Shown here: positions 1 to 64,000 of the stretch, piece by piece
Position numbering within the stretch: position 1 is the first letter of the stretch
Layout: the number at the start of each line of letters is the position of its first letter
Source: an uncultured bacterium
Lineage (GTDB): Bacteria > Patescibacteriota > Saccharimonadia > Saccharimonadales > UBA4665
Direction: 5' to 3'
DNA length: 64,000 nt
Assembly (NCBI GenBank): GCA_963805865.1
Contig: CAWDVI010000003.1
Span: 334,131-398,130 of the forward strand
Notes under the pieces: model-generated
Database searches by the model: none
What the model was told of the DNA's origin: nothing
Seen by the model: only the letters and a program-made list of their open reading frames with translations
Position numbers and translations under genes: made by a program

Positions 1-1
1 T

Positions 2-398
2 GACCTATGTGGACGGCTGACGGGTACGGAAAAGCAGCCGGTGATGATTCATAAGGCTTTGTTGGGCTCATTTGAGCGGTTCTTATCTGTTTATATCGAG
101 CATACGGCGGGGCGATTCCCGGTTTGGCTGGCGCCGGAGCAGGTCCGGGTGATTACGGTGAATCAGGAGGGCGCGACGGTGGATTTTGCCGATAAGCTGG
201 CTGAACAGGCGCGCGGAGCTGGGCTTGCGCGCGGAAGTTGATAATTCTAACGAATCGGTTGGCAAGAAAATCCGCTCGGCCGAGGTGGCCAAGGTGCCGT
301 ATACGGTGGTGATTGGTGAAAAAGAGGTTGCCGGCGGCCAGGTAGTGCCACGGATCCGCAAGGATATGGCAGTGCACGAAAACGGCCGCGCCTATTAG
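2..398 (+). CDS. thrS: threonine--tRNA ligase, C-terminal part (5' end outside window; frame switch near nt ~226)
   Basis: ORFs 41..241 and 186..398 jointly read [50 protein letters not shown], the conserved ThrRS C-terminus; two overlapping frames are needed. Confidence 0.8.
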
Positions 399-479
399 CG
401 TCGAACGAGTTCTTGAAGACCGTCGCCCACGAGGCCAAGACGCGCGTCCATAAGACTTCTCTACAGGTTAAATTTTTGC

Positions 480-800
480 ATGCAGAGCGTTGAGACTGGG
501 TTCCGGGAGCGGGTGGAGGCGCTGGTGGCGCGGATTCCGCGCGGCCGGGTGATGACTTACGGGCAGTTGGCGGCGCTAAGCGGTCAGCCGCGGGCGGCAC
601 GGATCGTCGGCGGCATCGCGCATTTTGGTAATCCGGATTTGCCGTGGCAAAGAGTGGTCAATAAGTCCGGTGGGCTGGCTTCGGGTTATCCGGGTGGTCT
701 GGGCGGACATCGGCAGGTGCTGGAGGCCGAGGGTGTTGTAGTAAATGATGATAACAGGGTGGATATTGAGCGGCTGATCTGGTGGCCGCCGGAAAACTGA
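480..800 (+). CDS. alkyltransferase-like (MGMT DNA-binding domain) protein lacking the active-site Cys
   Basis: 106 aa with IPRGRVMTYGQLA..GxPRAARxVG..LPWQRVV, i.e. the PCHR box replaced by PWQR as in ATL/YbaZ-type proteins. Confidence 0.65.
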   Translation: MQSVETGFRERVEALVARIPRGRVMTYGQLAALSGQPRAARIVGGIAHFGNPDLPWQRVVNKSGGLASGYPGGLGGHRQVLEAEGVVVNDDNRVDIERLIWWPPEN

Positions 801-812
801 TGTAAAAAAATC

Positions 813-842
813 AAAAAGCAGCCCGTTTGTGGCTGCTTTTTT
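813..842 (+). terminator. rho-independent terminator after the ATL-like gene
   Basis: AGCAGCC-cgtttgt-GGCTGCT stem-loop followed by a T run. Confidence 0.7.
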
Positions 843-1016
843 GGGTTGGGCTTGCGTGCGACTCGTGAGCGAACCTAATTAGGCTCCAAGTCCAACCGAT
901 AAATTAACTTTAGCGAAAAAGTTCCCAGAGGTCAACGGGAAAAACCTTAAATTTAATTTCGATTTAAGGTGCTTTTGGGTAGCATGCCCTTTGCCTGGTG
1001 AATGGTAATCCGTATC

Positions 1017-1090
1017 GGGGGTGCAGACTGGTGTCGCGACCTAGGTGTGCGACCTTAGTTGGCCGAGTTCGATTCCCGGTACCTCCACCA
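1017..1090 (+). ncRNA. 74-nt tRNA-like element ending in CCA (isolated tmRNA-TLD-like or aberrant tRNA)
   Basis: GGGGGTG pairs with TACCTCC (G3:U70) before ACCA. GTTCGATTC T-loop is present, but no canonical D or anticodon arm can be drawn. CTGGTGTCGCGAC resembles the tmRNA 5' D-loop analogue. Confidence 0.4.
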
Positions 1091-1121
1091 GGCGGTTCGG
1101 GCTTGGTATACTGGCGCTATC

Positions 1122-2018
1122 ATGACTGAGCCTAAAATAGTAGTGGTTGTGGGCGAGACGGCGTCGGGCAAGTCGGCGCTGGCCTTGCGGTTGGCGCAGG
1201 AGTTTGACGGTGAGATTGTCTGCGCGGACAGTTGGACAGTGCGCCGCGAGGTGGATATTGGCACTGCTAAGCCGTCTGCTGAGGAGCGGGCATTGGCGCC
1301 GCATCATCTGTTGGACATAGTCGCGCCCTGCGAGGATTTTACGGCGGCGATCTTTCAGCGACGGGCTAATAAGGCTATCGTGGAGATTGCTAACAGGGGT
1401 AAACTGCCGATTTTGACCGGCGGCACCGGCTTATATATAGACGGCGTGCTGTATGATTACGGATTCCTGCCGGCTGGCGACAGGGGTGAAAGAGAAACTC
1501 TGAATGCAATGAGCGTCTCGGAACTGTTAGCTAAGATTGATGAGCTGGGCATTGACCCTGGTGACGTGGACAAGCGCAACAAACGGCGACTGATCCGGCT
1601 GATTGAGACTGGCGGGGCGCGGCCGGCCAAGCAGGATCTCAGGCCGAACACATTGATTATCGGCTTGCGGCCGGGCCTTGAAGAGCTGAAACAAAAAATT
1701 ATCAGCCGTACGGACGCCATGCTGGCGGCCGGTTTGGAAGACGAAGTGCGCCAGCTGGCCGGGCAGTATGGCTGGGATTGCGAGGCTTTGAAAGGCGTCG
1801 GTTACGCGCAATGGCGCGGCTACTTTGAGGGCCGCGAGGGGGCTGGTGAGGCTGCTCAAAACCTGCCTGAAATCCGCCAAAAGATCATCAAAGCGACGCT
1901 TGATTTGGCCAAACGACAGCGCACCTGGTTCAAGCGTAACAAAAGTATTCAGTGGATTCCTACCCCTGTAAAATGGCCAGACGTTGTAGAACTTATGACA
2001 ACATTTTTGAACGACTGA
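1122..2018 (+). CDS. miaA: tRNA dimethylallyltransferase
   Basis: MTEPKIVVVVGETASGKSALA..DSWTVRREVDIGTAKP..HHLLD..LTGGTGLY. Start moved to ATG 1122 so it does not overlap the tRNA-like element. Confidence 0.9.
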   Translation: MTEPKIVVVVGETASGKSALALRLAQEFDGEIVCADSWTVRREVDIGTAKPSAEERALAPHHLLDIVAPCEDFTAAIFQRRANKAIVEIANRGKLPILTGGTGLYIDGVLYDYGFLPAGDRGERETLNAMSVSELLAKIDELGIDPGDVDKRNKRRLIRLIETGGARPAKQDLRPNTLIIGLRPGLEELKQKIISRTDAMLAAGLEDEVRQLAGQYGWDCEALKGVGYAQWRGYFEGREGAGEAAQNLPEIRQKIIKATLDLAKRQRTWFKRNKSIQWIPTPVKWPDVVELMTTFLND

Positions 2019-2054
2019 TTCCGTGGCTGAACCATCTTTTGATACAATAGGAAC

Positions 2055-2667
2055 ATGATTGAGCAATTCTTTGGATCAAAGACGCGGGTTAAGCTATTGC
2101 ATTTGTTTTATAGCAATCCCAACCGCTCATTTTACGTGCGCGAAATTACCCGCAAGATCGACGAGCAAATCAACTCGGTGCGCCGCGAACTCAGCAATTT
2201 GCTGAGCATCGGCATCATCGTGTCCGAGAACACCAACAACAAGCTGTACTACGAGGTCAACCAGAAGTTCGAGTATTATGATCCATTAAAGGAGATTTTT
2301 GGCGGCGGCGTCAAGAAGACGACTGCCAAGAAGGCTCAAGCCGGCCGCTGGCGCGGCTAGTGCCGGCGACCAGGCGACTACGGCCGACCTGCAATCCGTC
2401 GGGCACATCGAACTGGCGCTTTACACCGGTCAGTTCACGCGCGATGAGTCCGCTGGGATTGATTTCCTGGTAGTTGGCGACGTCAACAAGAACGCTCTCA
2501 AGAAATACGTCAGCGAGTTGGAGGCCCAGGAAGGCAAGAGCCTCCGCTACGCTACCATGAAACTACCGGAGTTCCAGTATCGTCAGGCAATCAAGGATCG
2601 CTTCATTTCGGCTATTGAGCACGCTAAGAAACAAATCCTGGTTGACGAGCACAACCTGTTAAGTTAA
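2055..2667 (+). CDS. CPR-type winged-helix (ArsR-like) regulator with C-terminal nucleotidyltransferase-like domain; frame switch ~2330-2360
   Basis: ORF 2055..2360 (FGSKTRVKLLHLF..SFYVREITRKI..NSVRRELSNL) continues in ORF 2299..2667 (IELALYTGQF..IDFLVVGDV..EFQYR). Confidence 0.6.
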
Positions 2668-2677
2668 AAGGAGTAAT

Positions 2678-3303
2678 ATGGACCTACAGTTTTACGGAGC
2701 CAATTGTCTGAGCGTCAGCCATAAGGGCACGCGCCTGGTGATCGACGATAACCTGGACCAGCTTGGCGCCAAGGGCGTTACCAGGCCGACGACGTGGCGC
2801 TCGCCACCATGCACCCCAAGGCCGCGCCAGGCGGCCGGCTAATGTTTGACGGTCCTGGCGAATACGAAGTGGCCGATATTTCCATCATCGGTATTCCCGC
2901 CCGGGCGCACATGGAGGCCGACGAGAAAAACCGCCATGCCACCATGTTCAAGCTGATTGTCGGCGAGAACAGCGTGCTGTTCACCGGCCATATCTATCCC
3001 GAATTGGATGAGGCCCAGCTGGAGGCCATCGGTATGGTGGACGTGCTGGTGGTGCCGGTCGGCGGCAACGGTTACACCGTCGATCCGGTCGGCGTGCTCA
3101 AACTTATCAAAGCTATCGAGCCCAAACTGGTCATTCCCACGCACTACGCTGATAAGGGGTTGAAGTATCCGGTTCCACAGCAGGATCTGGCCGCCGCGCT
3201 CAAAGAGATGGGTATGGAGACGAAAGAGACGGTTGCCAAATTCAAGCTCAAACCAGCCGAGCTGACCGATGTCGCCCAGCTGATTGTCCTAGAGAAATCC
3301 TAG
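2678..3303 (+). CDS. MBL-fold hydrolase-like protein; frame switch ~2780
   Basis: ATG 2678 after AAGGAG reads MDLQFYGANCLSVSHKGTRLVIDD and then continues in ORF 2794..3303 (VLVVPVGGNGYTVDP..LVIPTHY). Confidence 0.5.
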
Positions 3304-3304
3304 C

Positions 3305-3517
3305 TTATTTCTTAGCTTTTTCGGGCTGGATTAGCAGACCCTTTTTCTTGAGGGTGCGAATAGCCTGGGTGCTCAGTTTCATGGTGACTTTTTTGCCGTC
3401 GACCATTAGGGTTTTCTTCTGGAGGTTGGGCTTCCAGACTTTTTTGGTATGGCGCTGAGAGAAACTCACATTGTGGCCGTACTGCTTGCCTTTACCGGTG
3501 ATATCACACTTCTGCAT
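3305..3517 (-). CDS. rpmB: 50S ribosomal protein L28
   Basis: MQKCDITGKGKQYGHNVSFSQRHTKKVWKPNLQ is the typical L28 sequence. Confidence 0.9.
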   Translation of the reverse strand: MQKCDITGKGKQYGHNVSFSQRHTKKVWKPNLQKKTLMVDGKKVTMKLSTQAIRTLKKKGLLIQPEKAKK

Positions 3518-3573
3518 AGGGGCTTATTGTAGCCGAAAAACACTCCTGGGTCAACCTGTTATACTGGAGCTTA

Positions 3574-4202
3574 ATGTTTAGCGGTTTGTCTGGTTTTGAA
3601 TTGCTGGTCGTGCTGGTATCGATCATCATATCGATGTCTATCCACGAGGCGACGCACGGTTTCGTGGCGCACTGGCTAGGCGACACCACGGCGCATGATG
3701 AGGGCCGGTTGACGCTCAATCCGCTTAAGCATGTAGACGTCATGACAACGGTTCTGCTGCCAATGGTGCTGATTATCGTTGGTTTGCCACCGATTTTTGC
3801 TGCCAAACCGGTACCTTTTGACCCGGACCGCCTCCGTTACGGTGAGTTTGGCATGGCGCTGGTCGGCGTGGCTGGTCCGCTAACCAACCTAGTGCTGGCC
3901 GCTCTGGCGGCGCTGGTCTTTCACGGTTTCGGAGCCGGTTTCGGCCAGAATTTTACAACGCGCTTATCCTTTTCGTGCAGGTTAACATCGCCTTTTTCGT
4001 CTTTAACATGATTCCGTTCCCGCCGCTGGACGGCTCGCGGCTGCTTTATGCCTTCGCGCCGGAACCGCTACAGGATCTGATGCGCCAGATTGAAGGCTTC
4101 GGCTTCATGGGCATATTGATCTTCATCTTGCTGGTCTTCCAGTTCATCTCTGGGCCGCTTTTGGGCATCGAAAACTTTTTCATCCAGCTTCTGCTGGGAT
4201 AA
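3574..4202 (+). CDS. site-2 protease family (peptidase M50) membrane metalloprotease; frame switch ~3950-3975
   Basis: HEATHG (HExxH) in a TM helix in ORF 3574..4011; FNMIPFPPLDGS second motif in ORF 3975..4202. Confidence 0.7.
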
Positions 4203-4369
4203 ATAACAGGTTATAATGGAGGTAGTCGGGTTTTGCCGGGCGAATGATTATCTGATACTAATCATTAGGGAGTCCAATATTTTTGCTGGCCGTGGCCGGC
4301 ACGTGAGGACACCCACCTGGGACATCTCAGGTGATCAACCCGGTACCCGGCTATTATTTTCCGAGGTTT

Positions 4370-4445
4370 CGGGGTGTGGCGCAGTTGGTAGCGCGTACGG
4401 CTGGGGGCCGTGAGGTCGCAGGTTCAAGTCCTGTCACCCCGACCA
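4370..4445 (+). tRNA. tRNA-Pro (anticodon GGG)
   Basis: CGGGGTG/CACCCCG acceptor, GCGC-AGTTGGTA-GCGC D arm, anticodon loop CTGGGGG, GGTTCAAGTCC T arm, encoded CCA. Confidence 0.9.
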
Positions 4446-4449
4446 AATT

Positions 4450-6684
4450 TTAGATTTTCAGTAGATTGTCCAGCTGGCGGCTGATGTGGAGCAGGTCGAT
4501 CCAGTCGCCGTCGAAGGCGATGTAGTTGTTAGCCCAGGCCGGCGAAAACTTATTCTTGAATTGCTCTAGGCCTTGGGCGGAGACCGCTTCGCTCATCAGT
4601 AATTGACCCAGGACTTTGATAACCTGCTCGGTCCGGGCGGCCGGTGAAGCCAGTGGCACGAAACCGAGGTCGAATTTGTGCTTGGCATCTTCGGCGTGGA
4701 GCTGGCTGATGGTGCCGGCCAGCAGGGTTGGCATAGCGTGGCTGTGCTCGGGTAAGAAGCGCATCAGGTCGATGGTGGCTGTTGGCAGATTATTAAAAGT
4801 TGGTAGTTCGTTAGTGAAGGCAATCAATTCACTGCCGCTCCGTAACAGATGTAAACGGCAGGCCTGAAGGTAATTTTCATCAAAGTAACCCAGTGCGAAG
4901 CCGCGCTCAATGTGGTTTTGGCGCCCTAGCCAGCTATCCGACACTTGGCGGAGCTCGGCCATCAACTGAGGGGTGTGGGGTGGCTCTGCCAGGCTATACT
5001 CCCACCCCTGTTTTTTAGACTTGTTTAAGACCCAGCGCCACCATTTGTTGCGGACTGTTTGCCTGGCGAACTCTTCAATATCAACTATGGCGCTAGCACC
5101 GATCCGAAATAGCTTATAGCCAGTCTGCTTGTAGGCGGTCTGATGCTCGTCCTGCACCATCAAGAAGCAGGCCCGCCAGCCATGCCGGCGGCAATATTCC
5201 ATGAATTCCTGGGCCGTTCGTTGACGATTTTGACCGATGGGGTCGGCCAGGGCAAAGGCCACATTGCCGGTTACCTGGTAGGCGATAGCCGTGTCGCGGG
5301 CGGCGTTCCACCAGTAACTCTTAGGCTGGGGCCAGTATTTGAAGTAATCTTCGCTGGAATTGCTGGCTTGGCCCAGAAGGTCCAATAATTGTTGCCGATC
5401 GTGCTCGTTAAATGACTTTAACAGGGGTTTTTGTGGCCTAAATAACGACACCACTACGGCCAGCAAGAGAGCTACGCCGGCCACGTTCAGGACCTGGCCG
5501 AGCAAGCGCCGCGGCAGAGGACCCAGATCGTTCACCACGTCGAACAAAAACAGGTGCTGGGTAAAATGGGTGATATTGATGCGCAGAGTATTAACATCCT
5601 GATGATGTTTGAACCGGAAGGTCGCCACGCCGGCCGCCAAAGCGACTACCACGGCTACCGTCACAAACAGCAATTTTTTAAGCCTTTCCCTCAGCTCCTC
5701 GGTAGAAGTTATACGGTCGAAAACGTCGCGTCTCATGAACAGCACGGCCGCCGTCAAACCGTACAGCAGGACCAGCCAGCCGTTAGGTGATATCACGGCG
5801 TACTTAAGCGTTTCCAGCCACAGCAGTAGCGAGGTCAACTGCCAGGCCCGGTACTCGCCGCGCCACAAGTGCCGGCTGATATACATCAGCACCACGCCGA
5901 CCGCTACGCCGTGCTGGCCTAACCAGGCGGTGTTATTACCGAAGTAAGCCCGGCTAAACTCGCTGATTTCCTCAATATTGCGCACCGAGCTTACGACAGC
6001 CACGAAACCGCCCAGGAATATCCAAGCCGTAATCAGGTGAATGATAATCCGCCGGCGGCTGGCGGTGTCGGTTTTAACTGGCTGGGCGGTGAGGCTTGGA
6101 ACGATGCTGGCCACCCACACCACCACCACAATTTCATAAATGAACTGTACCGGCGTGTTGCCGGACTGCGAGGCTAGCTGGGCAATCACGAAGCTGGCGA
6201 TCCATATCAACTGCACTAGCAGAACGGTCCTGGCCCAAGGGATTTTTTTCAGCGCCCAGATGGCGTTTAGGGCCAGCAGTGCCAGGGTCGTAATGACCGA
6301 TTCACCGGCATGGACAAGATGTATCACTCCGGTGCCTGATGAGGGGAAGGCGACATCAGCCAGTGAGCCGGCCGCTACAATGGCCAGCAGGATTAAGCTG
6401 GGAGCGTACAAACTGGGGTCGGGCGCGCTATTCTGCTTGCGCCGGATTATCGCCCAGACGGCCGCGCCGAGTAGTAGCGCCGCCAAAACATCGCACAGCC
6501 GGAACAGCCACGACCACGGCTGGCCAGCGTCCTCATAGTGGCTTATGAAAGTGACCTTCGTAGATAAGCCAGGGTTGAAGCTCGGCCCAATTAGCCAGCT
6601 GAGGCTCAGCACGATATACAGGAACTGCCATCGTTCCCAGGTTATGTAACGCCGCATGCTGTTAATTATAGACACATAAGTCAT
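4450..6684 (-). CDS. multi-TM protein with C-terminal aminoacyl-phosphatidylglycerol synthase-like (MprF C-terminal/DUF2156) domain
   Basis: 744 aa. N-terminal half is hydrophobic helices. C-terminal half (YFKYWPQPKSYWW..AIAYQVTGNVAFALADPIG..DLMRF) resembles the LysX/MprF synthase domain. Confidence 0.65.
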   Translation of the reverse strand: MTYVSIINSMRRYITWERWQFLYIVLSLSWLIGPSFNPGLSTKVTFISHYEDAGQPWSWLFRLCDVLAALLLGAAVWAIIRRKQNSAPDPSLYAPSLILLAIVAAGSLADVAFPSSGTGVIHLVHAGESVITTLALLALNAIWALKKIPWARTVLLVQLIWIASFVIAQLASQSGNTPVQFIYEIVVVVWVASIVPSLTAQPVKTDTASRRRIIIHLITAWIFLGGFVAVVSSVRNIEEISEFSRAYFGNNTAWLGQHGVAVGVVLMYISRHLWRGEYRAWQLTSLLLWLETLKYAVISPNGWLVLLYGLTAAVLFMRRDVFDRITSTEELRERLKKLLFVTVAVVVALAAGVATFRFKHHQDVNTLRINITHFTQHLFLFDVVNDLGPLPRRLLGQVLNVAGVALLLAVVVSLFRPQKPLLKSFNEHDRQQLLDLLGQASNSSEDYFKYWPQPKSYWWNAARDTAIAYQVTGNVAFALADPIGQNRQRTAQEFMEYCRRHGWRACFLMVQDEHQTAYKQTGYKLFRIGASAIVDIEEFARQTVRNKWWRWVLNKSKKQGWEYSLAEPPHTPQLMAELRQVSDSWLGRQNHIERGFALGYFDENYLQACRLHLLRSGSELIAFTNELPTFNNLPTATIDLMRFLPEHSHAMPTLLAGTISQLHAEDAKHKFDLGFVPLASPAARTEQVIKVLGQLLMSEAVSAQGLEQFKNKFSPAWANNYIAFDGDWIDLLHISRQLDNLLKI

Positions 6685-6700
6685 GATAAGATGTATCTAG

Positions 6701-7393
6701 ATGTGGAAAGAAACCAAACACGGGCTGTATAGACAGTTCAACTTCGAGAATTTCAAGCAGGCCTGGGCTTTTATGAGCAAGGTGGCTGAGCTGGCTGAGG
6801 AGTTTCAGCACCATCCCCGCTGGGAGAACGAGTGGAACGTGGTGCAGATTTGGCTGATCACGCACGAAGGCGGCAAGAAGATCACTGAGAAAGACCGTGA
6901 GTTAGCCGAGGCGATTGACGCGCTGGAAGAGGGTAAGACGCCGGAGCAGGCGGCCGCCGCGGAGCCGCAGGCCCATCCGGATAAGGTCAAGATCTTCTCC
7001 GACGGCGGTTCGCGGGGCAATCCCGGTCCTAGCGCCAGCGGCTTCGTGGTCTATGACATGGAGGATAACGTGCTGGTCGACAAAGGAGTTTACCTGGGCG
7101 TGACCACCAACAACCAGGCCGAATATACCTCTTTGAAGCTGGCGCTGGAGGAGTGCAAGAAGATGGGTGTGCAGGAGGTGGAGGCCTACATGGACAGCCT
7201 GCTGGTAATTAATCAGATGAAGGGCGTCTTTAAGGTTAAGAACCGCGACCTGTGGCCTCTGCACGATGCTATCAAACAGCTTGTAAAGGGTTTAAGAAGG
7301 TCGAGTTCTAACCATGTGCCGCGCGAGCTCAATAAGGCGGCCGACGCGGCCGTCAACCGCGCCCTAGACGAACATTTAAGCTCTGGTTCCTAG
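6701..7393 (+). CDS. fusion of pterin-4a-carbinolamine dehydratase (PCD/DCoH) domain and RNase H domain
   Basis: N-terminus has FENFKQAWAFMSKVAELAEEFQHHPRWENEWNVVQIWLITH (PCD). C-terminus has IFSDGGSRGNPGPSASG..TNNQAEYTSLKLALE..HVPRELNKAAD (RNase HI-like). Confidence 0.75.
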   Translation: MWKETKHGLYRQFNFENFKQAWAFMSKVAELAEEFQHHPRWENEWNVVQIWLITHEGGKKITEKDRELAEAIDALEEGKTPEQAAAAEPQAHPDKVKIFSDGGSRGNPGPSASGFVVYDMEDNVLVDKGVYLGVTTNNQAEYTSLKLALEECKKMGVQEVEAYMDSLLVINQMKGVFKVKNRDLWPLHDAIKQLVKGLRRSSSNHVPRELNKAADAAVNRALDEHLSSGS

Positions 7394-7439
7394 TTTTTAT
7401 AGCTTAGGCGGCTAGGCTGCACGCGCCCTCCGAAAGAGC

Positions 7440-7471
7440 GGTATATATTTTGTATATACATTATATATACC
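7440..7471. repeat. 32-nt AT-rich palindromic box, copy A (GGTATATATTTTGTATATACATTATATATACC)
   Basis: Identical 32/32 to 58212..58243 and 31/32 to the reverse complement of 48785..48816. Followed by TATAAT at 7474..7479. Confidence 0.85.
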
Positions 7472-7558
7472 CCTATAATTGGCCGTGCGAAGGTGTCTTC
7501 ACATCTGTTACGGAAGTGAAAAACAGTGACAAACTAACAACGTTTATGCTATAATCAC

Positions 7559-7943
7559 GGTGGCCAGATTATTGGCTGATCGCGTGCACCGTACGGCGCA
7601 CGAGGAAAGTCCGGGCAGCATAGGGAGAAGGCAGTCGCTAACGGCGACCGGGCGCAAGCCTAGGGAAAGTGCCACAGAAACTATACTACCGCGGTGTTAA
7701 CACTAAGCGGAAAAGGTGAAAAGAGTAGGGTAAGAGCCTACAATTTATATCAGCGATGATATAAAGCGGTAAACCCTGCCTGCTGCAAGGAGATGGATAC
7801 CTTGGGGTCTAAAGCCCCAGGCGTCCCGCTAAGGATTCATCAAAGAACCGCTCGAGCCTGCCGGCAACGGCAGGCCTAGATAGATGATCAGCCCCACCTT
7901 TCGGCGGGGCACAAAACCCGGCTTACAGATAGTCTGGCCAACC
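7559..7943 (+). ncRNA. rnpB: RNase P RNA (bacterial type A-like)
   Basis: GAGGAAAGTCCGGGC, ACAGAAACTATAC and ACAAAACCCGGCTTA motifs. P1 pairing GGCCAGA..TCTGGCC. TATAAT at 7550..7555 just upstream. Confidence 0.85.
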
Positions 7944-7946
7944 AAG

Positions 7947-7973
7947 AACCCGCCCGCCACATGGCGGGTTTTT
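7947..7973 (+). terminator. rho-independent terminator after rnpB
   Basis: AACCCGCC-cgccacat-GGCGGGTT followed by TTTT. Confidence 0.7.
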
Positions 7974-8018
7974 GCTTATGCTTGCTTAAGAAGCTCAAAT
8001 CAGCGACACTATAACTAA

Positions 8019-9288
8019 ATGGAATCAGTTGAAACGGCCATGGTGATTGGTGGCGGCGGCCGCGGGCAAGCTTTGGCCAAAAAGCTGGCCGACGAGGGTC
8101 TGGAGGTAGTAGTTTCGCCCGGCAACCCGGGTAATGAGGAGTTTGCGCATAGTACCGGGGTTGAGATAACTGATGTCCAGGGCCAGCTGGAGGCGGCCAA
8201 GCACTATGGTGCCGATTTGACGATCGTCGGGCCTGAAGACGCCTTGAACCGTAATATTGCCGGAGCGTGGAGGATGGCCCGCGTATTCGACGGTTTCAAG
8301 GGCGAGATATTCGCCCCATATGCCAACCAGGCCTGGATTGAATCTGATCGTGCGTTTGCTAAAAAGTTTGCCGCTGAACAAGGCATACCGATAGGGTATT
8401 ACGCTGAATTTTCCGATCAGCAAGAGGGCCATGAAATCTGTCGAGGACGCTCATTGGCCTTTGTTCGTCAAGGACAACGGTTTGCGCCAGGGCAAGGGTG
8501 CCACGCGTTGTGACAGCGCGGAAGAGGTTGAGGCGGCGGTAGCCAGCCTGGACCATTTTATTATAGAAGCTAACGTGCCAGGACCGGAACTTTCTCATCA
8601 TGCCTTTTGTGACGGCAAGACACAGCTTTCCATCCCGTTTGTGGTACGCGACCACAAACAGCTGGGAGAGGGCGACACTGGCCCAATGACCGGTGGTATG
8701 GGCGTAGTCGGCCCACTGCCTAACTATACTCCGGAAGAGGTCGGGGCTCTTGGCGAAGTCTTTGCCGCGCCGGTGAGTCGAGGGGCTGGGCTTCAAAGGG
8801 ATGCTGTTCTCGGGCCTCAAAGGCTACAAAGACCAGGAGCGCAGCCTGGAGTGGAATGCTCGCTTCGGCGATCCTGAGACCCAGGTCTTCATGCGGCTTA
8901 TGAAAAGCGATCTATTGCCGGCCATAATGGCCTGCGTGGAGGGCGATCTGGAAAGTCTGCCGCCGCTGGAGTGGGAGCTTGGGAAATACGCCGCCTGTCT
9001 GGTGCTGGCGGCGCCCGGGTATCCGGCCGATCCGCAAAAGGATTTGCTGATTGAGGGCCTGGACGATGCTGCCAAAACGAGACGGCGTAGAGATATTGCA
9101 TGCCGGCACGAAAAGCAGCACGGTGACAAGCTATATACTGCTGGCGGCCGGGTAATCAATGTGGTAACTGCTGGCCGGCTCTATGCAAGAGGCTGTTGAT
9201 CAAAAGCCTACGAGCAGCAGAATCAATTACTTTTGACGGCCAGCCGCCACTGATGCGGCCGGATATCGGCGCTACCACTATTTCTTAG
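8019..9288 (+). CDS. purD: phosphoribosylamine--glycine ligase, split over at least four frames as given
   Basis: ORFs 8019..8513, 8431..8877, 8801..9199 plus a further frame to TAG 9286..9288 give colinear PurD sequence ([21 protein letters not shown]; [12 protein letters not shown]; [26 protein letters not shown]; [10 protein letters not shown]). Confidence 0.7.
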
Positions 9289-9622
9289 CGGCTTTGGCGA
9301 CTTCGGTGAAGGCTTCGGGCTGGTTGACGGCCAGTTCGGCCAGAATCTTGCGGTCCAGTTCAATGTTGGCCTTCTTCAGGCCGGCGATTAGCTGGCTGTA
9401 GGTGGTGCCGTTTAGGCGGGCGGCGGCGTTGATGCGGGCGTTCCACAGCTGGCGGAAGGTCCGCTTGCGGTTTTTGCGGTCGCGGGTGGCGTAGACCAGC
9501 GATTTGGTGACGGCCTGTTTGCCGCGGCGCGCACTGGCGCGGTGGGTGTGCGACATGCCTTTGGTGGCTTTGCGGATCTTATTGTGCCGCTTGTTGGCGG
9601 TGACGCCTCTTTTTACGCGCAT
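9278..9622 (-). CDS. rplT: 50S ribosomal protein L20
   Basis: [45 protein letters not shown]. Confidence 0.95.
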
Positions 9623-9625
9623 TGG

Positions 9626-9820
9626 TTATACTCCTAAATTCCGTTTAATACTGCGGGCTGCTGCGCCTGTGCGGGTTTTCAGACCGGTCAGGGCACGCTT
9701 GCGGCTACCGCGCTTCTTGCGCAGGAAGTGGTTCATGTTGGGATGGCCGGCACGAACCTTGCCGTTCTTACTGACTTTGACGCGGTCTTTGGTACCGCTA
9801 TGCGTCTTGAGTTTGGGCAT
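9626..9820 (-). CDS. rpmI: 50S ribosomal protein L35
   Basis: MPKLKTHSGTKDRVKVSKNGKVRAGHPNMNHFLRKK, preceded by GAGGAG. Lies in the same open frame as infC. Confidence 0.9.
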   Translation of the reverse strand: MPKLKTHSGTKDRVKVSKNGKVRAGHPNMNHFLRKKRGSRKRALTGLKTRTGAAARSIKRNLGV

Positions 9821-10390
9821 CATTCTCCTCTGCTTTATGCCTCTGTATTCTGATCGGTTGGCCTTGTAGGTTACTTCGCCTTTGCCGCTAGCGCGGGCTA
9901 CGAAGTTGAGCTGTCGGCCAGCCAGTTGCGGCGGCTGATCAACCACTATTGTATCACCGAAATCGGCGATGACCTGTTCGGCCAGCTTGAACCCCAGCTC
10001 TTTGTGGGCCTGCTCGCGGCCGCGGTAGAAGACGGTAATCTTAACCTTGTGCCCGGCCTGCAGGAATTTGGCGACCTTGCCCATCTTGATATCCAGGTCG
10101 TGTTGGCCGATTTTCAGCCCGAACCGCATCTGTTTCATATCGAGCGATTTGGAGCTCTTGCGGTTCTTCTGGCGCTGTTTGGTCTGCTGGTAGTTGTATT
10201 TACCCCAGTCGACCACTTTGCATACCGGCGGATCGGCGTTTGGCGAAATCTCTACCAGGTCCAAACCGCTTTCCTCGGCCACTTGCAGGGCTTCCTGCTT
10301 GCTTAGAACGCCGAGTTGTTTCCCGTCCTCGTCGATAACCCTGAGGTTGGGTGCCCGAATCTGTCCGTTCAGGCGGGTGTGTTTGGCGAT
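9821..10390 (-). CDS. infC: translation initiation factor IF-3 (non-ATG start, probably ATC at 10390; no in-frame stop before rpmI as given)
   Basis: Reads IAKHTRLNGQIRAPNLRVIDEDGKQLGVLSKQEALQVAEESGLDLVEISPNADPPVCKVVDWGKY..VFYRGREQAH. GGAG lies upstream of the ATC. Confidence 0.8.
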
Positions 10391-10472
10391 AGAAGTTTCT
10401 CCTTACCCGTTAGCCTTGATATTGCAAAGTACCAAGCATTGTAACAGATGTGATGACAGAGGTCAAACGGAT

Positions 10473-12005
10473 TTAGGTGCGGTAGGCCAGGGCTTCGCTG
10501 ACGTGGCCGGCCGTTATGGGGCTGGAGCGGTCCAGGTCGGCGATGGTGCGGGCTACTTTGACGGCGCGCATATAGCCCGGGCCGAGAGCCCGCTCTTCGG
10601 GCGGCGGTATTTAGTGACGTCCTCGGCCTCTGTTTGGAGCCGGCCGTGGCGCTTGATGTCGGCATTAGTCATGTCGGCGTTGAGTTTGTCGGTGCGGCCG
10701 TAGCGGGCGGCTTGGAGTTGGCGGGCGTTGGCGACCTGGCCAGCGTTGGCTTTGTCGGATTGTTGGTCGGCGGCTTGCCTGAGGAGCTTGGCGTATTTGA
10801 CGTCGTGGACAGGGGTGCAGAGGTCTATGCGGTCCAGGATAGGGCCGGACAGCCGGCGGGCGTATTGCTTGAACTTGGTGGGGTAGGCAGGCACAGCTAT
10901 CGGCGCCGGTGTAGTAGCCGCAAGGGCAGGGGTTGGCGGTAGCTACCAGAATAAAATTGGCCGGATATTCCACCGTGTCTTTGGCGCGGGCCACACTGAT
11001 AACGCGGTCTTCCAGTGGTTGGCGGAGGGCTTCCAGGGTGGGGCGGCCGAACTCCGGCAGTTCGTCAAAGAACAGGATGCCGCGGTGGGCCAGGCTGATT
11101 TCGCCGGGGCGGAGCGGCTGGCCGCCACCGATGATGGCCGCTTGGCTGGCGCTATGGTGCGGGGCGCGGAATGGCCGCTCAGTAACAATCTGCTCATAGT
11201 CCTGGCTGGCCAGACTGTGCAGTTGGGTGACCTCCAGCACCTCTTCGCGGCTGAGTGGCGGCAGAAGGGAGGGCAGGGCCTTGGCCAGCATGCTCTTGCC
11301 GGTGCCGGGCGGGCCGTTGAAAAAGACGTTGTGACCGCCGGCCGCGGCGATCAGGAGGGCCCGCTTGGCTTGCTCCTGCCCGGCGATCTCACTGAGGTAG
11401 ACGGCCGCCTCGGGCGTTGCTGGTGCCGCGGCCGCGTCATACAGGCCACCGCCAGTGCTCACGGCCATGATCGGCGCCATGCCCGCCAGGTGTACATAAA
11501 GCTCCTGCAGACTGTTGACGGGTACTAGCCGGACGTTTGGCACCAGCCGGGCCTGCTCCAGGTTAGCCGCCGGAATATAAAAAGTACTCAGGCCTTTGGC
11601 GCGCCCAGCCAACAGTTTACCGATGATGCCGCGGACGGCCCGCACCGAGCCGTCCAGGCCCAGTTCACCGATGAAAGCACAGCCCGGCGGTACGCTGACC
11701 GCCTCCAGCTGGCCGCCGGCCAATAGGATACTCATGGCGATGGCCAGATCAAAGCCGCTATCGGCCTTGGGGATGTCGGCCGGCGCCAGATTAACAGTGA
11801 TACGCTTGCGAGGTAGCATTATATGGCTAGTCGCGAAAGCACCCCTGATACGCTCCCTGGCTTCACCAACCGACCGGTTAGCAAAACCGACGATCACGAT
11901 ATTCGGCAGGTTATTGGACAGGTGGCACTCGATATCAACGACGATACCGGTAGCCCCTGAAGCGATAATACTGTGTACCCGGGCACCCATATGAATGAAC
12001 TCCAT
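10473..12005 (-). CDS. comM: Mg-chelatase-like ATPase ComM/YifB; at least two frame switches in the 3' third
   Basis: ORF 10665..12005 has GPPGTGKSMLAKAL..ILFFDELPEF..NPCPCGY. It continues in 10553..10894 (LSGPILDRIDL) and a third frame (RAVKVARTIADLD..HVSEALAYRT, stop 10473..10475). Confidence 0.8.
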
Positions 12006-12644
12006 TTAACGGCTGTTTTAATGGCTGTCCAAAAGTAAAACACCTTGCCCCGGGAAAGGCAAGGTGCTTTAACTATAATTTAAGGTTTTTGTTTAGCGTT
12101 TGGTTTTAAAGGTTTTAGTGTCTCTTTTGGCGGAACAACGACTTGCGAGAAATCGTTGTTCCGTCTTTGGTCGTTTTTGTTTTTGAGCACTAGATTTGTT
12201 CAAGTGCTAATCACATCTTATAGAATAGCTAAAACCACGTCAATAACAATTATGCTTAATTTCTTCATAAACCTGTGCATAACTTTCATGGTGGCGGCCG
12301 GCGGGCCCGCCCGGGAAGCATTGACTTTTGAAGCCGCTTATGCTAGATTGGACATGTAAGTCACCAAAACAAAAACTACAATTTGGACTAGTCAAGACTA
12401 GTAAATCAAGACTAGGAAAGCCGGTGAGGGGCCGACTTACGAACGAAAACTTATCGGGTACCGCGACGTAAAAGTATGGTACCCATACACGGAGTTTTCC
12501 GTACGTCGCTCTTTGTGGCTTCCAACGCCATTCAAGAGCGGTCAGTCAAGCCGATGGGCGATAAGCGCTACATAGTAATTTTTATTAGAGCGGATTTATC
12601 GCCCCGGCACCATATCTCACCTTATCCCTGCATTATCTACATCT

Positions 12645-13040
12645 ATGAAATTAATAGCCTCGCGCTCCCATAACCACAGAAAGTGGCCGCTGTTAGCCCT
12701 GATAGCGGCCGATTTGGTGGTATTTTGCGCCACTAGCCCCCAGAACGCCTCGTCAATCGTACTGTTCATCGGCTTTTTACTGCTTATGGCTAATTTTTAC
12801 GTGCTTTTACTGGGCGCGCTCCGGCTGGTTGCCTGGTATGGCATCTCGCCGGGCCGGTATCGCAAGCGGTTTATCAGGCTGACGGCCGGTGTGTTCAGCG
12901 GCCTGGTGGCTCTGCAGTCCATCGGTGAGCTGAGCTCGCGCGATGTGTTGGTACTTTTACCGCTGGCGCTCATCGCGTATATCTACCTGTCTTATGGCCG
13001 CCGCGAGCCGGTAGCCGCCACCCCGGCGCTGACACAGTAG
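12645..13040 (+). CDS. small hypothetical membrane protein (about 4 TM helices)
   Basis: 131-aa ORF with hydrophobic helices; no recognisable family. Confidence 0.45.
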   Translation: MKLIASRSHNHRKWPLLALIAADLVVFCATSPQNASSIVLFIGFLLLMANFYVLLLGALRLVAWYGISPGRYRKRFIRLTAGVFSGLVALQSIGELSSRDVLVLLPLALIAYIYLSYGRREPVAATPALTQ

Positions 13041-13083
13041 CATAACTGGCATACATTACCGGTTTTAAGCTATAATATAGCCT

Positions 13084-13344
13084 ATGAATTCGTCTCCTCG
13101 GGAAACACCTGGTACCAGCTTGCCGGCTAACCAGCCGCCGGTTGATGACACCCCCACAACAACAGCGACTGTTCCACCGGTGTTAGATGACAACGATAAG
13201 GTTGAAAAAGCGTGGGTCGATAAAGTTAAGCGGATTATCCAGAAGACCAAGCACGATCCGTACCAGCAGAGTGAGGAGTTAACGGCACTGAAGGCTGACT
13301 ACATGAAACAGCATTACAACAAGATTATTAAAGTAGAAAAGTAG
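13084..13344 (+). CDS. hypothetical protein
   Basis: 86-aa ORF directly upstream of, and same-strand with, the T4SS-like ATPase. Confidence 0.45.
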   Translation: MNSSPRETPGTSLPANQPPVDDTPTTTATVPPVLDDNDKVEKAWVDKVKRIIQKTKHDPYQQSEELTALKADYMKQHYNKIIKVEK

Positions 13345-13351
13345 GCGCCAG

Positions 13352-16238
13352 GTGGCCTTTATACTAATCTTCCTGGTGCTAGTCTCGTTGGTGCTGGTGG
13401 TGGCCGGATCGCTGGCTTTCCTGCGGTTTCGCAAGACGTCCCGCGAACAAAAAAATTATGAACGGGGGTTGAAGTTCGTGCCGCTGTTCATCCATCTGCC
13501 GCCGCCCAGCGATGATATAGAGGTCGGCGCCCGCGACACCCGTGATGTTACCGAAGAGACTATCAGCAAGGCCCAGACCATCTACAACATCATTGCCAGT
13601 ACTTTTGAGAAGAATTTCAAACGTAGTTTTTATGGCCAGCGGCACTTTGTCTTCGAGATTGTGGCTACACACGGCTTCGTTTACTTCTACGCGGCAGTGC
13701 CGCTTAGCATGCTGGAGGTGGTTAAGCAGGCTGTGGTCAGTGCCTATCCGTCGGCTCAGCTAGAAGAGGTGGCCGAACACAATATATTTAATACCGTTGG
13801 CAAGAGTCAACGGGGTCTTAGGCGGCGAGCTGACGCTGAAAGAGTCGTTTGCTTACCCGATTGCCACCTATCAGGACATCAAGCGTGATGCCATGCAGTC
13901 CCTGCTCAACGCCCTGTCTACCCTTGGCAAAGAGGATGGCGTTGGTATACAGCTGCTGATGCGGCCGGCCAATCCGTCGTGGCAGAAGACCGCCACCTCG
14001 CTGGCCAGTAAAAAGCGCAAAGGCAACGACAAAGGCTTGTTCGGCGGCAATATGGCCAAGAGTCTAGCGGTAGCGATGGTCAAGCCGCCGGAGGGCGGCG
14101 GCGAGGGCGGCGACCCCAAGAAGCCGGACCTATCCAATCTGGAGCAGACCACCCTGGACGCCATCGACGAAAAGACCCGCCACCCCGGTTATGAAACGGT
14201 TATCCGGGTGGTAGTATCGTCCAACGTCAGCCAGCGTGCCCAAGCCATCCTGGCCAATATCGTCGCTAGTTTTTCGCTGTATGACGCGCCGGGGCGCAAC
14301 GGTTTCAAATATACCGCCGCCAAGGATACCGAGGAGCTGGCGACCAGCTACATCATGCGTTTTATGCCGCCAGAGCATAATAAGAACATCTTGAACTCCG
14401 TGGAATTGGCCACGCTGTTCCATTTTCCGGACCAGCGCTCTATTCCGACCTCCCAGTTGGCGCGGCAGGATTCCAAACAGGTGGACGGGCCGCGCAACGT
14501 TCCGGCTGAGGGGTTACTACTTGGCTATAACGTCTTCCGGGGCGCCAAGAAGCCGATACGCTTAGGGCTGGGCGACCGCCAGCGGCACATGTACGTGGTT
14601 GGACAGACCGGTGTCGGTAAGTCGACGTTCCTGGAAAACCTGGCCCTGCAGGATATGCTGAGCGGCAACGGTTTCGCGTTCGTTGACCCGCACGGCGATA
14701 CGGCCGAGAAGCTGCTGGCCATGGTGCCCAAAGAACGGACTGAGGATGTGATCTACTTTTCGCCGGCTGACATGGATTATCCGATGGGCTTAAATTTGTT
14801 CGAATTTAACGCGCCGGATCAGAAAGATTTCATCATCCAGGAAGTCCTAAATATGTTGTATAAATTATACGACCCACAGCATCAGGGCATCATGGGGCCG
14901 CGTTACGAGGACATGTTCCGCAACGCCGCGCTCGCTGTTATGGCCGACCCGGATGGCGGCACATTCATCGAAATTCCGCTGTTGTTCAGAGACCCACAAT
15001 TTTTGAAGGAAAAAATACAACACGTGACGGACGCCACGGTGCGCAATTTTTGGTTGAAGCAATATCCGTCCATGCAACGCTCCAATGAGGCCGGTGAAGT
15101 GACGGCTTGGTTCACCAGCAAGTTCGGTGCTTTTCTGAGTAACGAAATGATGCGCAACATTATCGGGCAGACTAAGAGCGCCTTTGATCTGCGCGACATC
15201 ATGGACAATAAAAAGATCTTGATTGTTAACCTCAGCAAAGGCCGCACCGGCGATTTGAACAGCAAACTGCTGGGTATGATCTTTGTTATGAAGTTCCAGG
15301 CGGCGGCCATGAGCCGGTCCAATATTCCGGAAGACGACCGGGTCGACTTTAGTCTGTACGTAGATGAGTTCCAGAACTTTTCAACCGACTCGTTCGCGAC
15401 CATTATGTCCGAGGCTCGTAAGTATCACCTGAACCTGATCGTGGCCAACCAGTTCACCACCCAGCTGACGGAGGAAATCCGCGACGCCGTCTTTGGCAAC
15501 ATGGGTACCATCATCGCTTTCCGTGTCGGCCAGAACGACGTAGAGGCGCTGACGCGCTACTTCCAGCCGATCTTTGACCAGGACGACCTACTGCGCGTGC
15601 CGAACTACAACACGATCGTGCGCACCCTGATTGGCGGCGTGCCGACCCAGCCGTTCAGCATGGCGACCTTGCCGAGCCTCGGGACGCCTAATCCGCGCCT
15701 GTCAGATGCTCTTAAACAGCTATCGGCGGCCAAATATGGCAAACCGCGGGGCGTGGTGGAAAAAGAGATTGGCCGGCGTATCGCGACCAGGCCGGCGGCC
15801 GCCCGGCCAGCCGCCGGCGCCGGTCTTGGCGCCACGCCAAGCGGCTCGCCGTATGCCCGGCCGACCGCTGGGCCAGCCGGACCGCAGCCCCAGCCAGCTG
15901 CTCCGGCTGGCGGCGGCTCATTCCTGGATAACTGGCTGACCAAGCGCCGCCCCCACCACACTCCGGCTCAAGCCCCAGCGGCCCCAGCCCCTAAGCCGCC
16001 CAAGTCTCCTAAACCCCCAACTACCAAGACCAAGAACATTTCCAGCGATGAGCTGGCCCAGGATGAGGTAGACAAGATAGCCGCCGAGCTAAAGCAGGAG
16101 CTTGACCAATCCAAGAGCACGACTAAGAAACCGGCCGCCAAGAAAACCGAGCACGTCGCCGATCTCCAGCCGGGTAAAGACGACACCATCTTCATCGATC
16201 GCGACGGCGGTTTCCGTCAAACCGACTCCAACCAATAA
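13352..16238 (+). CDS. TraG/TraD/VirD4-like (type IV coupling protein-like) P-loop ATPase with N-terminal TM and Pro/Ala-rich tail; frame switch ~13800
   Basis: ORF 13352..13888 (TM helix and N-domain) continues in 13797..16238. Walker A VVGQTGVGKSTF, Walker B LYVDEFQNF, then NLIVANQF..AVFGN. Confidence 0.7.
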
Positions 16239-16326
16239 CTCGTGGTCAGGTGCTTGTTAACGGGGTTGAGATCCGCTATACTATTAGGCAGTGGGACAAA
16301 AGTAAGACTCTAAATATATAGACTGA

Positions 16327-18318
<1,992 letters not shown>

Positions 18319-20967
18319 ATGGACGACGAAAATACGCCGATGGAAGACCAGCAGCCCGAGCTGATTCCGGAAATCCCCATGGAAGAGCGCCGCCGGGGCG
18401 TTGAGCACGCCGCCGACATCCTGGATTCCGGACACGCCCGCAGTGTGGAACGCCGGACCGTTGAAAATGTCATGGAAGACAGCTATTTGCGCTACTCCAT
18501 GAGCGTCATCATCGACCGCGCCTTGCCGGATGTGCGCGACGGCCTCAAGCCGGTGCACCGTCGCATCCTCTACAGCATGAACCAGGAAGGCCTGCGCTCC
18601 AGCGCCCGCCACCGCAAGAGCGCCAACGTCGTTGGCCAGGTGATGGGTAAATATCACCCGCACGGCGACTCGTCGATCTACGACGCCATGGTCCGCATGG
18701 CTCAGCCGTGGGCCATGCGCTACACGCTGGTCAACGGCCAGGGCAACTTTGGTTCGATGGACGGCGATCCGCCAGCCGCCATGCGCTATACAGAGGCCAA
18801 AATGGCCCGCCTGGCTGATGAAGCCTTGGCTGACATCGACAAAGAAACCGTCGATTATCGTGAAAATTACGACAGTACTACCGTGGAGCCGACTGTTTTG
18901 CCGGCCAAATTGCCTAACTTACTGCTGAACGGCCAGCTGGGTATCGCCGTCGGTATGGCTACTAATATCCCGCCGCACAACCTGGGCGAACTGATTGATG
19001 CCGAAGTGGCCCTGATCGACAACCCGGAAGCCACGCTGGACGACCTGCTGGAGCACATCAAAGGCCCGGATTTCCCGACGGGCGGTGTAATTTACGGCAA
19101 AGAGTCCATCCGCACGGCTTACGCGACCGGCCGCGGTGGCGTGGTGACCCGCGGCATTGCCGAAGTCGTGGAGGGCGCGAAAGGCCGTCACCAAATCATC
19201 ATCAGCGAGATTCCCTATGCTCTCAACAAAGAGACACTAATACTGAAGATTGCCGACTTGGTACGCGACAAGAAACTATCCGGCATCTCCGACTTGCGCG
19301 ACGAAACGGCCCGCGGCAAAGTGCGCATCGTTATAGACCTTAAAAAAGACGCTTATCCCAAGAAACTGCTCAACCAGCTGTACAAGATGACGCCGCTCCA
19401 GCAGAGCTTCCACTTCAACATGATGGCGCTGGTCGACGGCATCCAGCCGCGCGTGCTGGGCCTGCAGGACATCATCAGTGAGCACATAAAACACCGGGCC
19501 GTGGTGGTGCGCCGCCGCACCGAGTTTGAGCTCAGGAAGGCCCAGGAGCGGGCCCACGTCCTAGAAGGCCTCAAGACGGCGCTGGATCACATCGACGAGG
19601 TTATCAAGGTCATCCGTGCCTCACAGACCACTGAAGAGGCCCAGGCCAACCTAATCAAGAAGTTCAAGCTGACCGAGATCCAAGCCAAGGCCATCCTGGC
19701 TATGCAGTTGCGCACTCTGGCCGGCCTGGAGCGCCAGAAGATTGAAGACGAACTGGCCGAACTCAAGAAACTAATTGCCAACCTGGAAGCCATCCTGGCC
19801 GACGAAAAGAAAATCCGCAAGATTATTAAGGACGAACTGCTAGAACTCAAGAAAACGTACGGCGACGAGCGCCGCACCAAGGTGATTGCCGGCGAACTGG
19901 GCAAGATGAGCGACGAGGACCTGATTGCCGACGAGCAGGTGGTGGTGACGCTAACAGCCGCCAATTATGTTAAGCGCAGTCCGATTGCTGAGTACAAAAA
20001 ACAGGGGCGCGGCGGCAAGGGCCGGCGCGGCATGGCCACCCGTGAAGAAGACGTTATCGAGCACGTCGTGAACGCCTCCACGCACGATTTCCTGCTGTTC
20101 TTCACCAACAAGGGCCGCGTCTTCCGCATCAAGACCTACGAGGTGCCGGCTGTCGGCCTGAACGCCAAAGGCGTGGCGCTGGTTAACCTACTGCAACTTC
20201 AGCCAGAAGAGACCGTCAGCAGTGTCATCAACATCAGCAAGACCGACAACGCCCAGAACCTGATCATGTGCACAATCCGCGGCACGGTCAAGAAAACGCC
20301 GTTTGAGCAGTACAAGAACGTTCGCCAGAGCGGCCTGATCGCTATCCGGCTGGACGACGGCGACGAGCTGAAGTGGATCCGCATGACCACTGGCGACAAC
20401 GAAGTTGTTATTAGTACCAGCCAGGGCCAAGCCATCCGCTTCCACGAAAAAGGCGCCCGGCCGATGGGCCGCGTGGCTCGCGGCGTCCGCGGCATCCGTC
20501 TGCGCCCTGGCGATCGGGTAATCGGCATGGATATAGTCGAAAAGGGCGCCGATATCTTCGTCATCAGCAAATACGGCTACGGCAAACGCACCAGCATCGA
20601 CCAGTTCACGGCGCACGCCCGCGGCGGCGTCGGCATCCGCTCAGCCGTGGTTAATAAGAAGACCGGCGAGCTGGTCGGCGTCAACCGCTTGGACGAGGAC
20701 GACGGCCAAGAAGTCATTATCATCAGCAAGAACGGCCAGACCATCCGCCTCGGCCTTAAGAATATCCCGGCGCTGGGCCGCGCCACCCAGGGCGTGCGCA
20801 TCATGCGTCTCAATGACGGCGATGAGGTAGTCTCGCTAGCCTTGGTCGACAAAGTTGAAGACGGCGACGAAGAACCCGCCGACGAAACGCCTGAACTAGT
20901 CAAAGACGACGCCAAAGCCGTTAAAGCCACCAAAAAGGCTCCTGCCAAAAAACCTAAGAAGAAGTGA
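18319..20967 (+). CDS. gyrA: DNA gyrase subunit A
   Basis: [57 protein letters not shown], with C-terminal beta-pinwheel repeats and a Lys-rich tail. Confidence 0.95.
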
Positions 20968-21313
20968 CGACCCGGCCCCGATAGCGGTAGGGTGTGCCCG
21001 TACGCTTGGCTAAAATCTCCATCTGTTCATCAAATAGCTTATCAACCAGTCGCCACTGGTAGTCAGAATAGTTACGCAATGCCTTATCCAGTGGCTCAGC
21101 CCTAAAATAAAGAGGGTAGAAGGCCACCTTGGAGCTAACTACAAAACCTTTTGACTCTAGATCGCGAAGAACCCTGTAAAGGCTACTCCGCGGCTTACTC
21201 AGTCTCTTTGCTAAATCTGTGGCGTTACTGCCGCCGTCCTGAAACAGGCTTTCATAGCATGCTAAAGCGGTCTGACTCAGACCGATTCCTCGCAACGCAT
21301 TGTAACTGGCCAT
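20954..21313 (-). CDS. TrmB/MarR-like winged-helix transcriptional regulator
   Basis: [53 protein letters not shown]. Confidence 0.6.
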
Positions 21314-21523
21314 GATAACAGTATGTATCGGACGCCTTTATTTACCACGCAATTATAATGAAATCTTAATTAGCAATTCTCATATACCCCTAACCCCTAA
21401 CGCCTAATCCCAAACCCCATTTTTACCTACCTGCAATTTTTCACAAAAAAATAGGAAGCTCCCATCTCCAAGGAGTCAAAATAGACCATTATCAAAAATT
21501 TGTGAAAATCTGCAGGTGCCCTT

Positions 21524-21568
21524 GTGCGGGCAGGGTGCGGGCAGGTGCGGGCAGGTGCGGGCAGGTGC
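21524..21568 (+). repeat. G-rich tandem repeat (about 4.5 x 10-11 nt, GTGCGGGCAG(G))
   Basis: gtgcgggcagg gtgcgggcag gtgcgggcag gtgcgggcag gtgc; at least five GGG tracts separated by 7 nt or fewer. Confidence 0.85.
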
Positions 21569-21641
21569 TAATGGTAATGGTGAACGCTCAACAGCTAAGT
21601 ATACGGTGTAGGAAATACATCATCGGCAGACAATTTACCCC

Positions 21642-21671
21642 TTGACCAAAGTGCTGTAACTACGGTATGAT
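21642..21671 (+). promoter_or_regulatory. candidate sigma70-type promoter of the 16S rRNA gene
   Basis: TTGACC, 18 nt, TATGAT, about 175 nt upstream of the 16S. Confidence 0.45.
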
Positions 21672-21844
21672 GGTTTGAATGGCTTGACGGGGGCATACTA
21701 TGAGTCGCTCCACCGCGACTCGCCCGACGCATGCCATCAGTACGTTAAAAATTGAGTAGTGCAAATCAACGTCAGTTCACATAGTACTTCGGTACTTGAA
21801 CTGTTTTAAGTAAGTCAATGTTTGACTGAAGCTAGAACAGATTC

Positions 21845-23311
<1,467 letters not shown>

Positions 23312-23487
23312 AGGGAGAAAACTAGCATCGAGCCGAGCAATCGCTCGAGAGCTAGGTCGATCTTGGTAGATTGTTGAATCAGTACTGGCAATTTACTTCA
23401 TCCACTTCGGTGGACAAGATACCAGCTAACTGTAAATCGAGCTGACGTTGAGATGCACTACTCAGTTTTGAACTGAACCAATGTTTG

Positions 23488-23517
23488 AAAAGAGCGCCCT
23501 GCGAGAGCGCTCTTTTT
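23488..23517 (+). terminator. rho-independent terminator downstream of 16S (copy 1 of a duplicated hairpin)
   Basis: AGAGCGC-cctgcgaga-GCGCTCT followed by TTTTT; same hairpin recurs at 23782..23813. Confidence 0.65.
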
Positions 23518-23588
23518 GATTGTGGATTATCTCATAGGCGGCTGGCCGCCCACGGGATACAATCGGGCTTGTTAATAGAGGAGGGCAT

Positions 23589-23762
23589 ATGAATAAGTTC
23601 GGTCCGGCCGCACAGCAGGAAGTTGAAAAAGCCGTGCATGAATATAAGCGCGGCGACCTGAAGTCGGGCAAATCCGACCAAAAGGTCAAGAGTCGCGAGC
23701 AGGCCGTGGCCATAGGTCTGTCCAAAGCCCGCAAGAAAGGCGCCAAAGCCCCAAAGCAATAA
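23589..23762 (+). CDS. small basic protein (57 aa) of a conserved small-protein type (HEYKRG..LKSGKS..AIAIGLS-like)
   Basis: Not in the ORF track (under 60 aa). AGAGGAGGG RBS, then MNKFGPAAQQEVEKAVHEYKRGDLKSGKSDQKVKSREQAVAIGLSKARKKGAKAPKQ. Confidence 0.6.
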   Translation: MNKFGPAAQQEVEKAVHEYKRGDLKSGKSDQKVKSREQAVAIGLSKARKKGAKAPKQ

Positions 23763-23781
23763 AGAACACCCTAGAAATGCT

Positions 23782-23813
23782 AAAGAGCGCCCTGCGAGAG
23801 CGCTCTTATTTTT
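23782..23813. terminator. bidirectional terminator hairpin (copy 2)
   Basis: Same AGAGCGC..GCGCTCT hairpin with T-rich tail, between convergent genes. Confidence 0.6.
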
Positions 23814-23816
23814 AAT

Positions 23817-24788
23817 CTAGAGTCGTTCCGGTAATGGTGTTTTGATTGAGTTATCGATTAATTTCTTGAGTGTACGGAGAAGAGCGCGACTGGATCGCAC
23901 ATCTTTGACTTGGGCAAAGGACTCGGCGACTTTCAGTCCTTCGGTAATGAGGTGAAAATCCCCTTTAAGATTGTAGTAGCGTCCTAGCTCGTAAGGGAGG
24001 GGTGGATTATGATAGCGTGTGCTAGAAGTAAAGCCTGCCTGCGCGCACCAGGCGAATAATCCGACGACCTCCTTCGCTATTGGCGCTAAATCACGATAGT
24101 CTCTCTGCGAGCTCTCGAAGGCGTCAACCACGCAATCGGCTACGTAGTGGTGTTTCTTCGCTTCGTCTTCTCTGGGGTAATTCTGAATTTCTCCCTTGGT
24201 GCGGCCCGTGGTTCGACGCTCACACACATCTAATCCTAGCCTGTAGTTACCGCTGTGGACTGCTCGGTTGAGGTATTGCCAGTAGAATTTGCCGTCCAAG
24301 GTAGCCCCGGGTTCAGGTTGTATGATGATGTCTGCCACTTCTCGCAGCAAGTCGTCTGTCTCTTCCGAACTTCCGTATGGTGTGAGATCCAGCAGGCTGC
24401 GCGCCCGGGTGATGGGGCTCTCGATACTGCGAGCGATGTCTAGTGCGAGCGGACGGTCAATACGGGCGGCGTGTCTGGCAATGTAACCTAGCTTTGCGGA
24501 GCGTTTGCCCGGGTCTTTTAAGGCGTTTGTACTTTGCGCCATGGCGAAGGCGTCGTACACTGGCCCGACCTCTTCGGTTACCATACCTACTTCAACCAGC
24601 GCGTTGATACGGACACTTTCGTCTTCAATGTCTTCCGCTAGCATAGTGGCTAGCTCCGGGGCATCGCTTGCTAGCCGGCCGAGGCTCTTGACGGTCTGCG
24701 GGCCTGGATTGACGTAATTCCCGCCATTTTGCTGATAGTCTTCTATCCGTTGCCGTCTTTCCTCAATTGCGATAAGTGCTTCCGACAT
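23817..24788 (-). CDS. hypothetical protein (about 323 aa from the MSEALIAIEE start)
   Basis: Long ORF co-oriented with and downstream of tRNA-Ala/tRNA-Ile; no recognisable motifs. Confidence 0.5.
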   Translation of the reverse strand: MSEALIAIEERRQRIEDYQQNGGNYVNPGPQTVKSLGRLASDAPELATMLAEDIEDESVRINALVEVGMVTEEVGPVYDAFAMAQSTNALKDPGKRSAKLGYIARHAARIDRPLALDIARSIESPITRARSLLDLTPYGSSEETDDLLREVADIIIQPEPGATLDGKFYWQYLNRAVHSGNYRLGLDVCERRTTGRTKGEIQNYPREDEAKKHHYVADCVVDAFESSQRDYRDLAPIAKEVVGLFAWCAQAGFTSSTRYHNPPLPYELGRYYNLKGDFHLITEGLKVAESFAQVKDVRSSRALLRTLKKLIDNSIKTPLPERL

Positions 24789-24837
24789 AAATCTTCCTCT
24801 CGGGTAAGTAACCCGGATTCCACCCATTGCTTAAAAA

Positions 24838-24914
24838 TGGTGGGCGATGAGGGACTCGAACCTCCGACCTCGTCATTATCAGTGACGCGCTCTAACCAGC
24901 TGAGCTAATCGCCC
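24838..24914 (-). tRNA. tRNA-Ile (anticodon GAT)
   Basis: Reverse complement reads GGGCGATTAGCTCAGCTGGTTAGAGCGCGTCACTGATAATGACGAGGTCGGAGGTTCGAGTCCCTCATCGCCCACCA. Confidence 0.95.
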
Positions 24915-24924
24915 TTATCGTACT

Positions 24925-25001
24925 TGGTGGAGGCACGGGGACTCGAACCCCGGACCCCCTGCTTGCAAAGCAGGTGCTCTAGCCAACTGAGCTATGCCCC
25001 C
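24925..25001 (-). tRNA. tRNA-Ala (anticodon TGC)
   Basis: Reverse complement reads GGGGGCATAGCTCAGTTGGCTAGAGCACCTGCTTTGCAAGCAGGGGGTCCGGGGTTCGAGTCCCCGTGCCTCCACCA, with G3:U70. Confidence 0.95.
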
Positions 25002-25289
25002 ACGCCGCTACGGTGTAAGTACCGAAGTATTTTAGCGGAAAAACAGGTTAAGTACAAGACTTGGCCGTAGTTAGAAGCTGTCGTAGTTGATGTAAATCGT
25101 ACATTACTAGTGGCCATTCGTATCTGTTAATTGGCAGGTCTTGGCTAATGAACACTAAATTACCAAGATTTTTGCCAAAAATTGACACGCGCGGCGGTTT
25201 TGGGGCTTTTGAACACAAAATTTCCAAAATTTTCCAAAAAATTCCGGGCGGCGACACGGGCGGGCAAAGTTGCTATAATCATAACCAGT

Positions 25290-26117
25290 ATGCGGAGGAA
25301 AGGCTACTTCAGGCTATTGTTAACAGGGGTGGGGGCAACCCTTTTGTTGTTAGGTTTGGCTCCGGTCGGGGCATCTTCGGCCAATATCTCGCATTCCTAT
25401 CAGGCAAATAACAGCATCAAGGATAACAGTATCGTCAGCCTGGATTCCAACCAGTCGGGCTATGTGGTGCCGGCCAACGTCGATAACGGCTCCCAACTGC
25501 TGGGAGTGGCTGTAGCCGGCAATAACTCCCTGATCGCGGTAAACGCCGCGCCAGGCGCGCCAGGCAAGGTCCAGGTGGCCACTACGGGCACTGTGACGGC
25601 ACTGGTCAGCACTCTGAATGGCGATATCAAGGTTGGCGACCTGGTGGCGGTGTCGCCGTTCAATGGCGTGGGCATGAAGGCGGAGCCCGGTTCACGGGTG
25701 ATCGGCCTGGCCCAGACGGCCTTCAGCGGCGGCACCGAGGGCGCCACAACAGAGGCGGTCAAGACCAAAGACGGCCAGCGCCACACCGTGAAGGTCGGCT
25801 ATCTGCGCCTGAACATCGCCGTCGGCATCAACGCCAGTGCGTTGGGCGACAACCTGAACGGCCTGCAGAGGGTGACCCAGAGCATCACCGGCCACACCGT
25901 GCCAACGGCGCGGATCATCATCAGCCTGGCTGTGGCCATCATTGCCCTCTTGGCGCTGATTACGCTGGTCTACGCCTCGATCTACGGCAGTATTGTCTCC
26001 ATCGGTCGCAACCCCTTGGCCAAATATGCTGTTTTCCGGACGCTGGGATCGGTGCTAGGTTTGGCGCTATTGACCTCTGTTATAGCCGGACTGACGATCT
26101 TCTTCTTACTCCGTTAG
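25290..26117 (+). CDS. hypothetical exported protein with N-terminal signal/anchor and two C-terminal TM helices
   Basis: MRRKGYFRLLLTGVGATLLLLGLAPVGASS start (TGcTATAAT at 25271..25279 upstream). C-terminus has IIISLAVAIIALLALITLVY and GSVLGLALLTSVIAGLTIFFLL. Confidence 0.6.
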   Translation: MRRKGYFRLLLTGVGATLLLLGLAPVGASSANISHSYQANNSIKDNSIVSLDSNQSGYVVPANVDNGSQLLGVAVAGNNSLIAVNAAPGAPGKVQVATTGTVTALVSTLNGDIKVGDLVAVSPFNGVGMKAEPGSRVIGLAQTAFSGGTEGATTEAVKTKDGQRHTVKVGYLRLNIAVGINASALGDNLNGLQRVTQSITGHTVPTARIIISLAVAIIALLALITLVYASIYGSIVSIGRNPLAKYAVFRTLGSVLGLALLTSVIAGLTIFFLLR

Positions 26118-26358
26118 CAAGCAGTTCCAAAAACCGCTTTTTGGCTGTGGATAACTTTTGATAAAACGGCTTTTTTTAAAGTGTTGGGGGATTGTCGCAC
26201 CCATTTTTGTGTGCGATATGGCGATTGCCTGGTTGCCAGTAAACACCGTTATCTAAGAAGTAAAACCCGCATTAATTGTTCAAATGTGACATCCCGGCGG
26301 TCTGGAAATACACGGAAAATAGCCTTTTTTAAGCCTTGTTTGACACACTTATAACAGA

Positions 26359-26387
26359 TTGACGGTGTCACAAATCTGCTATATACT
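26359..26387 (+). promoter_or_regulatory. candidate promoter of the giant gene
   Basis: TTGACG, 17 nt, TATACT, about 55 nt upstream of ATG 26442. Confidence 0.4.
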
Positions 26388-26441
26388 GAACACTATATTT
26401 GCACAGTCAAAACAGCGTGCAAAAAACAAAAAACACTCACA

Positions 26442-29400
26442 ATGCCAGCAAAATCAACCAAAAACACCAAAACCTGCCAGATTTGTAAGACCTCTTTCCA
26501 GGGAAGGAAGGACGCTAAGACCTGTTCGCCGGCTTGCCGCAAACGCTTACAGCGTAACCTGCAGGCTCAGATCGCCTATAAGGCCAAGCGGCTGGAATCG
26601 GTGTTGGGCAAGGAGCTCCACCGGATAGCCGCCGCCTTGCTTGAGAATCATGTCGTCCATGAGCCGCTGGTGCTGGCTGATGAGCGGGGCGCTATAGCGG
26701 TGGCTGAGCCGCCCACCGAAGAGAAGCAGGAGGGCGCGCTGGACGTTGAGCACGAGGAGCCGCCAGCCAGCCAGCCAGTGGCCAGCGAGCCTGCGGCTAA
26801 CGAGCCGGCTACTACCCAGATCCCAGTGGCTGCGCCGCCGAGCGAGCCAACCCCGGTTGAGCCGCAGATCCAGTCGACGGCGCTGCCCAGGGAAGCTGAT
26901 AAGCGCTTCTCGCCGTCGATAGTTACTCCTGAGCCAGTTGCCGAATCTTTGGAGTCCAACCCAGTTGAAGTTACCCCTGAACCTGCGGCTGCGCCGGAGC
27001 CAGCCGCCACCCCGGACATCCAGATCAGCCAGGCCGCGCCGATTGAAGAACAGCCGGTTCCAGAGCCAGCATCCCAGCCGGAACCCCAGGCGTCAACGGC
27101 GGCGCCGTCGGCCATTCATCTGGAAGACATGATGTCGTCGGAGTCGCTGGAGCCCTCGGCCTTCGGTGAAGCGGAATCTATGGAATCAGCCGCTGATGAC
27201 GGGGCTAAAGGTAAGCCGCCAAAGACGTCTGGTTTGGGTGGCAATTTCTCACTATTCCGCTGGAACAAGGTGGCGCTCATGGCCACTGGCCTGTCTCTGC
27301 TGGCTATCGTGGTGGTGTCGGTCGGAGGTTTCTTCCTGTTGTCCAGGCACAATACCCAGCATCTGGCCAGCAAGAACTCGCCGGGCAACTACTCTGTGGG
27401 CGACTTGCCATTGAGTAATGTCCAGGCTAACCCGGCCCTGCAGGTGGGCGAAGCCAATGAGGTGACCATCAACGGCCAGCTGACGGTCAACAAGACCCTG
27501 GTGCTGGCGCCAAGTTCAACGCCGTCGGCACCGGTGACGGGTCAGATTTACTACGACAAGACGGCCAACGCGCCAGCTTATTACAACGGTTCGCAGTTTA
27601 TAAGTTTAGCGCCGCAGCAAGGGGTTACTTCCATAGGCGGCCTGGGCGGTACCGTTGGCCTGGGTAACGGCTTGAGTGCCTCAGGCGATCAGATAGCGGT
27701 ATCCAACTCGCTCATCCAACAGATCAATGACGCCAGCAACCAGACCCGGGTCATCAGCCTCCAGGGCTTGTCTGGCAACCTGGCGCTAAGCGCCGGTCCG
27801 GGCATCAGCATCAACGGTCTTACCATTAGTGCGACTGGGGGTGGCGCAGGGGTTACCAGCTTAACCGGCACAGCAAACCAGGTCAATGTCTCGGCCGCTA
27901 CCGGCAATGTTACCCTGTCATTGCCCCAAAGTATCGCCACGACTTCTACGCCGACCTTTGGCGGATTGACACTAGGCAGTGCCCTGACAGCTGCCAACGG
28001 CGGTACAGGGGCCGCGAGTTTTACTTCCAACGGTATTCTGTACGGCAACGGCGCGGGGGCCATCCAAAGCACGGCGAGTGCCAATAACAGCGTGTTAGTG
28101 ACCAGTGGCGCCGGGGTGCCTAGCCTCAGCCAGACACTTCCGTTACAGGTGCAGAGCAATATTACTCAGACTGGCACCCTGAACGCGGGTGCCATAACCG
28201 CTGGCTTTGGAGCTATCTCAACCGTTAATAATATTACAACGTCAGCACTGATACAGGGTGGTTCCTTGCAGGTTACCGGGGGTAACTTTACTGTTGACGG
28301 TACGGGCAACGTTGTAGCTAATGGAACGGTTAACATAGAAGGGTCAGGCGGCATCACCATAGGTGTTGCAGGAACTACAGCAGGCAGTATAGTCATCGCC
28401 AATGCTTCAAACCTGCATACAACAACACTTCAAGCCCTGGCTTCCGCCACCCAGGATCAAACGATCACTATTCCCGTATCCAGTGCGACTACCGACCAGA
28501 TCTGTCTGTTAACGCTGGGTAACTGTTTCGGTTCAGGCAGTAGTGTTACGTCCATAGGCACACAGAACTACATCTCAAAATTCACGAACGCGGCGGCTAA
28601 CGAGATAGGCAACTCCCTGCTCTATGACAACGGTACCAGTGTTGGCGTGGGCACTATTACGCCCGGCGCCAGTTATTTGCTTGATGTGAACGGCAGTCTG
28701 AATGCCGCTGGTAGCGCGACTATCGGAACCGGCCTTACGGTCACGACCGGCGGGGCAACTATTACCGGTGATATCTTGCAAACCGGTACGGGAGCGTTCA
28801 CGACCGGCTCAGGCGCCGTTACATTGAACGGCAACACCAGCATAACCGGTTCTAAGACCCTGACCGTTGGCACCGGCGCGACGACACTGGGCGGCACGCT
28901 GGATGTAACCGGCCTGTCTACGCTCACTGGCGGGGCTACCATCTTGGCGCCCGCGACCATTACTGGCACGGCCAACATTAACACCACTGGTACGGCCAGC
29001 ACTTCCATAGGTAATGCTACCGGTAACTTCAGCTTGACCTCGCCTGGGCTGAATGTCAGCACCGCCGGGGCGCTCAGCGGTGTAACCGGTTATACCCAGA
29101 CTAGCGGCAACTTCAGTCAGAGCGGTACGGGCACCTTCGGTACGGGTACGGGAACGGTCAGCCTGAATGGCGCCACGTCTGTTACTAACGGGGACTTCAC
29201 CATAGGCGTAGCAGGCTCCACCGTTGGTAACCTCAATCTGGCTAATGCTACCTCTACCAGATTGGTTATTCTCCAAGGCCTGAATCCTTCCGGTGCCGGG
29301 GATGCCACTATACAGATTCCGACCATAGCCGGCGGCACTACGGATACGGTGTGTCTGCTGGCCCTGGCCAACTGTAGCGCTAGCGGCGCCGCTGGCGGCG

Positions 29401-32400
29401 ACCTGACGGGCAGCTACCCCAACCCGACCATCGCCAAACTGCAGGGCACCACTCTGACCCTGTCCTCCCTAGCTAGTGGCGATGTCCTGCAATACAACGG
29501 CTCCGCCATAGTGAACGGACATATAACTAACTCCAACCTGACTGCCGGTACCTTCTCCGCCATAACCGGCACTGGGGCACTAACAGCTGGTTCCATCGCC
29601 TCCGGCTTCGGAACTATCTCAACAGCCAATACCATCACCGGCACTACATTGAACGGTACCACCGGCATCAATACCGGAGCCGGTGCCGGCACCCAACGCA
29701 TAGACGCTAGCGGCAACCTGGTCAACATAGGTACCATTACCAGCGGGCTGATCAACGGCCAGACTATCTCCAGTAGTGCTAACTTTACGGGCAGCCTAAC
29801 AGTCCAAGGCGCTGGCGGTATAACGGCCGGCGTAGCCGGCGCCACAGCCGGCAGCCTGACCCTGGCCAATGGTAGCAATAGCCAGCTCAGCCTGCTACAG
29901 GCCAGCGCCCCCACCGGTGCCGGCAACGCCACCTTCCTGTTACCAGGCCTAGCCGGCGGTAGCAGCTACACCCTTTGTACCACCACCACCTGTGCCGCTA
30001 GCGGCAGCGGCGTAACTTCCTTGGACAGCCTGACCGGTGCCCTAACCATCAATAACAGTAGCGGCTCCGGCTCAGCCATCACCATAGATAATGCTGCCGC
30101 TGACGGTACCACTAAAGGTATAGCTACCTTCAACGCTACCAACTTTACGGCCAGCAGTGGAGTCATCAATACCATCCAGAACATAGCTACCACCTCCAGC
30201 CCGGTCTTCGTTTCACCGAACGGTACCACCGGCATCAATACCGGAGCAGGCGCCGGCACCCAACGCATAGACGCTAGCGGCAACCTGGTCAACATAGGTA
30301 CCATTACTACCTCCGGTGCTATCAATACCGCTACCATAAGTGGCGGTACACTCTCCGGCGGTAACGTCTCCGGCGGCACCCTGACAGCTACGGCTGTCAA
30401 CGGCCTGAATGTCTCCAGCACAGCCATAGCCGTCCAGGCAGCCGCCACCGGCCTGACCATAGACGCCGGTACATCCGGCACTGTCTCCATAGGCGCTACT
30501 TCTACAGGAGATATACTGCTAGGCGGCGGCTCCGGCTCTACCGGCTGTACGGTAACTAACTCCAATGGCAACCTGGCTTGTAGCGGTACCATCACCGGCA
30601 CTACCTTGAACGGCACCACCGGCATCAATACCGGAGCCGGCGCCGGCACCAACCGCATAGATTCCTCAGGCAACCTGGTCAACATAGGTACCATCACCAG
30701 TGGCCTGATCAACGGCCAGACTATCTCCAGTAGTGCTAACTTTACGGGGACGCTGGGTGTAGCCACCTCCGTCACCACGCCTCTAGTCAACCTGACCGTA
30801 GGCGCTAACACGGTCAGCATCAGCTCTGCCGCCCAGGCTAATGACGTAGCCCTATCCATACCAGCCGACACTAATACCACCGACACCCTATGTCTCCTAA
30901 CCTTAGGCAACTGCTCAGCCTCCGGCTCCGCCGGCGGCGACCTGACGGGCAGCTACCCCAACCCGACCATCGCCAAACTGCAGGGCACCACTCTGACCCT
31001 GTCCTCCCTAGCTAGTGGCGATGTCCTGCAATACAACGGCTCCGCCATAGTGAACGGACATATAACTAACTCCAACCTGACTGCCGGTACCTTCTCCGCC
31101 ATAACCGGCACTGGGGCACTAACAGCCGGCTCCATAGCCTCCGGCTTTGGCACTATAGCTACTGCTAACACCATCACTGGCACTACCATCAACGGCACCA
31201 CCGGCATCAATACCGGAGCCGGTGCCGGCACCCAGCGCATAGACGCTAGCGGCAACCTGGTCAACATAGGTACCATCACCAGTGGGCTGATCAACGGCCA
31301 GACTATCTCCAGTAGTGCTAACTTTACCGGGACGCTGACCGTCCAAGGCAGTAGCCTGACTGTCGGTACGCCGGGAACCACCATTGGCTCAATCAACCTA
31401 TCTACTAGTGCCAGCAACAGCAGGGAAGTCATTCTCCAAGGTCTTAATCCGTCTGGCACGGGCAATGCCACTATACAGATCCCAACCATCGCGGGCGGCA
31501 CGACTGACGCGGTCTGTTTGGTAGCGCTTGGCAATTGTGCCGGTAGCGGGGGCGGTATTACTGGTAGCGGTACATCAGGCACGCTAGCTGTCTTTACCGG
31601 TACGGGCAGTATTGGCAACTCAGTTATCACGGAATCCGGCAGCGCAGTTAGCGTAGCCGGTACCCTGGCTGTTACCGGTGCCAGCAGCCTAACGCTGGGC
31701 ACGGCAGGACCGGCTGGGAATACAGGCGCCATAGTCTTCAATAACTCTGCTAACGCCAACACCCTGACCCTGCAGTCTGGGGCGACTGGCAGCAACCTGA
31801 CCTTTACTTTGCCAACAGCTGACGGTGCTAATGGCGACTGTTTGATGACTAACAGCAGCGGTGTCTTAAGTTTCCAAGCTTGTACCGGCGGCGCTGGTGG
31901 CGGTGTCACCAGTCTTGATGGTCTTACAGGTATACTGACCATCAATAACAGTAGCGGCTCCGGCTCAGCCATCACCATAGATAATGCCGCCGCTGACGGT
32001 ACCACTAAAGGTATAGCTACCTTCAACGCTACCAACTTTACGGCCAGCAGTGGAGTCATCAATACCATCCAGAACATAGCTACCACCTCCAGCCCGGTCT
32101 TCGTTTCACCGAACGGTACCACCGGCATCAATACCGGAGCAGGCGCCGGCACCCAACGCATAGACGCTAGCGGCAACCTGGTCAACATAGGTACCATTAC
32201 TACCTCCGGTGCTATCAATACCGCTACCATAAGTGGCGGTACACTCTCCGGCGGTAACGTCTCCGGCGGCACCCTGACAGCTACGGCTGTCAACGGCCTG
32301 AATGTCTCCAGCACAGCCATAGCCGTCCAGGCAGCCGCCACCGGCCTGACCATAGACGCCGGTACATCCGGCACTGTCTCCATAGGCGCTACTTCTACAG

Positions 32401-35400
32401 GAGATATACTGCTAGGCGGCGGCTCCGGCTCTACCGGCTGTACGGTAACTAACTCCAATGGCAACCTGGCTTGTAGCGGTACCATCACCGGCACTACCTT
32501 GAACGGCACCACCGGCATCAATACCGGAGCCGGCGCCGGCACCAACCGCATAGATTCCTCAGGCAACCTGGTCAACATAGGTACCATCACCAGTGGCCTG
32601 ATCAACGGCCAGACTATCTCCAGTAGTGCTAACTTTACGGGGACGCTGGGTGTAGCCACCTCCGTCACCACGCCTCTAGTCAACCTGACCGTAGGCGCTA
32701 ACACGGTCAGCATCAGCTCTGCCGCCCAGGCTAATGACGTAGCCCTATCCATACCAGCCGACACTAATACCACCGACACCCTATGTCTCCTAACCTTAGG
32801 CAACTGCTCAGCCTCCGGCTCCGCCGGCGGCGACCTGACGGGCAGCTACCCCAACCCGACCATCGCCAAACTGCAGGGCACCACTCTGACCCTGTCCTCC
32901 CTAGCTAGTGGCGATGTCCTGCAATACAACGGCTCCGCCATAGTGAACGGACATATAACTAACTCCAACCTGACTGCCGGTACCTTCTCCGCCATAACCG
33001 GCACTGGGGCACTAACAGCCGGCTCCATAGCCTCCGGCTTTGGCACTATAGCTACTGCTAACACCATCACTGGCACTACCATCAACGGCACCACCGGCAT
33101 CAATACCGGAGCCGGTGCCGGCACCCAGCGCATAGACGCTAGCGGCAACCTGGTCAACATAGGTACCATTACTACCTCCGGCGCTATCAATACCGCTACC
33201 ATAAGTGGCGGTACACTCTCCGGCGGTAACGTCTCCGGCGGCACCCTGAGCGCCACGGCCGTCAACGGCCTGAATGTCTCCAGCACAGCCATAGCCGTCC
33301 AGGCAGCCGCCACCGGCCTGACCATAGACGCCGGTACATCCGGCACTGTCTCCATAGGCGCTACTTCTACAGGAGATATACTGCTAGGCGGCGGCTCCGG
33401 CTCTACCGGCTGTACGGTAACTAACTCCAATGGCAACCTGGCTTGTAGCGGTACCATCACCGGCACTACCTTGAACGGCACCACCGGCATCAATACCGGA
33501 GCCGGCGCTGGCACCAACCGCATAGATAGCTCAGGCAACCTGGTCAACATAGGTACCATTACTAGTGGCCTGATCAACGGCCAGACTATCTCATCCAGTG
33601 CTAACTTTACGGGGACGGTCGCTATACAAGGCGCTACCGCCCTGACGCTGGGCACAGCAGGACCGGCTGGGAATACAGGCGCCATAGTCTTCCAGAACTC
33701 TGCCGGCACCCACACCGTCACCCTGCAAGGCACGGCCGCCGATACGGCTGCTAATTACACTTTGACGATCCCAACTTTGACAGGGAATGACACGCTCTGC
33801 GTGGCTACCTTGTCCAACTGTACGGCGGCTGGATCGGCAAGTGGGGATCTTACGGGTACGTATCCTGGACCGACCATCGCCAAACTACAGGGCACCACTC
33901 TGACCCTGTCCTCCCTAGCTAGTGGCGACGTCCTGCAATACAACGGCTCAGCCATAGTCAACGGACATATAACTAACTCCAACCTGACTGCCGGTACCTT
34001 CTCCGCCATAACCGGCACTGGGGCACTAACAGCTGGTTCCATCGCCTCCGGCTTCGGTACCATCTCTACCGGCAACAACATAACTACTACCACCACCGTA
34101 CAGGGCGGGGTAGTCAATGCCACCTCCACCCTGGAACTGGGCGGCGCAGACATTAATACGGCCGGCACCCTGAGCAATGTGGCTTACTTGAATGCCACCA
34201 GCAATAACTTCACCAGCACTACTCTCCAGCACAATGGCAATGACATCTGCGACAATTCCAATAACTGTAACTACGCGCCGGCCAGTGGCGGCAACTACCT
34301 GGCCAGGAATGCTGCGGATACCTCATCCGCCGCCGTCACTGCCGCTAACAACCTGTACAGCTTCACCAACTCCAGCTCAGCCACCGCCTCGGGCGTCCTG
34401 AAGCTGGATAACGGCACCAACACCAACTCGGCACTTACAGTAACCGCCAGCGGCAACCCAACCTCCGGCCAGGCGCTGATCTTCGCCAGCAACACCAACG
34501 CCAGCCCCAGCGGCAATCTGATAGACCTGCAATCCGGCTCTAGCCCAACTTCCAAGTTTAGTGTTGATGCCAGCGGCAACCTGACAGCTACCGGCACCAT
34601 CAATGGTGCTACCATCACTTCAACCACCTTCAACACGGCCACCATATCCGGCGGCACCCTCACCGGCGGCAGTCTATCCAGCTCAGCCGTCAACGGTCTA
34701 TCCGTATCCGGCGGCACCATCACTAACCCGACTATTACCGGCACCGTAACCGGCTCCTCTAGTCCTACTATCTCCGGCTTCGGCACCTACAACGGCCAGA
34801 CTATCTCATCCAGCGCTAACTTTACTGGCACATTGGCAGTGCAGGGGGCTAGCACGACGATAGGTACGGCCAGTGGCACTACCGGCACGGTCAAGCTCTA
34901 CAACTCCGGCGGCTCCGGCTCCATCACCCTAACTCCGGCTAATCCAAGCTCTACTGATTACACTCTGACCCTGCCGGCTGAGAATGGCACCATCTGTACT
35001 ACCGGCAGTGTCTGTACTGGTTACGCGCCATCCAGCGGCGGCAACTACATAGCCAAGAACGCCCAAGATACCTCAAGCGCCAGCACCACTGGCAATCTGC
35101 TCGGCTTGACCAACACCAACACCGGCGCGGCCGGCGTTCTGAGCCTGACCAACAGCGGCACCAACTCAGCCCTAAGCATCTTGCAGAGCGGCACCAGTGA
35201 GCCGGGTGCCGGCGAAGCCCTCATAAAGGCCAATAATAATACGACCACGCCAACTGGTAACTTGCTAGACTTGCAGAACAAGGGTACCAGTGAATTCGCC
35301 GTTGACGTCAGCGGCAACAGCACGCAACTTGGCCTGGCGACCACGGTAGGCCTGAACGCCCAGTCCGGCCTGATCCAGGGCACTAACGGCCTGACGGTGA

Positions 35401-38400
35401 GCGGCGCGGCTATCAACCTGAATAACGGTACCATCGCCAGTAATGTCAGCAGCGTAGACCTGCTGAACGCCACTGTTACAACTCTAAACGTCGGCGGGGC
35501 AGTAGGAGCAGGCGGTATCAACCTGGCCGGCGGCTCCAGCTCAACCGGCTGTACCATTGACGGCACTAACGGCAACCTGGTTTGTACCGGCAGTATTACT
35601 AGCGGCGGCGGCTCTGCCGTAGGCTACTGGAGCCGCACCGGCACCACTTTGTCACCGGCTACATCTGGCGACAATGTCACCACCTCTGGCAACATCTCCA
35701 CCAGTGGCTCAGGGACCATTACAAGCGCCTCAACAGTTACCGGTACTACCTTGAACGGTACTACTGGCATCAATACCGGAGCGGGCGCTGGCACCCAGCG
35801 CATAGATAGCAGCGGCAACCTGGTAGCCATAGGTAATATTACCGGCTCCAGTGCTGTAGCTATCGCTGCCGGCAGTACTGCCCAAAACATAACCTTAGAC
35901 GGCTCCACTACCGGCAAGGTACAGATCGGCGCCACCTCCACCGGCGATATTGAACTAGGCGGCGGCTCCGGCTCAACCGGCTGTACGCTCACCAATTCCA
36001 CCGGCGCCTTCGCTTGTACAAGCACCATCAACGGCGCCACCATCTCCGGCGGCACGCTCTCCGGCGGTAACGTATCCGGCGGTACTTTGACAGCAACAGC
36101 AGTCAACAGCCTGAACGTATCTAGTACTGCCATAGCGGTTCAAGCTGCAGCCACGGGCCTGACCATAGATGCCGGCACCAGCGGAACCGTATCAATCGGC
36201 GCCACTTCCACCGGCGACATCCTACTGGGCGGCGGCTCTGGCGCGACTGGTTGTACGGTTGCTAACTCCAGCGGTAATCTAACCTGCACAGGCACCATTA
36301 ACGGCGCCACCCTAAGCGGTGGCACACTGAGCTCAGGCGCCGTGAACTCATTGAATGTATCCGGCACGGCAATCTCCGGCACCGGCGCCCTGACGGTGGA
36401 CGCCAACGGCGCCAACACAGTATCAATAGGCGGTATCTCAACCGGCGATGTCCTACTGGCTGGCGGCTCCGGCGCGAACGGCTGTACAGTAGCCAACTCC
36501 ACAGGCAACCTGACCTGTACCGGCAACATAACTGGAGCCGCTACCGGCACTGTCGGTTACTGGACCCGCTCCGGCACCACACTATCACCAGCCACGGCAG
36601 GCGACGCCATCACCACCACCGGCAACATCTCCACGACTAGCACTGGCACCATCACTTCCGCTGGCCTGCTAACCGGCAGTTTGGGTGCCACCATCTCCGG
36701 CGCGGCCATCAGCCTAAACGCTTCCTCCAACTTCGCCACCAACATTAACACTGGTAGCTCAACCGGCGCGGTCGCCATCGGAAATACAACGGCAGCAGAG
36801 ACAGTTACTATCCAGGGCGGCACCGGTGCTAGCGCCGTAGCTATCTCGACCGGCTCAGCCGGAACCTTGAGCCTTGGTAATGGTGGCGTAGCCGGCACCA
36901 TCCAGATAGGTAATACTTCCGGCGCCGTAGCCCAGACCATAGGAATCGGCAACAACGCCACTGCCAGCTCCACCAGCGCCCTCACCATCGGCAACTTACT
37001 GACTACTTCCACGACCGCCATCCAGGGTGGCACCGGCTCCACAGCCGTAACTATCCAATCCGGTGCCTCCGGCACCATCAGCGTCGGCACTACTTCCCAG
37101 ACTTCCACCCTGAACCTGGGCAACACCAGCGCCTCATCCACCACCCTCATAAACGGTGGCACTGGCGCTAGTGCCATCAGCATCCAAGCCGGCACCTCTG
37201 GCACCATCAGCATCGGCACCACTAACGTCAACACTGTAACGGTTGGCAACACCTCCAACGCCGGCACCCTGACCTTCGGCCGGTCCACCCAGGGTGAGAC
37301 CATCAACATCGGCAATGGTAACGTCGCCTCCGGCAAGACCAACACCATCAACATTGGCGCCACCGCTACGTCCACTGGTAAGGATGTGGTCACTGTAGGC
37401 AGTACTGTGGCCGCCTCCACGCTGACGCTGCAGGGCGGCAACACCTCCTCAGCAGTAAGCATACAGTCCGCGGCCTCCGGCACCATCAGCGTGGGCACCT
37501 CCGGTGTAGCTAACACTGTTCAAATCGGTAACACCAGCGGCGCAGTAGCCCAGACCATCAACATCGGCAACAGCTCCACCGCTAGCTCTACCAACACCGT
37601 AAACATCGGTTCGGCCATAGGCACTAGCCCTATAACTCTGAAGGGTGGCACTAGTGGCATCACTCTCAATCCGGCTGGCGGATCATCGAATAACGGTGTA
37701 TTGGTTAAGCCAACCAGCGACACCACCACCGCCTTCCAGGTGCAGAATGCCAGCGGCACGGCCGCCCTAAATGTAGATACTACCAATATGACTACGACCT
37801 TGCAGGGCGGTGCCGATACGGCCACCATAGGCTCAGAGCTGATAACTACTACGGACTTCACCAATGCAGCCTGGACTAAAACCGGCTGGAGCACCACTAC
37901 GACTACGGCCACACATAACACCGGCAACACCAACCCGCTGTACTCGGCCCAGTTTACGTCCTCTACGACTGCTACATATCAGGTTAAATATACTGTTAGC
38001 GGTAGTCCTGCGCTTGGTTCCACGCTTAGTGTGTTATTCGGGAGTTCCTCTGGAGCGGGTGGATGCACGGTAGCCAGCCATACATTTGAGGGTGCTTCTG
38101 CAAGCAACTTTACCAATACAGTGCTTTTGACATGCAGTTCTTCCACCACAGGTGAAATAAGCTTTGTCCCGTCCAGTGATTTCAATGGAATTATATCGGC
38201 CGTGTCAATTAAAGAAGTAACTTTGAATGCCAGCCCAGCTTTCACAATTAACGACTCTACGGGTGTCGCTTATCTAGAAGTCAGGACTGCCACCGGTAGC
38301 AGTGGCGGTAACCTCTTTATCGGCAATAATTCTGGCCAGTCCGATACCAATGGCTGGGCTAATACAGCAGTTGGATTACACGCACTACAAGATAATACAA

Positions 38401-40304
38401 CAGGCATAGCCAACACGGCGTTTGGCAACGGAGCTTTGCAACACACCACTACCTCCTTGTTTAACACCGCCGTAGGCGCGGTTGCTTTGCAGAGCAATAC
38501 TACAGGAGGATCTAATGTAGCATTAGGCTATAATTCTCTTCATGATAACCTTACAGGTAGCAACAACGCTGGTATAGGTACAAGCGCTTTGCAGCACAAC
38601 ACCACAGGAAGCTACAACACTGCGCTCGGTATTGCTTCCTTGCAGAATAGCACTATAGGGAAACAGAACACGGCCGTAGGCTATAGTTCTTTAAATGGCA
38701 ACACCACAGGAAGCTACAACACTGCGCTTGGCATAAATGCACTATTAACGAATACCACTGGAGCACATAACACAGCTGTCGGCGAGGGGGCTGACGTAGG
38801 CTCTGCCGGTCTATCTAACGCCACTGCCATCGGCACTCACTCTCTGGTGAGCCAAAGCGACAGCCTGGTTTTGGGTTGTGTCAGTGGCACGAATAGCTGT
38901 ACCGCCAACACTAAAGTTGGCATCGACAACGCCGCGCCGGCCCATACCCTGGACGTTGCTGGCGACGGCCTGTTCAAGACCGATTCCACCGCCGCCTTCC
39001 AGATTCAGGATGCTTCTGGCAATACCCATTTCTCGGTCGATACCTCAGGTTCTACATACACTGCGGTCAACGTGGGCGGTTCTGGCACTTCATATGGCGA
39101 GATCAACCTCTTACAAGGCAGCAGTAAGATATGGGGTCTGGCTACTGATGACGGTGGCCCTGGTGGATCCAACGGCCTTAACTTCTATAACTATGGCGCA
39201 GGCACCGTCAACTTCGCGTTGTCAGCCGATGGCGAAGCGTACTTTACCACCGACGATGGTAGCAGCAACGACTCCTATACTGCCCTACAGGTGCGGAATC
39301 ACAGCGATACATCATCCTTCATAGTCAGTACCAAAAACGTGTCTACCGGCTACAATTCGGCCAATGCCATCTTGAAAGTCGCCAAGGATTCCGGCACGAA
39401 CCGCTCAATCAACGCCGCCGGTTCTATCAATGCCTCCGGAGCTGACTACGCGGAGTATATATCTTGGAGTGGCGCCGTGCCTGACCCGGGTTCGGTAGTG
39501 ACCTACAACGGTAGCGCATACGTGGTGTCTTCCCAAGACACCGCCGCGTTCGTCGGTAATGATAACTTTAGCGGCGGCAGTGTGCTGGTAACCTTCGCCG
39601 GCCAGGTGCCCGTTAAGGTAACCGGCACGGTTAACGCCGGCGACCTGTTGGTAGATAACGGCGATGGCACGGCCAAGGCGGTGGATCCGGCCAGCGCCTC
39701 CATAATGCAGTACGTCGGCAAGCTGGGCATCGCCCAGGAGGCTAGCTCGGATAGCGGCGTCAAGCTGGTCAAAGCGGCCATCGGTACCACCAGCTCTAAT
39801 GTAAATTCTGCTCTGGGTCAAACATCAAGTGGCAGTTTCTCGGATATCAACGTCAGCGGCACGGCCACGATTAATAACCTGACGGTTACCGGTTCGGCCA
39901 ATATTGCTGACTTGACGGCTGGCAGCCTACACGTTACTTCCAGCGCGGTCTTTGCCGGTGATATCACCGTGGGCGGGCATATCATCACCTCTGGTGGACA
40001 GCCGACGGCTACGGCCCAGGCTTCGGCGGGCGGCTCGGCTACAGTGGCGGTGGATGGCACGGACACCACCGGTACGATTACGATAACTACCGGTAGCGCG
40101 CCTTCGGCTGGCGACCTGGCCAAGATCCTGTTCTCGCGGACCTACGGTGCCGCGCCGCACATCGTCTTGAGTCCGTCCAATGACAAGGCCGCGGGCTTGC
40201 ACTTCTACAAGGGGTCGACGAGCGCCACGGACTTCATGTTCGACGCCCAGGACGCCCCGGCGGCCAACACCACGTACACCTTTGACTACTTCATCGCGCA
40301 GTAA
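26442..40304 (+). CDS. giant (4,620 aa) N-terminally membrane-anchored, repeat-rich cell-surface fibre/adhesin-like protein with tail-fibre-like C-terminal region
   Basis: Single uninterrupted 13.9-kb ORF. CxxC..CxxC N-terminus, acidic Pro-rich linker, one TM helix (about 27267..27341), then about 4,300 aa of G/T/S/N/A-rich repeats. NTAxG repeats at about 38340..38830 and a GADYAEY motif at about 39430. Confidence 0.9.
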   Translation: MPAKSTKNTKTCQICKTSFQGRKDAKTCSPACRKRLQRNLQAQIAYKAKRLESVLGKELHRIAAALLENHVVHEPLVLADERGAIAVAEPPTEEKQEGALDVEHEEPPASQPVASEPAANEPATTQIPVAAPPSEPTPVEPQIQSTALPREADKRFSPSIVTPEPVAESLESNPVEVTPEPAAAPEPAATPDIQISQAAPIEEQPVPEPASQPEPQASTAAPSAIHLEDMMSSESLEPSAFGEAESMESAADDGAKGKPPKTSGLGGNFSLFRWNKVALMATGLSLLAIVVVSVGGFFLLSRHNTQHLASKNSPGNYSVGDLPLSNVQANPALQVGEANEVTINGQLTVNKTLVLAPSSTPSAPVTGQIYYDKTANAPAYYNGSQFISLAPQQGVTSIGGLGGTVGLGNGLSASGDQIAVSNSLIQQINDASNQTRVISLQGLSGNLALSAGPGISINGLTISATGGGAGVTSLTGTANQVNVSAATGNVTLSLPQSIATTSTPTFGGLTLGSALTAANGGTGAASFTSNGILYGNGAGAIQSTASANNSVLVTSGAGVPSLSQTLPLQVQSNITQTGTLNAGAITAGFGAISTVNNITTSALIQGGSLQVTGGNFTVDGTGNVVANGTVNIEGSGGITIGVAGTTAGSIVIANASNLHTTTLQALASATQDQTITIPVSSATTDQICLLTLGNCFGSGSSVTSIGTQNYISKFTNAAANEIGNSLLYDNGTSVGVGTITPGASYLLDVNGSLNAAGSATIGTGLTVTTGGATITGDILQTGTGAFTTGSGAVTLNGNTSITGSKTLTVGTGATTLGGTLDVTGLSTLTGGATILAPATITGTANINTTGTASTSIGNATGNFSLTSPGLNVSTAGALSGVTGYTQTSGNFSQSGTGTFGTGTGTVSLNGATSVTNGDFTIGVAGSTVGNLNLANATSTRLVILQGLNPSGAGDATIQIPTIAGGTTDTVCLLALANCSASGAAGGDLTGSYPNPTIAKLQGTTLTLSSLASGDVLQYNGSAIVNGHITNSNLTAGTFSAITGTGALTAGSIASGFGTISTANTITGTTLNGTTGINTGAGAGTQRIDASGNLVNIGTITSGLINGQTISSSANFTGSLTVQGAGGITAGVAGATAGSLTLANGSNSQLSLLQASAPTGAGNATFLLPGLAGGSSYTLCTTTTCAASGSGVTSLDSLTGALTINNSSGSGSAITIDNAAADGTTKGIATFNATNFTASSGVINTIQNIATTSSPVFVSPNGTTGINTGAGAGTQRIDASGNLVNIGTITTSGAINTATISGGTLSGGNVSGGTLTATAVNGLNVSSTAIAVQAAATGLTIDAGTSGTVSIGATSTGDILLGGGSGSTGCTVTNSNGNLACSGTITGTTLNGTTGINTGAGAGTNRIDSSGNLVNIGTITSGLINGQTISSSANFTGTLGVATSVTTPLVNLTVGANTVSISSAAQANDVALSIPADTNTTDTLCLLTLGNCSASGSAGGDLTGSYPNPTIAKLQGTTLTLSSLASGDVLQYNGSAIVNGHITNSNLTAGTFSAITGTGALTAGSIASGFGTIATANTITGTTINGTTGINTGAGAGTQRIDASGNLVNIGTITSGLINGQTISSSANFTGTLTVQGSSLTVGTPGTTIGSINLSTSASNSREVILQGLNPSGTGNATIQIPTIAGGTTDAVCLVALGNCAGSGGGITGSGTSGTLAVFTGTGSIGNSVITESGSAVSVAGTLAVTGASSLTLGTAGPAGNTGAIVFNNSANANTLTLQSGATGSNLTFTLPTADGANGDCLMTNSSGVLSFQACTGGAGGGVTSLDGLTGILTINNSSGSGSAITIDNAAADGTTKGIATFNATNFTASSGVINTIQNIATTSSPVFVSPNGTTGINTGAGAGTQRIDASGNLVNIGTITTSGAINTATISGGTLSGGNVSGGTLTATAVNGLNVSSTAIAVQAAATGLTIDAGTSGTVSIGATSTGDILLGGGSGSTGCTVTNSNGNLACSGTITGTTLNGTTGINTGAGAGTNRIDSSGNLVNIGTITSGLINGQTISSSANFTGTLGVATSVTTPLVNLTVGANTVSISSAAQANDVALSIPADTNTTDTLCLLTLGNCSASGSAGGDLTGSYPNPTIAKLQGTTLTLSSLASGDVLQYNGSAIVNGHITNSNLTAGTFSAITGTGALTAGSIASGFGTIATANTITGTTINGTTGINTGAGAGTQRIDASGNLVNIGTITTSGAINTATISGGTLSGGNVSGGTLSATAVNGLNVSSTAIAVQAAATGLTIDAGTSGTVSIGATSTGDILLGGGSGSTGCTVTNSNGNLACSGTITGTTLNGTTGINTGAGAGTNRIDSSGNLVNIGTITSGLINGQTISSSANFTGTVAIQGATALTLGTAGPAGNTGAIVFQNSAGTHTVTLQGTAADTAANYTLTIPTLTGNDTLCVATLSNCTAAGSASGDLTGTYPGPTIAKLQGTTLTLSSLASGDVLQYNGSAIVNGHITNSNLTAGTFSAITGTGALTAGSIASGFGTISTGNNITTTTTVQGGVVNATSTLELGGADINTAGTLSNVAYLNATSNNFTSTTLQHNGNDICDNSNNCNYAPASGGNYLARNAADTSSAAVTAANNLYSFTNSSSATASGVLKLDNGTNTNSALTVTASGNPTSGQALIFASNTNASPSGNLIDLQSGSSPTSKFSVDASGNLTATGTINGATITSTTFNTATISGGTLTGGSLSSSAVNGLSVSGGTITNPTITGTVTGSSSPTISGFGTYNGQTISSSANFTGTLAVQGASTTIGTASGTTGTVKLYNSGGSGSITLTPANPSSTDYTLTLPAENGTICTTGSVCTGYAPSSGGNYIAKNAQDTSSASTTGNLLGLTNTNTGAAGVLSLTNSGTNSALSILQSGTSEPGAGEALIKANNNTTTPTGNLLDLQNKGTSEFAVDVSGNSTQLGLATTVGLNAQSGLIQGTNGLTVSGAAINLNNGTIASNVSSVDLLNATVTTLNVGGAVGAGGINLAGGSSSTGCTIDGTNGNLVCTGSITSGGGSAVGYWSRTGTTLSPATSGDNVTTSGNISTSGSGTITSASTVTGTTLNGTTGINTGAGAGTQRIDSSGNLVAIGNITGSSAVAIAAGSTAQNITLDGSTTGKVQIGATSTGDIELGGGSGSTGCTLTNSTGAFACTSTINGATISGGTLSGGNVSGGTLTATAVNSLNVSSTAIAVQAAATGLTIDAGTSGTVSIGATSTGDILLGGGSGATGCTVANSSGNLTCTGTINGATLSGGTLSSGAVNSLNVSGTAISGTGALTVDANGANTVSIGGISTGDVLLAGGSGANGCTVANSTGNLTCTGNITGAATGTVGYWTRSGTTLSPATAGDAITTTGNISTTSTGTITSAGLLTGSLGATISGAAISLNASSNFATNINTGSSTGAVAIGNTTAAETVTIQGGTGASAVAISTGSAGTLSLGNGGVAGTIQIGNTSGAVAQTIGIGNNATASSTSALTIGNLLTTSTTAIQGGTGSTAVTIQSGASGTISVGTTSQTSTLNLGNTSASSTTLINGGTGASAISIQAGTSGTISIGTTNVNTVTVGNTSNAGTLTFGRSTQGETINIGNGNVASGKTNTINIGATATSTGKDVVTVGSTVAASTLTLQGGNTSSAVSIQSAASGTISVGTSGVANTVQIGNTSGAVAQTINIGNSSTASSTNTVNIGSAIGTSPITLKGGTSGITLNPAGGSSNNGVLVKPTSDTTTAFQVQNASGTAALNVDTTNMTTTLQGGADTATIGSELITTTDFTNAAWTKTGWSTTTTTATHNTGNTNPLYSAQFTSSTTATYQVKYTVSGSPALGSTLSVLFGSSSGAGGCTVASHTFEGASASNFTNTVLLTCSSSTTGEISFVPSSDFNGIISAVSIKEVTLNASPAFTINDSTGVAYLEVRTATGSSGGNLFIGNNSGQSDTNGWANTAVGLHALQDNTTGIANTAFGNGALQHTTTSLFNTAVGAVALQSNTTGGSNVALGYNSLHDNLTGSNNAGIGTSALQHNTTGSYNTALGIASLQNSTIGKQNTAVGYSSLNGNTTGSYNTALGINALLTNTTGAHNTAVGEGADVGSAGLSNATAIGTHSLVSQSDSLVLGCVSGTNSCTANTKVGIDNAAPAHTLDVAGDGLFKTDSTAAFQIQDASGNTHFSVDTSGSTYTAVNVGGSGTSYGEINLLQGSSKIWGLATDDGGPGGSNGLNFYNYGAGTVNFALSADGEAYFTTDDGSSNDSYTALQVRNHSDTSSFIVSTKNVSTGYNSANAILKVAKDSGTNRSINAAGSINASGADYAEYISWSGAVPDPGSVVTYNGSAYVVSSQDTAAFVGNDNFSGGSVLVTFAGQVPVKVTGTVNAGDLLVDNGDGTAKAVDPASASIMQYVGKLGIAQEASSDSGVKLVKAAIGTTSSNVNSALGQTSSGSFSDINVSGTATINNLTVTGSANIADLTAGSLHVTSSAVFAGDITVGGHIITSGGQPTATAQASAGGSATVAVDGTDTTGTITITTGSAPSAGDLAKILFSRTYGAAPHIVLSPSNDKAAGLHFYKGSTSATDFMFDAQDAPAANTTYTFDYFIAQ
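30045..31276 (+). repeat. 1.23-kb intragenic direct repeat, copy A
   Basis: Line-by-line comparison with 31938..33169 (offset exactly 1893 nt, in frame) found one mismatch (30093 t vs 31986 c). Confidence 0.9.
31938..33169 (+). repeat. 1.23-kb intragenic direct repeat, copy B
   Basis: See copy A. The antisense ORFs 29966..30910 and 30953..32803 share an identical ~290-aa N-terminus for the same reason. Confidence 0.9.
40053..40304 (+). repeat. terminal 252-nt segment of the giant gene (R0), founder of the downstream 3'-end cassette family
   Basis: Encodes DGTDTTGTITITTGSAPSAGDLAKILFSRTYGAAPHIVLSPSNDKAAGLHFYKGSTSATDFMFDAQDAPAANTTYTFDYFIAQ*. Confidence 0.9.
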
Positions 40305-40411
40305 AGTAGGGTAGCCCGCGCCAAAACATCTCCTAAACAATAAAATCACCAAAATTAATTTTTATTTAATCTCAGCTTGCTACTATGGAGCCAGAAAGGA
40401 GGTGATACAAT

Positions 40412-40636
40412 ATGTTCATGAGCAAACAACTGAGGTATGATGTCGTGCTTGAGCCCCAGCCGAGCGGCGGTTATACCGTGTACGTGCCCGATTTACCAGG
40501 TTGCGTCAGCGAAGGCCGCACCAAAAGCGAAGCCCTAGCCATGATCCGCGACGCTATCACCGGCTATTTGGCAGTTCGCGCCAAGAAGGGCTGGCGCTTG
40601 CCCAAGGTGGAGCATCAGCAGGTTACTGTAACGTGA
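40412..40636 (+). CDS. hicB: HicB-family antitoxin (UPF0150-type)
   Basis: AAGGAGG RBS; YDVVLEPQPSGGYTVYVPDLPGCVSEGRTKSEALAMIRDAI; stop overlaps the hicA GTG start (GTGA). Confidence 0.8.
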   Translation: MFMSKQLRYDVVLEPQPSGGYTVYVPDLPGCVSEGRTKSEALAMIRDAITGYLAVRAKKGWRLPKVEHQQVTVT

Positions 40637-40851
40637 GTCCGCGCTTACCGCGGCTTACCAGCAAACAATTTATTAAAATCCTCAGAGCTCACGGCTGGGA
40701 AGTAGCCCGCGTCACTGGCAGTCATCACATTATGGCCCACCCCAGAACGAAAGGGATTATCTCCGTTCCACAACACAACCGGACAATGAGTATCGGCACG
40801 CTCAGCCGTTTGGTAAAAGACGCCGGCCTGACGGCCGATGACTTGCACTAG
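40633..40851 (+). CDS. hicA: HicA-family mRNA interferase toxin
   Basis: LTSKQFIKILRAHGWEVARVTGSHHIMAHPRTKGIISVPQHNRTMSIGTLSRLVKDAGL. Confidence 0.8.
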   Translation: MSPRLPRLTSKQFIKILRAHGWEVARVTGSHHIMAHPRTKGIISVPQHNRTMSIGTLSRLVKDAGLTADDLH

Positions 40852-41010
40852 ACCGCCGGCGACCTGGCCAAGATATTGTTCTCTAAGACCTACGACGCGG
40901 TGCCGCACATCGTCTTGAGTCCGTCCAATGGGGCGGCCAGCGGCCTGCACTTCTACAAGGGCAGTACCAGCGCCACGGACTTCATGTTTGACTACTTCAT
41001 CACGCAGTAG
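40852..41010 (+). repeat. 3'-end cassette C1 (5'-truncated, with a 42-nt in-frame internal deletion)
   Basis: Reads (T)AGDLAKILFSKTYDAVPHIVLSPSNGAASGLHFYKGSTSATDFMFDYFITQ*. Begins directly after, and in frame with, the hicA TAG. Confidence 0.9.
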
Positions 41011-41016
41011 CGCATA

Positions 41017-41045
41017 TTGACAGCACCCCTGTCATGGTGTATATT
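41017..41045 (+). promoter_or_regulatory. candidate promoter upstream of NYN gene 1
   Basis: TTGACA, 17 nt, TATATT immediately after cassette C1. Confidence 0.5.
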
Positions 41046-41061
41046 AAAAAGTGCTAAAACC

Positions 41062-41096
41062 TCCCACAGGACCGCAAGGTGTCTGTGGGATTTTTT
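41062..41096 (+). terminator. terminator-like hairpin plus T6 in the leader of NYN gene 1
   Basis: TCCCACAG-13 nt-CTGTGGGA followed by TTTTTT, 16 nt before ATG 41112. Confidence 0.5.
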
Positions 41097-41111
41097 GATA
41101 TACTGTGTGGC

Positions 41112-41684
41112 ATGCCAAAAACCAAAGAACGCTGTGTCATCCTGATTGATGGCAGTAATTTCTTCTTTAAGCTGAAAGATTTACGGCTTCATAATCTGCT
41201 GTCGTTTGACTTCACGGCTTTCAATGGCTACCTGAGCCGCGGCGCCTCTGTTAATGGTGCCACCTATTTTGTCGGCAAGGTGAGGACTGACGGCACCAAA
41301 AAATCCAAACGAATGCAGGCTGATCAGCAGCGGTTGTTCAAACATCTTGCTATGCATGGTTACCGTTACTCGCTCGGTTATTTATTAAAAAATGATGGAG
41401 TTTTTCATGAAAAAGGCGTTGATGTTGAGATAGCCGTGGCTATTTTGGTGACCGCGTACGAAAATTTGGCGGACCGGATCATTCTGGTGTCGTCTGATAC
41501 GGATTTATTGCCAGCCATCAAAAAAGCTCAGCAAAAGGGCAAAACGGTGGAGTACGTCGGCTTCTCGCACAAGCCAAGTTTGGCGCTGGTTGCTCGCTGT
41601 GCCAAAAGCCGCCTGCTTGACCGTGCGGACTTGGAAGGCTTCATCTCAACCCGCAGGCGTAAACCGCCAGCCAGATCACACTAG
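41112..41684 (+). CDS. NYN/LabA-like (PIN-type nuclease) domain protein 1
   Basis: CVILIDGSNFFFKL..HEKGVDVEIAVAIL..DRIILVSSDTDLLPAIKKAQQKGKTVEYVGF. TAG stop abuts cassette C2 in frame. Confidence 0.8.
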   Translation: MPKTKERCVILIDGSNFFFKLKDLRLHNLLSFDFTAFNGYLSRGASVNGATYFVGKVRTDGTKKSKRMQADQQRLFKHLAMHGYRYSLGYLLKNDGVFHEKGVDVEIAVAILVTAYENLADRIILVSSDTDLLPAIKKAQQKGKTVEYVGFSHKPSLALVARCAKSRLLDRADLEGFISTRRRKPPARSH

Positions 41685-41936
41685 GACGGCACGGACACCA
41701 CCGGCACGATTACGATTACCACCGGTAGCGCGCCTACGGCGGGCGATCTGGCCAAGATCCTGTTCTCTAAGACCTACGGCGCGGCGCCGCACGTGGTCTT
41801 GAGTCCGTCTAATGGGGCGGCTTCGGGTCTGCATTTCTACAAGGGGTCGACGAGCGCCACCGACTTCATGTTCGACGCTCAGGATGCGCCTTCGGCCAAT
41901 ACCACGTACACCTTCGATTACTTCATCGCGCAGTAG
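41685..41936 (+). repeat. 3'-end cassette C2 (full length, 252 nt, stop retained)
   Basis: Codon-for-codon alignable with 40053..40304. My hand alignment of 83 codons gives about 22 synonymous-only codon differences and 7 amino-acid changes. Confidence 0.9.
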
Positions 41937-41997
41937 CTTCTTAAACAATTCTTAATCTTGCTTATAATCCCTGTGGTATGACGCTATAATATAGAGT

Positions 41998-42590
41998 ATG
42001 ACTAAAGGTATTTTTGTGTACATTGATTGTGCAAATTTGGACGGCTCGCTTGATAAGCTGGGCTACAAGGGAATTGACTATCCCAGGCTACTTAATTGGC
42101 TCAAAACGAGACGGAAGGCCAGAGAGTTTACTTGTACGCCGGGTACAGCGACGCGCCCCAGAAGGCAAAGTTCAAAAAATTAGAGAAACTGGGCTACATA
42201 GCGAACCTTAAAAAGGTAAAACAATATCCCCCGGAATACAGGACACATAAGTTAAAATGTCCTGGTTGTTCAGCAACAAATAAACACACGGTAAAACGTA
42301 TCGGCAGACGGAAGGCCAATTGTGACTCCGAGCTGACGCTAGACGTCATCAATGACGGCGTACGCAAGAAATATGCCGGCATAATCGTATTCTCTGGCGA
42401 TGGGGATTTCTCGCGTATGTACGAATACGTGGCCGAAGAGCTGGTGAAACCGGTAGTCGTTTTTTCTCCCATGGGTTCAGTTGCAGGCAGCAGAACATCA
42501 ACCAGAGTGAAAGATCTCCATAAAAAAGGAATTATAAGAATAGACGCGCTGGAAGGAATACTCGGTTACAAAGGATACGGCATCAAATGA
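41998..42590 (+). CDS. NYN/LabA-like domain protein 2 (frame switch in an A-run near 42100-42110)
   Basis: ORF 41998..42183 (IFVYIDCANLDG..LLNWLK) continues in ORF 42096..42590 (RVYLYAGY..RKANCDSELTLDVI..IIVFSGDGDF). TATAAT at 41983. Confidence 0.7.
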
Positions 42591-42687
42591 AAAAAGCCTC
42601 CCGGAGGTGGCTTAATTCGAATGCTAAAGCATCATAACATGTAAGAGAGTCTCTTATCAAGTGAGGTTAACCGAAATTTAACAACTC

Positions 42688-42936
42688 GGCACCGACACCA
42701 CCGGTACGATTACGATTACCACCGGTAGCGCGCCTTCGGCGGGTGATTTGGCCAAGATCCTGTTCTCTAAGACCTATGGCGCGGCGCCGCACATCGTGCT
42801 GAGCCCGTCTAATGGGCCGGCTTCTGGCCTGCACTTCTATAAGGGGTCGACTTCGGCCGCCGACTTCATGTTCAACGCCGCTGACGCGCCGGCCGCCAAC
42901 ACGACCTACACCTTCGACTACTTCATCGCCCAGTAG
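42688..42936 (+). repeat. 3'-end cassette C3 (249 nt, stop retained)
   Basis: GTDTTGTITITTGSAPSAGDLAKILFSKTYGAAPHIVLSPSNGPASGLHFYKGSTSAADFMFNAADAPAANTTYTFDYFIAQ*. Confidence 0.9.
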
Positions 42937-42941
42937 CACCA

Positions 42942-42990
42942 GGGGCGCCTGGCGGCGCCCCACAGCGGGCTGGCGCCCGCCGTTATTTAT
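42942..42990 (+). terminator. two tandem GC hairpins with T-rich tail after cassette C3
   Basis: GGGGCGCC-tggc-GGCGCCCC and GCGGGC-tggc-GCCCGC, followed by cgTTATTTATT. Confidence 0.55.
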
Positions 42991-43053
42991 TGAAGTATTA
43001 AACAATCATTAACTTTGCTTACCATCGGTGCGGGCTAATGTTATAGTTGCCGC

Positions 43054-43719
43054 ATGAACACGGCAAAAACACCTATAACTTACGCGTTTATCGACGCCGC
43101 CAACCTGTTTTATGGTTTTGAAAAGCAATACGGCTGGAGCATAGACTATCGCAAACTCCTAGCCTATCTGCGGACAAATTATGGCGTGGCGGAGACTTTT
43201 TATTTTGGCGGTGTCGAAACGCACGGCTATCGGCATGACTATATCCTGGAAGATACCGTAAACCTAGCGGCTCTGGGCAGATATTTAGAGCACCCGCCCA
43301 AAGCCCAAGCCCATGGCGCGACTCTAAACGCGGCAGATTTCGCCCTGCTGTCACGACATATTAAACAGGTAAAGTTTTATCAAAAACTCCAGAATTTTGG
43401 CTATAAACTGGTTTTAAAACCCGTTAAATCATACTTTAGTTCGGGGCGCGGCCGGCACGAGCGTAAGAAAGCTAATTGCGACGTTGACCTGACGCTAGCG
43501 GTATTACGAGAGCAAACGGCTTACCAGCGGGTCTTAATTATATCCGGCGACGGTGATTTTTTGCCGGTTTTAAAGCATGTCAAACGGCAGGGTAAAGACT
43601 TGATCGTTATGTCGCGGGCTTCCCGAACAGCCCGTGAAATCAAGCGCTATGCCGGCCCGGGCCTGCGCGACATAAGCCAGTTGCGTACAAAAATCCAACT
43701 CTCCCAGCTCTCAAAGTAA
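43054..43719 (+). CDS. NYN/LabA-like domain protein 3
   Basis: YAFIDAANLFYG..KKANCDVDLTLAVL..RVLIISGDGDFLPVLKHVKRQGKDLIVMS. Confidence 0.8.
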   Translation: MNTAKTPITYAFIDAANLFYGFEKQYGWSIDYRKLLAYLRTNYGVAETFYFGGVETHGYRHDYILEDTVNLAALGRYLEHPPKAQAHGATLNAADFALLSRHIKQVKFYQKLQNFGYKLVLKPVKSYFSSGRGRHERKKANCDVDLTLAVLREQTAYQRVLIISGDGDFLPVLKHVKRQGKDLIVMSRASRTAREIKRYAGPGLRDISQLRTKIQLSQLSK

Positions 43720-43811
43720 AAAAAATGGGGAGAACCCGTATAGGATGCATCCCCAGTGTAGTGAGTCCATGGTAGCAAATCCTGGTTCGCTGTCAAGAGA
43801 AATTATTCCTT

Positions 43812-44063
43812 GACGGCACGGATACGACCGGTACGATTACGATTACCACCGGGTCTGCGCCTTCGGCGGGTGATCTGGCCAAGATCCTGTTCTCTAAGAC
43901 CTACGGCGCGGCGCCGCACGTCGTGTTGAGCCCGTCTAATGGGGCGGCCAGCGGCTTGCACTTCTACAAGGGGTCGACGAGTGCCACGGACTTCATGTTC
44001 AACGCCCAGGACGCGCCGGCCGCGAACACGACGTACACCTTCGACTACTTCATCGCGCAGTAG
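43812..44063 (+). repeat. 3'-end cassette C4 (full length, 252 nt, stop retained)
   Basis: DGTDTTGTITITTGSAPSAGDLAKILFSKTYGAAPHVVLSPSNGAASGLHFYKGSTSATDFMFNAQDAPAANTTYTFDYFIAQ*. Confidence 0.9.
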
Positions 44064-44074
44064 CGTTGACTACA

Positions 44075-44161
44075 TAACAGGGGATTCGAACCTTGACCAT
44101 GTAAGTTCGGAAGCGTAAAATTCGAGTTGCAACAATGTCCACCGCTAATTGAAGGCGGTAC
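44075..44161 (-). pseudogene. degenerate tRNA-Leu-like remnant (anticodon-arm, variable-arm and T-loop pieces; CAA-type loop)
   Basis: caacaatgtccaccgctaattgaaggcggtac matches 24/32 nt of the intact tRNA-Leu at 44213..44302, with a compensatory stem change. A GGTTCGAATCCCC T-loop piece is present, but no acceptor stem or CCA. Confidence 0.4.
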
Positions 44162-44166
44162 GAAGC

Positions 44167-44199
44167 AATAAACCCCGGCTACGAGAACCGGGGTTTATT
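44167..44199. terminator. 12-bp hairpin downstream of tRNA-Leu
   Basis: AATAAACCCCGG-ctacgagaa-CCGGGGTTTATT. An analogous hairpin follows the second tRNA-Leu at about 60236..60272. Confidence 0.5.
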
Positions 44200-44212
44200 C
44201 ATTGTTGTGGCT

Positions 44213-44302
44213 TGGCGGTGGGGACGAGATTCGAACTCGCGGGACACAACAATGCCCACCACTCCCTGAAAGTGGCACCATAAACCACTCGGTCACCCCA
44301 CC
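44213..44302 (-). tRNA. type II tRNA, read as tRNA-Leu (anticodon CAG)
   Basis: Reverse complement reads GGTGGGGTGACCGAGTGGTTTATGGTGCCACTTTCAGGGAGTGG, then a long variable arm, GAGTTCGAATCTC and CCCCACCGCCA. Confidence 0.75.
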
Positions 44303-44496
44303 GTGGTGACCTGCTTATCAGGCAGGCAAGATTAGCATATTCCTCACCTTAGTCGCACCGAAGCATAAGCGTGGACTTTCGCGATATTTAATTAAAATGT
44401 TTAATTATCTTGCTGTATATTCCACACTTGCGCGGCCCAAAATTTAAGGCCATAATCCCTGACCACGAATAAATAAAACAAAGGGGAGAAATATAT

Positions 44497-44691
44497 ATGA
44501 TTGTCCAAAGGTGCGACAACTGCAAGAAGCCGATTGAAGGACTGGATAACTGCAAACTTGGCAGATCCTATAGCGGCATAGATCTTTGTGAAGCCTGTGC
44601 TGAGCCAATCTATCGGCTAGTAATAGAAAAGGAACTGCTGAGACCCAAGGTTGTAAGGCAATTGAAAGCGGAGCTCGCTAAAAATTCTTAA
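44497..44691 (+). CDS. small zinc-ribbon protein (hypothetical)
   Basis: AAAGGGGAG RBS; CDNCKK..CEAC pairs; 64 aa. Confidence 0.5.
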   Translation: MIVQRCDNCKKPIEGLDNCKLGRSYSGIDLCEACAEPIYRLVIEKELLRPKVVRQLKAELAKNS

Positions 44692-44734
44692 TTAATAGCG
44701 GCCAAAGCGTAGCAACTTTAACATCATTAAATGG

Positions 44735-44763
44735 TTGACCGCCCCTGTTAAGTTTGCTATCAT
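44735..44763 (+). promoter_or_regulatory. candidate promoter of the 23S-5S unit
   Basis: TTGACC, 17 nt, TATCAT about 310 nt upstream of the 23S; same -35 hexamer as the 16S candidate. Confidence 0.45.
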
Positions 44764-45073
44764 ATATCCAAGTGCTTGAGTTTAGGCAGAGACCCGGCAG
44801 TTAAGCCTGAACCACGAGTTTCCAACGTAAACTCAAGCCTCGAGGTTTTTAGATGGGACGGCGCCAGTGTGCGTCACGATCGGATAAGCCCCTTGAGTTT
44901 CGCAATTTAACAATTTAGGTCAAGAAAAGGATTATCTTAAATAATATGGTTTTAAGATGATTCTGAGATAAGCAAATTAGACAAACGGCTATTGGCGATT
45001 TACTTCGGTAAGTACCAATAACCAGTCAATTGCACAAACTGGCTTAAGACTGTCTTCACCGACAATAGTCTTA

Positions 45074-48303
<3,230 letters not shown>

Positions 48304-48429
48304 ATTGACTGGTTGTTGGTGCGTATCATTACGCGCACGCACCCGTTTGTTTAACAGCTTATTTCATCCGTGCGTAACCTGCCCATGGACATCGATCAGG
48401 CGTCTACTCTTGCGGAGAAGACGGCCTGA

Positions 48430-48541
48430 TTGGTGCCCATAGCGTGAGGGTAACACCTGTTCCCATGCCGAACACAGCAGTTAAGCCTCACAGCGGTTAC
48501 AATACTTGGGGTTCACCCCTGGGAAAATAGCACGGTGCCAA
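48430..48541 (+). rRNA. rrf: 5S ribosomal RNA
   Basis: TTGGTGCCCATAGCG..CCTGTTCCCATGCCGAACACAG..GGGAAAATAGCACGGTGCCAA. Confidence 0.9.
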
Positions 48542-48550
48542 ATTTTGATC

Positions 48551-48577
48551 AAGGCCTCCTCTTAGGGGGCCTTTTTC
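48551..48577 (+). terminator. terminator after 5S
   Basis: AAGGCC..GGCCTT hairpin followed by TTTTT. Confidence 0.6.
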
Positions 48578-48784
48578 TATTGTCTTCTGTTGTTATCACG
48601 ACGTCAAAAAATTGTGCTCGTTGTCGGGTTTACGTGATTTAACACCGTATAATCTGCGGAAAGCTTAAGCAAATTACTACAGTTTTTGCTGTTAATAGCT
48701 GAATAAATTTTTGAAAAGCGTTGTTTATGTAACTATACGGCGGACACAAAAGTAGGTCTGGAATGTTCTACTCGTGAGAAGAGG

Positions 48785-48816
48785 GGTATATATAATGTAT
48801 ATACAATATATATACC
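48785..48816. repeat. 32-nt AT-rich palindromic box, copy C (GGTATATATAATGTATATACAATATATATACC)
   Basis: One mismatch to the reverse complement of copies A and B. Shares the ACCCAAA right flank with copy B. Confidence 0.85.
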
Positions 48817-48859
48817 ACCCAAACAGTAGGTACTGTAATCGCAACTGGTTCCGCTAATG

Positions 48860-48888
48860 TTGACACTTAACCAGTAGCGTGATATTAT
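48860..48888 (+). promoter_or_regulatory. candidate promoter of the KGG stress-protein gene
   Basis: TTGACA, 17 nt, TATTAT; the leader then contains a CTTTGCC..GGCAAGG hairpin plus T6 before the GGGAGG RBS. Confidence 0.5.
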
Positions 48889-48960
48889 AGTTATGGTAAC
48901 GAGGGTTCTTTGCCGGAAAAGGCAAGGGGCTTTTTTAATTAACGGGAGGTCATATAAATT

Positions 48961-49164
48961 ATGGCAGGTACCAAAGCTGGCGGCAAAGCTGCTGCCTCAA
49001 CCAACAAGAGCAAGTACGGCTCTGATTTTTACGCAAAAATCGGCGCTAAGGGCGGTAAGCTCGGCAAGACCGGTGGCTTTTACGCCAACCGCGAACTAGC
49101 CCGCGAGGCTGGTCGCCAAGGTGGTCGCGTCAGTCGGCGCACCAGCGCCAAAAAAGTCGCTTAA
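48961..49164 (+). CDS. KGG-repeat general stress protein-like small protein
   Basis: MAGTKAGGKAAASTNKSKYGSDFYAKIGAKGGK..REAGRQGG. Confidence 0.65.
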   Translation: MAGTKAGGKAAASTNKSKYGSDFYAKIGAKGGKLGKTGGFYANRELAREAGRQGGRVSRRTSAKKVA

Positions 49165-49196
49165 GACTTTTTACTCGCAAGGGAAAATCCCTCCGT

Positions 49197-49700
49197 TTAC
49201 AGGGGGGATTTTTCTATTTGGGGGCTGGCTTCGGGTTGGGGGACGCCGGCGTGGCGGCGGTAGGCCCGGCAGAAGCGGCTGGCGCTGACCCGCCAGACCG
49301 TGTGGCAATTGAAGCAATTGTAATGTGCGGAATCGTCCTGCTGGAGGCATTTGGTGCCGCAATTGGGGCAGATACTGCGCTTATACAGCCAGTCACGGTA
49401 GGTGTCCAGGCAATCCTGAATGTGGTCCTCGTCAATCTCTACGCCGACCGCCTGGCCCAGGCGGCGGGCTTGCTCCCAGGCCGCCAACTCCATCTGTAAA
49501 AGCTCAAAATCGCCTCGGTAGGACTGGTGCTCTAAGGCGGCGTGGCCGGTCTCGTGGAGCAGTGACCACTCGGCGTCTTGGCCGCGGGCGCCGCGCTTAT
49601 AAAATATCTCGCCGGTCTCCGGCGACCAGTAAAACTGCTTGCCGGGGGTGAAACTGAGCTCAGGAAACTTGCGCGAAAGCGCGCCGATCAGCTCATTCAT
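49197..49700 (-). CDS. hypothetical HExxH metallopeptidase-like protein with C-terminal Cys4 ribbon
   Basis: LLHETGHAALEH plus CPNCG..CFNCH. Start taken at MNELIG, overlapping the upstream ROK stop by 8 nt. Confidence 0.5.
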   Translation of the reverse strand: MNELIGALSRKFPELSFTPGKQFYWSPETGEIFYKRGARGQDAEWSLLHETGHAALEHQSYRGDFELLQMELAAWEQARRLGQAVGVEIDEDHIQDCLDTYRDWLYKRSICPNCGTKCLQQDDSAHYNCFNCHTVWRVSASRFCRAYRRHAGVPQPEASPQIEKSPL

Positions 49701-50520
49701 CGCCGCCGCCGAACCTCTGCTTGGCCAGGTCATAACAGCCGAACACAACGGCTTCATCTGGCCGCTGGGCCGGTATGACGGCTTTTGGCCGCCGAACCAC
49801 GGGATGGAGATGCTTTTCTAGGAATTCCATGATGACAGGGTCAAATTTACTGGCCTGAACGCCAACACTGCCGCCCAGGATTATAACCTCCGGCTGGAGA
49901 GTTGAGCAGACTACCCCTAGACCGTAGGCAAGCCGTTCGCCGATAACACGCCAGTCGGCGGGATCAGTTATCTCGGACGCTTGTTTGCCAAACGCCTCAA
50001 CGATGCCGCGGCCACCGGCGAAATCCTCCCAGTTAGTGTAGTGACCTTCAAACAGCAACGGCATTTTCCCAAACTCAGTATCTTGCAAGGCTGTCACGAT
50101 ACGGCCGTTTTTGATGAGCGCACCGCCGATACCGGTGCTGATGGTCGCGAACAGCACGTCCTGGTACTCATCCTTTACTAGCTGGGCCTCTGACAGCCCG
50201 CCCAGACGGGCATCATTCTCTATAATCAACTCGGCGTTACATATCTGGGCGATATCATTTCTAATCGGTTTTTCGCGCCACGGCAGGTTACCAAGCGCGT
50301 GAACGATACCAGTATCCCTGGTAATCAGGCCGGGAACGCCGACACAGCCCGTCAAAGCTCCTTCGGCTGGCGATAACCGTTTAAAATTATCCTCCAGATT
50401 GCGCAGAAAAGCATCATAATCATGATCAGATGGGAAGCGGCGTTGTTCGACGATCTGGCCGTCGTCAGACAATAGTGCGACCAGTGTTTTTGTTCCTCCG
50501 ATATCCACCGCCAAATACAT
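49693..50520 (-). CDS. ROK-family sugar kinase (glucokinase-like)
   Basis: MYLAVDIGGTKT..GVPGL..ENDARLGGLSE..ISTGIGGA. Confidence 0.8.
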   Translation of the reverse strand: MYLAVDIGGTKTLVALLSDDGQIVEQRRFPSDHDYDAFLRNLEDNFKRLSPAEGALTGCVGVPGLITRDTGIVHALGNLPWREKPIRNDIAQICNAELIIENDARLGGLSEAQLVKDEYQDVLFATISTGIGGALIKNGRIVTALQDTEFGKMPLLFEGHYTNWEDFAGGRGIVEAFGKQASEITDPADWRVIGERLAYGLGVVCSTLQPEVIILGGSVGVQASKFDPVIMEFLEKHLHPVVRRPKAVIPAQRPDEAVVFGCYDLAKQRFGGGDE

Positions 50521-50637
50521 AGTGCCAGTCTACCACAATTGCCACTAGCCGTTTTTTCAGATATAATGAAACCAAACCAATAACAACTTAAGAGGCGGTG
50601 CTCACGGGACATCGCCTGGACGGGAGGCATATAAATT

Positions 50638-51729
50638 ATGGCAAATACGATAACGATGGACGATCTGCTGGCGGGGAGTGATCTCAAGACGCTGAGCGCT
50701 GGCGACGTGGTCGAGGGTACCGTCACCAATGTCAAGAAGAACGAAGTATGGATTGATCTGGGTGCCCGCGGCACCGGCGTAGTACTGCGGCGCGAAATCG
50801 GCTACGGCCAAAAGCTGGAGCCGGGCCAATCAGTCACCGTCAGCGTTATAGATTCGGAGATGGACGAAGGCTATGCCTTATTGAGCATGAAACGGGCCGT
50901 CAAAGACCGCGGCTGGGACGAGCTACAAAGAGTTCAGGAAGCCAACGAGATAGTAGAGATCGCGCCTTATGACGCTAACCGCGGCGGCCTGCTGGTCGAG
51001 CTAGAGGGAATCCGCGGCTTCTTGCCGGTCAGCCAGCTGGCCGCCGGCCACTATCCGCGCGTTTCCGGCGCCGATAAAGATGAAATCTTGCAGAAGCTGA
51101 ACGCCCTGACCAACAAACCGCTGAGGGCACGCATCCTGGACATCAGCCGCAAGGACAACAAGCTGATTTTCTCCGAAAAAGAAGCCGTTAAAGACGATAT
51201 GCAGGAGCGTTTCGCCAAGCTGAAGGTCGGCGACAGCGTGGAAGGTGTAGTGACCGGCGTGATTGACTTCGGGGCCTTCGTCAATGTCGATGGCATCGAG
51301 GGCCTGATTCACATCTCTGAAATCTCCTGGGAGCGGGTTGATAATCCGCGCAATTACGTCAAGGTCGGCGAGACCGTCAAAGCCAAGATCATCGCTATTG
51401 ATAAGGACCGCCTGAGCCTCAGCCTCAAACAGATGAGCGAAGACCCGTGGCTGGAGCAGGTCAAGGCCTTTAAGAAGGGCGACGTCGTCGAGGGGAAAGT
51501 CACCCGCATCACGCCGTTTGGCGCCTTTGTCCAGCTGAGCCCCAGCGTTGAAGCCCTGGTTCACGTCAGCGAAATGAGCGACGACGAAGACGTTGATCCG
51601 GAAAAATTATTCCAGCTCAACGAGAAGAAAGAGTTCAAGGTGCTGGATATTGACACCGAGAATCGCAAGATTGCCCTGTCCCTGAAGGAAGCTAAATCTA
51701 AAACTACGGCCAAGGCGGCCAAGAAATGA
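50638..51729 (+). CDS. rpsA: 30S ribosomal protein S1 (four S1 domains)
   Basis: Repeated G.VVEG.V..V..FGAFV.. S1 motifs; 363 aa. Confidence 0.85.
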   Translation: MANTITMDDLLAGSDLKTLSAGDVVEGTVTNVKKNEVWIDLGARGTGVVLRREIGYGQKLEPGQSVTVSVIDSEMDEGYALLSMKRAVKDRGWDELQRVQEANEIVEIAPYDANRGGLLVELEGIRGFLPVSQLAAGHYPRVSGADKDEILQKLNALTNKPLRARILDISRKDNKLIFSEKEAVKDDMQERFAKLKVGDSVEGVVTGVIDFGAFVNVDGIEGLIHISEISWERVDNPRNYVKVGETVKAKIIAIDKDRLSLSLKQMSEDPWLEQVKAFKKGDVVEGKVTRITPFGAFVQLSPSVEALVHVSEMSDDEDVDPEKLFQLNEKKEFKVLDIDTENRKIALSLKEAKSKTTAKAAKK

Positions 51730-51736
51730 GCCGCCC

Positions 51737-53522
51737 ATGGCCGAAGCCACTGACCAGACTACAACCACAATAGAAATCGAAAACATGATCACCGTCGGCA
51801 CGCTGGCCGAGCGGTTGTCGATTCCGGTTACCAAGCTGATTGGTGAGCTGATGAAGAACGGCGTCATGGCCACCGTTAACGAGCGGATAGACTTTGATAC
51901 GGCCCAGATTATCGTACAGGAACTGGGGCTGGAAGTGGCCTTGGTCAAGAAAGACAGCGAAGAAGAGGCCGCCCCAAAACACGAAAAGCCGAAAGCCAGC
52001 GCCAAGAGCCAAAAGCCGTCCGCCGGTGGTAGCAGTGATGGGGCACGTCGACCATGGTAAGACCAGCCTGCTGGACGCCATTCGCGGCGCCGGAGTCGCC
52101 GAAGACGAGGCTGGCGGCATAACCCAGCACATCTCAGCCTATCAGATTACGCATAATAAACGGGCCATCACCTTTCTGGATACGCCGGGGCACGAGGCCT
52201 TTGCGGCCATCCGCGAGCACGGCGCCCATCTGACCGATATCGTCATCATCGTGGTGGCGGCCGATGACGGCATCAAGCCGCAGACCGTCGAAGCCATCCG
52301 TTTCGCCCGTAAAGCCGGCGTCAAAATTATCGTCGCCATCAACAAGATTGACAAAGAAGGCGCTAACCTGGACCGCGTCAAACAGCAGTTATCCGAGCAT
52401 GATCTGTTAATTGAAGAGTGGGGCGGCGATACGGTAGTGGTGCCGGTGTCGGCCAAGACCAAAGAGGGCATCGACAAACTGCTGGATATGATCCTGCTGG
52501 TCACCGACGTAGAAGAGCTCAAAGCCGATACCGATGTGCCGGCCCGCGGCCTGATTATCGAAGCCCATGTGGAACAGGGGCGGGGGCCGGTCGGCCAGGC
52601 GCTGGTGGAAGCCGGCACACTGAAACCCGGCGATTTCGTCGTGGCCGGCGGCAGCTACGCCAAAATCCGCAATCTGGAAACCACCGATGGCCAGGCCGTC
52701 AAAACCGCTGGACCTTCCACGCCGGTCGTTATCACCGGCTTCAAGACCCTGCCGAAGTTCGGCGACGAGTTCGTGGCTGTAGCCAATGAGAAAGCGGCCC
52801 GCGCCCAGTCCGAAGCAGGCGCTGCCAGTCAGCAGGCCGCCGGCGGACACCTGGATATTGGCGGCAGCGAACTGATCCGCATGATTAACCGTAGTAACGA
52901 AATGCAGGAGCTGAACGTCATCATCAAAGCCGACGTCCAGGGCTCGCTGAAATCCGTCATCGACAGCCTAAGAGCGCTTGGCACCGATGAAGTCTCGGTC
53001 CGCGTGGTCGGCTTCGGCGTCGGCCCGATCAACGAGAACGACCTGCACCTGGCGCACAGCACCGGCTCCATTGTCTACGGCTTTAGTGTCGGCTTGCCGA
53101 CGTCCAGCAAGCAGAAAGCCAGCCGCGACAAGGTCCGCGTCCGCCTCTACAAGGTGATTTATGAACTGATTGATGATGTCAAATCCGAACTCTCCGAACT
53201 GCTCAGCCCGGAGATCGTTGAGACCGAGCTGGGCCGCCTGCTGGTCAAAGGCATCTTCAAGACCACCAAAACAGAGATCATCTGCGGCGGTGAGGTCACC
53301 AAGGGCAAGCTGACGGCGCCGGCCCTGGCTCGTGTAACTCGCGGCGACGAAGAGCTGGGCGAGGTAGAGGTCACCGGCCTGAAGCGCGGCCCGGCCGATG
53401 CCAAAGAGATCGTGGAGGGCGAAATGTGCGGCATGAGCCTGAAAACCGAGAAACGCCTGGTGCTGGAAGAAGGCGACCGGATAGACGTCTTTACCCGTAA
53501 GGCCGTGGAGCGTAAACTGTGA
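51737..53522 (+). CDS. infB: translation initiation factor IF-2 (short form); frame switch ~52020
   Basis: ORF 51737..52060 (ITVGTLAERLSIPVTKLIGELMKNGV) continues in 51894..53522 (RPPVVAVMGHVDHGKTSLLDAIRG..FLDTPGHEAF..NKIDK). Confidence 0.85.
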
Positions 53523-53956
53523 TGGAAGGACACATGGCCAAAGTATATCGTTTACCGATAGGTGATAACGGCGAAGGGTCCCAATGGGAAAATATTGAGG
53601 GCGCATTAGTCCTGCCGTCTCAAGAAAGAAAGCTGATACAAACAGATATGTGTGAGCTCCTGAATTTAAACGGTGTGCTGACTGGACCGGAAGATGTAAT
53701 CATTGGAAGGCGAGCCATACAATTAGATAGTCCAGAGACAGCGCTGGGCGTTCAGGTTATTTCATACGTGGCCGCCCACAAGGACTATAGTGATGTAATG
53801 GCTGGCGTTCATCCCACGAGAGCCACAGTGCTTTATTTTTCTAGCGAGACGATGAGAGCAGAAGAAGTAGATGTAAAATCAGCTAAACTCATGCATCTTA
53901 CAGATATGCTTCTGAAGTTTGCCCAGTCACCTTTCAGAATTCTGAAAGACAGATAG
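53522..53956 (+). CDS. hypothetical protein
   Basis: ORF overlapping the infB stop; no recognisable motifs. Confidence 0.4.
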   Translation: MEGHMAKVYRLPIGDNGEGSQWENIEGALVLPSQERKLIQTDMCELLNLNGVLTGPEDVIIGRRAIQLDSPETALGVQVISYVAAHKDYSDVMAGVHPTRATVLYFSSETMRAEEVDVKSAKLMHLTDMLLKFAQSPFRILKDR

Positions 53957-54004
53957 GGCTTATGGCAGTCGTGATTACAATGTTACAATATAAGCAGGAG
54001 CATC

Positions 54005-54574
54005 ATGTTAAAGATCGATAACAACTTACTGCAAGAGGTTGGGTTGGGCGCGCTGCCTTCGGCCGAGAAAAACAGCTTCTTAAAACATATCTATGAGACG
54101 CTGGAGATGCGAGTCGGCATCCGGCTGGCCGATCAGATGACCAACCAGCAGCTCGATGAATTTGAGAAATACTTCGAGGCTAAGGACGATGCCGGCGCTT
54201 TCAAGTGGCTGGAGACGAATTTTCCCAATTATAAGGAAATCGTCCAACAGGAATTCGACAAGCTGAAGGCCGAAGTCGCCCAGTCAGCGCCCCAGATTCT
54301 GGCCGCCAGCCAGCAGCAGGCGGCCGCCGGAGGCCAGCCGCCTGCTCAACCTGCTCAGCCACAGCCACAGCCTGTACAGCCTCCCCAGCAACCCTATCAA
54401 GCGCCGCAGCAACCTTACCAGCAACCTTACCAGCAACCGCAAGTCCAGCCTCAGGTCGTCCAACCCCAGGTAGCACCACAGCCCCAGCCGGTACAGCCGC
54501 CTTATCAGCCGCCACAACCGCCGGTACCACCGGTACAGCAACCGCCAGCCGGCCCACCAGCACCTAGTCAGTAA
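54005..54574 (+). CDS. hypothetical protein with conserved N-domain and P/Q-rich low-complexity tail
   Basis: GGAGCATC ATG start. The N-terminal ~95 aa look structured, followed by (QPxx)n repeats. Confidence 0.55.
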   Translation: MLKIDNNLLQEVGLGALPSAEKNSFLKHIYETLEMRVGIRLADQMTNQQLDEFEKYFEAKDDAGAFKWLETNFPNYKEIVQQEFDKLKAEVAQSAPQILAASQQQAAAGGQPPAQPAQPQPQPVQPPQQPYQAPQQPYQQPYQQPQVQPQVVQPQVAPQPQPVQPPYQPPQPPVPPVQQPPAGPPAPSQ

Positions 54575-54692
54575 TAGAATCTTTTATAAAGTACAAGAAT
54601 CAAACGCTAAAGGGGTGTCGCACACTGAGACGTTTTACGTACGTTTTGTACCTAAAACGTCTCACTCGGGCTGAAGCGATGTAGTTTGAAGA

Positions 54693-55613
54693 TCAGCCCA
54701 GAGGGTAGCCAGCCAGGAAAGCGGCACCGGTCATCTCTTGTTTGCCGGGCGGAATCAGTGCGTCGATTATCAGTGTGTCTTCCGAGCAGTGGATTCCAAT
54801 CTGCTTATCTTGTAACCAGAGCGTACCTTCCAGACCCTCAACACCTTTGGCTACATGGGCTTTGGTGACGATAACTTCGTTCGTACCGAGCATTATGCGA
54901 CTGCGCGGCCAGCCGGCGTAAGCCCTGATCTCGCGCTCCAGGTCGGTGGCGGACTTAGATGTATCGATCTGGCCGACTTCTTTGTCTATTTGTTTATCAT
55001 AAGTAGCGTCCAGGTCGTCCTGTGCGTCGGGCTCCAGACTGCCGCTTAAGATGCCTGGCAGGTTCTCCAACAGCATATCTTTACCTAAGCTTAATAAAGC
55101 GTCGGCCAGCTCTTGTTTGATCGGACGATCCTGAACCTGGATCTTCTCCTGGGCATAGATCGGACCGGCGTCCATTTCTTCAGTGAGAGCCATCAGCGAC
55201 ACGCCGGTTTCGCGTTCATCGTAGAGGATGGTGTTCTCGATGGGCGTCGAACCGCGGCGTTTGGGTAGCAGGGAAGGATGGATGTTGATGATGCCGCGCG
55301 GAAATATGTTGATTATCTCCTTTGGCACCAGTTTGCCGTAGGCAATCAAGACGCCGGCTTCGGCCTGGAGGTCTTCTAGCTGGTTCTTGATATCAGAGAT
55401 TTTGCCGGGCGCCAACACGGGGATGCCGAGACGCTCCGCGGCGGCGGCAATCTCCAGCGTGCGGGCCTTGCGTGACTGTGCCGGATCGTTCTGCGATACG
55501 ACCACCGCGGCTATCTGGTAGCCAGCACCGGCCAGCGCCTGCAGCACCGGCGCGATGCTCTTTACACCGGTCGCCAACCGTTCATTACCGAAGAATACCA
55601 AGCGTTCATTCAT
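54693..55613 (-). CDS. fmt: methionyl-tRNA formyltransferase
   Basis: VFFGNERLA..INIHPSLLPKRRGSTPIENTIL..GVSLM. Confidence 0.85.
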   Translation of the reverse strand: MNERLVFFGNERLATGVKSIAPVLQALAGAGYQIAAVVVSQNDPAQSRKARTLEIAAAAERLGIPVLAPGKISDIKNQLEDLQAEAGVLIAYGKLVPKEIINIFPRGIINIHPSLLPKRRGSTPIENTILYDERETGVSLMALTEEMDAGPIYAQEKIQVQDRPIKQELADALLSLGKDMLLENLPGILSGSLEPDAQDDLDATYDKQIDKEVGQIDTSKSATDLEREIRAYAGWPRSRIMLGTNEVIVTKAHVAKGVEGLEGTLWLQDKQIGIHCSEDTLIIDALIPPGKQEMTGAAFLAGYPLG

Positions 55614-55628
55614 GACTGGTCTATTGTC

Positions 55629-56211
55629 TCAACTTTTTGGCCACAGGACAGTGTTATTTTTAATATCTTTTTCATAATCTAATGCCTCCAGTTTGCCATC
55701 GTCGTTCAGCCGGTAAAAGGCCTCGGGGTCGTTCTTGATGTGGTCGATGAAGACCTTGCCCTTGGTATGGTCAATCTCGTGCTGGAAGATGCGGGCCAAG
55801 AAATCCTCGGCGGTGACCCGGAATTCGTGGCCGTCCAGGTCCAGTGCTTTGACGCGGACTTTGGTGTGGCGCGGTACCTTGCCATATATATTTGGTACGC
55901 TCAGACAGCCCTCAAAGTCGGCCACTACTCTCGCCCCCGTGCTTGGTTACCTCCGGATTTATGAAAACGGTGAAATCGCGGCTCTTCTTATCGCTGTAAT
56001 CCTCGCGGACGATAACTATCCGGTATAACTGGTCAATCTGGACTGCCGCCAGGGCGACACCGACCTCATGGTCGCGGCTGGCGTCCCAGTCCAGCGTGGC
56101 GGCCTTCATATCGGCCACGATACGCTTGATTTCAGGGGTAATTAGTCCAACTCGTTGTGATTTTTGCCTCAGATGTGGGTTTGGTAGGGCGATGATGTCG
56201 TCTTTGGTCAT
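55629..56211 (-). CDS. def: peptide deformylase; frame switch ~55925-55940
   Basis: ORF 55912..56211 (GVALAAVQI) continues in 55629..55925 (EGCLSVP..QHEIDHTKG). Confidence 0.8.
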
Positions 56212-56238
56212 AACTGTTGGATAAGTATACCTGAGGGC

Positions 56239-58179
56239 TTAGAGTAAATCCATCGGATCAAGGTCGTAGCTGGTGCCGCTGGGCAGGGCGGCGATGATTT
56301 TCAGTAGCTCGCCGCGGTTCTTAGCCTTGACTACCAACTGCCACTGATACTTACCCTGTAAGCGCTCGTAGAACGAGGGTGCCGGACCCTCTGTTGTCAC
56401 ACTTTTAGTAACGGTGGTAATATGTGACTTTAACTCCTTAGCGGCGGCTTCGGCCGCCCGGTTGGTAGCCCGCCGGACAGTCAGCTTTAATAAATAACAG
56501 AAGGGCGGGAAGAGGAATTGTTGGCGGCTGGCCATCTCGGTATCGTAAAAGCCATCGTAATCACCGTTGATGGCGGCTTGCAGGACCGGGTGGTCAGGAT
56601 GGTAGGTCTGGATGACGGCCCGGCCGGCCACATGGCCGCGCCCGATCCGGCCCAGTACCTGGCTGATTAGTTGGAAGGTGCGCTCCTGAGCCGAGAAATC
56701 CGGCAGGTACAGGCTAGTATCGGCCAGCAGGATGCCTAGCACGCTGAGACGCGGCAGATCCAGGCCTTTGGCCAGCAACTGGGTGCCAATCAGGATATCG
56801 ACCTCGCCGGCGCGAATCTTTTCATATTGTTGCTCAAATCGTTCGGCCCGCGAGTTATCGGTGTCAAAGCGCATAACCCGGGCCTCTGGGAATAGCCGCT
56901 GGACGTCATCTACGATAGCTTTGGTGCCGGCCGTTTTGAAGATGATGTCGGTGTGGCCGCACTTGGGACAGCTACTCGGTGCTGGCGCGCCGTAATCACA
57001 GCTGTGGCAGCGCAGGCGGTGACGGTCGCCGTGATAGGTCAGCGGCAGGTCGCAGTGCGGGCAATCGGCTTGCCAGCCGCAGTTTTCGCACAGCACCAGC
57101 CGGGCGGTGCCGCGCCGGTTCAGATACAAGAGGGTCTGTTCGCCGCGGCCCAGGGCGCCTTCCACGGCGGCGACCAGCGGCTGGCTGAGGTAGGGTGAGC
57201 GGCTAAACAGATTATGCTCCTTGCGGTCCACCACTGTTACTTCAGTCGCCGGGTGCTGGCCGGGCTGGGCCAGGCCGGATAATTTAATAATCGGTTTCGA
57301 CTTTTGCTTGGCCAGGTAGTAATCGCTGAGTGACGGCGTGGCCGAGCCTAGCACCAGCGTAGCCCGGGCCAAGCGTGCCAGATAGCTTGCCACTCGGCCA
57401 GCCTGGTACTGCGGCGCCTGTTCCTGCTTGTAGGCGGCCTCGTGGGCTTCATCGAGCACGATCAGCCCTGGTTTGGCCAGCGGCGCGAACAGCGCGGAGC
57501 GGGCGCCTATGACAACCAGCGGCTGTTTCGTGCCGGCTCTTAAGGCAGTCAGCCAGGCCCGTTGCCGTTCAGCCGGCTTGAGTTGCGAGTGCAAGACGAC
57601 CACCCGCTCGCCGAACACCTCGCGGAAGCGGCCGGCCAACTGGCTGGTCAGGCTGATCTCCGGGGTTAGGATGATGGCCGATTTGCCGGCGGCTAGCGCT
57701 TGGGCGGCCAGCTCGATATAAACCCGCGTTTTGCCACTACCGGTTACACCGTGCAATACATAGGTATCCTGCTCCGCCATGGCGGCCACGGCTTGTCTCT
57801 GCTCGCTCGTGAGCGGCGGCAGATCACTGGTATCTGGTGATTTGAATCCGCCAATTTGCCCCTCAAAATGTTTTTTTGACAGGTTGGCCGGCAATAGTTG
57901 CTGGGCCAGCACGCCCAGCGGCGCCGGATAATATTCTTTGAGCCAGGCTGTCAGTTTCAGGAGATGTAGGGGTAGGGGCGGCAAGTCCAGCACCTCGGTA
58001 ATCTGCTTAGTCTTGAAGCGCGGCTTACTGGTGGTGCCGCTGACGAAACCCAGCACTGGCTGATTCTGCAGTTCTACCCGGACGATCGTGCCGCCGCGCA
58101 GGCGCTTATCATGCGAATAAGTCAACGGCTCCTGGCCGTGATAGCGGTTACTGCGCACCCATACCTCGTAGTAATACAT
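56239..58179 (-). CDS. priA: primosomal protein N' (replication restart helicase)
   Basis: LHGVTGSGKTRVY, LDEAHE, and a Cys-rich zinc module CENCGWQADCPHCDLPLTYH..CHSC..CPKCG. Confidence 0.9.
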   Translation of the reverse strand: MYYYEVWVRSNRYHGQEPLTYSHDKRLRGGTIVRVELQNQPVLGFVSGTTSKPRFKTKQITEVLDLPPLPLHLLKLTAWLKEYYPAPLGVLAQQLLPANLSKKHFEGQIGGFKSPDTSDLPPLTSEQRQAVAAMAEQDTYVLHGVTGSGKTRVYIELAAQALAAGKSAIILTPEISLTSQLAGRFREVFGERVVVLHSQLKPAERQRAWLTALRAGTKQPLVVIGARSALFAPLAKPGLIVLDEAHEAAYKQEQAPQYQAGRVASYLARLARATLVLGSATPSLSDYYLAKQKSKPIIKLSGLAQPGQHPATEVTVVDRKEHNLFSRSPYLSQPLVAAVEGALGRGEQTLLYLNRRGTARLVLCENCGWQADCPHCDLPLTYHGDRHRLRCHSCDYGAPAPSSCPKCGHTDIIFKTAGTKAIVDDVQRLFPEARVMRFDTDNSRAERFEQQYEKIRAGEVDILIGTQLLAKGLDLPRLSVLGILLADTSLYLPDFSAQERTFQLISQVLGRIGRGHVAGRAVIQTYHPDHPVLQAAINGDYDGFYDTEMASRQQFLFPPFCYLLKLTVRRATNRAAEAAAKELKSHITTVTKSVTTEGPAPSFYERLQGKYQWQLVVKAKNRGELLKIIAALPSGTSYDLDPMDLL

Positions 58180-58211
58180 ATACCCAGTATATCGCTACAC
58201 CTGCACAAGGG

Positions 58212-58243
58212 GGTATATATTTTGTATATACATTATATATACC
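58212..58243. repeat. 32-nt AT-rich palindromic box, copy B
   Basis: Identical to copy A. Lies in the divergent priA / wHTH-regulator intergenic region. Confidence 0.85.
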
Positions 58244-58355
58244 ACCCAAATACACTGGAGGGCTGGCGCAGAAAAGCTCACAACAAAAATTTGCCAAATT
58301 ATTACATGGCCGTTATACTAAAAATCAACGTTGTTCAGACGACAATAAGGAGCTT

Positions 58356-58646
58356 ATGCTAGACGTATTTATTACATCCAGAGTGCGGCGCAAGATCATC
58401 GTTATCTATGCGAAGTATCCTGATTTCAAGACCCACGTACGGGGGTTAGCCAAGCTTATCAAAGAGGATGCGGGAAATATACAACGGGAGCTGAAACGCC
58501 TCGAGAAGGTCGGTTTCCTGACCAGCGAGCGCCAGGGTAACACCAAGGTATATTCTACAAACAAACAGTTCCCTATCTTCCGTGAATTGCAAAGTATAGT
58601 GTTGAAATCACAACGCTCCGCCCAGCAAAAACGGGTTACCGGCTAA
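58356..58646 (+). CDS. small winged-helix (ArsR-like) transcriptional regulator
   Basis: SRVRRKIIVIYAKYPD..VRGLAKLIKEDAGNIQRELKRLEKVGFLTSERQGNTKVY. Confidence 0.6.
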   Translation: MLDVFITSRVRRKIIVIYAKYPDFKTHVRGLAKLIKEDAGNIQRELKRLEKVGFLTSERQGNTKVYSTNKQFPIFRELQSIVLKSQRSAQQKRVTG

Positions 58647-58704
58647 GCACCCAATCACAAACCTCCGATTGACAAAACAGCCAACTTATGCTAGTATCGA
58701 AAGC

Positions 58705-59373
58705 ATGAGTACATCAGAAAAAATGCAAACACAAAATCAAGATCCGGCTCATCAAGCCGCACTAACCAACATAGCAAGGCATATGGTTGACAGCTATCAT
58801 TCAACGCCAGGCACCCAGCCAATACCGGATGAGCAGCTGGAAGATGGTTCCAGGATTTTCGCTGAAGCTGTTCTGGCCGTTACCTCCCTTCCGGAAGTCC
58901 AAGACCTGCTGCCCGGGTTAAAAGAACTTGTGTCAGAGTCTGCCGAAAAGGAAGACCTGAGAGTTGAGATTGGCGAGGAACGCTATGGCCTGTACATTCG
59001 TAAGGTTCGCGAGGGTATGGAAGCAGCTGAAACTGAAGAGTCCAAAACCGCTCACGAGCGCTGGGATGGCCAAGTTAACAAATTCTGGCAAGCAGTTAGT
59101 CAGCCTGAAATGCCTGAAGGTTGGCTGAATGAGTTCTCAGCAGACAGACAAGCAGCGATAGAAGCCGAACAAGAGGAAACCGATGTCGCCACTGAAGCCA
59201 CAGGCGAAGATGCTGAGATACGAGAAGCTTTTGTGGGTCGTGAAGAAGATTTGCAGAGATTGATTAGTATGACTAGGGGCGAAGTTGAAGCCAACGTAGA
59301 CTATAAATTCGCATTTAGCCTGACCGGGGTAATTGGGCGTGAACTGCAGAATGAACAAACCCAGGCTGTTTAA
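58705..59373 (+). CDS. hypothetical acidic protein
   Basis: TTGACA-17-TAGTAT promoter at 58669..58697, so start taken at ATG 58705 (MSTSEKMQ) rather than the ORF-track start. Confidence 0.45.
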   Translation: MSTSEKMQTQNQDPAHQAALTNIARHMVDSYHSTPGTQPIPDEQLEDGSRIFAEAVLAVTSLPEVQDLLPGLKELVSESAEKEDLRVEIGEERYGLYIRKVREGMEAAETEESKTAHERWDGQVNKFWQAVSQPEMPEGWLNEFSADRQAAIEAEQEETDVATEATGEDAEIREAFVGREEDLQRLISMTRGEVEANVDYKFAFSLTGVIGRELQNEQTQAV

Positions 59374-59394
59374 GAATAAAATTAAAAGAATTAT

Positions 59395-60147
59395 ATGTTT
59401 CGAAGAAATAAAAACCCAATACCACAACCAGAGGCCCCTCTAGCAGAAGAAAGGGTGAGTGAGCAAACTGTAGGTGATAGTCCTGAAGTAGTTGCCGCCA
59501 AAGCGGAAGAGAAGCGTATAAAAAATAACTTGCGTGAAGTTGCTATAGCTCCACGAGAGCAATACGAAGGGGTAAATAGGAAAGCCCAGGAATTATCTGT
59601 TGAAGATGATCGGCTGAAGCAGGCACATTCTCATTACACAAATTTGCAAGAAAAAATAATAGAAGCTCGAAGTCTCCACGATACAGAGGCAGAAAGAGAG
59701 CTTAGTTTGCAGATGCGTGATACTCAGGTTTCTACGGACGGCCTGCTGTCGGAGCTTCTAGCAGATGAAATATCTGAAATTAAGAAAGGCTGGCAGACTG
59801 GTAGCATACCAAGAATTCTACCTGGTCTGGTTAGGCGGGGTAGCGGAGGGCAGTACTTTACCTTCGAAGACGTAGAGGTGCCTAAGTTTAAAGCTGATAT
59901 GAGCCGTGACGCCCTGACCTTCAAACCAGGTGTGTATATCCCTACCCCCGAAGACTGGGAGTATATGAACCTATCGGATACAGAGGTCCCGCTTGAAAAA
60001 ACCTTTTATGGTTCGGTTAGAGGTGAAGGCCTGCCAGATAATATAGATGTCTTTATGGATCCGCAGATGACTGATTGCACACTTGATGATTTGCAAGGTT
60101 GGCAGACGATTGCTGAGCGAGCCGTTCAGCCAGCCGGCGCCGAATAA
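59395..60147 (+). CDS. hypothetical protein
   Basis: 250-aa ORF immediately downstream and co-oriented. Confidence 0.45.
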   Translation: MFRRNKNPIPQPEAPLAEERVSEQTVGDSPEVVAAKAEEKRIKNNLREVAIAPREQYEGVNRKAQELSVEDDRLKQAHSHYTNLQEKIIEARSLHDTEAERELSLQMRDTQVSTDGLLSELLADEISEIKKGWQTGSIPRILPGLVRRGSGGQYFTFEDVEVPKFKADMSRDALTFKPGVYIPTPEDWEYMNLSDTEVPLEKTFYGSVRGEGLPDNIDVFMDPQMTDCTLDDLQGWQTIAERAVQPAGAE

Positions 60148-60281
60148 GGTTGTTCAAACAGATATTAAGTGCTAATATTTTAATCGGAACACTTAACTCG
60201 CAATTTCGTTGCTAATCCTGAGAGTAGCGCGAAATAAATAAACCCCAACCTTTCGGAAGGGGTTTATTTATTGCGAGTCAT

Positions 60282-60373
60282 TGGCGGTGGGGACGGGGTT
60301 CGAACCCGTGGAACACAAACTCGCATTCGCCGCTTCCTGAGAGCGGTGCAATAAACCACTCTGCCACCCCACC
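60282..60373 (-). tRNA. type II tRNA, read as tRNA-Leu (anticodon CAG), paralogue of 44213..44302
   Basis: Reverse complement reads GGTGGGGTGGCAGAGTGGTTTATTGCACCGCTCTCAGGAAGCGG, then a long variable arm, GGGTTCGAACCCC and CCCCACCGCCA. Confidence 0.75.
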
Positions 60374-60534
60374 ACGGCGAGCCTCGCCGAAGCGAGACCA
60401 GATAAGAATATCTTTAACTCAACAGAATCCCAAAGCATAAGCGAAGACTTCTTACAATAATGATTAAAAAATTTAATGACTTTCTAGTTAGTTGGACTTG
60501 TAAAAATAACCCCTGTTCGCTACAATAGCTCCCG

Positions 60535-60750
60535 ATGATACAAGTTACCAGAAAAGATTCCAAGGAGTCGACCGAGAACCTGTTAAGGCGTTTTAACCGC
60601 AAGGTTCAGCAGTCTGGTGCCCTGGCTACGGTTAAGCAAAAGCAGTATTTCCAGAAGCCGACCTCCAAACCGGAGCGCCGCAAAAAGGCGATTATCCGGC
60701 AGGAACGCAAGGCGGCCAAGGCCAAGCGCATCAAGTTAGGGCAGCGCTAA
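60535..60750 (+). CDS. rpsU: 30S ribosomal protein S21
   Basis: ESTENLLRRFNRKVQQSGALATVKQKQYFQKPTSKPERRKKA. Confidence 0.85.
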   Translation: MIQVTRKDSKESTENLLRRFNRKVQQSGALATVKQKQYFQKPTSKPERRKKAIIRQERKAAKAKRIKLGQR

Positions 60751-60757
60751 TAGACAG

Positions 60758-61208
60758 ATGCTGGAAGATAAGCTCGAGCAGGACCTCAAAACCGCCCTGC
60801 TGGCCAACGATGCCGAGCGGGTCAGCGTTTTGCGCGGCCTTAAAAGCGTATTACTGAACGTCAAGGTGGCTGAGGGCAAGCGCGATAGCGGGCCTGGGCG
60901 ATGACGAGGTGCTGGAAATCTTTGCCAAAGAAGCCAAGAAACGGCAGGAGAGCGCCGATCTGTATAAACAGGGTGGCGACGAGGATCGCATGGCCGCCGA
61001 ACTATCCGAAAAAGCCATTATCGAAGAGTATCTTCCGGAGCAGATGAGTGAAGAGGAAGTCGGTCGGGCTGGTAGAGGAGGCCATGCCAGGCGACCGGCG
61101 CTAAGGGGCTGACGGATATGGGCAAGGTGATCGGCAGGTACGGGCGAAGGCCGGCGCCGGCGCCGACGGCAGCTTGATCGCCAAACTGGCAAAGGAGAAA
61201 CTTGGGCG
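60758..61208 (+). CDS. GatB/YqeY-domain protein, needs about five frame segments as given
   Basis: MLEDKLEQDLKTALLANDAERVSVLRGLKS / LGDDEVLEIFAKEAKKRQES..EEYLPEQMSEEEV / LVEEAM / TGAKGLTDMGKVIG / AGADGSLIAKLAKEKL are colinear but in different frames. Confidence 0.6.
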
Positions 61209-61749
61209 CATGATTATCCTGATGGGCGTCGCCGGCGCCGGCAAAAGCATGCAGGGCCGGATGTTCGCCGATGAGCATGGCTACGCCTGGATCTCTACCG
61301 GCGAGCTGTTCCGGGTGCTGGTCACCGGCCAGCGCCGCCAGCAGATGCTGGCCGGCAAATTGCTCAGCGACGAAGAAGTCATCAAGCTGATTGACAAGAC
61401 CCTTAAACAATGATCGATACCAACCAGGAATTCTCTGCTGGACGGCTTTCCGCGCACCAAGCCGCAGGCCGACTGGCTGCTGGACCAGGTCAAACAAGGC
61501 CATTTCAAGCTAACGGCCATCTTCAACCTGAAAGCCTACGCCGGAGGTAGTCAAAGAACGCTTCTGAAGCGCGGCCGCCAGGACGACACTGAGACCGCCA
61601 TCACCAAGCGATTCGAGGAATACAAAACAGTCACTTTGCCGATAATCGATTATTTCACGCAGGCCGGCATCAAGGTCTACGACATCGACGCCGACAAGGA
61701 TCCTGTCACCGTCCACGACGAAATCAAGCGCCACCTCGGCGAGGATTAG
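61209..61749 (+). CDS. adk: adenylate kinase, several frame switches
   Basis: MIILMGVAGAGKSMQGR..ISTGELFR, then FLLDGFPRTKPQADWL and RGRQDDTETAITKRFEEY in other frames; stop TAG 61747..61749. Confidence 0.7.
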
Positions 61750-61760
61750 CGAGGACTAGC

Positions 61761-62520
61761 GTGCAGACGAGGGCCAAAACCAAAGCCGAGCTCCGTCGCC
61801 ATGCGCGGTAGTGGCCGCATGCTGGCCACTGTTTTGCAGGCGCTGAAGCCCAAGGTCAAGCCCGGCATCTCCACCAAAGCCGCTGGCCGACCTGGCCGCC
61901 AAAGAACTCAAAGCCCTGGGCGGCGAGCCAGCCTTTAAGGGCTACCAGGGTTTCCCGGATGTTATCTGCATCTCGCTCAACGATGAAGTGGTGCACGGCA
62001 TCCCCAGCCCGGAGCGCATCATCCAAGAGGGCGATATCGTCGGCCTGGATTTTGGCGTTACTTATAAGGGCATGATTACCGATGCGGCGATCAGCGTCAT
62101 CGCCGGCAAGCCGAAGCAAAAAGGCCACCGCGACCTGCTGGCGCGCACCGAAAAGGCTTCGCAAACTGGCATCAACGCCGTCCACGACCGGGTGCGCACC
62201 GGCGATATCGGCTCGGCCGTGGAATCCTACCTCGAGCAATATCCCTACGGCATCGTCCGCGACATGGTCGGCCACGGCGTCGGCCACGACGTGCATGAGG
62301 ATCCCAACATCCCCAATTATGGCCAGCCGGACACCGGCCCGTGGCTGGATAAGGGTATGACCATCGCCATTGAACCGATGGTGACACTCGGTACTGAACA
62401 GGTATATATCGCGCCGGACGGCTGGACGGTCAAGACGCTGACGGCAAATGGGCCGCTCATTTTGAACATACAGTGTTGATTACCGACACCGGCGCCGAAA
62501 TTCTTACCAACGTTAGATAA
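61761..62520 (+). CDS. map: type I methionine aminopeptidase, at least three frame switches
   Basis: KPGISTK / LADLAAKELKALGGEPAFKGYQGFPDVICISLNDEVVHGIP..DFGV..GHGVGHDVHE / AAHFEHTVLITDTGAEILT; stop TAA 62518..62520. Confidence 0.75.
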
Positions 62521-62573
62521 CTAGATCTTAACCAATCGAGCGTAAGCGTATACTATGGCCTAAGGCTTCGAAA

Positions 62574-63811
62574 ATGAATAACCAAAACCAAGAGTACTTC
62601 GTCGGACTCGATATCGGCACCAGCCAGGTAAGGTGCGTGGTCGGCATGCTTGACCCGAATGGCGGGCACATGCCGTCGATTATCGGTCACGGCCAGGCGC
62701 CCAACCAGGGTATGCGCCGCGGTGCCGTGGTGCACGTTGATGAGGCGGCCGACGCCATCGTCCAAGCTGTTACCGAGGCGGAGCGCATCTCCGGCAAGCA
62801 GATCAAGCACGCTACCGTTAACGTCAACGGCTGCACACGTCATGGGTATTAATTCCGAGGGCGTCATCGCTATCAGCGCCGCCAACCGCGAGATTACTCC
62901 CGAAGACCGGCTCAGGGTAGAGGAAGCGGCGACCATCGTCAGCCTGCCAGCCAACCGCGAAATCGTCCAGTTCTTCGCCAAGAATTACAGCCTGGACGGC
63001 CAGCGCAATATCAAAGACCCGGTCGGCATGCACGGTGTGCGGCTAGAGGTAGATGCTCATATCGTGACCGCCGCCACGCCCAATCTGCGCAGCCTGGACC
63101 AGGCGCTGGAAAAGGCCGAGATCCAAGCCACGCACCACACGGTGTCCGGTCTGGCGGCCGCCGAAGCGGTGCTGACCCGCCAACAGCGCGAGGCCGGCAC
63201 CTTGCTGCTGGATATCGGCGCCGGCACCACCAATCTGATCGTTTTTGAGGATGGCGAGGTCCAGCACGTGGCGGTCCTGCCGATCGGCGGCCAGCACTAT
63301 TACCAACGACCTGGCGATCGGCCTAAAGACCGATATTGATATCGCCGAAAAGGTTAAGCTGGAGCACGCCAATCTGAAAGAAGGCGTCAAAAAGACCACC
63401 GCTACGCTCAAGGTTGGCAACAAGACGCATCATTTTGAGTTTGAGGATATCGTCATGGTTACCGAAGCCCGGGCCGAAGAACTGCTGGAGCATGTGAATA
63501 AGGAACTGCACAAGATCAAGCGGGCCGGCAAACTGCCCGGCGGCGTGGTGCTGACCGGCGGCACCTCCAATCTGCCCGGACTGGACGAGTTCGCCCGCGA
63601 AAAACTGCAGTTGCCGGCCCGAGTTGGCCGCCTCCGGGACGTCGGCGGCCTGGTCGACACCGTCGAAGGCCAGAGCTATATAACAGTGGTCGGCCTGATG
63701 ATGCTGGACATGCTGTTACTGCCATCATTGCCGCCCCAGCACGAGCGTGGCAAAGGCGCCGAGAACGCCAAAGCGATTTTAAATGGCCTGTTCGGCCGCT
63801 TCCGCCGCTAA
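62574..63811 (+). CDS. ftsA: cell division protein FtsA, two frame switches
   Basis: ORFs 62574..62852, 62650..63339 and 63245..63811 are colinear: VGLDIGTSQVRCVVG; LLLDIGAGTTNLIVFEDG; ITNDLAIGL..VVLTGGTSNLPGL. Confidence 0.8.
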
Positions 63812-64000
63812 CAAATCACGGCTAATCACGGGCGGCCCCACGCTACACCTCACTAAAGCGATATTATGTTTCACATAAAATCACATAGGTTCTATGCGTA
63901 TTCACCATAGAATATATTATCGCCCTGATTGACGGGTGAGCGCGCTACATAAATTATTGTAAACTGCCAAGCCCGGGCTAAAAAATACAAGGCCCGAAAT

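Follow-up and report, generated by a model that had tools for sequence, protein, structure and literature searches.

A giant membrane-anchored protein with phage tail-fibre modules as a candidate host-contact fibre of Saccharibacteria

Introduction

Beyond type IV pili, little is understood of how episymbiotic Patescibacteria select their hosts and take hold of them (PMC10633639, PMC11623550). A stretch of 64,000 nucleotides from an uncultured member of the Saccharimonadales (contig CAWDVI010000003.1, positions 334,131 to 398,130; hereafter the window) bears on this problem with a single gene of 13.9 kb. This gene takes up approximately 1.3–1.8% of a genome of 0.8–1.1 Mb, the genome sizes being those in the database records of loci of the same family. 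What does such a gene provide, and does it belong to the cell or to a phage? A preliminary description had taken the source to be an epibiotic lineage with a reduced genome, in agreement with the 16S rRNA of the window, which is 95–97% identical to the 16S of MAGs labelled Saccharibacteria, and had named the encoded protein a prime adhesin or host-recognition candidate. In the literature on giant proteins, tail fibers, S-layers/cryo-ET and DGRs in Saccharibacteria and Patescibacteria, no account of this protein family was found.

The Giant Gene and Its Locus

The open reading frame occupies positions 26442..40304 of the forward strand, stop codon included, and encodes 4,620 amino acids. The uninterrupted frame described earlier was borne out: it starts with ATG, contains no internal stop across its 4,620 codons and stays open for 13,860 nt, with codon-position GC even from end to end. 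A consensus scan points to a candidate sigma-70-like promoter (TTGACG-17-TATACT, 26359..26387, forward strand), which is followed by an A-rich leader. The Shine-Dalgarno sequence is absent before the ATG, as had been observed, and this is nothing special, since most genes in the window also lack one.

Within the gene, a recent in-frame segmental duplication of a 631-codon unit was found at 30096..33169 (forward strand). Positions 30096–31276 and 31989–33169 are identical base for base over 1,181 nt, at an offset of 1,893 nt or 631 codons, and a third, partial copy lies near 33261–33508. The module copy number is that of the assembly across this exact 1,181-nt repeat, so reads would be needed to establish it; the frame is open at any copy number of the unit. 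Exact repeats of this kind are structures that assemblers mishandle, and a break follows codon 99 in one homologue (L002). Together with the partly phage-like protein, this could suggest a misassembly, a pseudogene or a tail-fibre gene belonging to a prophage. Such an explanation is very improbable. The codon-position bias is uniform along the open frame, and independent assemblies contain related frames of >4,100–4,289 aa, as well as complete ones of 2,494–3,724 aa with both of the same ends. Phage genes do not flank the gene, which is surrounded by rRNA genes and gyrBA, and the protein carries a transmembrane anchor that the inspected phage frames lack.

The gene lies inside a 21.8-kb 16S–23S spacer, i.e., in a split rRNA operon, near gyrBA. 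The order is 16S rRNA (21846–23309, forward), a variable ORF (23817–24827, reverse), an inverted tRNA-Ile/tRNA-Ala pair (24838–25001, reverse), a partner gene (25290..26117, forward) directly upstream of the giant gene and, beyond the giant gene, 23S rRNA (45083–48299, forward) and 5S rRNA (48429–48543, forward). In 13 of 29 loci, the homologue has the 16S gene upstream of it in the same orientation, many of the others having too short a flank. The order of 16S, ORF and inverted tRNAs recurs in relatives, and in two loci (L015 and L029) the 23S gene also follows the homologue. The ORF between the 16S and the tRNAs is not homologous to its positional counterpart in L002, which is Shedu-like.

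The partner gene encodes a membrane protein of about 275 aa with an N-terminal signal or TM segment, an ectodomain of about 200 aa and, at the C-terminus, two TM helices with the sequence SIGRNPLAK. In six loci having enough flank (L002, L009, L018, L020, L027 and L029), an orthologue of 35–64% identity immediately precedes the giant gene. The gene is probably leaderless, as a promoter scan places the end of its TATAAT at 25279. A family search gave no assignment for the protein, and a phage cement-like (beta-tulip) identity is not claimed, the matches being restricted to XM1_gp53 (E 0.0066) and a lipoyl domain (E 0.9). Because of the position between 16S and 23S by gyrBA, the upstream 16S in 13 loci, the conserved partner and the lack of any full-length viral match, the giant gene is regarded as a cellular rather than a phage gene.

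The accessory array at 40.3–44.1 kb, previously described as attached to the 3′ end of the gene, did not hold up as such. It consists of a HicA toxin gene and three NYN-domain ORFs, is not conserved downstream of homologues and is unrelated to the giant gene. These toxin-antitoxin-type genes, along with a size and repetitiveness that recall CdiA, might indicate a contact-dependent toxin-delivery filament of the CdiA or polymorphic-toxin type, with the C-terminus as payload. Of all the explanations considered, this one has the smallest chance of being correct. The giant protein showed no TPS (haemagglutination activity) domain or FHA repeats in Pfam and NCBIfam, and no pre-toxin motif or toxin domain was found; its C-terminal domain is conserved between species and not polymorphic, and the downstream genes do not follow the family.

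Membrane Anchor and Topology

The first 40 residues (26442..26561, forward strand) form a Lys/Arg-rich Cys4 zinc-ribbon that is predicted to be cytoplasmic. The N-terminus had been described as CxxC..CxxC; four cysteines and a first CxxC pair are indeed present (C12-x2-C15), while the second pair is CxxxC (C28-x3-C32). This variant is confined to one subclade of the family and is conserved in P0122, P0302, L001, L002 and L011. Its PHROG matches are weak (E 9e-5) and involve HNH-endonuclease families in their Zn-ribbon parts, and it falls far under the threshold for Pfam DUF2256. At 26562..27266 (forward strand), alignment A1 and the composition delimit a helix-like conserved stretch, predicted to be cytoplasmic (aa 41–90), and an acidic Pro/Glu/Ala linker (aa 91–275). 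The earlier reading of an acidic linker of about 200 aa agrees with the composition of aa 61–275, which is 16% A, 16% P and 14% E, with a net charge of −28.

A single TM helix follows, VALMATGLSLLAIVVVSVGGFFLL (aa 277–300; 27270..27341, forward strand), which is of the signal-anchor type and is the sole Kyte-Doolittle hydrophobic segment in all 4,620 aa. The single helix of the preliminary description is therefore retained, with its start moved from 27267 to 27270. Every homologue has one N-terminal TM. An N-in/C-out topology is supported because the flanking charges favour it (five K/R before the helix vs. two after), the zinc-ribbon stands on the N side, and 19 closed Cys pairs and phage-fibre modules stand on the C side. 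Gram-positive wall-anchored and S-layer proteins are built differently, with an N-terminal signal peptide and a C-terminal LPXTG, or with SLH domains. The giant protein ends in FDYFIAQ without LPXTG or a hydrophobic tail, and no SLH match was obtained in Pfam.

Proximal Module and Shaft

The predicted ectodomain of about 4,300 aa has the G/T/S/N/A-rich composition that had been reported for it: 17% T, 16% G, 12.5% S, 11.6% A and 8.7% N, which together make up approximately 66%. It contains 38 cysteines, all of which fall into 19 pairs with spacings of 5–23 residues; seven pairs have the spacing C-x10-C. The periodic CxLxxLGNC pairs noted earlier exist as Cys pairs, and the literal form is seen in few of them (CLLTLGNC three times, CLLALANC and CLVALGNC).

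Next to the membrane lies the conserved module that defines the family (aa 305–480; 27354..27881, forward strand). It carries SAPVTGQIYYDKTANAPAYYNGSQF (aa 358–383), a phage-fibre N-terminal motif that matches PHROG 8309/20787 and that, in 42 IMG/VR contigs, is found about 25 residues into phage ORFs. In viral contigs, it is this 26-aa motif alone that matches, and none contains a full-length match to the giant protein. A Mtd_N domain in the module was considered and dropped, as the proteins carrying that domain (P0147 and P0149) are similar to the giant protein elsewhere.

The repetitive mosaic shaft (aa 481–3700; 27882..37541, forward strand) makes up 70% of the protein and contains 17 of the Cys pairs, the other two being at aa 3875/3898 and 4146/4153, as well as nine copies of the motif GINTGAGAGTxRIDxSGNLVxIG. 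It matched nothing in Pfam, NCBIfam, PDB or phage records. Likewise, tblastn of aa 301–1500 against phage records, Pfam and NCBIfam searches with the whole protein and six pieces, and phmmer against PDB (whole protein, N-terminus, tip, and profiles A1 and A7) returned no match or nothing usable. An AF2 monomer model of aa 3020–4170, based on a six-sequence alignment, had a mean pLDDT of 46.6 and was uninformative for the shaft (pLDDT <50); its Foldseek matches to the K2 tailspike and to CBMs were set aside as too weak.

The protein also admits a more general explanation. Long fibrils rich in Thr, Ser and Asn could be glycosylated into a surface coat or spacer, a glycocalyx serving to shield the cell, to hold phages and predators off, or to adhere without specificity to particles and biofilm. 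The T/S/G/A/N content and 137 N-x-S/T sequons of the ectodomain suit such a coat, as does a shaft without recognisable binding domains, and the link to a host is a predicted one. Across the family, the ends are conserved and the middle varies mostly in length, which also favours a coat. Nevertheless, a coat is unlikely. A single-copy gene of 13.9 kb would be a costly source of bulk coat material, and the distal end carries modules that are typical of phage receptor-binding proteins.

Distal Modules and the Chaperone Domain

Near the tip, a beta-sandwich (jelly-roll) domain was modelled at aa ~3761–3935 (37722..38246, forward strand; AF2 pLDDT 60–70), and it is conserved in P0118, P0057, P0067, P0068 and P0044. 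There was no match at the sequence level, and Foldseek gave weak matches to CBM16, CBM6 and CBM4 (E 0.02–0.1), so the domain is possibly carbohydrate-binding, which the model offers as a lead only. If it is CBM-like, it could also bind environmental polysaccharide, and soil and water are where the relatives were sampled. A fibre with functions besides host capture would serve the cohesion of sibling cells, the binding of plant or soil polymers, or phage interactions as a decoy or receptor. Such uses seem distinctly unlikely; nothing specific to these targets was found, and the same evidence suits the binding of host glycans equally.

The next segment is an NTAxG repeat block (aa ~3940–4135; 38259..38846, forward strand) matching PHROG 23837/4636/6002 at E~1e-20. 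It is similar to 75 phage records annotated as tail fiber or tail spike, at 34–50% identity, and it has 4,898 protein matches, including bacterial ‘tail fiber domain-containing’ proteins. By sequence, this block is homologous to the repeats of phage tail fibres and tailspikes. Some of its database relatives are labelled trimeric autotransporter adhesins.

Between this block and the predicted cleavage site lies a distal domain (aa 4136–4334; 38847..39443, forward strand; alignment A2) with low AF2 confidence, ending in the conserved S-INAAGS-INASGA. It is followed by a Peptidase_G2-type intramolecular-chaperone domain (aa 4335–4440; 39444..39761, forward strand), which begins with D4335-Y-A-E4338-Y, and autocleavage is predicted after A4334 (A4334/D4335). 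Against PDB, the A2 profile gave marginal matches to the chaperone D4 of the Dpo31 tailspike (28nb_A, E 6.6e-4) and to the C-terminal fragment of phi29 gp12 from its residue 1 (3gqh_A, E 4.9e-3). The D4335-Y-A-E-Y sequence aligns with residue 1 of 3gqh_A (DFAEYFE) and with SDYAEYFE of 28nb_A, and the D-[YF]-A-E motif is conserved across the A2 family. The giant protein scores 16.7–17.8 bits with Pfam PF11962 (Peptidase_G2), under the cut-off of 25. Its homologue P0229 (38% identity, 80% coverage, E 4.5e-37) passes that threshold with 37.3 bits, so the G2 homology of the giant protein is transitive and not direct. In Foldseek, the modelled chaperone region (pLDDT 82–91) matched 3gqh_A with a probability of 0.98, but with E 0.12 and a TM score of 0.44; in BFVD, it matched a ‘preneck appendage protein’ (E 1.4e-5, TM 0.46). 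Since the G2 motif is missing in several family members (L013, L027 and L025), it is not obligatory for assembly.

The protein ends with a short beta-helix stretch, which has a weak bactofilin-like match, and a beta-sandwich of about 105 aa that ends in ...TTYTFDYFIAQ (39762..40301, forward strand). The pLDDT is ~97 for aa 4520–4620, and the terminal beta-sandwich matches an uncultured phage protein in BFVD (E 5.6e-9, rmsd 1.5 over 115 columns). The ending ...TY.F.YF..Q is shared by the giant protein, L013, L020, L027, L025 and 13 representatives; L018 and L015 have other C-terminal endings. A tblastn search of the C-terminal 450 aa against phage records gave no match. The last 105 aa are the most conserved distal element, which suits a role in assembly better than one in variable receptor binding.

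Distribution and Diversification of the Family

The family comprises 29 species-level loci, nearly all labelled Saccharibacteria or Saccharimonadales, and 322 representative clusters at E<=1e-3, in which the match starts mostly at residue ~35–90 of the matched protein. Saccharibacteria and other Patescibacteria are the main source of matches that include the N-terminal TM/anchor module. By sequence comparison, the giant protein is a member, having both the single N-terminal TM and the conserved proximal module that define the family. Lengths range from 677 to >4,289 aa, and P0302 is a shorter full-length orthologue with the same two ends. Conservation is seen in the proximal module and the last ~110 aa, on either side of a mosaic middle, and relatives carry Peptidase_S74, BppL_N, Mtd_N and Gly_rich_2 domains. 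The sources of the relatives are soil and water metagenomes.

The syntenic homologue L018 has a C-terminal lectin-fold variable region (VR), with an RT and a TR downstream, and 15 of 16 TR/VR mismatches are at TR adenines. It shares these features with DGR-diversified CPR surface proteins and with Mtd of Bordetella phage. Because the tip of L018 is rewritten by a DGR, the tip is interpreted as a site of specific ligand recognition, which does not fit a passive coat. The giant protein itself is not a DGR target: neither a YxDD ORF >150 aa nor a TR occurs in the window, and the protein has no lectin-fold C-terminus. Its tip is of another type, namely a G2-type chaperone with a conserved beta-sandwich.

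Comparison with Known Systems

The closest plan is that of the phi29 gp12 preneck appendage (MEROPS G2) and the D4-bearing Dpo31 tailspike of a Klebsiella phage, where an N-terminal motif, a shaft, a repeat block and a D-[FY]-A-E-Y chaperone follow in the same order; the fold predicted for the chaperone region is in weak agreement. In contrast to these proteins, the giant protein has a cytoplasmic tail and a TM helix at its proximal end in place of a virion-binding domain, and about 180 aa (the beta-helix stretch and the beta-sandwich) are added after the G2-like region. The gene is chromosomal, belongs to a cellular lineage and a conserved locus, and is about 5–10 times longer; cleavage and trimers are predicted. 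With its rRNA/gyrase context and TM anchor, the giant protein is thus not a phage tail fibre in the sense of a virion component. Bacterial ‘tail fiber domain-containing’ proteins of Bacteroidota and others are likewise cellular proteins with phage-fibre parts, sharing the NTAxG block at 40–55% identity over ~20% of the tip query. However, those listed are 665–1,606 aa long, and most end in Peptidase_S74 (PF13884) and not in G2.

Trimeric autotransporter adhesins (YadA, BadA) also form repetitive surface fibres of great length, whose distal ‘head’ is rich in repeats. Their orientation is the opposite one: they have a C-terminal outer-membrane beta-barrel anchor and a distal N-terminus, whereas the giant protein has an N-terminal alpha-helical inner-membrane anchor. 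Neither YadA_anchor nor YadA_head was matched in Pfam by the whole protein or its pieces.

Among episymbionts, the CPR predator Vampirococcus lugosii has a reduced genome and giant membrane proteins, as here; its longest proteins, of 1,392–4,163 aa, lie in the membrane, and a role as surface fibres in host recognition was proposed for them (PMC8080830). They contain WD40, PKD, integrin, DUF11 and fibronectin domains, and a phage-fibre plan, a chaperone and rRNA-locus synteny are not described for them. Essential adhesins reported for cultured Southlakia have other domains (VCBS, dockerin, FN3) (PMC10633639), a point against reading the giant protein as an adhesin.

Proposed Mechanism and Significance

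On balance, the giant protein is best explained as a Saccharibacterial cell-surface fibre that follows the phage tail-fibre plan, is rooted in the membrane and serves host contact. The role of adhesin or host-recognition protein, put forward in the preliminary description, is plausible: the NTAxG block, the G2-type domain, the mosaic middle between conserved ends and the DGR tip of L018 all point in this direction, and the binding of a host is inferred from them. The fibre shape and the trimeric state are assumed by analogy.

According to the proposed mechanism, the TM helix would target the chain to Sec/YidC, and the ectodomain would be exported. The C-terminal chaperone domain would nucleate an oligomer, probably a trimer, that zips back toward the membrane, and it may then cleave itself after A4334. 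Disulfides would lock the shaft. The distal domains (jelly-roll, NTAxG block and aa 4136–4334) might bind a glycan or protein on the surface of the host bacterium, and this binding would establish a long-range first contact with the host. The duplication and swapping of modules, with DGR mutagenesis in some species, could retune both length and specificity. T4 long tail fibres and BadA-type adhesins span about 0.05–0.08 nm per residue. By analogy, the fibre could be roughly 200–350 nm long, which is comparable to the cell itself.

A more far-reaching reading is tentative, and we consider it rather doubtful as a whole. In it, a domesticated phage tail-fibre plan would have become a permanent organelle of the cell: a trimeric fibre rooted in the inner membrane, assembled by its chaperone and matching the cell in length, with a dedicated membrane partner, both encoded in the rRNA spacer. 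The tip would set which hosts are parasitised and would be retuned by module shuffling or DGRs, and in the zinc-ribbon subclade, tip engagement would be coupled to an intracellular response.

The presence of a giant gene between 16S and 23S is relevant to the evolution of rRNA operons in CPR bacteria, and long-amplicon 16S-ITS-23S methods would fail on genomes with such a gene in the spacer. The ends of the family can be searched with HMMs, the predicted cleavage site A4334/D4335 can be tested by point mutation, and the distal tip can be expressed. Should the host range depend on the fibre, the hosts of uncultured Saccharibacteria could be predicted from tip sequences.

The giant gene and the topology of its product

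The giant ORF (26442-40304, + strand) starts with ATG and runs for 4,620 codons without an internal stop, with an even codon-position GC throughout, and the uninterrupted frame noted in the preliminary description is thus upheld. A promoter-like site, TTGACG-17-TATACT, lies 5' of it at 26359-26387. No Shine-Dalgarno sequence precedes the ATG, as had been stated, but such a sequence is also absent from most genes of the window.

The N-terminus of the protein is Lys/Arg-rich and carries the two expected Cys pairs, although the second is spaced C28-x3-C32 and is not, like the first (C12-x2-C15), a CxxC pair. It is followed by the acidic linker that had been described (aa 61-275; 16% Ala, 16% Pro, 14% Glu; net charge -28) and by the only hydrophobic segment of the whole protein, a transmembrane (TM) helix at aa 277-300 (nt 27270-27341, + strand). 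The remainder has the anticipated composition, rich in Thr, Gly, Ser, Ala and Asn, and the long antisense ORFs opposite the gene are a product of such biased composition. The 38 cysteines of this ectodomain all fall into 19 short-range pairs (C-x5 to C-x23), and the motif GINTGAGAGTxRIDxSGNLVxIG is present in 9 copies in the protein. Five Lys/Arg residues flank the TM helix on its N-terminal side and two on the other. This bias, together with the zinc-ribbon on one side of the membrane and closed Cys pairs on the other, favours the N-in/C-out topology suggested earlier.

Within the ORF, 30096-31276 is identical to 31989-33169 over 1,181 nt at an offset of exactly 631 codons, and a third, partial copy is also found. 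The exact in-frame repeat is evidence for a recent in-frame duplication of a module. The module copy number given here is that of the assembly, and the exactness of the repeat makes sequencing reads necessary to check it.

A family with conserved ends and a variable middle

The proposed survey of homologues, carried out with one genome per GTDB species, recovered 29 loci with ORFs from 677 to more than 4,289 aa. Nearly all belong to Saccharibacteria/Saccharimonadales, the exception being one short contig labelled Verrucomicrobiia. Complete ORFs measure 3,724, 3,360, 2,610, 2,505 and 2,188 aa, down to 677 aa, and three others run off the fetched DNA (L008, >4,231 aa; L009, >4,289 aa; L019, >4,141 aa). 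Every homologous ORF has one N-terminal TM helix. With aa 1-700 as the query, partial Saccharimonadales/Saccharimonadia proteins (P0121, P0122) cover 95-99% of its length. An exhaustive HMMER search with aa 262-480 matched 322 representative clusters, 173 of them at E<=1e-10, and in nearly all hits the match starts at residue 35-90. The commonest N-terminus in the family is an acidic tail of about 45 aa; only a minority carries the zinc-ribbon tail, namely 2 of 152 representatives and the loci L001, L002 and L011. The closest homologue on a long contig (L002, 9890-10300) has the same zinc-ribbon N-terminus, and its frame is broken after 99 codons, which may reflect a sequencing frameshift rather than a pseudogene.

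At the other end, L013, L020, L027, L025 and 13 representatives of 677-2,494 aa share the last ~105 aa (...TTYTFDYFIAQ). The longest, P0302 (2,494 aa), shares the zinc ribbon, the G2 motif and the C-terminal end with the window protein and can be aligned to both of its flanks. Judged from these alignments, the shared ends and differing lengths define a family whose ends are conserved and whose middle is mosaic and variable in length. Phage tail fibres follow the same pattern. In our searches of the Saccharibacteria and Patescibacteria literature, neither this family and its phage-fibre plan nor the partner gene or the location in an rRNA spacer was described.

Links to phage fibres

The HMM searches that had been recommended returned no significant Pfam or NCBIfam model, either on the whole giant protein or on six pieces of it. 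Three sets of links, from the proximal motif, the NTAxG block and the C-terminal 450 aa, nevertheless all point to phage fibres. The proximal motif, SAPVTGQIYYDKTANAPAYYNGSQF (aa 358-383, 26 aa), lies about 60 residues past the membrane, and 42 IMG/VR contigs contain it at ~70% identity. Inspection of 14 of these matches places it at about residue 25 of phage ORFs of 400-650 aa that start with MAR(LF|QY)..., and at its proximal end the cellular fibre therefore resembles a phage fibre. The motif also matches 'virion structural protein' families of PHROG (8309 and 20787). For the NTAxG block (aa ~3940-4135), PHROG tail-spike and virion-structural families were retrieved at E~1e-20, along with 75 phage records at 34-50% identity whose annotation reads tail fiber, tail spike or endo-N-acetylneuraminidase. 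Thousands of bacterial 'tail fiber domain-containing' proteins, with a Peptidase_S74 chaperone at their end, match this block as well.

A search with the C-terminal 450 aa yielded 94 homologues; the majority are contig-end fragments, and those with a taxonomic name are mostly Patescibacteria. A profile of 45 of them matches 28nb_A, 'chaperon domain D4 for tailspike protein Dpo31' (E 6.6e-4), and a C-terminal fragment of phi29 gp12, 3gqh_A (E 4.9e-3). The latter alignment begins at chain residue 1, where DFAEYFE faces D4335-YAEY of the window protein; we take the first Asp of 3gqh_A to be the new N-terminus made by gp12 autocleavage. Few parts of the family alignment are conserved as well as the surrounding S-INAAGS-INASGADYAE[YW]. 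The homologue P0229 (38% identical over 80% of the query) scores 37.3 bits against Peptidase_G2, above the gathering score of 25, whereas the window sequence remains below it at 17.8 bits. The AF2 model is confident in this region (pLDDT 82-91 at aa 4340-4440 and ~97 at aa 4520-4620), and Foldseek places it near phi29 gp12, with weak agreement in fold (probability 0.98, TM 0.44). The BFVD matches comprise uncharacterised phage proteins, the best at 2.5e-10 and 5.6e-9, and entries named 'preneck appendage protein'. It is therefore likely that a G2-type intramolecular chaperone is present, with its cleavage only predicted. Several family members lack the G2 motif, which indicates that other types of tip exist. 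A CdiA-like toxin filament is unsupported by the domain content, and the C-terminus of the giant protein is conserved.

For the shaft (aa 481-3700), neither the PDB nor the phage records gave a match, and the AF2 monomer model of aa 3020-4170 has a mean pLDDT of 46.6. Obligate oligomeric fibres often yield poor monomer models when alignments are shallow, so this value speaks neither for nor against a fibre. A beta-sandwich of ~150 aa (aa ~3780-3930), conserved in P0118, P0057 and others, gives weak Foldseek matches to CBM16, CBM6 and CBM4 and none at the sequence level; its CBM-like nature is a lead from the model.

The chromosomal locus

The window is chromosomal, containing RNase P RNA, gyrB and gyrA, and its 16S rRNA shares 95-97% identity with the 16S genes of MAGs that bear the label Candidatus Saccharibacteria, in support of the epibiotic, reduced-genome lineage guessed earlier. 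The rRNA operon is split, with 21.8 kb between 16S (21846-23309, +) and 23S (45083-48299, +; 5S at 48429-48543, +), and this spacer contains the giant gene after inverted tRNA-Ile and tRNA-Ala genes (24838-25001, -). In 13 of the 29 loci, the homologue is preceded by a same-strand 16S gene, with inverted tRNAs in between in those examined for tRNAs, and 23S follows in L015 and L029. In a study of circularised CPR genomes, rRNA genes were reported as operonic in both of its Saccharimonadia genomes (PMC8172020), so the split arrangement is not universal. An assembly artefact or a prophage tail-fibre gene could be suspected from the exact internal repeat and the phage links, but both are unlikely given that independent assemblies are comparable in length and ends and that the gene has chromosomal neighbours, in an order found again in relatives.

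The giant gene is directly preceded by a gene for a ~275-aa membrane protein (25290-26117, +), its probable partner, in which a signal/TM segment is followed by an ectodomain and by two C-terminal TM helices that carry SIGRNPLAK. Orthologues (35-64% identity) occur in L002, L009, L018, L020, L027 and L029, and domain and profile comparison assigned no family. A TATAAT ending 11 nt before its ATG suggests that the gene is probably leaderless. The downstream "accessory array", said to be attached to the giant gene, consists of a HicA-toxin-domain ORF (40501-40851) and three NYN-domain, RNase-like ORFs (41079-41684, 42096-42590, 43054-43719) before tRNA-Leu and 23S. At other loci, this place holds a reverse transcriptase (L018) or LVIVD/H-lectin proteins (L029); the downstream genes are not conserved among homologues and are thus outside the system.

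Several further features of these loci were observed. At 3,217 nt, the window 23S exceeds its 2,925-position model and probably holds at least one insertion or intron. The 16S of L018 spans 2.4 kb in the 4558-7221 region, which implies a large insertion, and a group II intron D1-D4 Rfam match follows it at 7154-7221. The slot between 16S and the inverted tRNAs carries unrelated cargo across genomes, such as a 336-aa ORF without a family match in the window (23817-24827, -) and a Shedu (SduA_C) defence-nuclease-like ORF in L002 (6499-7524, -). Two tRNA-Leu(CAG) genes (44213-44302 and 60282-60373, -) occur within one 64-kb window of a small genome. Upstream of gyrB, an 813-aa ORF (13797-16238, +) has AAA_22, HerA/DUF87 and TraG-D_C matches, which point to a VirD4/TraG-like coupling ATPase that could belong to a type IV secretion system.

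Diversification of the distal end and a proposed mechanism

The syntenic homologue of L018 (9878-17395), with 16S, tRNAs and the partner gene upstream, ends in ...YGFTRGGGWSYGSYAGAFTLALPTAPTSTSTSIGFRVAR, presumably the ending of an FGE/C-type-lectin-fold variable region. Its last 116 nt (VR, 17277-17392) are repeated at 18556-18671 (TR), which codes for the AAC-rich GFIRGGNWNNGSNAGAFTLNLNNNPTNTNTNIGFRVAR, and 15 of the 16 differences between the two fall at TR adenines. Between them lies a reverse transcriptase (17442-18615) in two ORF pieces, a split that is probably a sequencing error. This is a complete diversity-generating retroelement (DGR) acting on the distal end of a giant-fibre family member. 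DGR targets in CPR are already known. No reverse transcriptase was found in the window, so the mechanism does not apply to its giant gene; the DGR targeting in L018 nevertheless speaks for ligand binding being important at the C-terminal end of these fibres. That the protein forms a non-specific surface coat instead of a host-specific fibre appears rather unlikely, and a fibre for attachment to a target other than the host seems more improbable still.

For a host-specific fibre, the domain order and a first step, in which the TM helix would act as a signal-anchor and the ectodomain would be exported, are taken as established, and the later steps are those that we infer. The C-terminal chaperone would nucleate oligomerisation, probably into trimers, by analogy with G2 and S74 chaperones, and might then cleave itself after A4334, as predicted. 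The Cys pairs would close to disulfides, and the distal jelly-roll, the NTAxG block and aa 4136-4334 would contact the host surface. T4 long tail fibres and BadA extend about 0.05-0.08 nm per residue, and on this basis the fibre could reach 200-350 nm, about the size of the cell. Giant membrane proteins of Vampirococcus, likewise a CPR bacterium, have been proposed as host-attachment fibres (PMC8080830), and the adhesins that Tn-seq brought out in Southlakia have other domains (PMC10633639). For the present family, it is proposed that in-frame duplications and module mosaicism change the length of the fibre and its tip.

Follow-up and report, generated by a model that had tools for sequence, protein, structure and literature searches.

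How does a giant surface-fibre gene come to be followed by several copies of its own end, with unrelated genes set between them? The question is raised by a stretch of 64,000 nt, the window, on the forward strand of a contig from an uncultured bacterium (Saccharimonadia; UBA4665; GCA_963805865.1, CAWDVI010000003.1:334,131-398,130). The last 83 codons of the giant gene have four left-over copies downstream, and small toxin-antitoxin or NYN-nuclease genes lie between them. The array looks like a record of repeated insertions, each with a fresh gene end, and the pattern also marks NYN genes of other ultra-small (CPR) bacteria.

Tail copies and cargo genes

The array 3' of the giant gene reads R0-hicBA-C1-NYN1-C2-NYN2 (frameshifted)-C3-NYN3-C4 (Table 1). 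Repeat finding, alignment and a frame check confirmed the claim of the initial annotation that R0 and C1-C4 are tail copies on the same strand, in frame and with a stop; every copy lies on the plus strand, has an open frame and closes with FDYFI(A/T)Q and a stop, and stop codons precede the orphan copies. R0, C2, C3 and C4 are four full copies of 252-253 nt with pairwise identities of 82-88% (BLAST E 1e-70 to 1e-88), and nucleotide identity across all copies, including C1, is 78-88%. The internal deletion of C1 sits between short TTYGAC repeats. No further copies of the tail were found within the 64-kb window. The giant ORF has a weak Peptidase_G2/IMC match near its C-terminus, and in a structure model the ordered beta domain starts at about DGTDTT, that is, at the start of R0.

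Table 1. Window positions of the giant gene, its tail copies, the cargo and neighbouring elements
Feature	Position	Strand	Description
Giant ORF, 4620 aa	26442..40304	+	Zn-ribbon-like N-terminal segment, TM helix, long repeats, tailspike-like region, C-terminal 83-aa tail domain
R0, expressed end of giant gene	40053..40304	+	Last 83 codons plus TAA; predicted small all-beta domain begins here
hicB	40412-40636	+	Pfam HicB_lk_antitox 9e-11
hicA	40633-40851	+	Pfam HicA_toxin 7e-19; TAG stop abuts C1 in frame
C1, orphan tail copy	40852..41010	+	5'-truncated, from codon 18; 42-nt in-frame internal deletion
NYN1 leader	41017..41096	+	Near-consensus promoter TTGACA-17-TATATT (41017-41045), then terminator-like hairpin (41063-41096)
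NYN1, 190 aa	41112..41684	+	Pfam NYN 2e-17; PADLOC HEC-09 2e-15
C2, full orphan tail copy	41685..41936	+	Repeat finding, alignment, frame check
Promoter/5'UTR-like segment 3' of C2	41941..41988	+	Homologous to 42998-43045 (3' of C3); 0/1000 shuffles reach score
NYN2, frameshifted	41998..42590	+	N-terminal part 41998-42115 in one frame, remainder in ORF 42096-42590
C3, full orphan tail copy	42685..42936	+	Homology from 42687
GC-rich hairpin	42937-42985		Directly 3' of C3
NYN3, 221 aa	43054..43719	+	Pfam NYN 3e-17; CPR-wide NYN family, 2837 homologues
C4, last orphan tail copy	43812..44063	+	Adjoins native downstream flank
Small Zn-ribbon ORF	44497..44691	+	Conserved native neighbour between tail and 23S; homologue in L004, 11039-11230

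The cargo between the copies had been named as hicB-hicA, NYN1, a frameshifted NYN2 and NYN3, and Pfam bore this out, with hicB and hicA forming a toxin-antitoxin pair (40412..40851). NYN1 is longer by 11-13 aa than its homologues (177-181 aa; 74-83% identity), its ORF extends into the junction and its TAG stop abuts C2 in frame; the NYN1 leader is kept in the homologues, and nucleotide similarity to L178-L180 begins about 75 nt 5' of the ATG. The NYN2 frameshift lies at an (AG)3 run near 42119-42124. Defence matches for the cargo were PADLOC HEC-09 and NYN, and close NYN1 homologues were found in defence or mobile contexts, one of them (L179) with a 68-nt flanking repeat. The NYN cargo is a nuclease of the LabA/DUF88 type and a candidate defence gene, HEC-09-like, and the array cargo as a whole is read as mobile and defence-like.

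Since the sequence comes from a metagenome-assembled genome, and repeats of this length can interrupt assembly from short reads, variants of the gene end from different strains might have been concatenated. However, an independent Logan short-read contig (ERR11594398, L003), which itself ends within repeats, is 99.9% identical to window positions 41765-42933, and because it spans part of C2, NYN2 and C3 it supports the adjacency of these three, the one junction pair to which independent assembly support is limited. NYN2 is likewise frameshifted on this contig, but with a different indel state. Unique sequence flanks each junction, many unrelated assemblies show the same architecture, and an artefact is highly improbable.

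Breakpoints, selection and related loci

The 5' boundary that the initial annotation had proposed for C2, C3 and C4 is indeed shared, their starts agreeing within 0-3 nt at D/G-G-T-D-T-T codons. The shared boundary at 40053 is not a limit of conservation, since homology of the orthologues continues 80-110 nt further upstream. The 5' flanks leading from C2 to NYN2 and from C3 to NYN3 are homologous and contiguous with the tail (0/1000 shuffles), and no homology was detected between the flanks of the cargo-3'/tail-start junctions (p=0.5). In these two units the tail and downstream promoter evidently move together, and the three cargo-3'/tail junctions arose independently at one position.

The tail copies differ chiefly at synonymous sites (dN/dS ~0.1, dS ~0.5). 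Between copies, orphan-orphan pairs included, dN/dS is 0.08-0.24 and dS 0.36-1.1, and neutrality is rejected for the orphan pairs, whose dN/dS is 0.08-0.22 (binomial p 1e-8 to 2e-4). Because dN/dS is low even at the orphan-orphan level, the orphans diverged as working gene ends and not in place; by these substitution patterns, their divergence took place under protein-level purifying selection. The three NYN proteins are mutually just 25-35% identical, too divergent for recent tandem duplicates, as had been claimed, and cargo genes and tails are unrelated in age. An in-place tandem duplication of a tail-plus-NYN unit, followed by divergence while gene conversion kept the tails similar, would account for the clustering of all window tails, for the promoter segment common to units 2 and 3 and the short NYN motif found in both, and for some reticulate site patterns. 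Yet the low orphan-orphan dN/dS is incompatible with neutral in-place divergence, the NYN differences and the 3' flanks, which do not align, go back much further than the tails, and hicBA is unrelated cargo, so that this origin is already disfavoured and improbable.

Giant-gene orthologues were found directly upstream of 23S rRNA in five relatives (L002, L004, L005, L006, L008). A comparison of these orthologous loci, suggested by the initial annotation, found the array absent and a separate NYN event in L004. Three of the loci are empty sites (L002, L005, L008), where the tail is followed by 0.4-0.7 kb and then 23S, without an array. In L004 the order is tail, NYN on the minus strand, a 74-82-nt tail remnant (91% identity), the Zn-ribbon ORF and 23S, and judging from this order it is evidently an independent NYN insertion plus tail remnant. 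No within-species presence/absence polymorphism of array units and no donor genome for the tails was found. Because all five tails of the window group together (82-88% identity) in a single clade against those of other sampled species, the sole argument for a foreign origin of the tails is dN/dS. Decay is not ordered by position, C1 being the most eroded and the distal C4 intact, and the NDKAAG motif of R0 is the common state among relatives; the order of arrival proposed earlier, in which R0 and hicBA came last, cannot be shown.

A model of serial insertion and its analogues

The initial annotation had proposed that one site was hit repeatedly, with cargo and a new 3' end gained and the old end displaced each time. 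The core of this proposal stands, based on the dN/dS values, the low NYN identity, the contiguous homology of tail and downstream promoter next to unrelated cargo-3'/tail flanks, the array-free orthologues, L004, and the recurrence of this architecture at NYN genes elsewhere, as in L092, where the hsdM 3' end is duplicated. The best explanation, with a probability of about 0.6, is that the 3' end of the giant gene received at least four separate insertions, each with a cassette and foreign functional last 83 codons; we read the array as a series of insertions that reuse one breakpoint and replace the gene end. Each event would bring in a short accessory unit, either HicBA or an NYN-fold nuclease, while the incoming copy of the last 83 codons would keep the fibre gene intact and the previous gene end would stay downstream as an untranslated orphan. 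The donor DNA would come from diverged relatives, probably via natural transformation, the gene side being joined through homology or a shared cut and the other side probably end-joined where breaks recur, at the first position of the tail domain (40053).

Insertion-duplication and homology-facilitated illegitimate recombination occur in naturally transformable bacteria, in which one homologous anchor suffices while the other end is joined illegitimately, and circular or one-sided donors duplicate the anchor. The likeness lies in foreign DNA with one homologous anchor and one illegitimate joint; such recombination is not known for repeated use of a single breakpoint or for a link with any one gene family.

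Some integrative elements, such as tRNA/tmRNA islands and phage 21 and e14 in icd, bring a substitute 3' end for the gene they enter and can accrete in tandem. As proposed for the array, the target stays intact through a slightly different incoming 3' end, a direct repeat is left where the old end was, and repetition of the event gives arrays. These elements, however, have a known integrase of their own or rely on one, and they span kilobases to hundreds of kilobases, whereas the units here measure 0.75-1.1 kb, hold one or two genes and show neither an integrase nor a conserved cassette-side site. Integron cassette arrays and CALINs also consist of small, mostly single-gene cassettes in one orientation, with a recurring sequence between them and toxin-antitoxin or defence-type cargo, but the recurring sequence here is a coding gene end under protein-level constraint instead of a hairpin-forming attC, and there is no intI and no attI.

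The units might be non-autonomous and site-specific, like integron cassettes, IMEX elements or CIMEs, with a recombinase elsewhere in the genome, a crossover at the tail start and an attP-like region in each cassette that carries the 252-nt replacement end. The constant 5' boundary of C2, C3 and C4, growth of the array at one site, a toxin-antitoxin module as in chromosomal integrons and serine recombinases near close NYN1 homologues fit this arrangement. It is nevertheless unlikely: no recombinase was found in the cassettes or the 64-kb window, where the initial annotation had rightly seen neither integrase nor transposase and where no RT was found either; the cassette side of the junctions has no conserved sequence or hairpin, attC-like folding is not seen for the tail DNA, no common motif was found among the target sequences of other NYN loci, and C1 and the L004 remnant have boundaries that differ from those of C2-C4.

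Polymorphic toxin loci with orphan C-terminal cassettes likewise have a giant surface or secreted protein gene followed by a same-strand array of displaced or alternative 3' modules, but their C-terminal domains are variable toxins followed by immunity genes (PMC3482391). In the window it is the C-terminal domain that is conserved (~90% amino-acid identity), and the variation lies in separate genes, each with a start of its own.

NYN genes and flanking duplications in CPR bacteria

In CPR metagenomes, direct repeats of 44-158 nt and 78-99% identity flank the NYN3-family gene at 13 of 58 loci (12 of 57 unique), while 45 of the 57 have no detectable flanking duplication. Controls gave 0/142 for shifted positions, 6/132 for further ORFs of the same loci (Fisher p=9e-4) and 5/406 for ORFs in Saccharibacteria loci (p ~1e-8). 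The duplications are diverged direct copies of host sequence around the NYN gene and are locus-specific, e.g. the hsdM 3' end, the ychF 5' end or terminator-plus-promoter segments, and the coding ones have pN/pS of 0.15-0.24. By these counts, the signature of insertion with diverged target duplication shows strong enrichment at NYN genes throughout the CPR bacteria. NYN recurs upstream of ychF in divergent genomes, and NYN proteins are 57-76% identical between genomes whose adjacent YchF proteins are 45-67% identical, which we term a transfer signal for NYN.

In the serial-insertion model the break may be brought about with the help of the NYN nuclease, which would then act like a homing endonuclease. 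A more specific version makes the NYN cassettes autonomous, homing-type selfish elements, in which NYN cuts the gene end, the cut is repaired on an allele with NYN so that cassette and adjacent end are copied, and the same breaks also let in hicBA and other cargo as hitch-hikers. The strong association of target duplications with NYN genes, the recurrence of NYN and its conservation beyond that of YchF, the intact acidic motifs in the nuclease fold, a degenerate NYN2 as in the homing-endonuclease life cycle, and the sharp, reused breakpoint at 40053 all speak for it. So does an analogue in mitochondrial atp6 and cob of Endoconidiophora resinifera, where free-standing homing endonuclease genes occur with C-terminal gene duplications (PMC6279837). 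There too nuclease ORFs come after the host gene, and beyond them lies part of the gene's own C-terminal segment as a displaced copy (PMC6279837); several nuclease ORFs, some degenerate, can pile up between gene and duplicate. Those nucleases, however, are GIY-YIG or LAGLIDADG DNA endonucleases in organelles, whereas NYN (PIN-like) and HicBA genes lie here on a bacterial chromosome, the stack holds up to four displaced ends, and cleavage of DNA is only putative for NYN. The initial annotation's statement that no such system had been described was too strong, these fungal duplications (PMC6279837) and the 3'-end-restoring integrative elements being close analogues.

Several observations weaken the idea that NYN makes the break. 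Proteins as different as these three (25-35% identical) would probably not share a recognition site in DNA and nevertheless have one breakpoint in common, the hicBA unit is without an NYN gene, and classical homing does not duplicate its target. NYN domains are known as RNases; we know of no NYN protein that cuts DNA site-specifically, and nothing on such cutting was found in the literature. Autonomous homing is a tentative possibility, clearly behind serial insertion in general. Flanking duplications were also found around other cargo, namely AbiEii, Bro-N and Cas2-like genes.

Layout of the array and age of its tail copies

The feature is real and unusual. As the initial annotation had claimed, repeat finding and alignment place the 3'-terminal 252 nt of the 13.9-kb giant surface-fibre ORF (26442-40304) four further times on one strand, in frame and with stop codons. 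The expressed end (R0) and the full orphan copies C2, C3 and C4 are 82-88% identical in pairwise nucleotide comparison. The frame of this tail, the C-terminal 83-codon module, is open in all copies and ends with FDYFI(A/T)Q and a stop, and the 42-nt deletion in C1 is in frame and bounded by TTYGAC repeats. In-frame stops precede each orphan copy, leaving no obvious route to translation. Pfam bears out the cargo reported between the copies, namely HicB/HicA, NYN1, a frameshifted NYN2 and NYN3. A Logan short-read contig (L003, run ERR11594398) is 99.9% identical to 41765-42933 and independently supports the C2-NYN2-C3 adjacency; its NYN2 is likewise frameshifted, but with an indel state different from that of the window. 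Contig look-up found no independent contigs on record for hicB, NYN1 or NYN3.

Tail copies in the window and duplicated host segments flanking NYN genes in surveyed loci (L-numbers; positions in the respective locus)
Feature	Position	Strand	Description
C1	40852-41010	+	tail copy beginning at codon 18, internally lacking 42 nt
C2	41685-41936	+	full tail copy
C3	42685-42936	+	full tail copy
C4	43812-44063	+	full tail copy
L092 repeat			last 50 codons of an hsdM-like gene; orphan copy adjoins the next gene, architecture exactly as in the window
L153 repeat	4900-4944 / 5698-5742		first 45 nt of ychF
L089 repeat	4785-4877 / 5838-5932		ychF upstream region
L169 repeat			first 110 nt of an ORF
L156 repeat			3' end of a convergent gene
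L125, L157, L167 repeats			terminator-plus-promoter segments

Pairwise dN/dS among the tail copies is 0.08-0.24 at a dS of about 0.4-1.1, orphan-orphan pairs included (23.5 synonymous against 7.5 non-synonymous differences for C2-C4), and neutrality is rejected with p from 1e-8 to 2e-4. Since dN/dS is low among untranslated orphans, the divergence did not arise in place; the orphans were functional gene ends during most of it and lost that role recently. The three NYN proteins are only 25-35% identical to one another, which puts the origin of the cargo long before that of the tails and excludes a recent tandem duplication, in agreement with the earlier view that they are too divergent for it. 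Tandem duplication in place is rejected on dN/dS together with this cargo divergence. The five window tails form one cluster against the sampled relatives, which points to unsampled close lineages or paralogues as donors, and this is the main gap in the argument. The proposed arrival order, with R0 and hicBA as the latest unit, is not supported.

Junctions and manner of insertion

The segment following the tail stop is homologous between C2-NYN2 and C3-NYN3 (48 nt, 71%; a score reached by 0 of 1000 shuffles), whereas the stretches that separate an NYN stop from the tail after it show no relation to each other (p=0.5). Because the 5' flanks are homologous and the 3' flanks are not, the tail moves with the 5' side of its downstream cargo, and the core of the initial reading, in which incoming cargo supplies a replacement 3' end and displaces the old one, holds. 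The common 5' boundary was also recovered, the starts of C2, C3 and C4 agreeing within 0-3 nt; orthologue homology extends 80-110 nt 5' of 40053, so the shared boundary is not merely a limit of conservation. As judged from sequence, the three junctions between a cargo 3' end and a tail start were formed independently, yet at this same position. The NYN1 ORF exceeds its 177-181-aa homologues by 11-13 codons, up to the TAG adjoining C2, and the junction was thus cut at the very end of the NYN1 gene. Microhomology at the junctions is 0-1 nt, and no conserved motif or microhomology was seen at the boundaries of 15 repeat pairs. As in 3'-end-restoring integrative elements, the direct repeats in the window are the 3' end of the target gene, with the upstream copy completing the gene; the same was found at the hsdM-like gene of L092.

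Serial insertion with gene-end replacement, and a family-wide link of this signature to NYN genes, are shown by sequence comparison. For the manner of DNA joining, we infer that the tail start would suffer a recurrent double-strand break, and that its repair would copy or capture a tail'-promoter-cargo unit from a diverged relative and link it to the old tail by end-joining. Such recurrent breakage fits best with the constant tail-side breakpoint, the variable, unrelated cargo-side ends and the 0-1 nt microhomology. Campbell-type integration of circularised fragments would yield an identical product, as would a recombinase acting in trans, but conserved cassette-side sites that would support either route were not seen.

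At two junctions small hairpins were observed whose 3' arm consists of the first tail bases, one across NYN3/C4 (43789-43818; GCTGTCAAG...CTTGACGGC) and one across NYN2/C3 (42669-42690), with flank folding z-scores of -2.6 and -2.0, respectively. The stop codons of hicA (TAG 40849-40851) and NYN1 (TAG 41682-41684) adjoin C1 and C2 with zero spacer and in frame. Read-through of TAG would join hicA or NYN1 to the tail domain; the abutment may be chance (1 in 9 for frame) or a trace of junction formation. A leader of about 75-85 nt is conserved in the NYN1 family, at 41017-41096 in the window and in three comparison loci (L178 5917-6000, L179 4499-4595, L180 5918-6000). In the leader of the window, a near-consensus promoter is followed by a terminator-like hairpin (41063-41096) ahead of the start codon; the leader may be an attenuator or regulatory RNA.

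Comparison of orthologous loci found the giant gene without the array in three relatives (L002, L005, L008), where the 23S gene lies 0.4-0.7 kb downstream, and with 6 kb of other genes before the 23S in a fourth (L006). In L004, a different species, the tail is followed by an opposite-strand NYN gene, a 74-82-nt tail-end remnant, a conserved Zn-ribbon ORF and the 23S; the remnant is 91% identical to the expressed tail of L004. The giant gene has here undergone a comparable event independently. The expressed tail of L004 ends with FDYSIAQ (10199-10207), and the displaced remnant retains the family-typical FDYFIAQ.

The statement that no such system had been described does not hold. Integrative elements that restore the 3' end of a tRNA gene or of icd are close parallels to the array, and no site-specific recombinase for such an element was found in the cassettes or the 64-kb window. 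The nearest architecture is that of fungal mitochondrial atp6 and cob, where GIY-YIG or LAGLIDADG ORFs come after the gene and a C-terminal duplicate of it comes after them (PMC6279837). No recognised homing-endonuclease family (LAGLIDADG, GIY-YIG, HNH, His-Cys, PD-(D/E)XK, EDxHD) is present in the cargo, in which Pfam detects NYN, HicA and HicB only.

Integron arrays are alike in cassette size and cargo but unlike in the repeat: DNA folding of the two tail halves, on either strand, gave z from -1.3 to +2.2 and none of the attC-type hairpin signal expected of an integron or CALIN; Rfam over 40250-45100 returned tRNA-Leu only and no attC match, and the window ORFs include no integrase that would mark an intI/attI beside the array. 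In orphan arrays of polymorphic toxins the C-terminus is the variable part (PMC3482391), whereas here the tail is conserved (about 90% protein identity, dN/dS 0.1) and the cargo consists of separate genes. Antigenic variation from pilS-like silent cassettes was rejected on a dN/dS of about 0.1 and few, conservative differences. A diversity-generating (DGR) origin was rejected as well: there is no RT in the window, the sole match being an RNase H-like RVT_3 domain, and no adenine bias; among the variable tail sites every base is affected and third codon positions predominate. A shufflon or invertible fibre tip is contradicted by copies that are all direct and inverted repeats at chance level only, and phage origin was rejected on the scarcity of viral-contig matches in a set of 2.9 million contigs, only 3 for the tail and 3 for the NYN3 family.

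Duplicated host sequence around NYN genes in CPR bacteria

The NYN3 family is CPR-wide, with 2837 homologues at about 50% identity. In 80 metagenomic and 3 genomic loci, surveyed for same-strand repeats of at least 35 nt flanking the NYN ORF, flanking direct repeats (44-158 nt, 78-99% identity) were found at 13 of 58 testable NYN loci, or 12 of 57 unique ones. Control frequencies were 0/142 at shifted positions, 6/132 for other 150-300-aa ORFs in the same loci (p=9e-4) and 5/406 for ORFs in 1.2 Mb of Saccharibacteria loci (p about 1e-8), one of these five being the NYN of L004; direct repeats in the 1.2 Mb are nearly all giant-gene internal repeats or rRNA insertions. Several non-NYN positives encode neighbours within the same arrays (AbiEii, Bro-N, Cas2/PaaX-like and NTPase proteins). 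The survey repeats are host sequence specific to each locus, and the coding ones have a pN/pS of 0.15-0.24. Short arrays in other CPR contigs (L157 106-2569, L167 3140-4988 and L169 1344-3870) contain one local segment in three copies, and it is these copies that stand between NYN and NUDIX, Bro-N or AbiEii-toxin genes.

At least six divergent CPR genomes have a NYN gene immediately 5' of ychF, and in two of them (L089, L153) the ychF promoter or first 15 codons are duplicated. Between those genomes the NYN proteins are 57-76% identical against 45-67% for the adjacent YchF, a signature of horizontal movement. Patchy spread, the same target in divergent hosts and an element more similar than its host gene, as in homing, were all found, NYN locations being otherwise variable. 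Close homologues of NYN1 (74-83%) occur amid methylases, PLD nucleases, Fic, OLD-like ATPases and serine recombinases, one of them with a 68-nt flanking repeat. In PADLOC the NYN proteins match the candidate defence gene HEC-09 and a LabA-like NYN nuclease component; the literature search found no paper linking NYN domains to homing or mobile cassettes.

There is a substantial chance that the array points to mobile cassettes of a new, nuclease-associated class in CPR bacteria. The more specific proposal, put at a probability of 0.3, is that the NYN nuclease genes (LabA/DUF88-type, PIN-like) make up a hitherto unrecognised class of cassettes in CPR/Patescibacteria, homing-like and either selfish or defensive, which insert into the ends of host genes and bring a replacement end, with the giant-fibre array as a multi-hit case. 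The NYN nuclease may itself make the break: the survey statistics and the nuclease fold speak for it, but one breakpoint is shared by three very different NYN proteins, the hicBA unit has no NYN, and the family are reputed RNases. Should NYN drive the process, the homing endonucleases would gain a new enzyme family and bacterial NYN/LabA proteins a function.

In CPR bacteria, whose genomes are tiny and contain few recognisable mobile elements, little is understood of how accessory and defence genes are acquired. Natural transformation has served as a genetic tool in Saccharibacteria. This locus and 12 further loci suggest a recombinase-free route of gene acquisition, in which single-gene cassettes enter gene ends, a substitute end preserves the host gene and datable "fossil" ends remain. 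The displaced ends also document that the giant fibre, which probably contacts the host cell, had its distal tip replaced repeatedly, and the survey supplies a simple sequence signature for finding such cassettes in metagenomes.

Genomic setting of the giant gene

The window is ordinary Saccharibacteria chromosome (miaA, gyrBA, infC-rpmI, infB, rpsA, fmt, priA, ftsA), in which ORF annotation found no integrase, transposase or reverse transcriptase, upholding the initial annotation as to the first two. An ORF at 6701-7393 fuses a pterin-4a-carbinolamine dehydratase domain to the RNase H-like (RVT_3) domain. The tail module is widespread as the C-terminus of Saccharibacteria surface proteins, 93 stretches of it being confirmed in species-representative genomes; in L001, three genes end with it. 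Its structure model predicts, with moderate confidence (pLDDT 60.6), an all-beta domain ordered from about DGTDTT. Foldseek gave no significant match to this model, the top hits being phage fibre tips and H-type lectins at E >= 0.17, and a PDB sequence search with the C-terminal 534 aa gave none.

The giant gene and the array are flanked by 16S (21846-23309) and 23S (45083-48299) genes. The rRNA operon is split, its 16S and 23S-5S (45083-48543) parts being separated by 21.8 kb that include the giant gene, and tRNA-Ile and tRNA-Ala (24838-25001), the usual spacer tRNAs, are on the opposite strand. The giant gene is directly 5' of the 23S also in L002, L004, L005, L006 and L008. The 23S gene is about 290 nt above Rfam model length and holds an insert of about 220 nt (46927-47146), where L004, L005 and L008 have 7-62 nt; neither an intron nor any other Rfam family matched the insert. 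The minus-strand positions 44075-44165, 44213-44302 and 60282-60373 hold two tRNA-Leu(CAG) genes, with about 76% identity, and a tRNA-like fragment. The fragment, directly 3' of C4, has a T-arm (GGTTCGAATCCCC) and an anticodon-arm-like stretch and is uncalled by ARAGORN and Rfam. Within the giant ORF, 29200-36600 contains long, near-identical internal tandem repeats in blocks of about 1-1.9 kb (for example near 30498, 32391 and 33363), which are likely to give rise to length variation and to complicate assembly.

Follow-up and report, generated by a model that had tools for sequence, protein, structure and literature searches.

A giant surface-protein gene is followed by four further copies of its own 3′ end, each preceded by a small gene module, and the intact copies differ from one another mainly at silent positions. 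We consider it likely that each of these orphan segments once served as the gene's working 3′ end and that cassettes inserted one after another displaced them. The array was read from the sequence of a metagenome-assembled Saccharibacteria genome, in a window of 64 kb that represents the whole stretch of DNA analysed.

Organization of the array

The gene that forms the target of the array (26442..40304, plus strand) was defined from its open reading frame and translation. Its 4620 codons specify a product with a TM helix at the N-terminus, long repeats in its interior and, at the C-terminus, a conserved module of ~145 amino acids. A Pfam match to Peptidase_G2 near the C-terminus is weak. The C-terminal module was found in 14 database proteins only, every one of them Saccharibacteria-like. 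The present working end, which we call R0 (40053..40304, plus strand), consists of 83 codons and a TAA stop, in frame with the 4620-codon ORF.

Three intact orphan copies lie downstream on the plus strand, namely C2 (41685..41936), C3 (42685..42936) and C4 (43812..44063), the most distal. Like R0, each is 252 nt long; the four segments are collinear, have no indels and carry the stop codon in the same place, which is TAG in all three orphans. The 5′ starts of C2, C3 and C4 fall within 3 nt of each other, and codon 1 of C3 is CTC rather than GAC. The remaining orphan, C1 (40852..41010, plus strand), is truncated: the first 51 nt are missing, so that it starts at codon 18, and it has an in-frame internal deletion of 42 nt, with the stop kept. 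Realignment of R0 and C1–C4 bore out the coordinates and contents of the copies given in the original prediction, and its claim of an absence of indels with stops in register holds for R0, C2, C3 and C4. A gene for tRNA-Leu(CAG) (44213..44302, minus strand), identified with ARAGORN and Rfam, marks the right-hand limit of the array and was the sole match to an Rfam family within it.

One small autonomous module stands between each pair of neighbouring copies, either a hicBA pair or an NYN-domain gene next to which a tiny RNA gene is predicted. The three NYN genes of the window all sit in the array. Spacing of the units is regular (1000 and 1127 nt), and the stretches that follow R0, C2 and C3 have short promoter-like motifs in common (TAAACAAT ... 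TTGCT); a comparison of the spacer boundaries gave nothing in common beyond short AT-rich matches.

Divergence of the repeated 3′ ends

R0 and C2 differ at 33 of 249 nucleotides, of which 7, 3 and 23 are at codon positions 1, 2 and 3, respectively. Seven residues change as a result (S18T, R29K, I37V, D44G, K45A, A47S and A70S), exactly those listed in the original prediction. Its expectation that C3 and C4 would behave similarly also stands, since all six pairs of full copies give a dN/dS of 0.08–0.22 (Nei–Gojobori; dS 0.36–0.77, dN 0.04–0.085), that is, not near 1. In these pairs synonymous changes exceed the number expected under neutrality, with binomial p values of 1e-9 to 2e-4. Nucleotide identity among the repeats is 82–88%, and the proteins encoded by the full copies are 90–93% identical, with 6–8 of the 83 residues differing, mostly conservatively. 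At codons 15, 47, 55 and 57 serine is kept while the codon swaps between AGY and TCN. The pattern of mostly silent divergence is real and far beyond chance.

Working ends of homologous genes provide a standard for these values. Pairwise comparison of the ends of eight genes in other genomes gives a dN/dS of 0.05–0.32, and dS between R0 and the ends in two other genomes, L001 and L002, is 0.68–0.74. The dN/dS of the orphans is indistinguishable from that of working-end pairs of different genomes, from which it follows that the unselected share of the divergence time of the orphans is at most about one tenth.

The silent differences are spread evenly along the 252 nt, with no clustering at the junction, and the third-position differences between R0 and the copies involve all four bases. 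A PHI-type permutation test detected no mosaic signal within the repeats (p ~0.28). Folding of the repeats is no stronger than that of shuffled sequences (z of +1.05 and +0.05). R0 has the variant NDKAAG in common with L001 and L013; the orphans have variants of the NGAASG type. In uninvaded alleles the sequence at the junction, where the cassette joins 252 nt before the stop, is GCGGTG followed directly by GAYGGCACGGACACC.

Cargo genes

The first cassette carries a hicB antitoxin gene (40412..40636, plus strand; Pfam HicB_lk_antitox, 42.4 bits, E 9e-11) and a hicA toxin gene (40633..40851, plus strand; HicA_toxin, 68.1 bits, E 7e-19). The GTG start of hicA overlaps the stop of hicB (GTGA), and its TAG stop abuts C1 directly in the same frame. 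As adjacent genes that both score above the gathering threshold, they constitute a HicAB type II toxin–antitoxin system.

The other modules carry NYN1 (41079..41684, with ATG 41115 as the likely start; E 2.5e-17), NYN2 (41998..42590; E 8.5e-9 on the downstream frame) and NYN3 (43054..43719; E 3e-17), all on the plus strand. Their Pfam NYN (PF01936) scores are 64.2, 36.5 and 63.8 bits, respectively, against a cut-off of 24.2. The cargo proteins matched no other Pfam family than NYN or HicA/HicB, and an NCBIfam search with the NYN proteins returned nothing specific. The TAG stop of NYN1 abuts C2 directly in the same frame. NYN2 contains one frameshift, placed near 42110–42130 by three-frame translation; either the gene is a pseudogene or the frameshift is a long-read assembly error. 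The three proteins share only 25–35% identity with one another. The catalytic acidic residues of the NYN domain are intact in each; the acidic motifs of NYN1 are IDGSN, GVDVE and SSDTD, and Asp14, Asp143, Asp166 and Asp168 are invariant in the NYN3 family. This is a large CPR family at ~50% identity, with at least 2837 proteins. No NYN3 homologue was found among phage records, and those among plasmid records are distant (27%), on Sinorhizobium plasmids. The AlphaFold model of NYN3 (pLDDT 84) gave as its best Foldseek matches the LabA-like protein 2qip, the T5 D15 flap endonuclease and the NYN domain of MARF1. To our knowledge, the NYN domains characterised to date are RNases.

Predicted small RNA units

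Each NYN gene is accompanied by a predicted tiny RNA unit. The candidate 5′ of NYN1 (41017..41096, plus strand), predicted from one sequence by promoter and terminator scans and folding, has the promoter TTGACA-17-TATATT (11/12 in the promoter scan), then ~45 nt and a hairpin with a T-run; its fold has an energy of −19 kcal/mol and a z of −3.75. Behind NYN2, and convergent with it, a putative unit (42590..42660, minus strand), likewise predicted from a single sequence, has the promoter TTGATA-18-TATGAT, a hairpin and a U-run.

The unit behind NYN3 (43720..43796, minus strand), also convergent, is conserved, with the promoter, 5′ motif and hairpin present in eight loci. It comprises a −35 element TTGACA, a −10 element TACCAT, ACUACACU, the hairpin and a U-run. 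Compensatory changes occur in 8 of the 11 stem pairs, and 95.5% of cells are paired. An invariant U–G pair favours assignment to the minus strand. A comparison of this unit with Rfam gave no match. The idea that the hairpin of this family might be a marker specific to NYN genes was rejected, because the same hairpin occurs at a locus without an NYN gene (L043) as an ordinary terminator.

Recurrence in other genomes

The same layout recurs in two further genomes, L001, a second Saccharibacteria MAG, and L021, an unrelated CPR contig. At the L001 locus the gene end is followed by an NYN gene on the opposite strand, a degraded orphan with deletions and a Zn-ribbon gene, which is also found downstream in the present window. 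In L021 an NYN gene whose product is 50% identical to NYN3 splits hsdM from hsdS, and the final ~160 nt of hsdM are repeated behind it (89% identity, dS 0.60, dN/dS 0.11). The orphan there retains the ATGA stop/start overlap with hsdS, and the copy attached to hsdM is followed by the decayed relic of an hsdS start. In a comparison with HsdM relatives that was aimed at recognising the native hsdM end, the two ends proved to be few residues apart. The three genomes together hold six cassettes, five of which have NYN cargo.

The surveys also delimit the phenomenon. Among ten genome or metagenome loci and five further contigs, an orphan behind a homologous gene end was found in L001 only. Of eight further contexts in which NYN3-family genes occur, L021 was the one with a flanking duplication; most members of the family are not visibly in a gene-end-replacing state. 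The searches turned up no closely related genome without cassettes.

The flank downstream of C4 resembles the 23S rRNA promoter region that lies directly behind the gene in cassette-less relatives, and C4 is probably in the ancestral position. Upstream of the junction, the third-position identity of the giant-gene body is 0.61 to L002, to which it is closest, and 0.41 to L001, whereas R0 is equally near to both (0.66 to each); these values hint, though weakly, at an import of R0.

Proposed history and alternatives

We propose that the array would have arisen by serial insertion of cassettes of 0.8–1.1 kb, each made up of a replacement 3′ end (83 codons and a stop), a promoter and a compact selfish module, the last being either an NYN-family nuclease gene with its adjoining tiny RNA gene or a hicBA pair. 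The 3′ end of the cassette would join the gene body in frame, 252 nt ahead of the stop, leaving the giant gene intact, and the previous working end would be stranded behind the cargo without a start codon. Almost the whole history of each copy would then have passed under purifying selection as a true gene end, here or in a donor lineage; it is such long selection that would make the pairwise differences mainly silent. Once displaced, a copy would decay, as C1 and the L001 orphan suggest. The unit of transfer would be the new end together with its cargo, and four separate events would have built the array. That the new end comes with the cargo is suggested by the L001 and L021 loci and by the similarity of the C4 flank to that of cassette-less relatives. 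A simple order in which the newest copy is the nearest does not fit, since C1 is nearest yet most damaged.

That the orphans are displaced former working ends was one of three readings in the original prediction and is the one that the data support. Their dN/dS equals that of working-end pairs, the cargo is too divergent for tandem duplication, the orphans of L001 and L021 adjoin the native downstream gene, and C1 and the L001 orphan are decaying. Insertion may have taken either of two routes. The NYN nuclease could make a double-strand break that is repaired from a cassette-bearing allele, as in the mobile endonuclease ORFs of fungal mitochondria; alternatively, diverged incoming DNA could integrate by homologous or homology-facilitated recombination, with addictive cargo favouring its retention. 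Insertion driven by a nuclease is possible, given the predicted nuclease cargo and the homing-type layout.

A stricter version, in which alleles without a cassette are cut at the junction by the NYN proteins, acting as DNA endonucleases, and the cassette is copied in by repair, seems to us unlikely. The layout is identical to that of the fungal mitochondrial mobile endonuclease ORFs, for which the endonuclease is reported to be the driver of mobility (PMC3630166). The intact catalytic residues in three of three genes, the resemblance of the NYN3 model to a DNA nuclease, T5 D15, besides the NYN RNases, the sharp 5′ boundary common to three orphans and the presence of NYN genes in five of six cassettes are all consistent with it. 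However, three proteins only 25–35% identical would have to share a target site, no DNA nuclease is encoded by the hicBA cassette, the NYN domains known so far are RNases and our literature search found no paper that ties NYN domains to homing. Three NYN subfamilies at one junction, with hicBA in the same gene and C1 beginning from codon 18, make a sequence-specific nuclease encoded by the cargo an awkward requirement. Under the same reading the silent changes in the imported end would be adaptive recoding against re-cutting, and silent recoding as resistance to a nuclease had been put forward in the original prediction. In that form it finds no support, since the differences are evenly spread over the 252 nt and at an ordinary between-species level; nor do the junctions of invaded and uninvaded alleles show a consistent protective change.

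The prediction had also raised the use of the orphans as a recombination reservoir, that is, as spare parts under selection, serving to vary the C-terminus of the surface protein or to lose cassettes cleanly. C2, C3 and C4 are indeed intact and in register, the NDKAAG and NGAASG variants are spread over lineages, and recombination of any orphan with R0 would restore an intact gene, as excision of e14 does for icd/icdC (PMC13626634). We nevertheless regard this use as improbable. The copies are 90–93% identical, with few and mostly conservative differences; exchange between direct repeats is a one-way deletion, no invertase or recombinase was found, the repeats have no unusual DNA structure and two orphans, C1 and that of L001, carry deletions. 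The history before displacement accounts fully for the low dN/dS. Least probable is duplication of a gene-end-plus-NYN unit within the genome followed by divergence and gene conversion. The regular spacing and the promoter-like motifs that recur after R0, C2 and C3 would suit it, but the NYN genes are 25–35% identical compared with 82–88% for the untranslated repeats, the reverse of its expectation, and on this ground tandem duplication was excluded. Moreover, a copy that had been noncoding since duplication should show a dN/dS of ~0.5, not the observed ~0.1, gene conversion would wipe out differences rather than confine them to silent sites, and hicBA replaces NYN in one unit.

Relationship to known mobile systems

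A close parallel to the proposed end replacement is found in fungal mitochondria, where mORFs replace the 3′ end of atp6, atp9, cox2 or nad3 in Allomyces and Glomus (PMC3630166). They share with the array the succession of a gene core, an imported in-frame C-terminal segment, a nuclease ORF and a remnant of the native C-terminal segment (PMC3630166), and their imported and native ends are likewise far apart in nucleotides and close in protein, which has been read as horizontal transfer. A C-terminal segment duplicated around a nuclease ORF, with the proximal copy in frame, is present in the array, in L001 and in L021. The array differs in lying on a bacterial (CPR) chromosome rather than in an organelle, in having four successive cassettes in one gene and in its cargo, which in place of a LAGLIDADG or GIY-YIG enzyme is hicBA or an NYN/PIN-like protein accompanied by a small RNA. 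Pfam identified no homing endonuclease of either class in the cassettes, only NYN or HicA/HicB, and DNA cutting by the cargo is putative.

Prophage e14 inserts in the 3′ end of icd and leaves the icdC pseudogene (PMC13626634). There, too, the element brings a substitute 3′ end, and the native end that it displaces persists as a pseudogene at the opposite junction; synonymous changes make up most of the differences between the two, and excision gives a chimeric, functional gene (PMC13626634). Islands in tRNA genes belong to the same integrase-mediated class that restores a 3′ end. A substitute end at one junction and the displaced end at the other are seen in the array, L001 and L021. Unlike e14, the array has no integrase or excisionase, its elements are ~1 kb rather than at least 15 kb, and the target varies between relatives (the giant surface gene or hsdM). 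The scan of 28 ORFs over the window, all those of the cassettes among them, revealed no recombinase, integrase, transposase or reverse transcriptase.

Orphan C-terminal toxin/immunity cassettes lie downstream of rhs, cdiA and other polymorphic toxin genes (PMC3482391). Both kinds of array consist of displaced pieces from the 3′ part of a very large gene for a surface or secreted protein, with a small gene after each piece, and are thought to grow by recombination with incoming DNA. The tips in our array are, in contrast, conserved (90–93%), and the genes between them are NYN or HicAB modules rather than tip immunity genes; variable toxin tips with cognate immunity genes are absent from the array, and Pfam detected no toxin domain in the tips. 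Integron arrays rich in toxin–antitoxin genes also have tandem single-gene cassettes, a repeated element between them and cargo of the toxin–antitoxin type, but the array has no IntI, attI or attC, and its repeat is a coding 3′ end without special structure. An attC-like site, or a structured recombination site of another kind, was rejected for the repeat, which shows no structure in excess. A diversity-generating retroelement was also rejected; there is no reverse transcriptase near the array, and the differences are at third positions and involve all four bases, not adenines.

Replacement of a gene end by a nuclease cassette is thus already known in fungal mitochondria, and an integrase-dependent form in prophages and tRNA islands. 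What sets the present array apart is an architecture of the mORF/e14 type on a bacterial chromosome with no integrase, NYN genes as cargo and four successive cassettes. Our literature search gave no description of gene-end replacement that involves NYN-domain genes or takes place in bacteria of the Candidate Phyla Radiation.

Implications

It is a tentative and rather doubtful suggestion that NYN genes with a tiny partner RNA may constitute, in CPR bacteria, a class of mobile elements that lack an integrase and have so far gone unrecognised. Such an element would be a bacterial counterpart of the mORFs, which cuts a conserved gene near its 3′ end, installs itself with a replacement end and stacks into arrays. 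If the cassettes are mobile, they would provide a route for horizontal transfer and gene-end exchange in tiny genomes with few recognised mobile elements, give a role to an uncharacterised and very large family of CPR proteins, with at least 2837 members, and point to a possible nuclease and small-RNA module. The example also makes clear that a low dN/dS among repeated gene fragments is no proof that the fragments are in use. On a practical level, arrays of this kind break short-read assemblies and give rise to spurious small ORFs.

Repeated ends of the giant gene

The giant gene (26442-40304, + strand) is a 4620-codon ORF that lies between the 16S and 23S rRNA genes of a Candidatus Saccharibacteria genome, whose nearest loci are in two Saccharibacteria MAGs. 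Its product is a surface protein rich in repeats, with a membrane helix at the N-terminus. The final 252 nt of the gene, the working end R0 (40053-40304), are repeated downstream as four orphan copies: the truncated C1 (40852-41010), C2 (41685-41936), C3 (42685-42936) and C4 (43812-44063). The starts of C2, C3 and C4 agree to within 3 nt. As originally predicted, the full copies align collinearly and free of indels, with the stop position kept. R0 and C2 differ at 33 of 249 nt (7, 3 and 23 at codon positions 1, 2 and 3, respectively), and the original prediction named exactly the seven amino-acid changes present. The claim that divergence is mostly synonymous holds for all six full-copy pairs, with dN/dS of 0.08-0.22 and dS of 0.36-0.77 (Nei-Gojobori) and a synonymous excess at p between 1e-9 and 2e-4. 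Serine codons alternate between AGY and TCN while the residue stays Ser.

For the working ends of eight genes in other genomes, dN/dS is 0.05-0.32, a level equal to that of the orphans, which indicates that the orphans were real gene ends for nearly all of the divergence time. Of the explanations put forward originally, the one in which each copy evolved as a working end and was then displaced is thus supported, the orphan dN/dS of about 0.1 matching that of working-end pairs. The alternative of a recombination reservoir found no support; the sequences favour orphans that are recently displaced working ends. That displaced ends decay is shown by C1 and by the orphan at L001, a locus in another Saccharibacteria MAG, both of which are degraded.

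Cargo between the copies

The R0-C1 interval contains hicB and hicA, each above the Pfam gathering score, and the C1-C2, C2-C3 and C3-C4 intervals each contain a single NYN-domain gene (NYN1, NYN2 and NYN3, respectively; Pfam) with its own promoter near the ATG. The three NYN proteins and that of L001 share only 25-35% pairwise identity. No further NYN gene is present in the 64 kb window, and the 28 window ORFs scanned include no integrase, transposase or reverse transcriptase. A full-length NYN2 protein needs one frameshift at 42100-42135, reflecting either a pseudogene or a long-read assembly indel error. The TAG stops of hicA and NYN1 directly adjoin the first base of C1 (junction at 40849-40854) and C2 (junction at 41682-41687), respectively, and the reading frames coincide, such that read-through would fuse cargo and orphan; chance and meaning are both conceivable.

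A predicted tiny RNA unit adjoins each NYN gene. That of NYN3 (43720-43796, - strand) lies just 3' of the gene and convergent with it, and is kept at eight loci that span different CPR lineages (the window, L018, L021, L024, L027, L028, L038 and L039). It consists, in order, of a -35/-10 promoter, the motif ACUAAAC(G)UG, a hairpin whose loop is conserved, and a U-run. Across the eight loci, 8 of 11 stem pairs show compensatory changes, and an invariant U-G pair makes the strand opposite the NYN gene more likely. No Rfam family matched. The RNA might serve the nuclease as an antisense or antitoxin-like partner. At L043 the same hairpin is a plain terminator and the NYN gene is absent. NYN1 and NYN2 are from other NYN subfamilies and likewise have predicted units of about 40-45 nt with promoter, hairpin and U-run, upstream and in tandem for NYN1 (41017-41096, + strand), downstream and convergent for NYN2 (42590-42660, - strand).

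Proposed growth of the array

We consider it likely that the orphans are former working ends displaced by serially inserted cassettes carrying replacement ends. Each cassette, comprising a replacement end, a promoter and cargo, would join the gene body in frame 252 nt before the stop and push the previous end downstream; four such insertions would produce the array as assembled. Tandem duplication fails as an explanation because the cargo (25-35% amino-acid identity) has diverged much further than the untranslated repeats (82-88% nucleotide identity), and because a copy that had been non-coding since duplication should give dN/dS of about 0.5 against the working copy, not the observed 0.1 or so. 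Upstream of the junction, over 61 codons, third-position identity is highest to L002 (0.61, versus 0.41 to L001), and that of R0 is 0.66 to both loci, a weak hint in these comparisons that R0 was imported.

Two routes of insertion are candidates. Nuclease-driven homing would fit the gene-end layout, which matches the mobile endonuclease ORFs of fungal mitochondria (mORFs; PMC3630166). NYN genes are the cargo of five of six cassettes, their active-site residues are intact in sequence, and the predicted NYN3 model (pLDDT 84) is similar both to T5 D15 flap endonuclease and to NYN RNases. Nevertheless, one junction is common to three distantly related NYN proteins, and the hicBA cassette targets the same gene. 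The silent differences are evenly spread at an ordinary between-species level and the junction has no protective signature, which argues against homing and against the original suggestion of synonymous recoding as resistance to a nuclease. In the other candidate route, diverged DNA from outside would enter by homologous or homology-facilitated recombination; the repeated ends would act as portable homology arms, and addictive cargo (HicAB, possibly NYN with its RNA) would promote retention. Within the repeat, a permutation test of low power gave no sign of mosaic structure.

Related layouts and known systems

At L001 the order is a homologous gene end, an NYN gene in the opposite orientation, a degraded orphan fragment and a Zn-ribbon gene, which in the window likewise lies downstream of the array. 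In L021, an unrelated CPR contig, a gene 50% identical to NYN3 separates hsdM from hsdS in a type I restriction operon, and the final ~160 nt of hsdM are duplicated behind it (89% identity, dS 0.60, dN/dS 0.11). This orphan retains the ATGA stop/start overlap with hsdS and is therefore probably the native hsdM end. The hsdM-attached copy is followed by what is left of an hsdS start, now decayed, which would have travelled with the cassette. Of eight NYN3-family contexts examined beyond the window, L021 is the only one with the flanking duplication. No closely related cassette-free genome was found; in most cassette-free relatives the 23S promoter region directly follows the gene end, and the downstream flank of C4 resembles that region.

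The mORFs are closest in architecture, although host, nuclease family and copy number differ. Prophage e14 in icd also yields substitute and displaced ends with silent differences, but requires an integrase (PMC13626634), which is absent here. Orphan rhs/cdiA toxin tips likewise form arrays of displaced tips; those, however, are polymorphic toxins with immunity genes, and the tips here are not. The defining parts of an integron or a diversity-generating retroelement are not found. The underlying system is a variant of a known architecture: stacked integrase-free cassettes with NYN or HicAB cargo would replace a gene 3' end in CPR bacteria. Such cassettes merit a systematic survey.

Other features of the loci

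An insertion polymorphism in ychF lies ~110 nt after the NYN stop (L028-L030 versus L031, L033 and L037): some contigs read on normally past MALGAG, and others carry at exactly that point an element that encodes an HTH_17/MerR-like protein and one with an MPN635_N domain. Small GIY-YIG genes occur near the NYN genes of L018 and L024, and a GIY-YIG nuclease ORF (L002 6791-7099) lies in or beside the 23S rRNA region of that Saccharibacteria MAG. In L024 a 36 nt direct repeat (3936-3971 and 5676-5709; 89% identity) brackets 1.7 kb with the NYN gene and two small ORFs, and may delimit a larger mobile unit.

The giant gene (26442-40304) contains several near-identical internal protein repeats of hundreds of residues each, for example blocks beginning GTTGINTGAGAGTQRIDASGNLVNIGTIT. 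In relatives, its conserved C-terminal module of ~145 amino acids recurs in several genes of the same genome (L011 has three of these, L041 a convergent pair). The rRNA operon is split (21846-23309, 24838-25001 and 45083-48543), with 16S and 23S/5S 22 kb apart on the + strand, the giant gene and cassette array in between, and tRNA-Ile and tRNA-Ala on the opposite strand. Against a 2925 nt model, the 23S match covers 3217 nt, probably owing to an insertion within 23S. Two tRNA-Leu(CAG) genes (44213-44302 and 60282-60373, both - strand) are ~80% identical including promoter and terminator flanks, an unusual redundancy given the reduced genome; the former stands between C4 and the Zn-ribbon gene/23S promoter.
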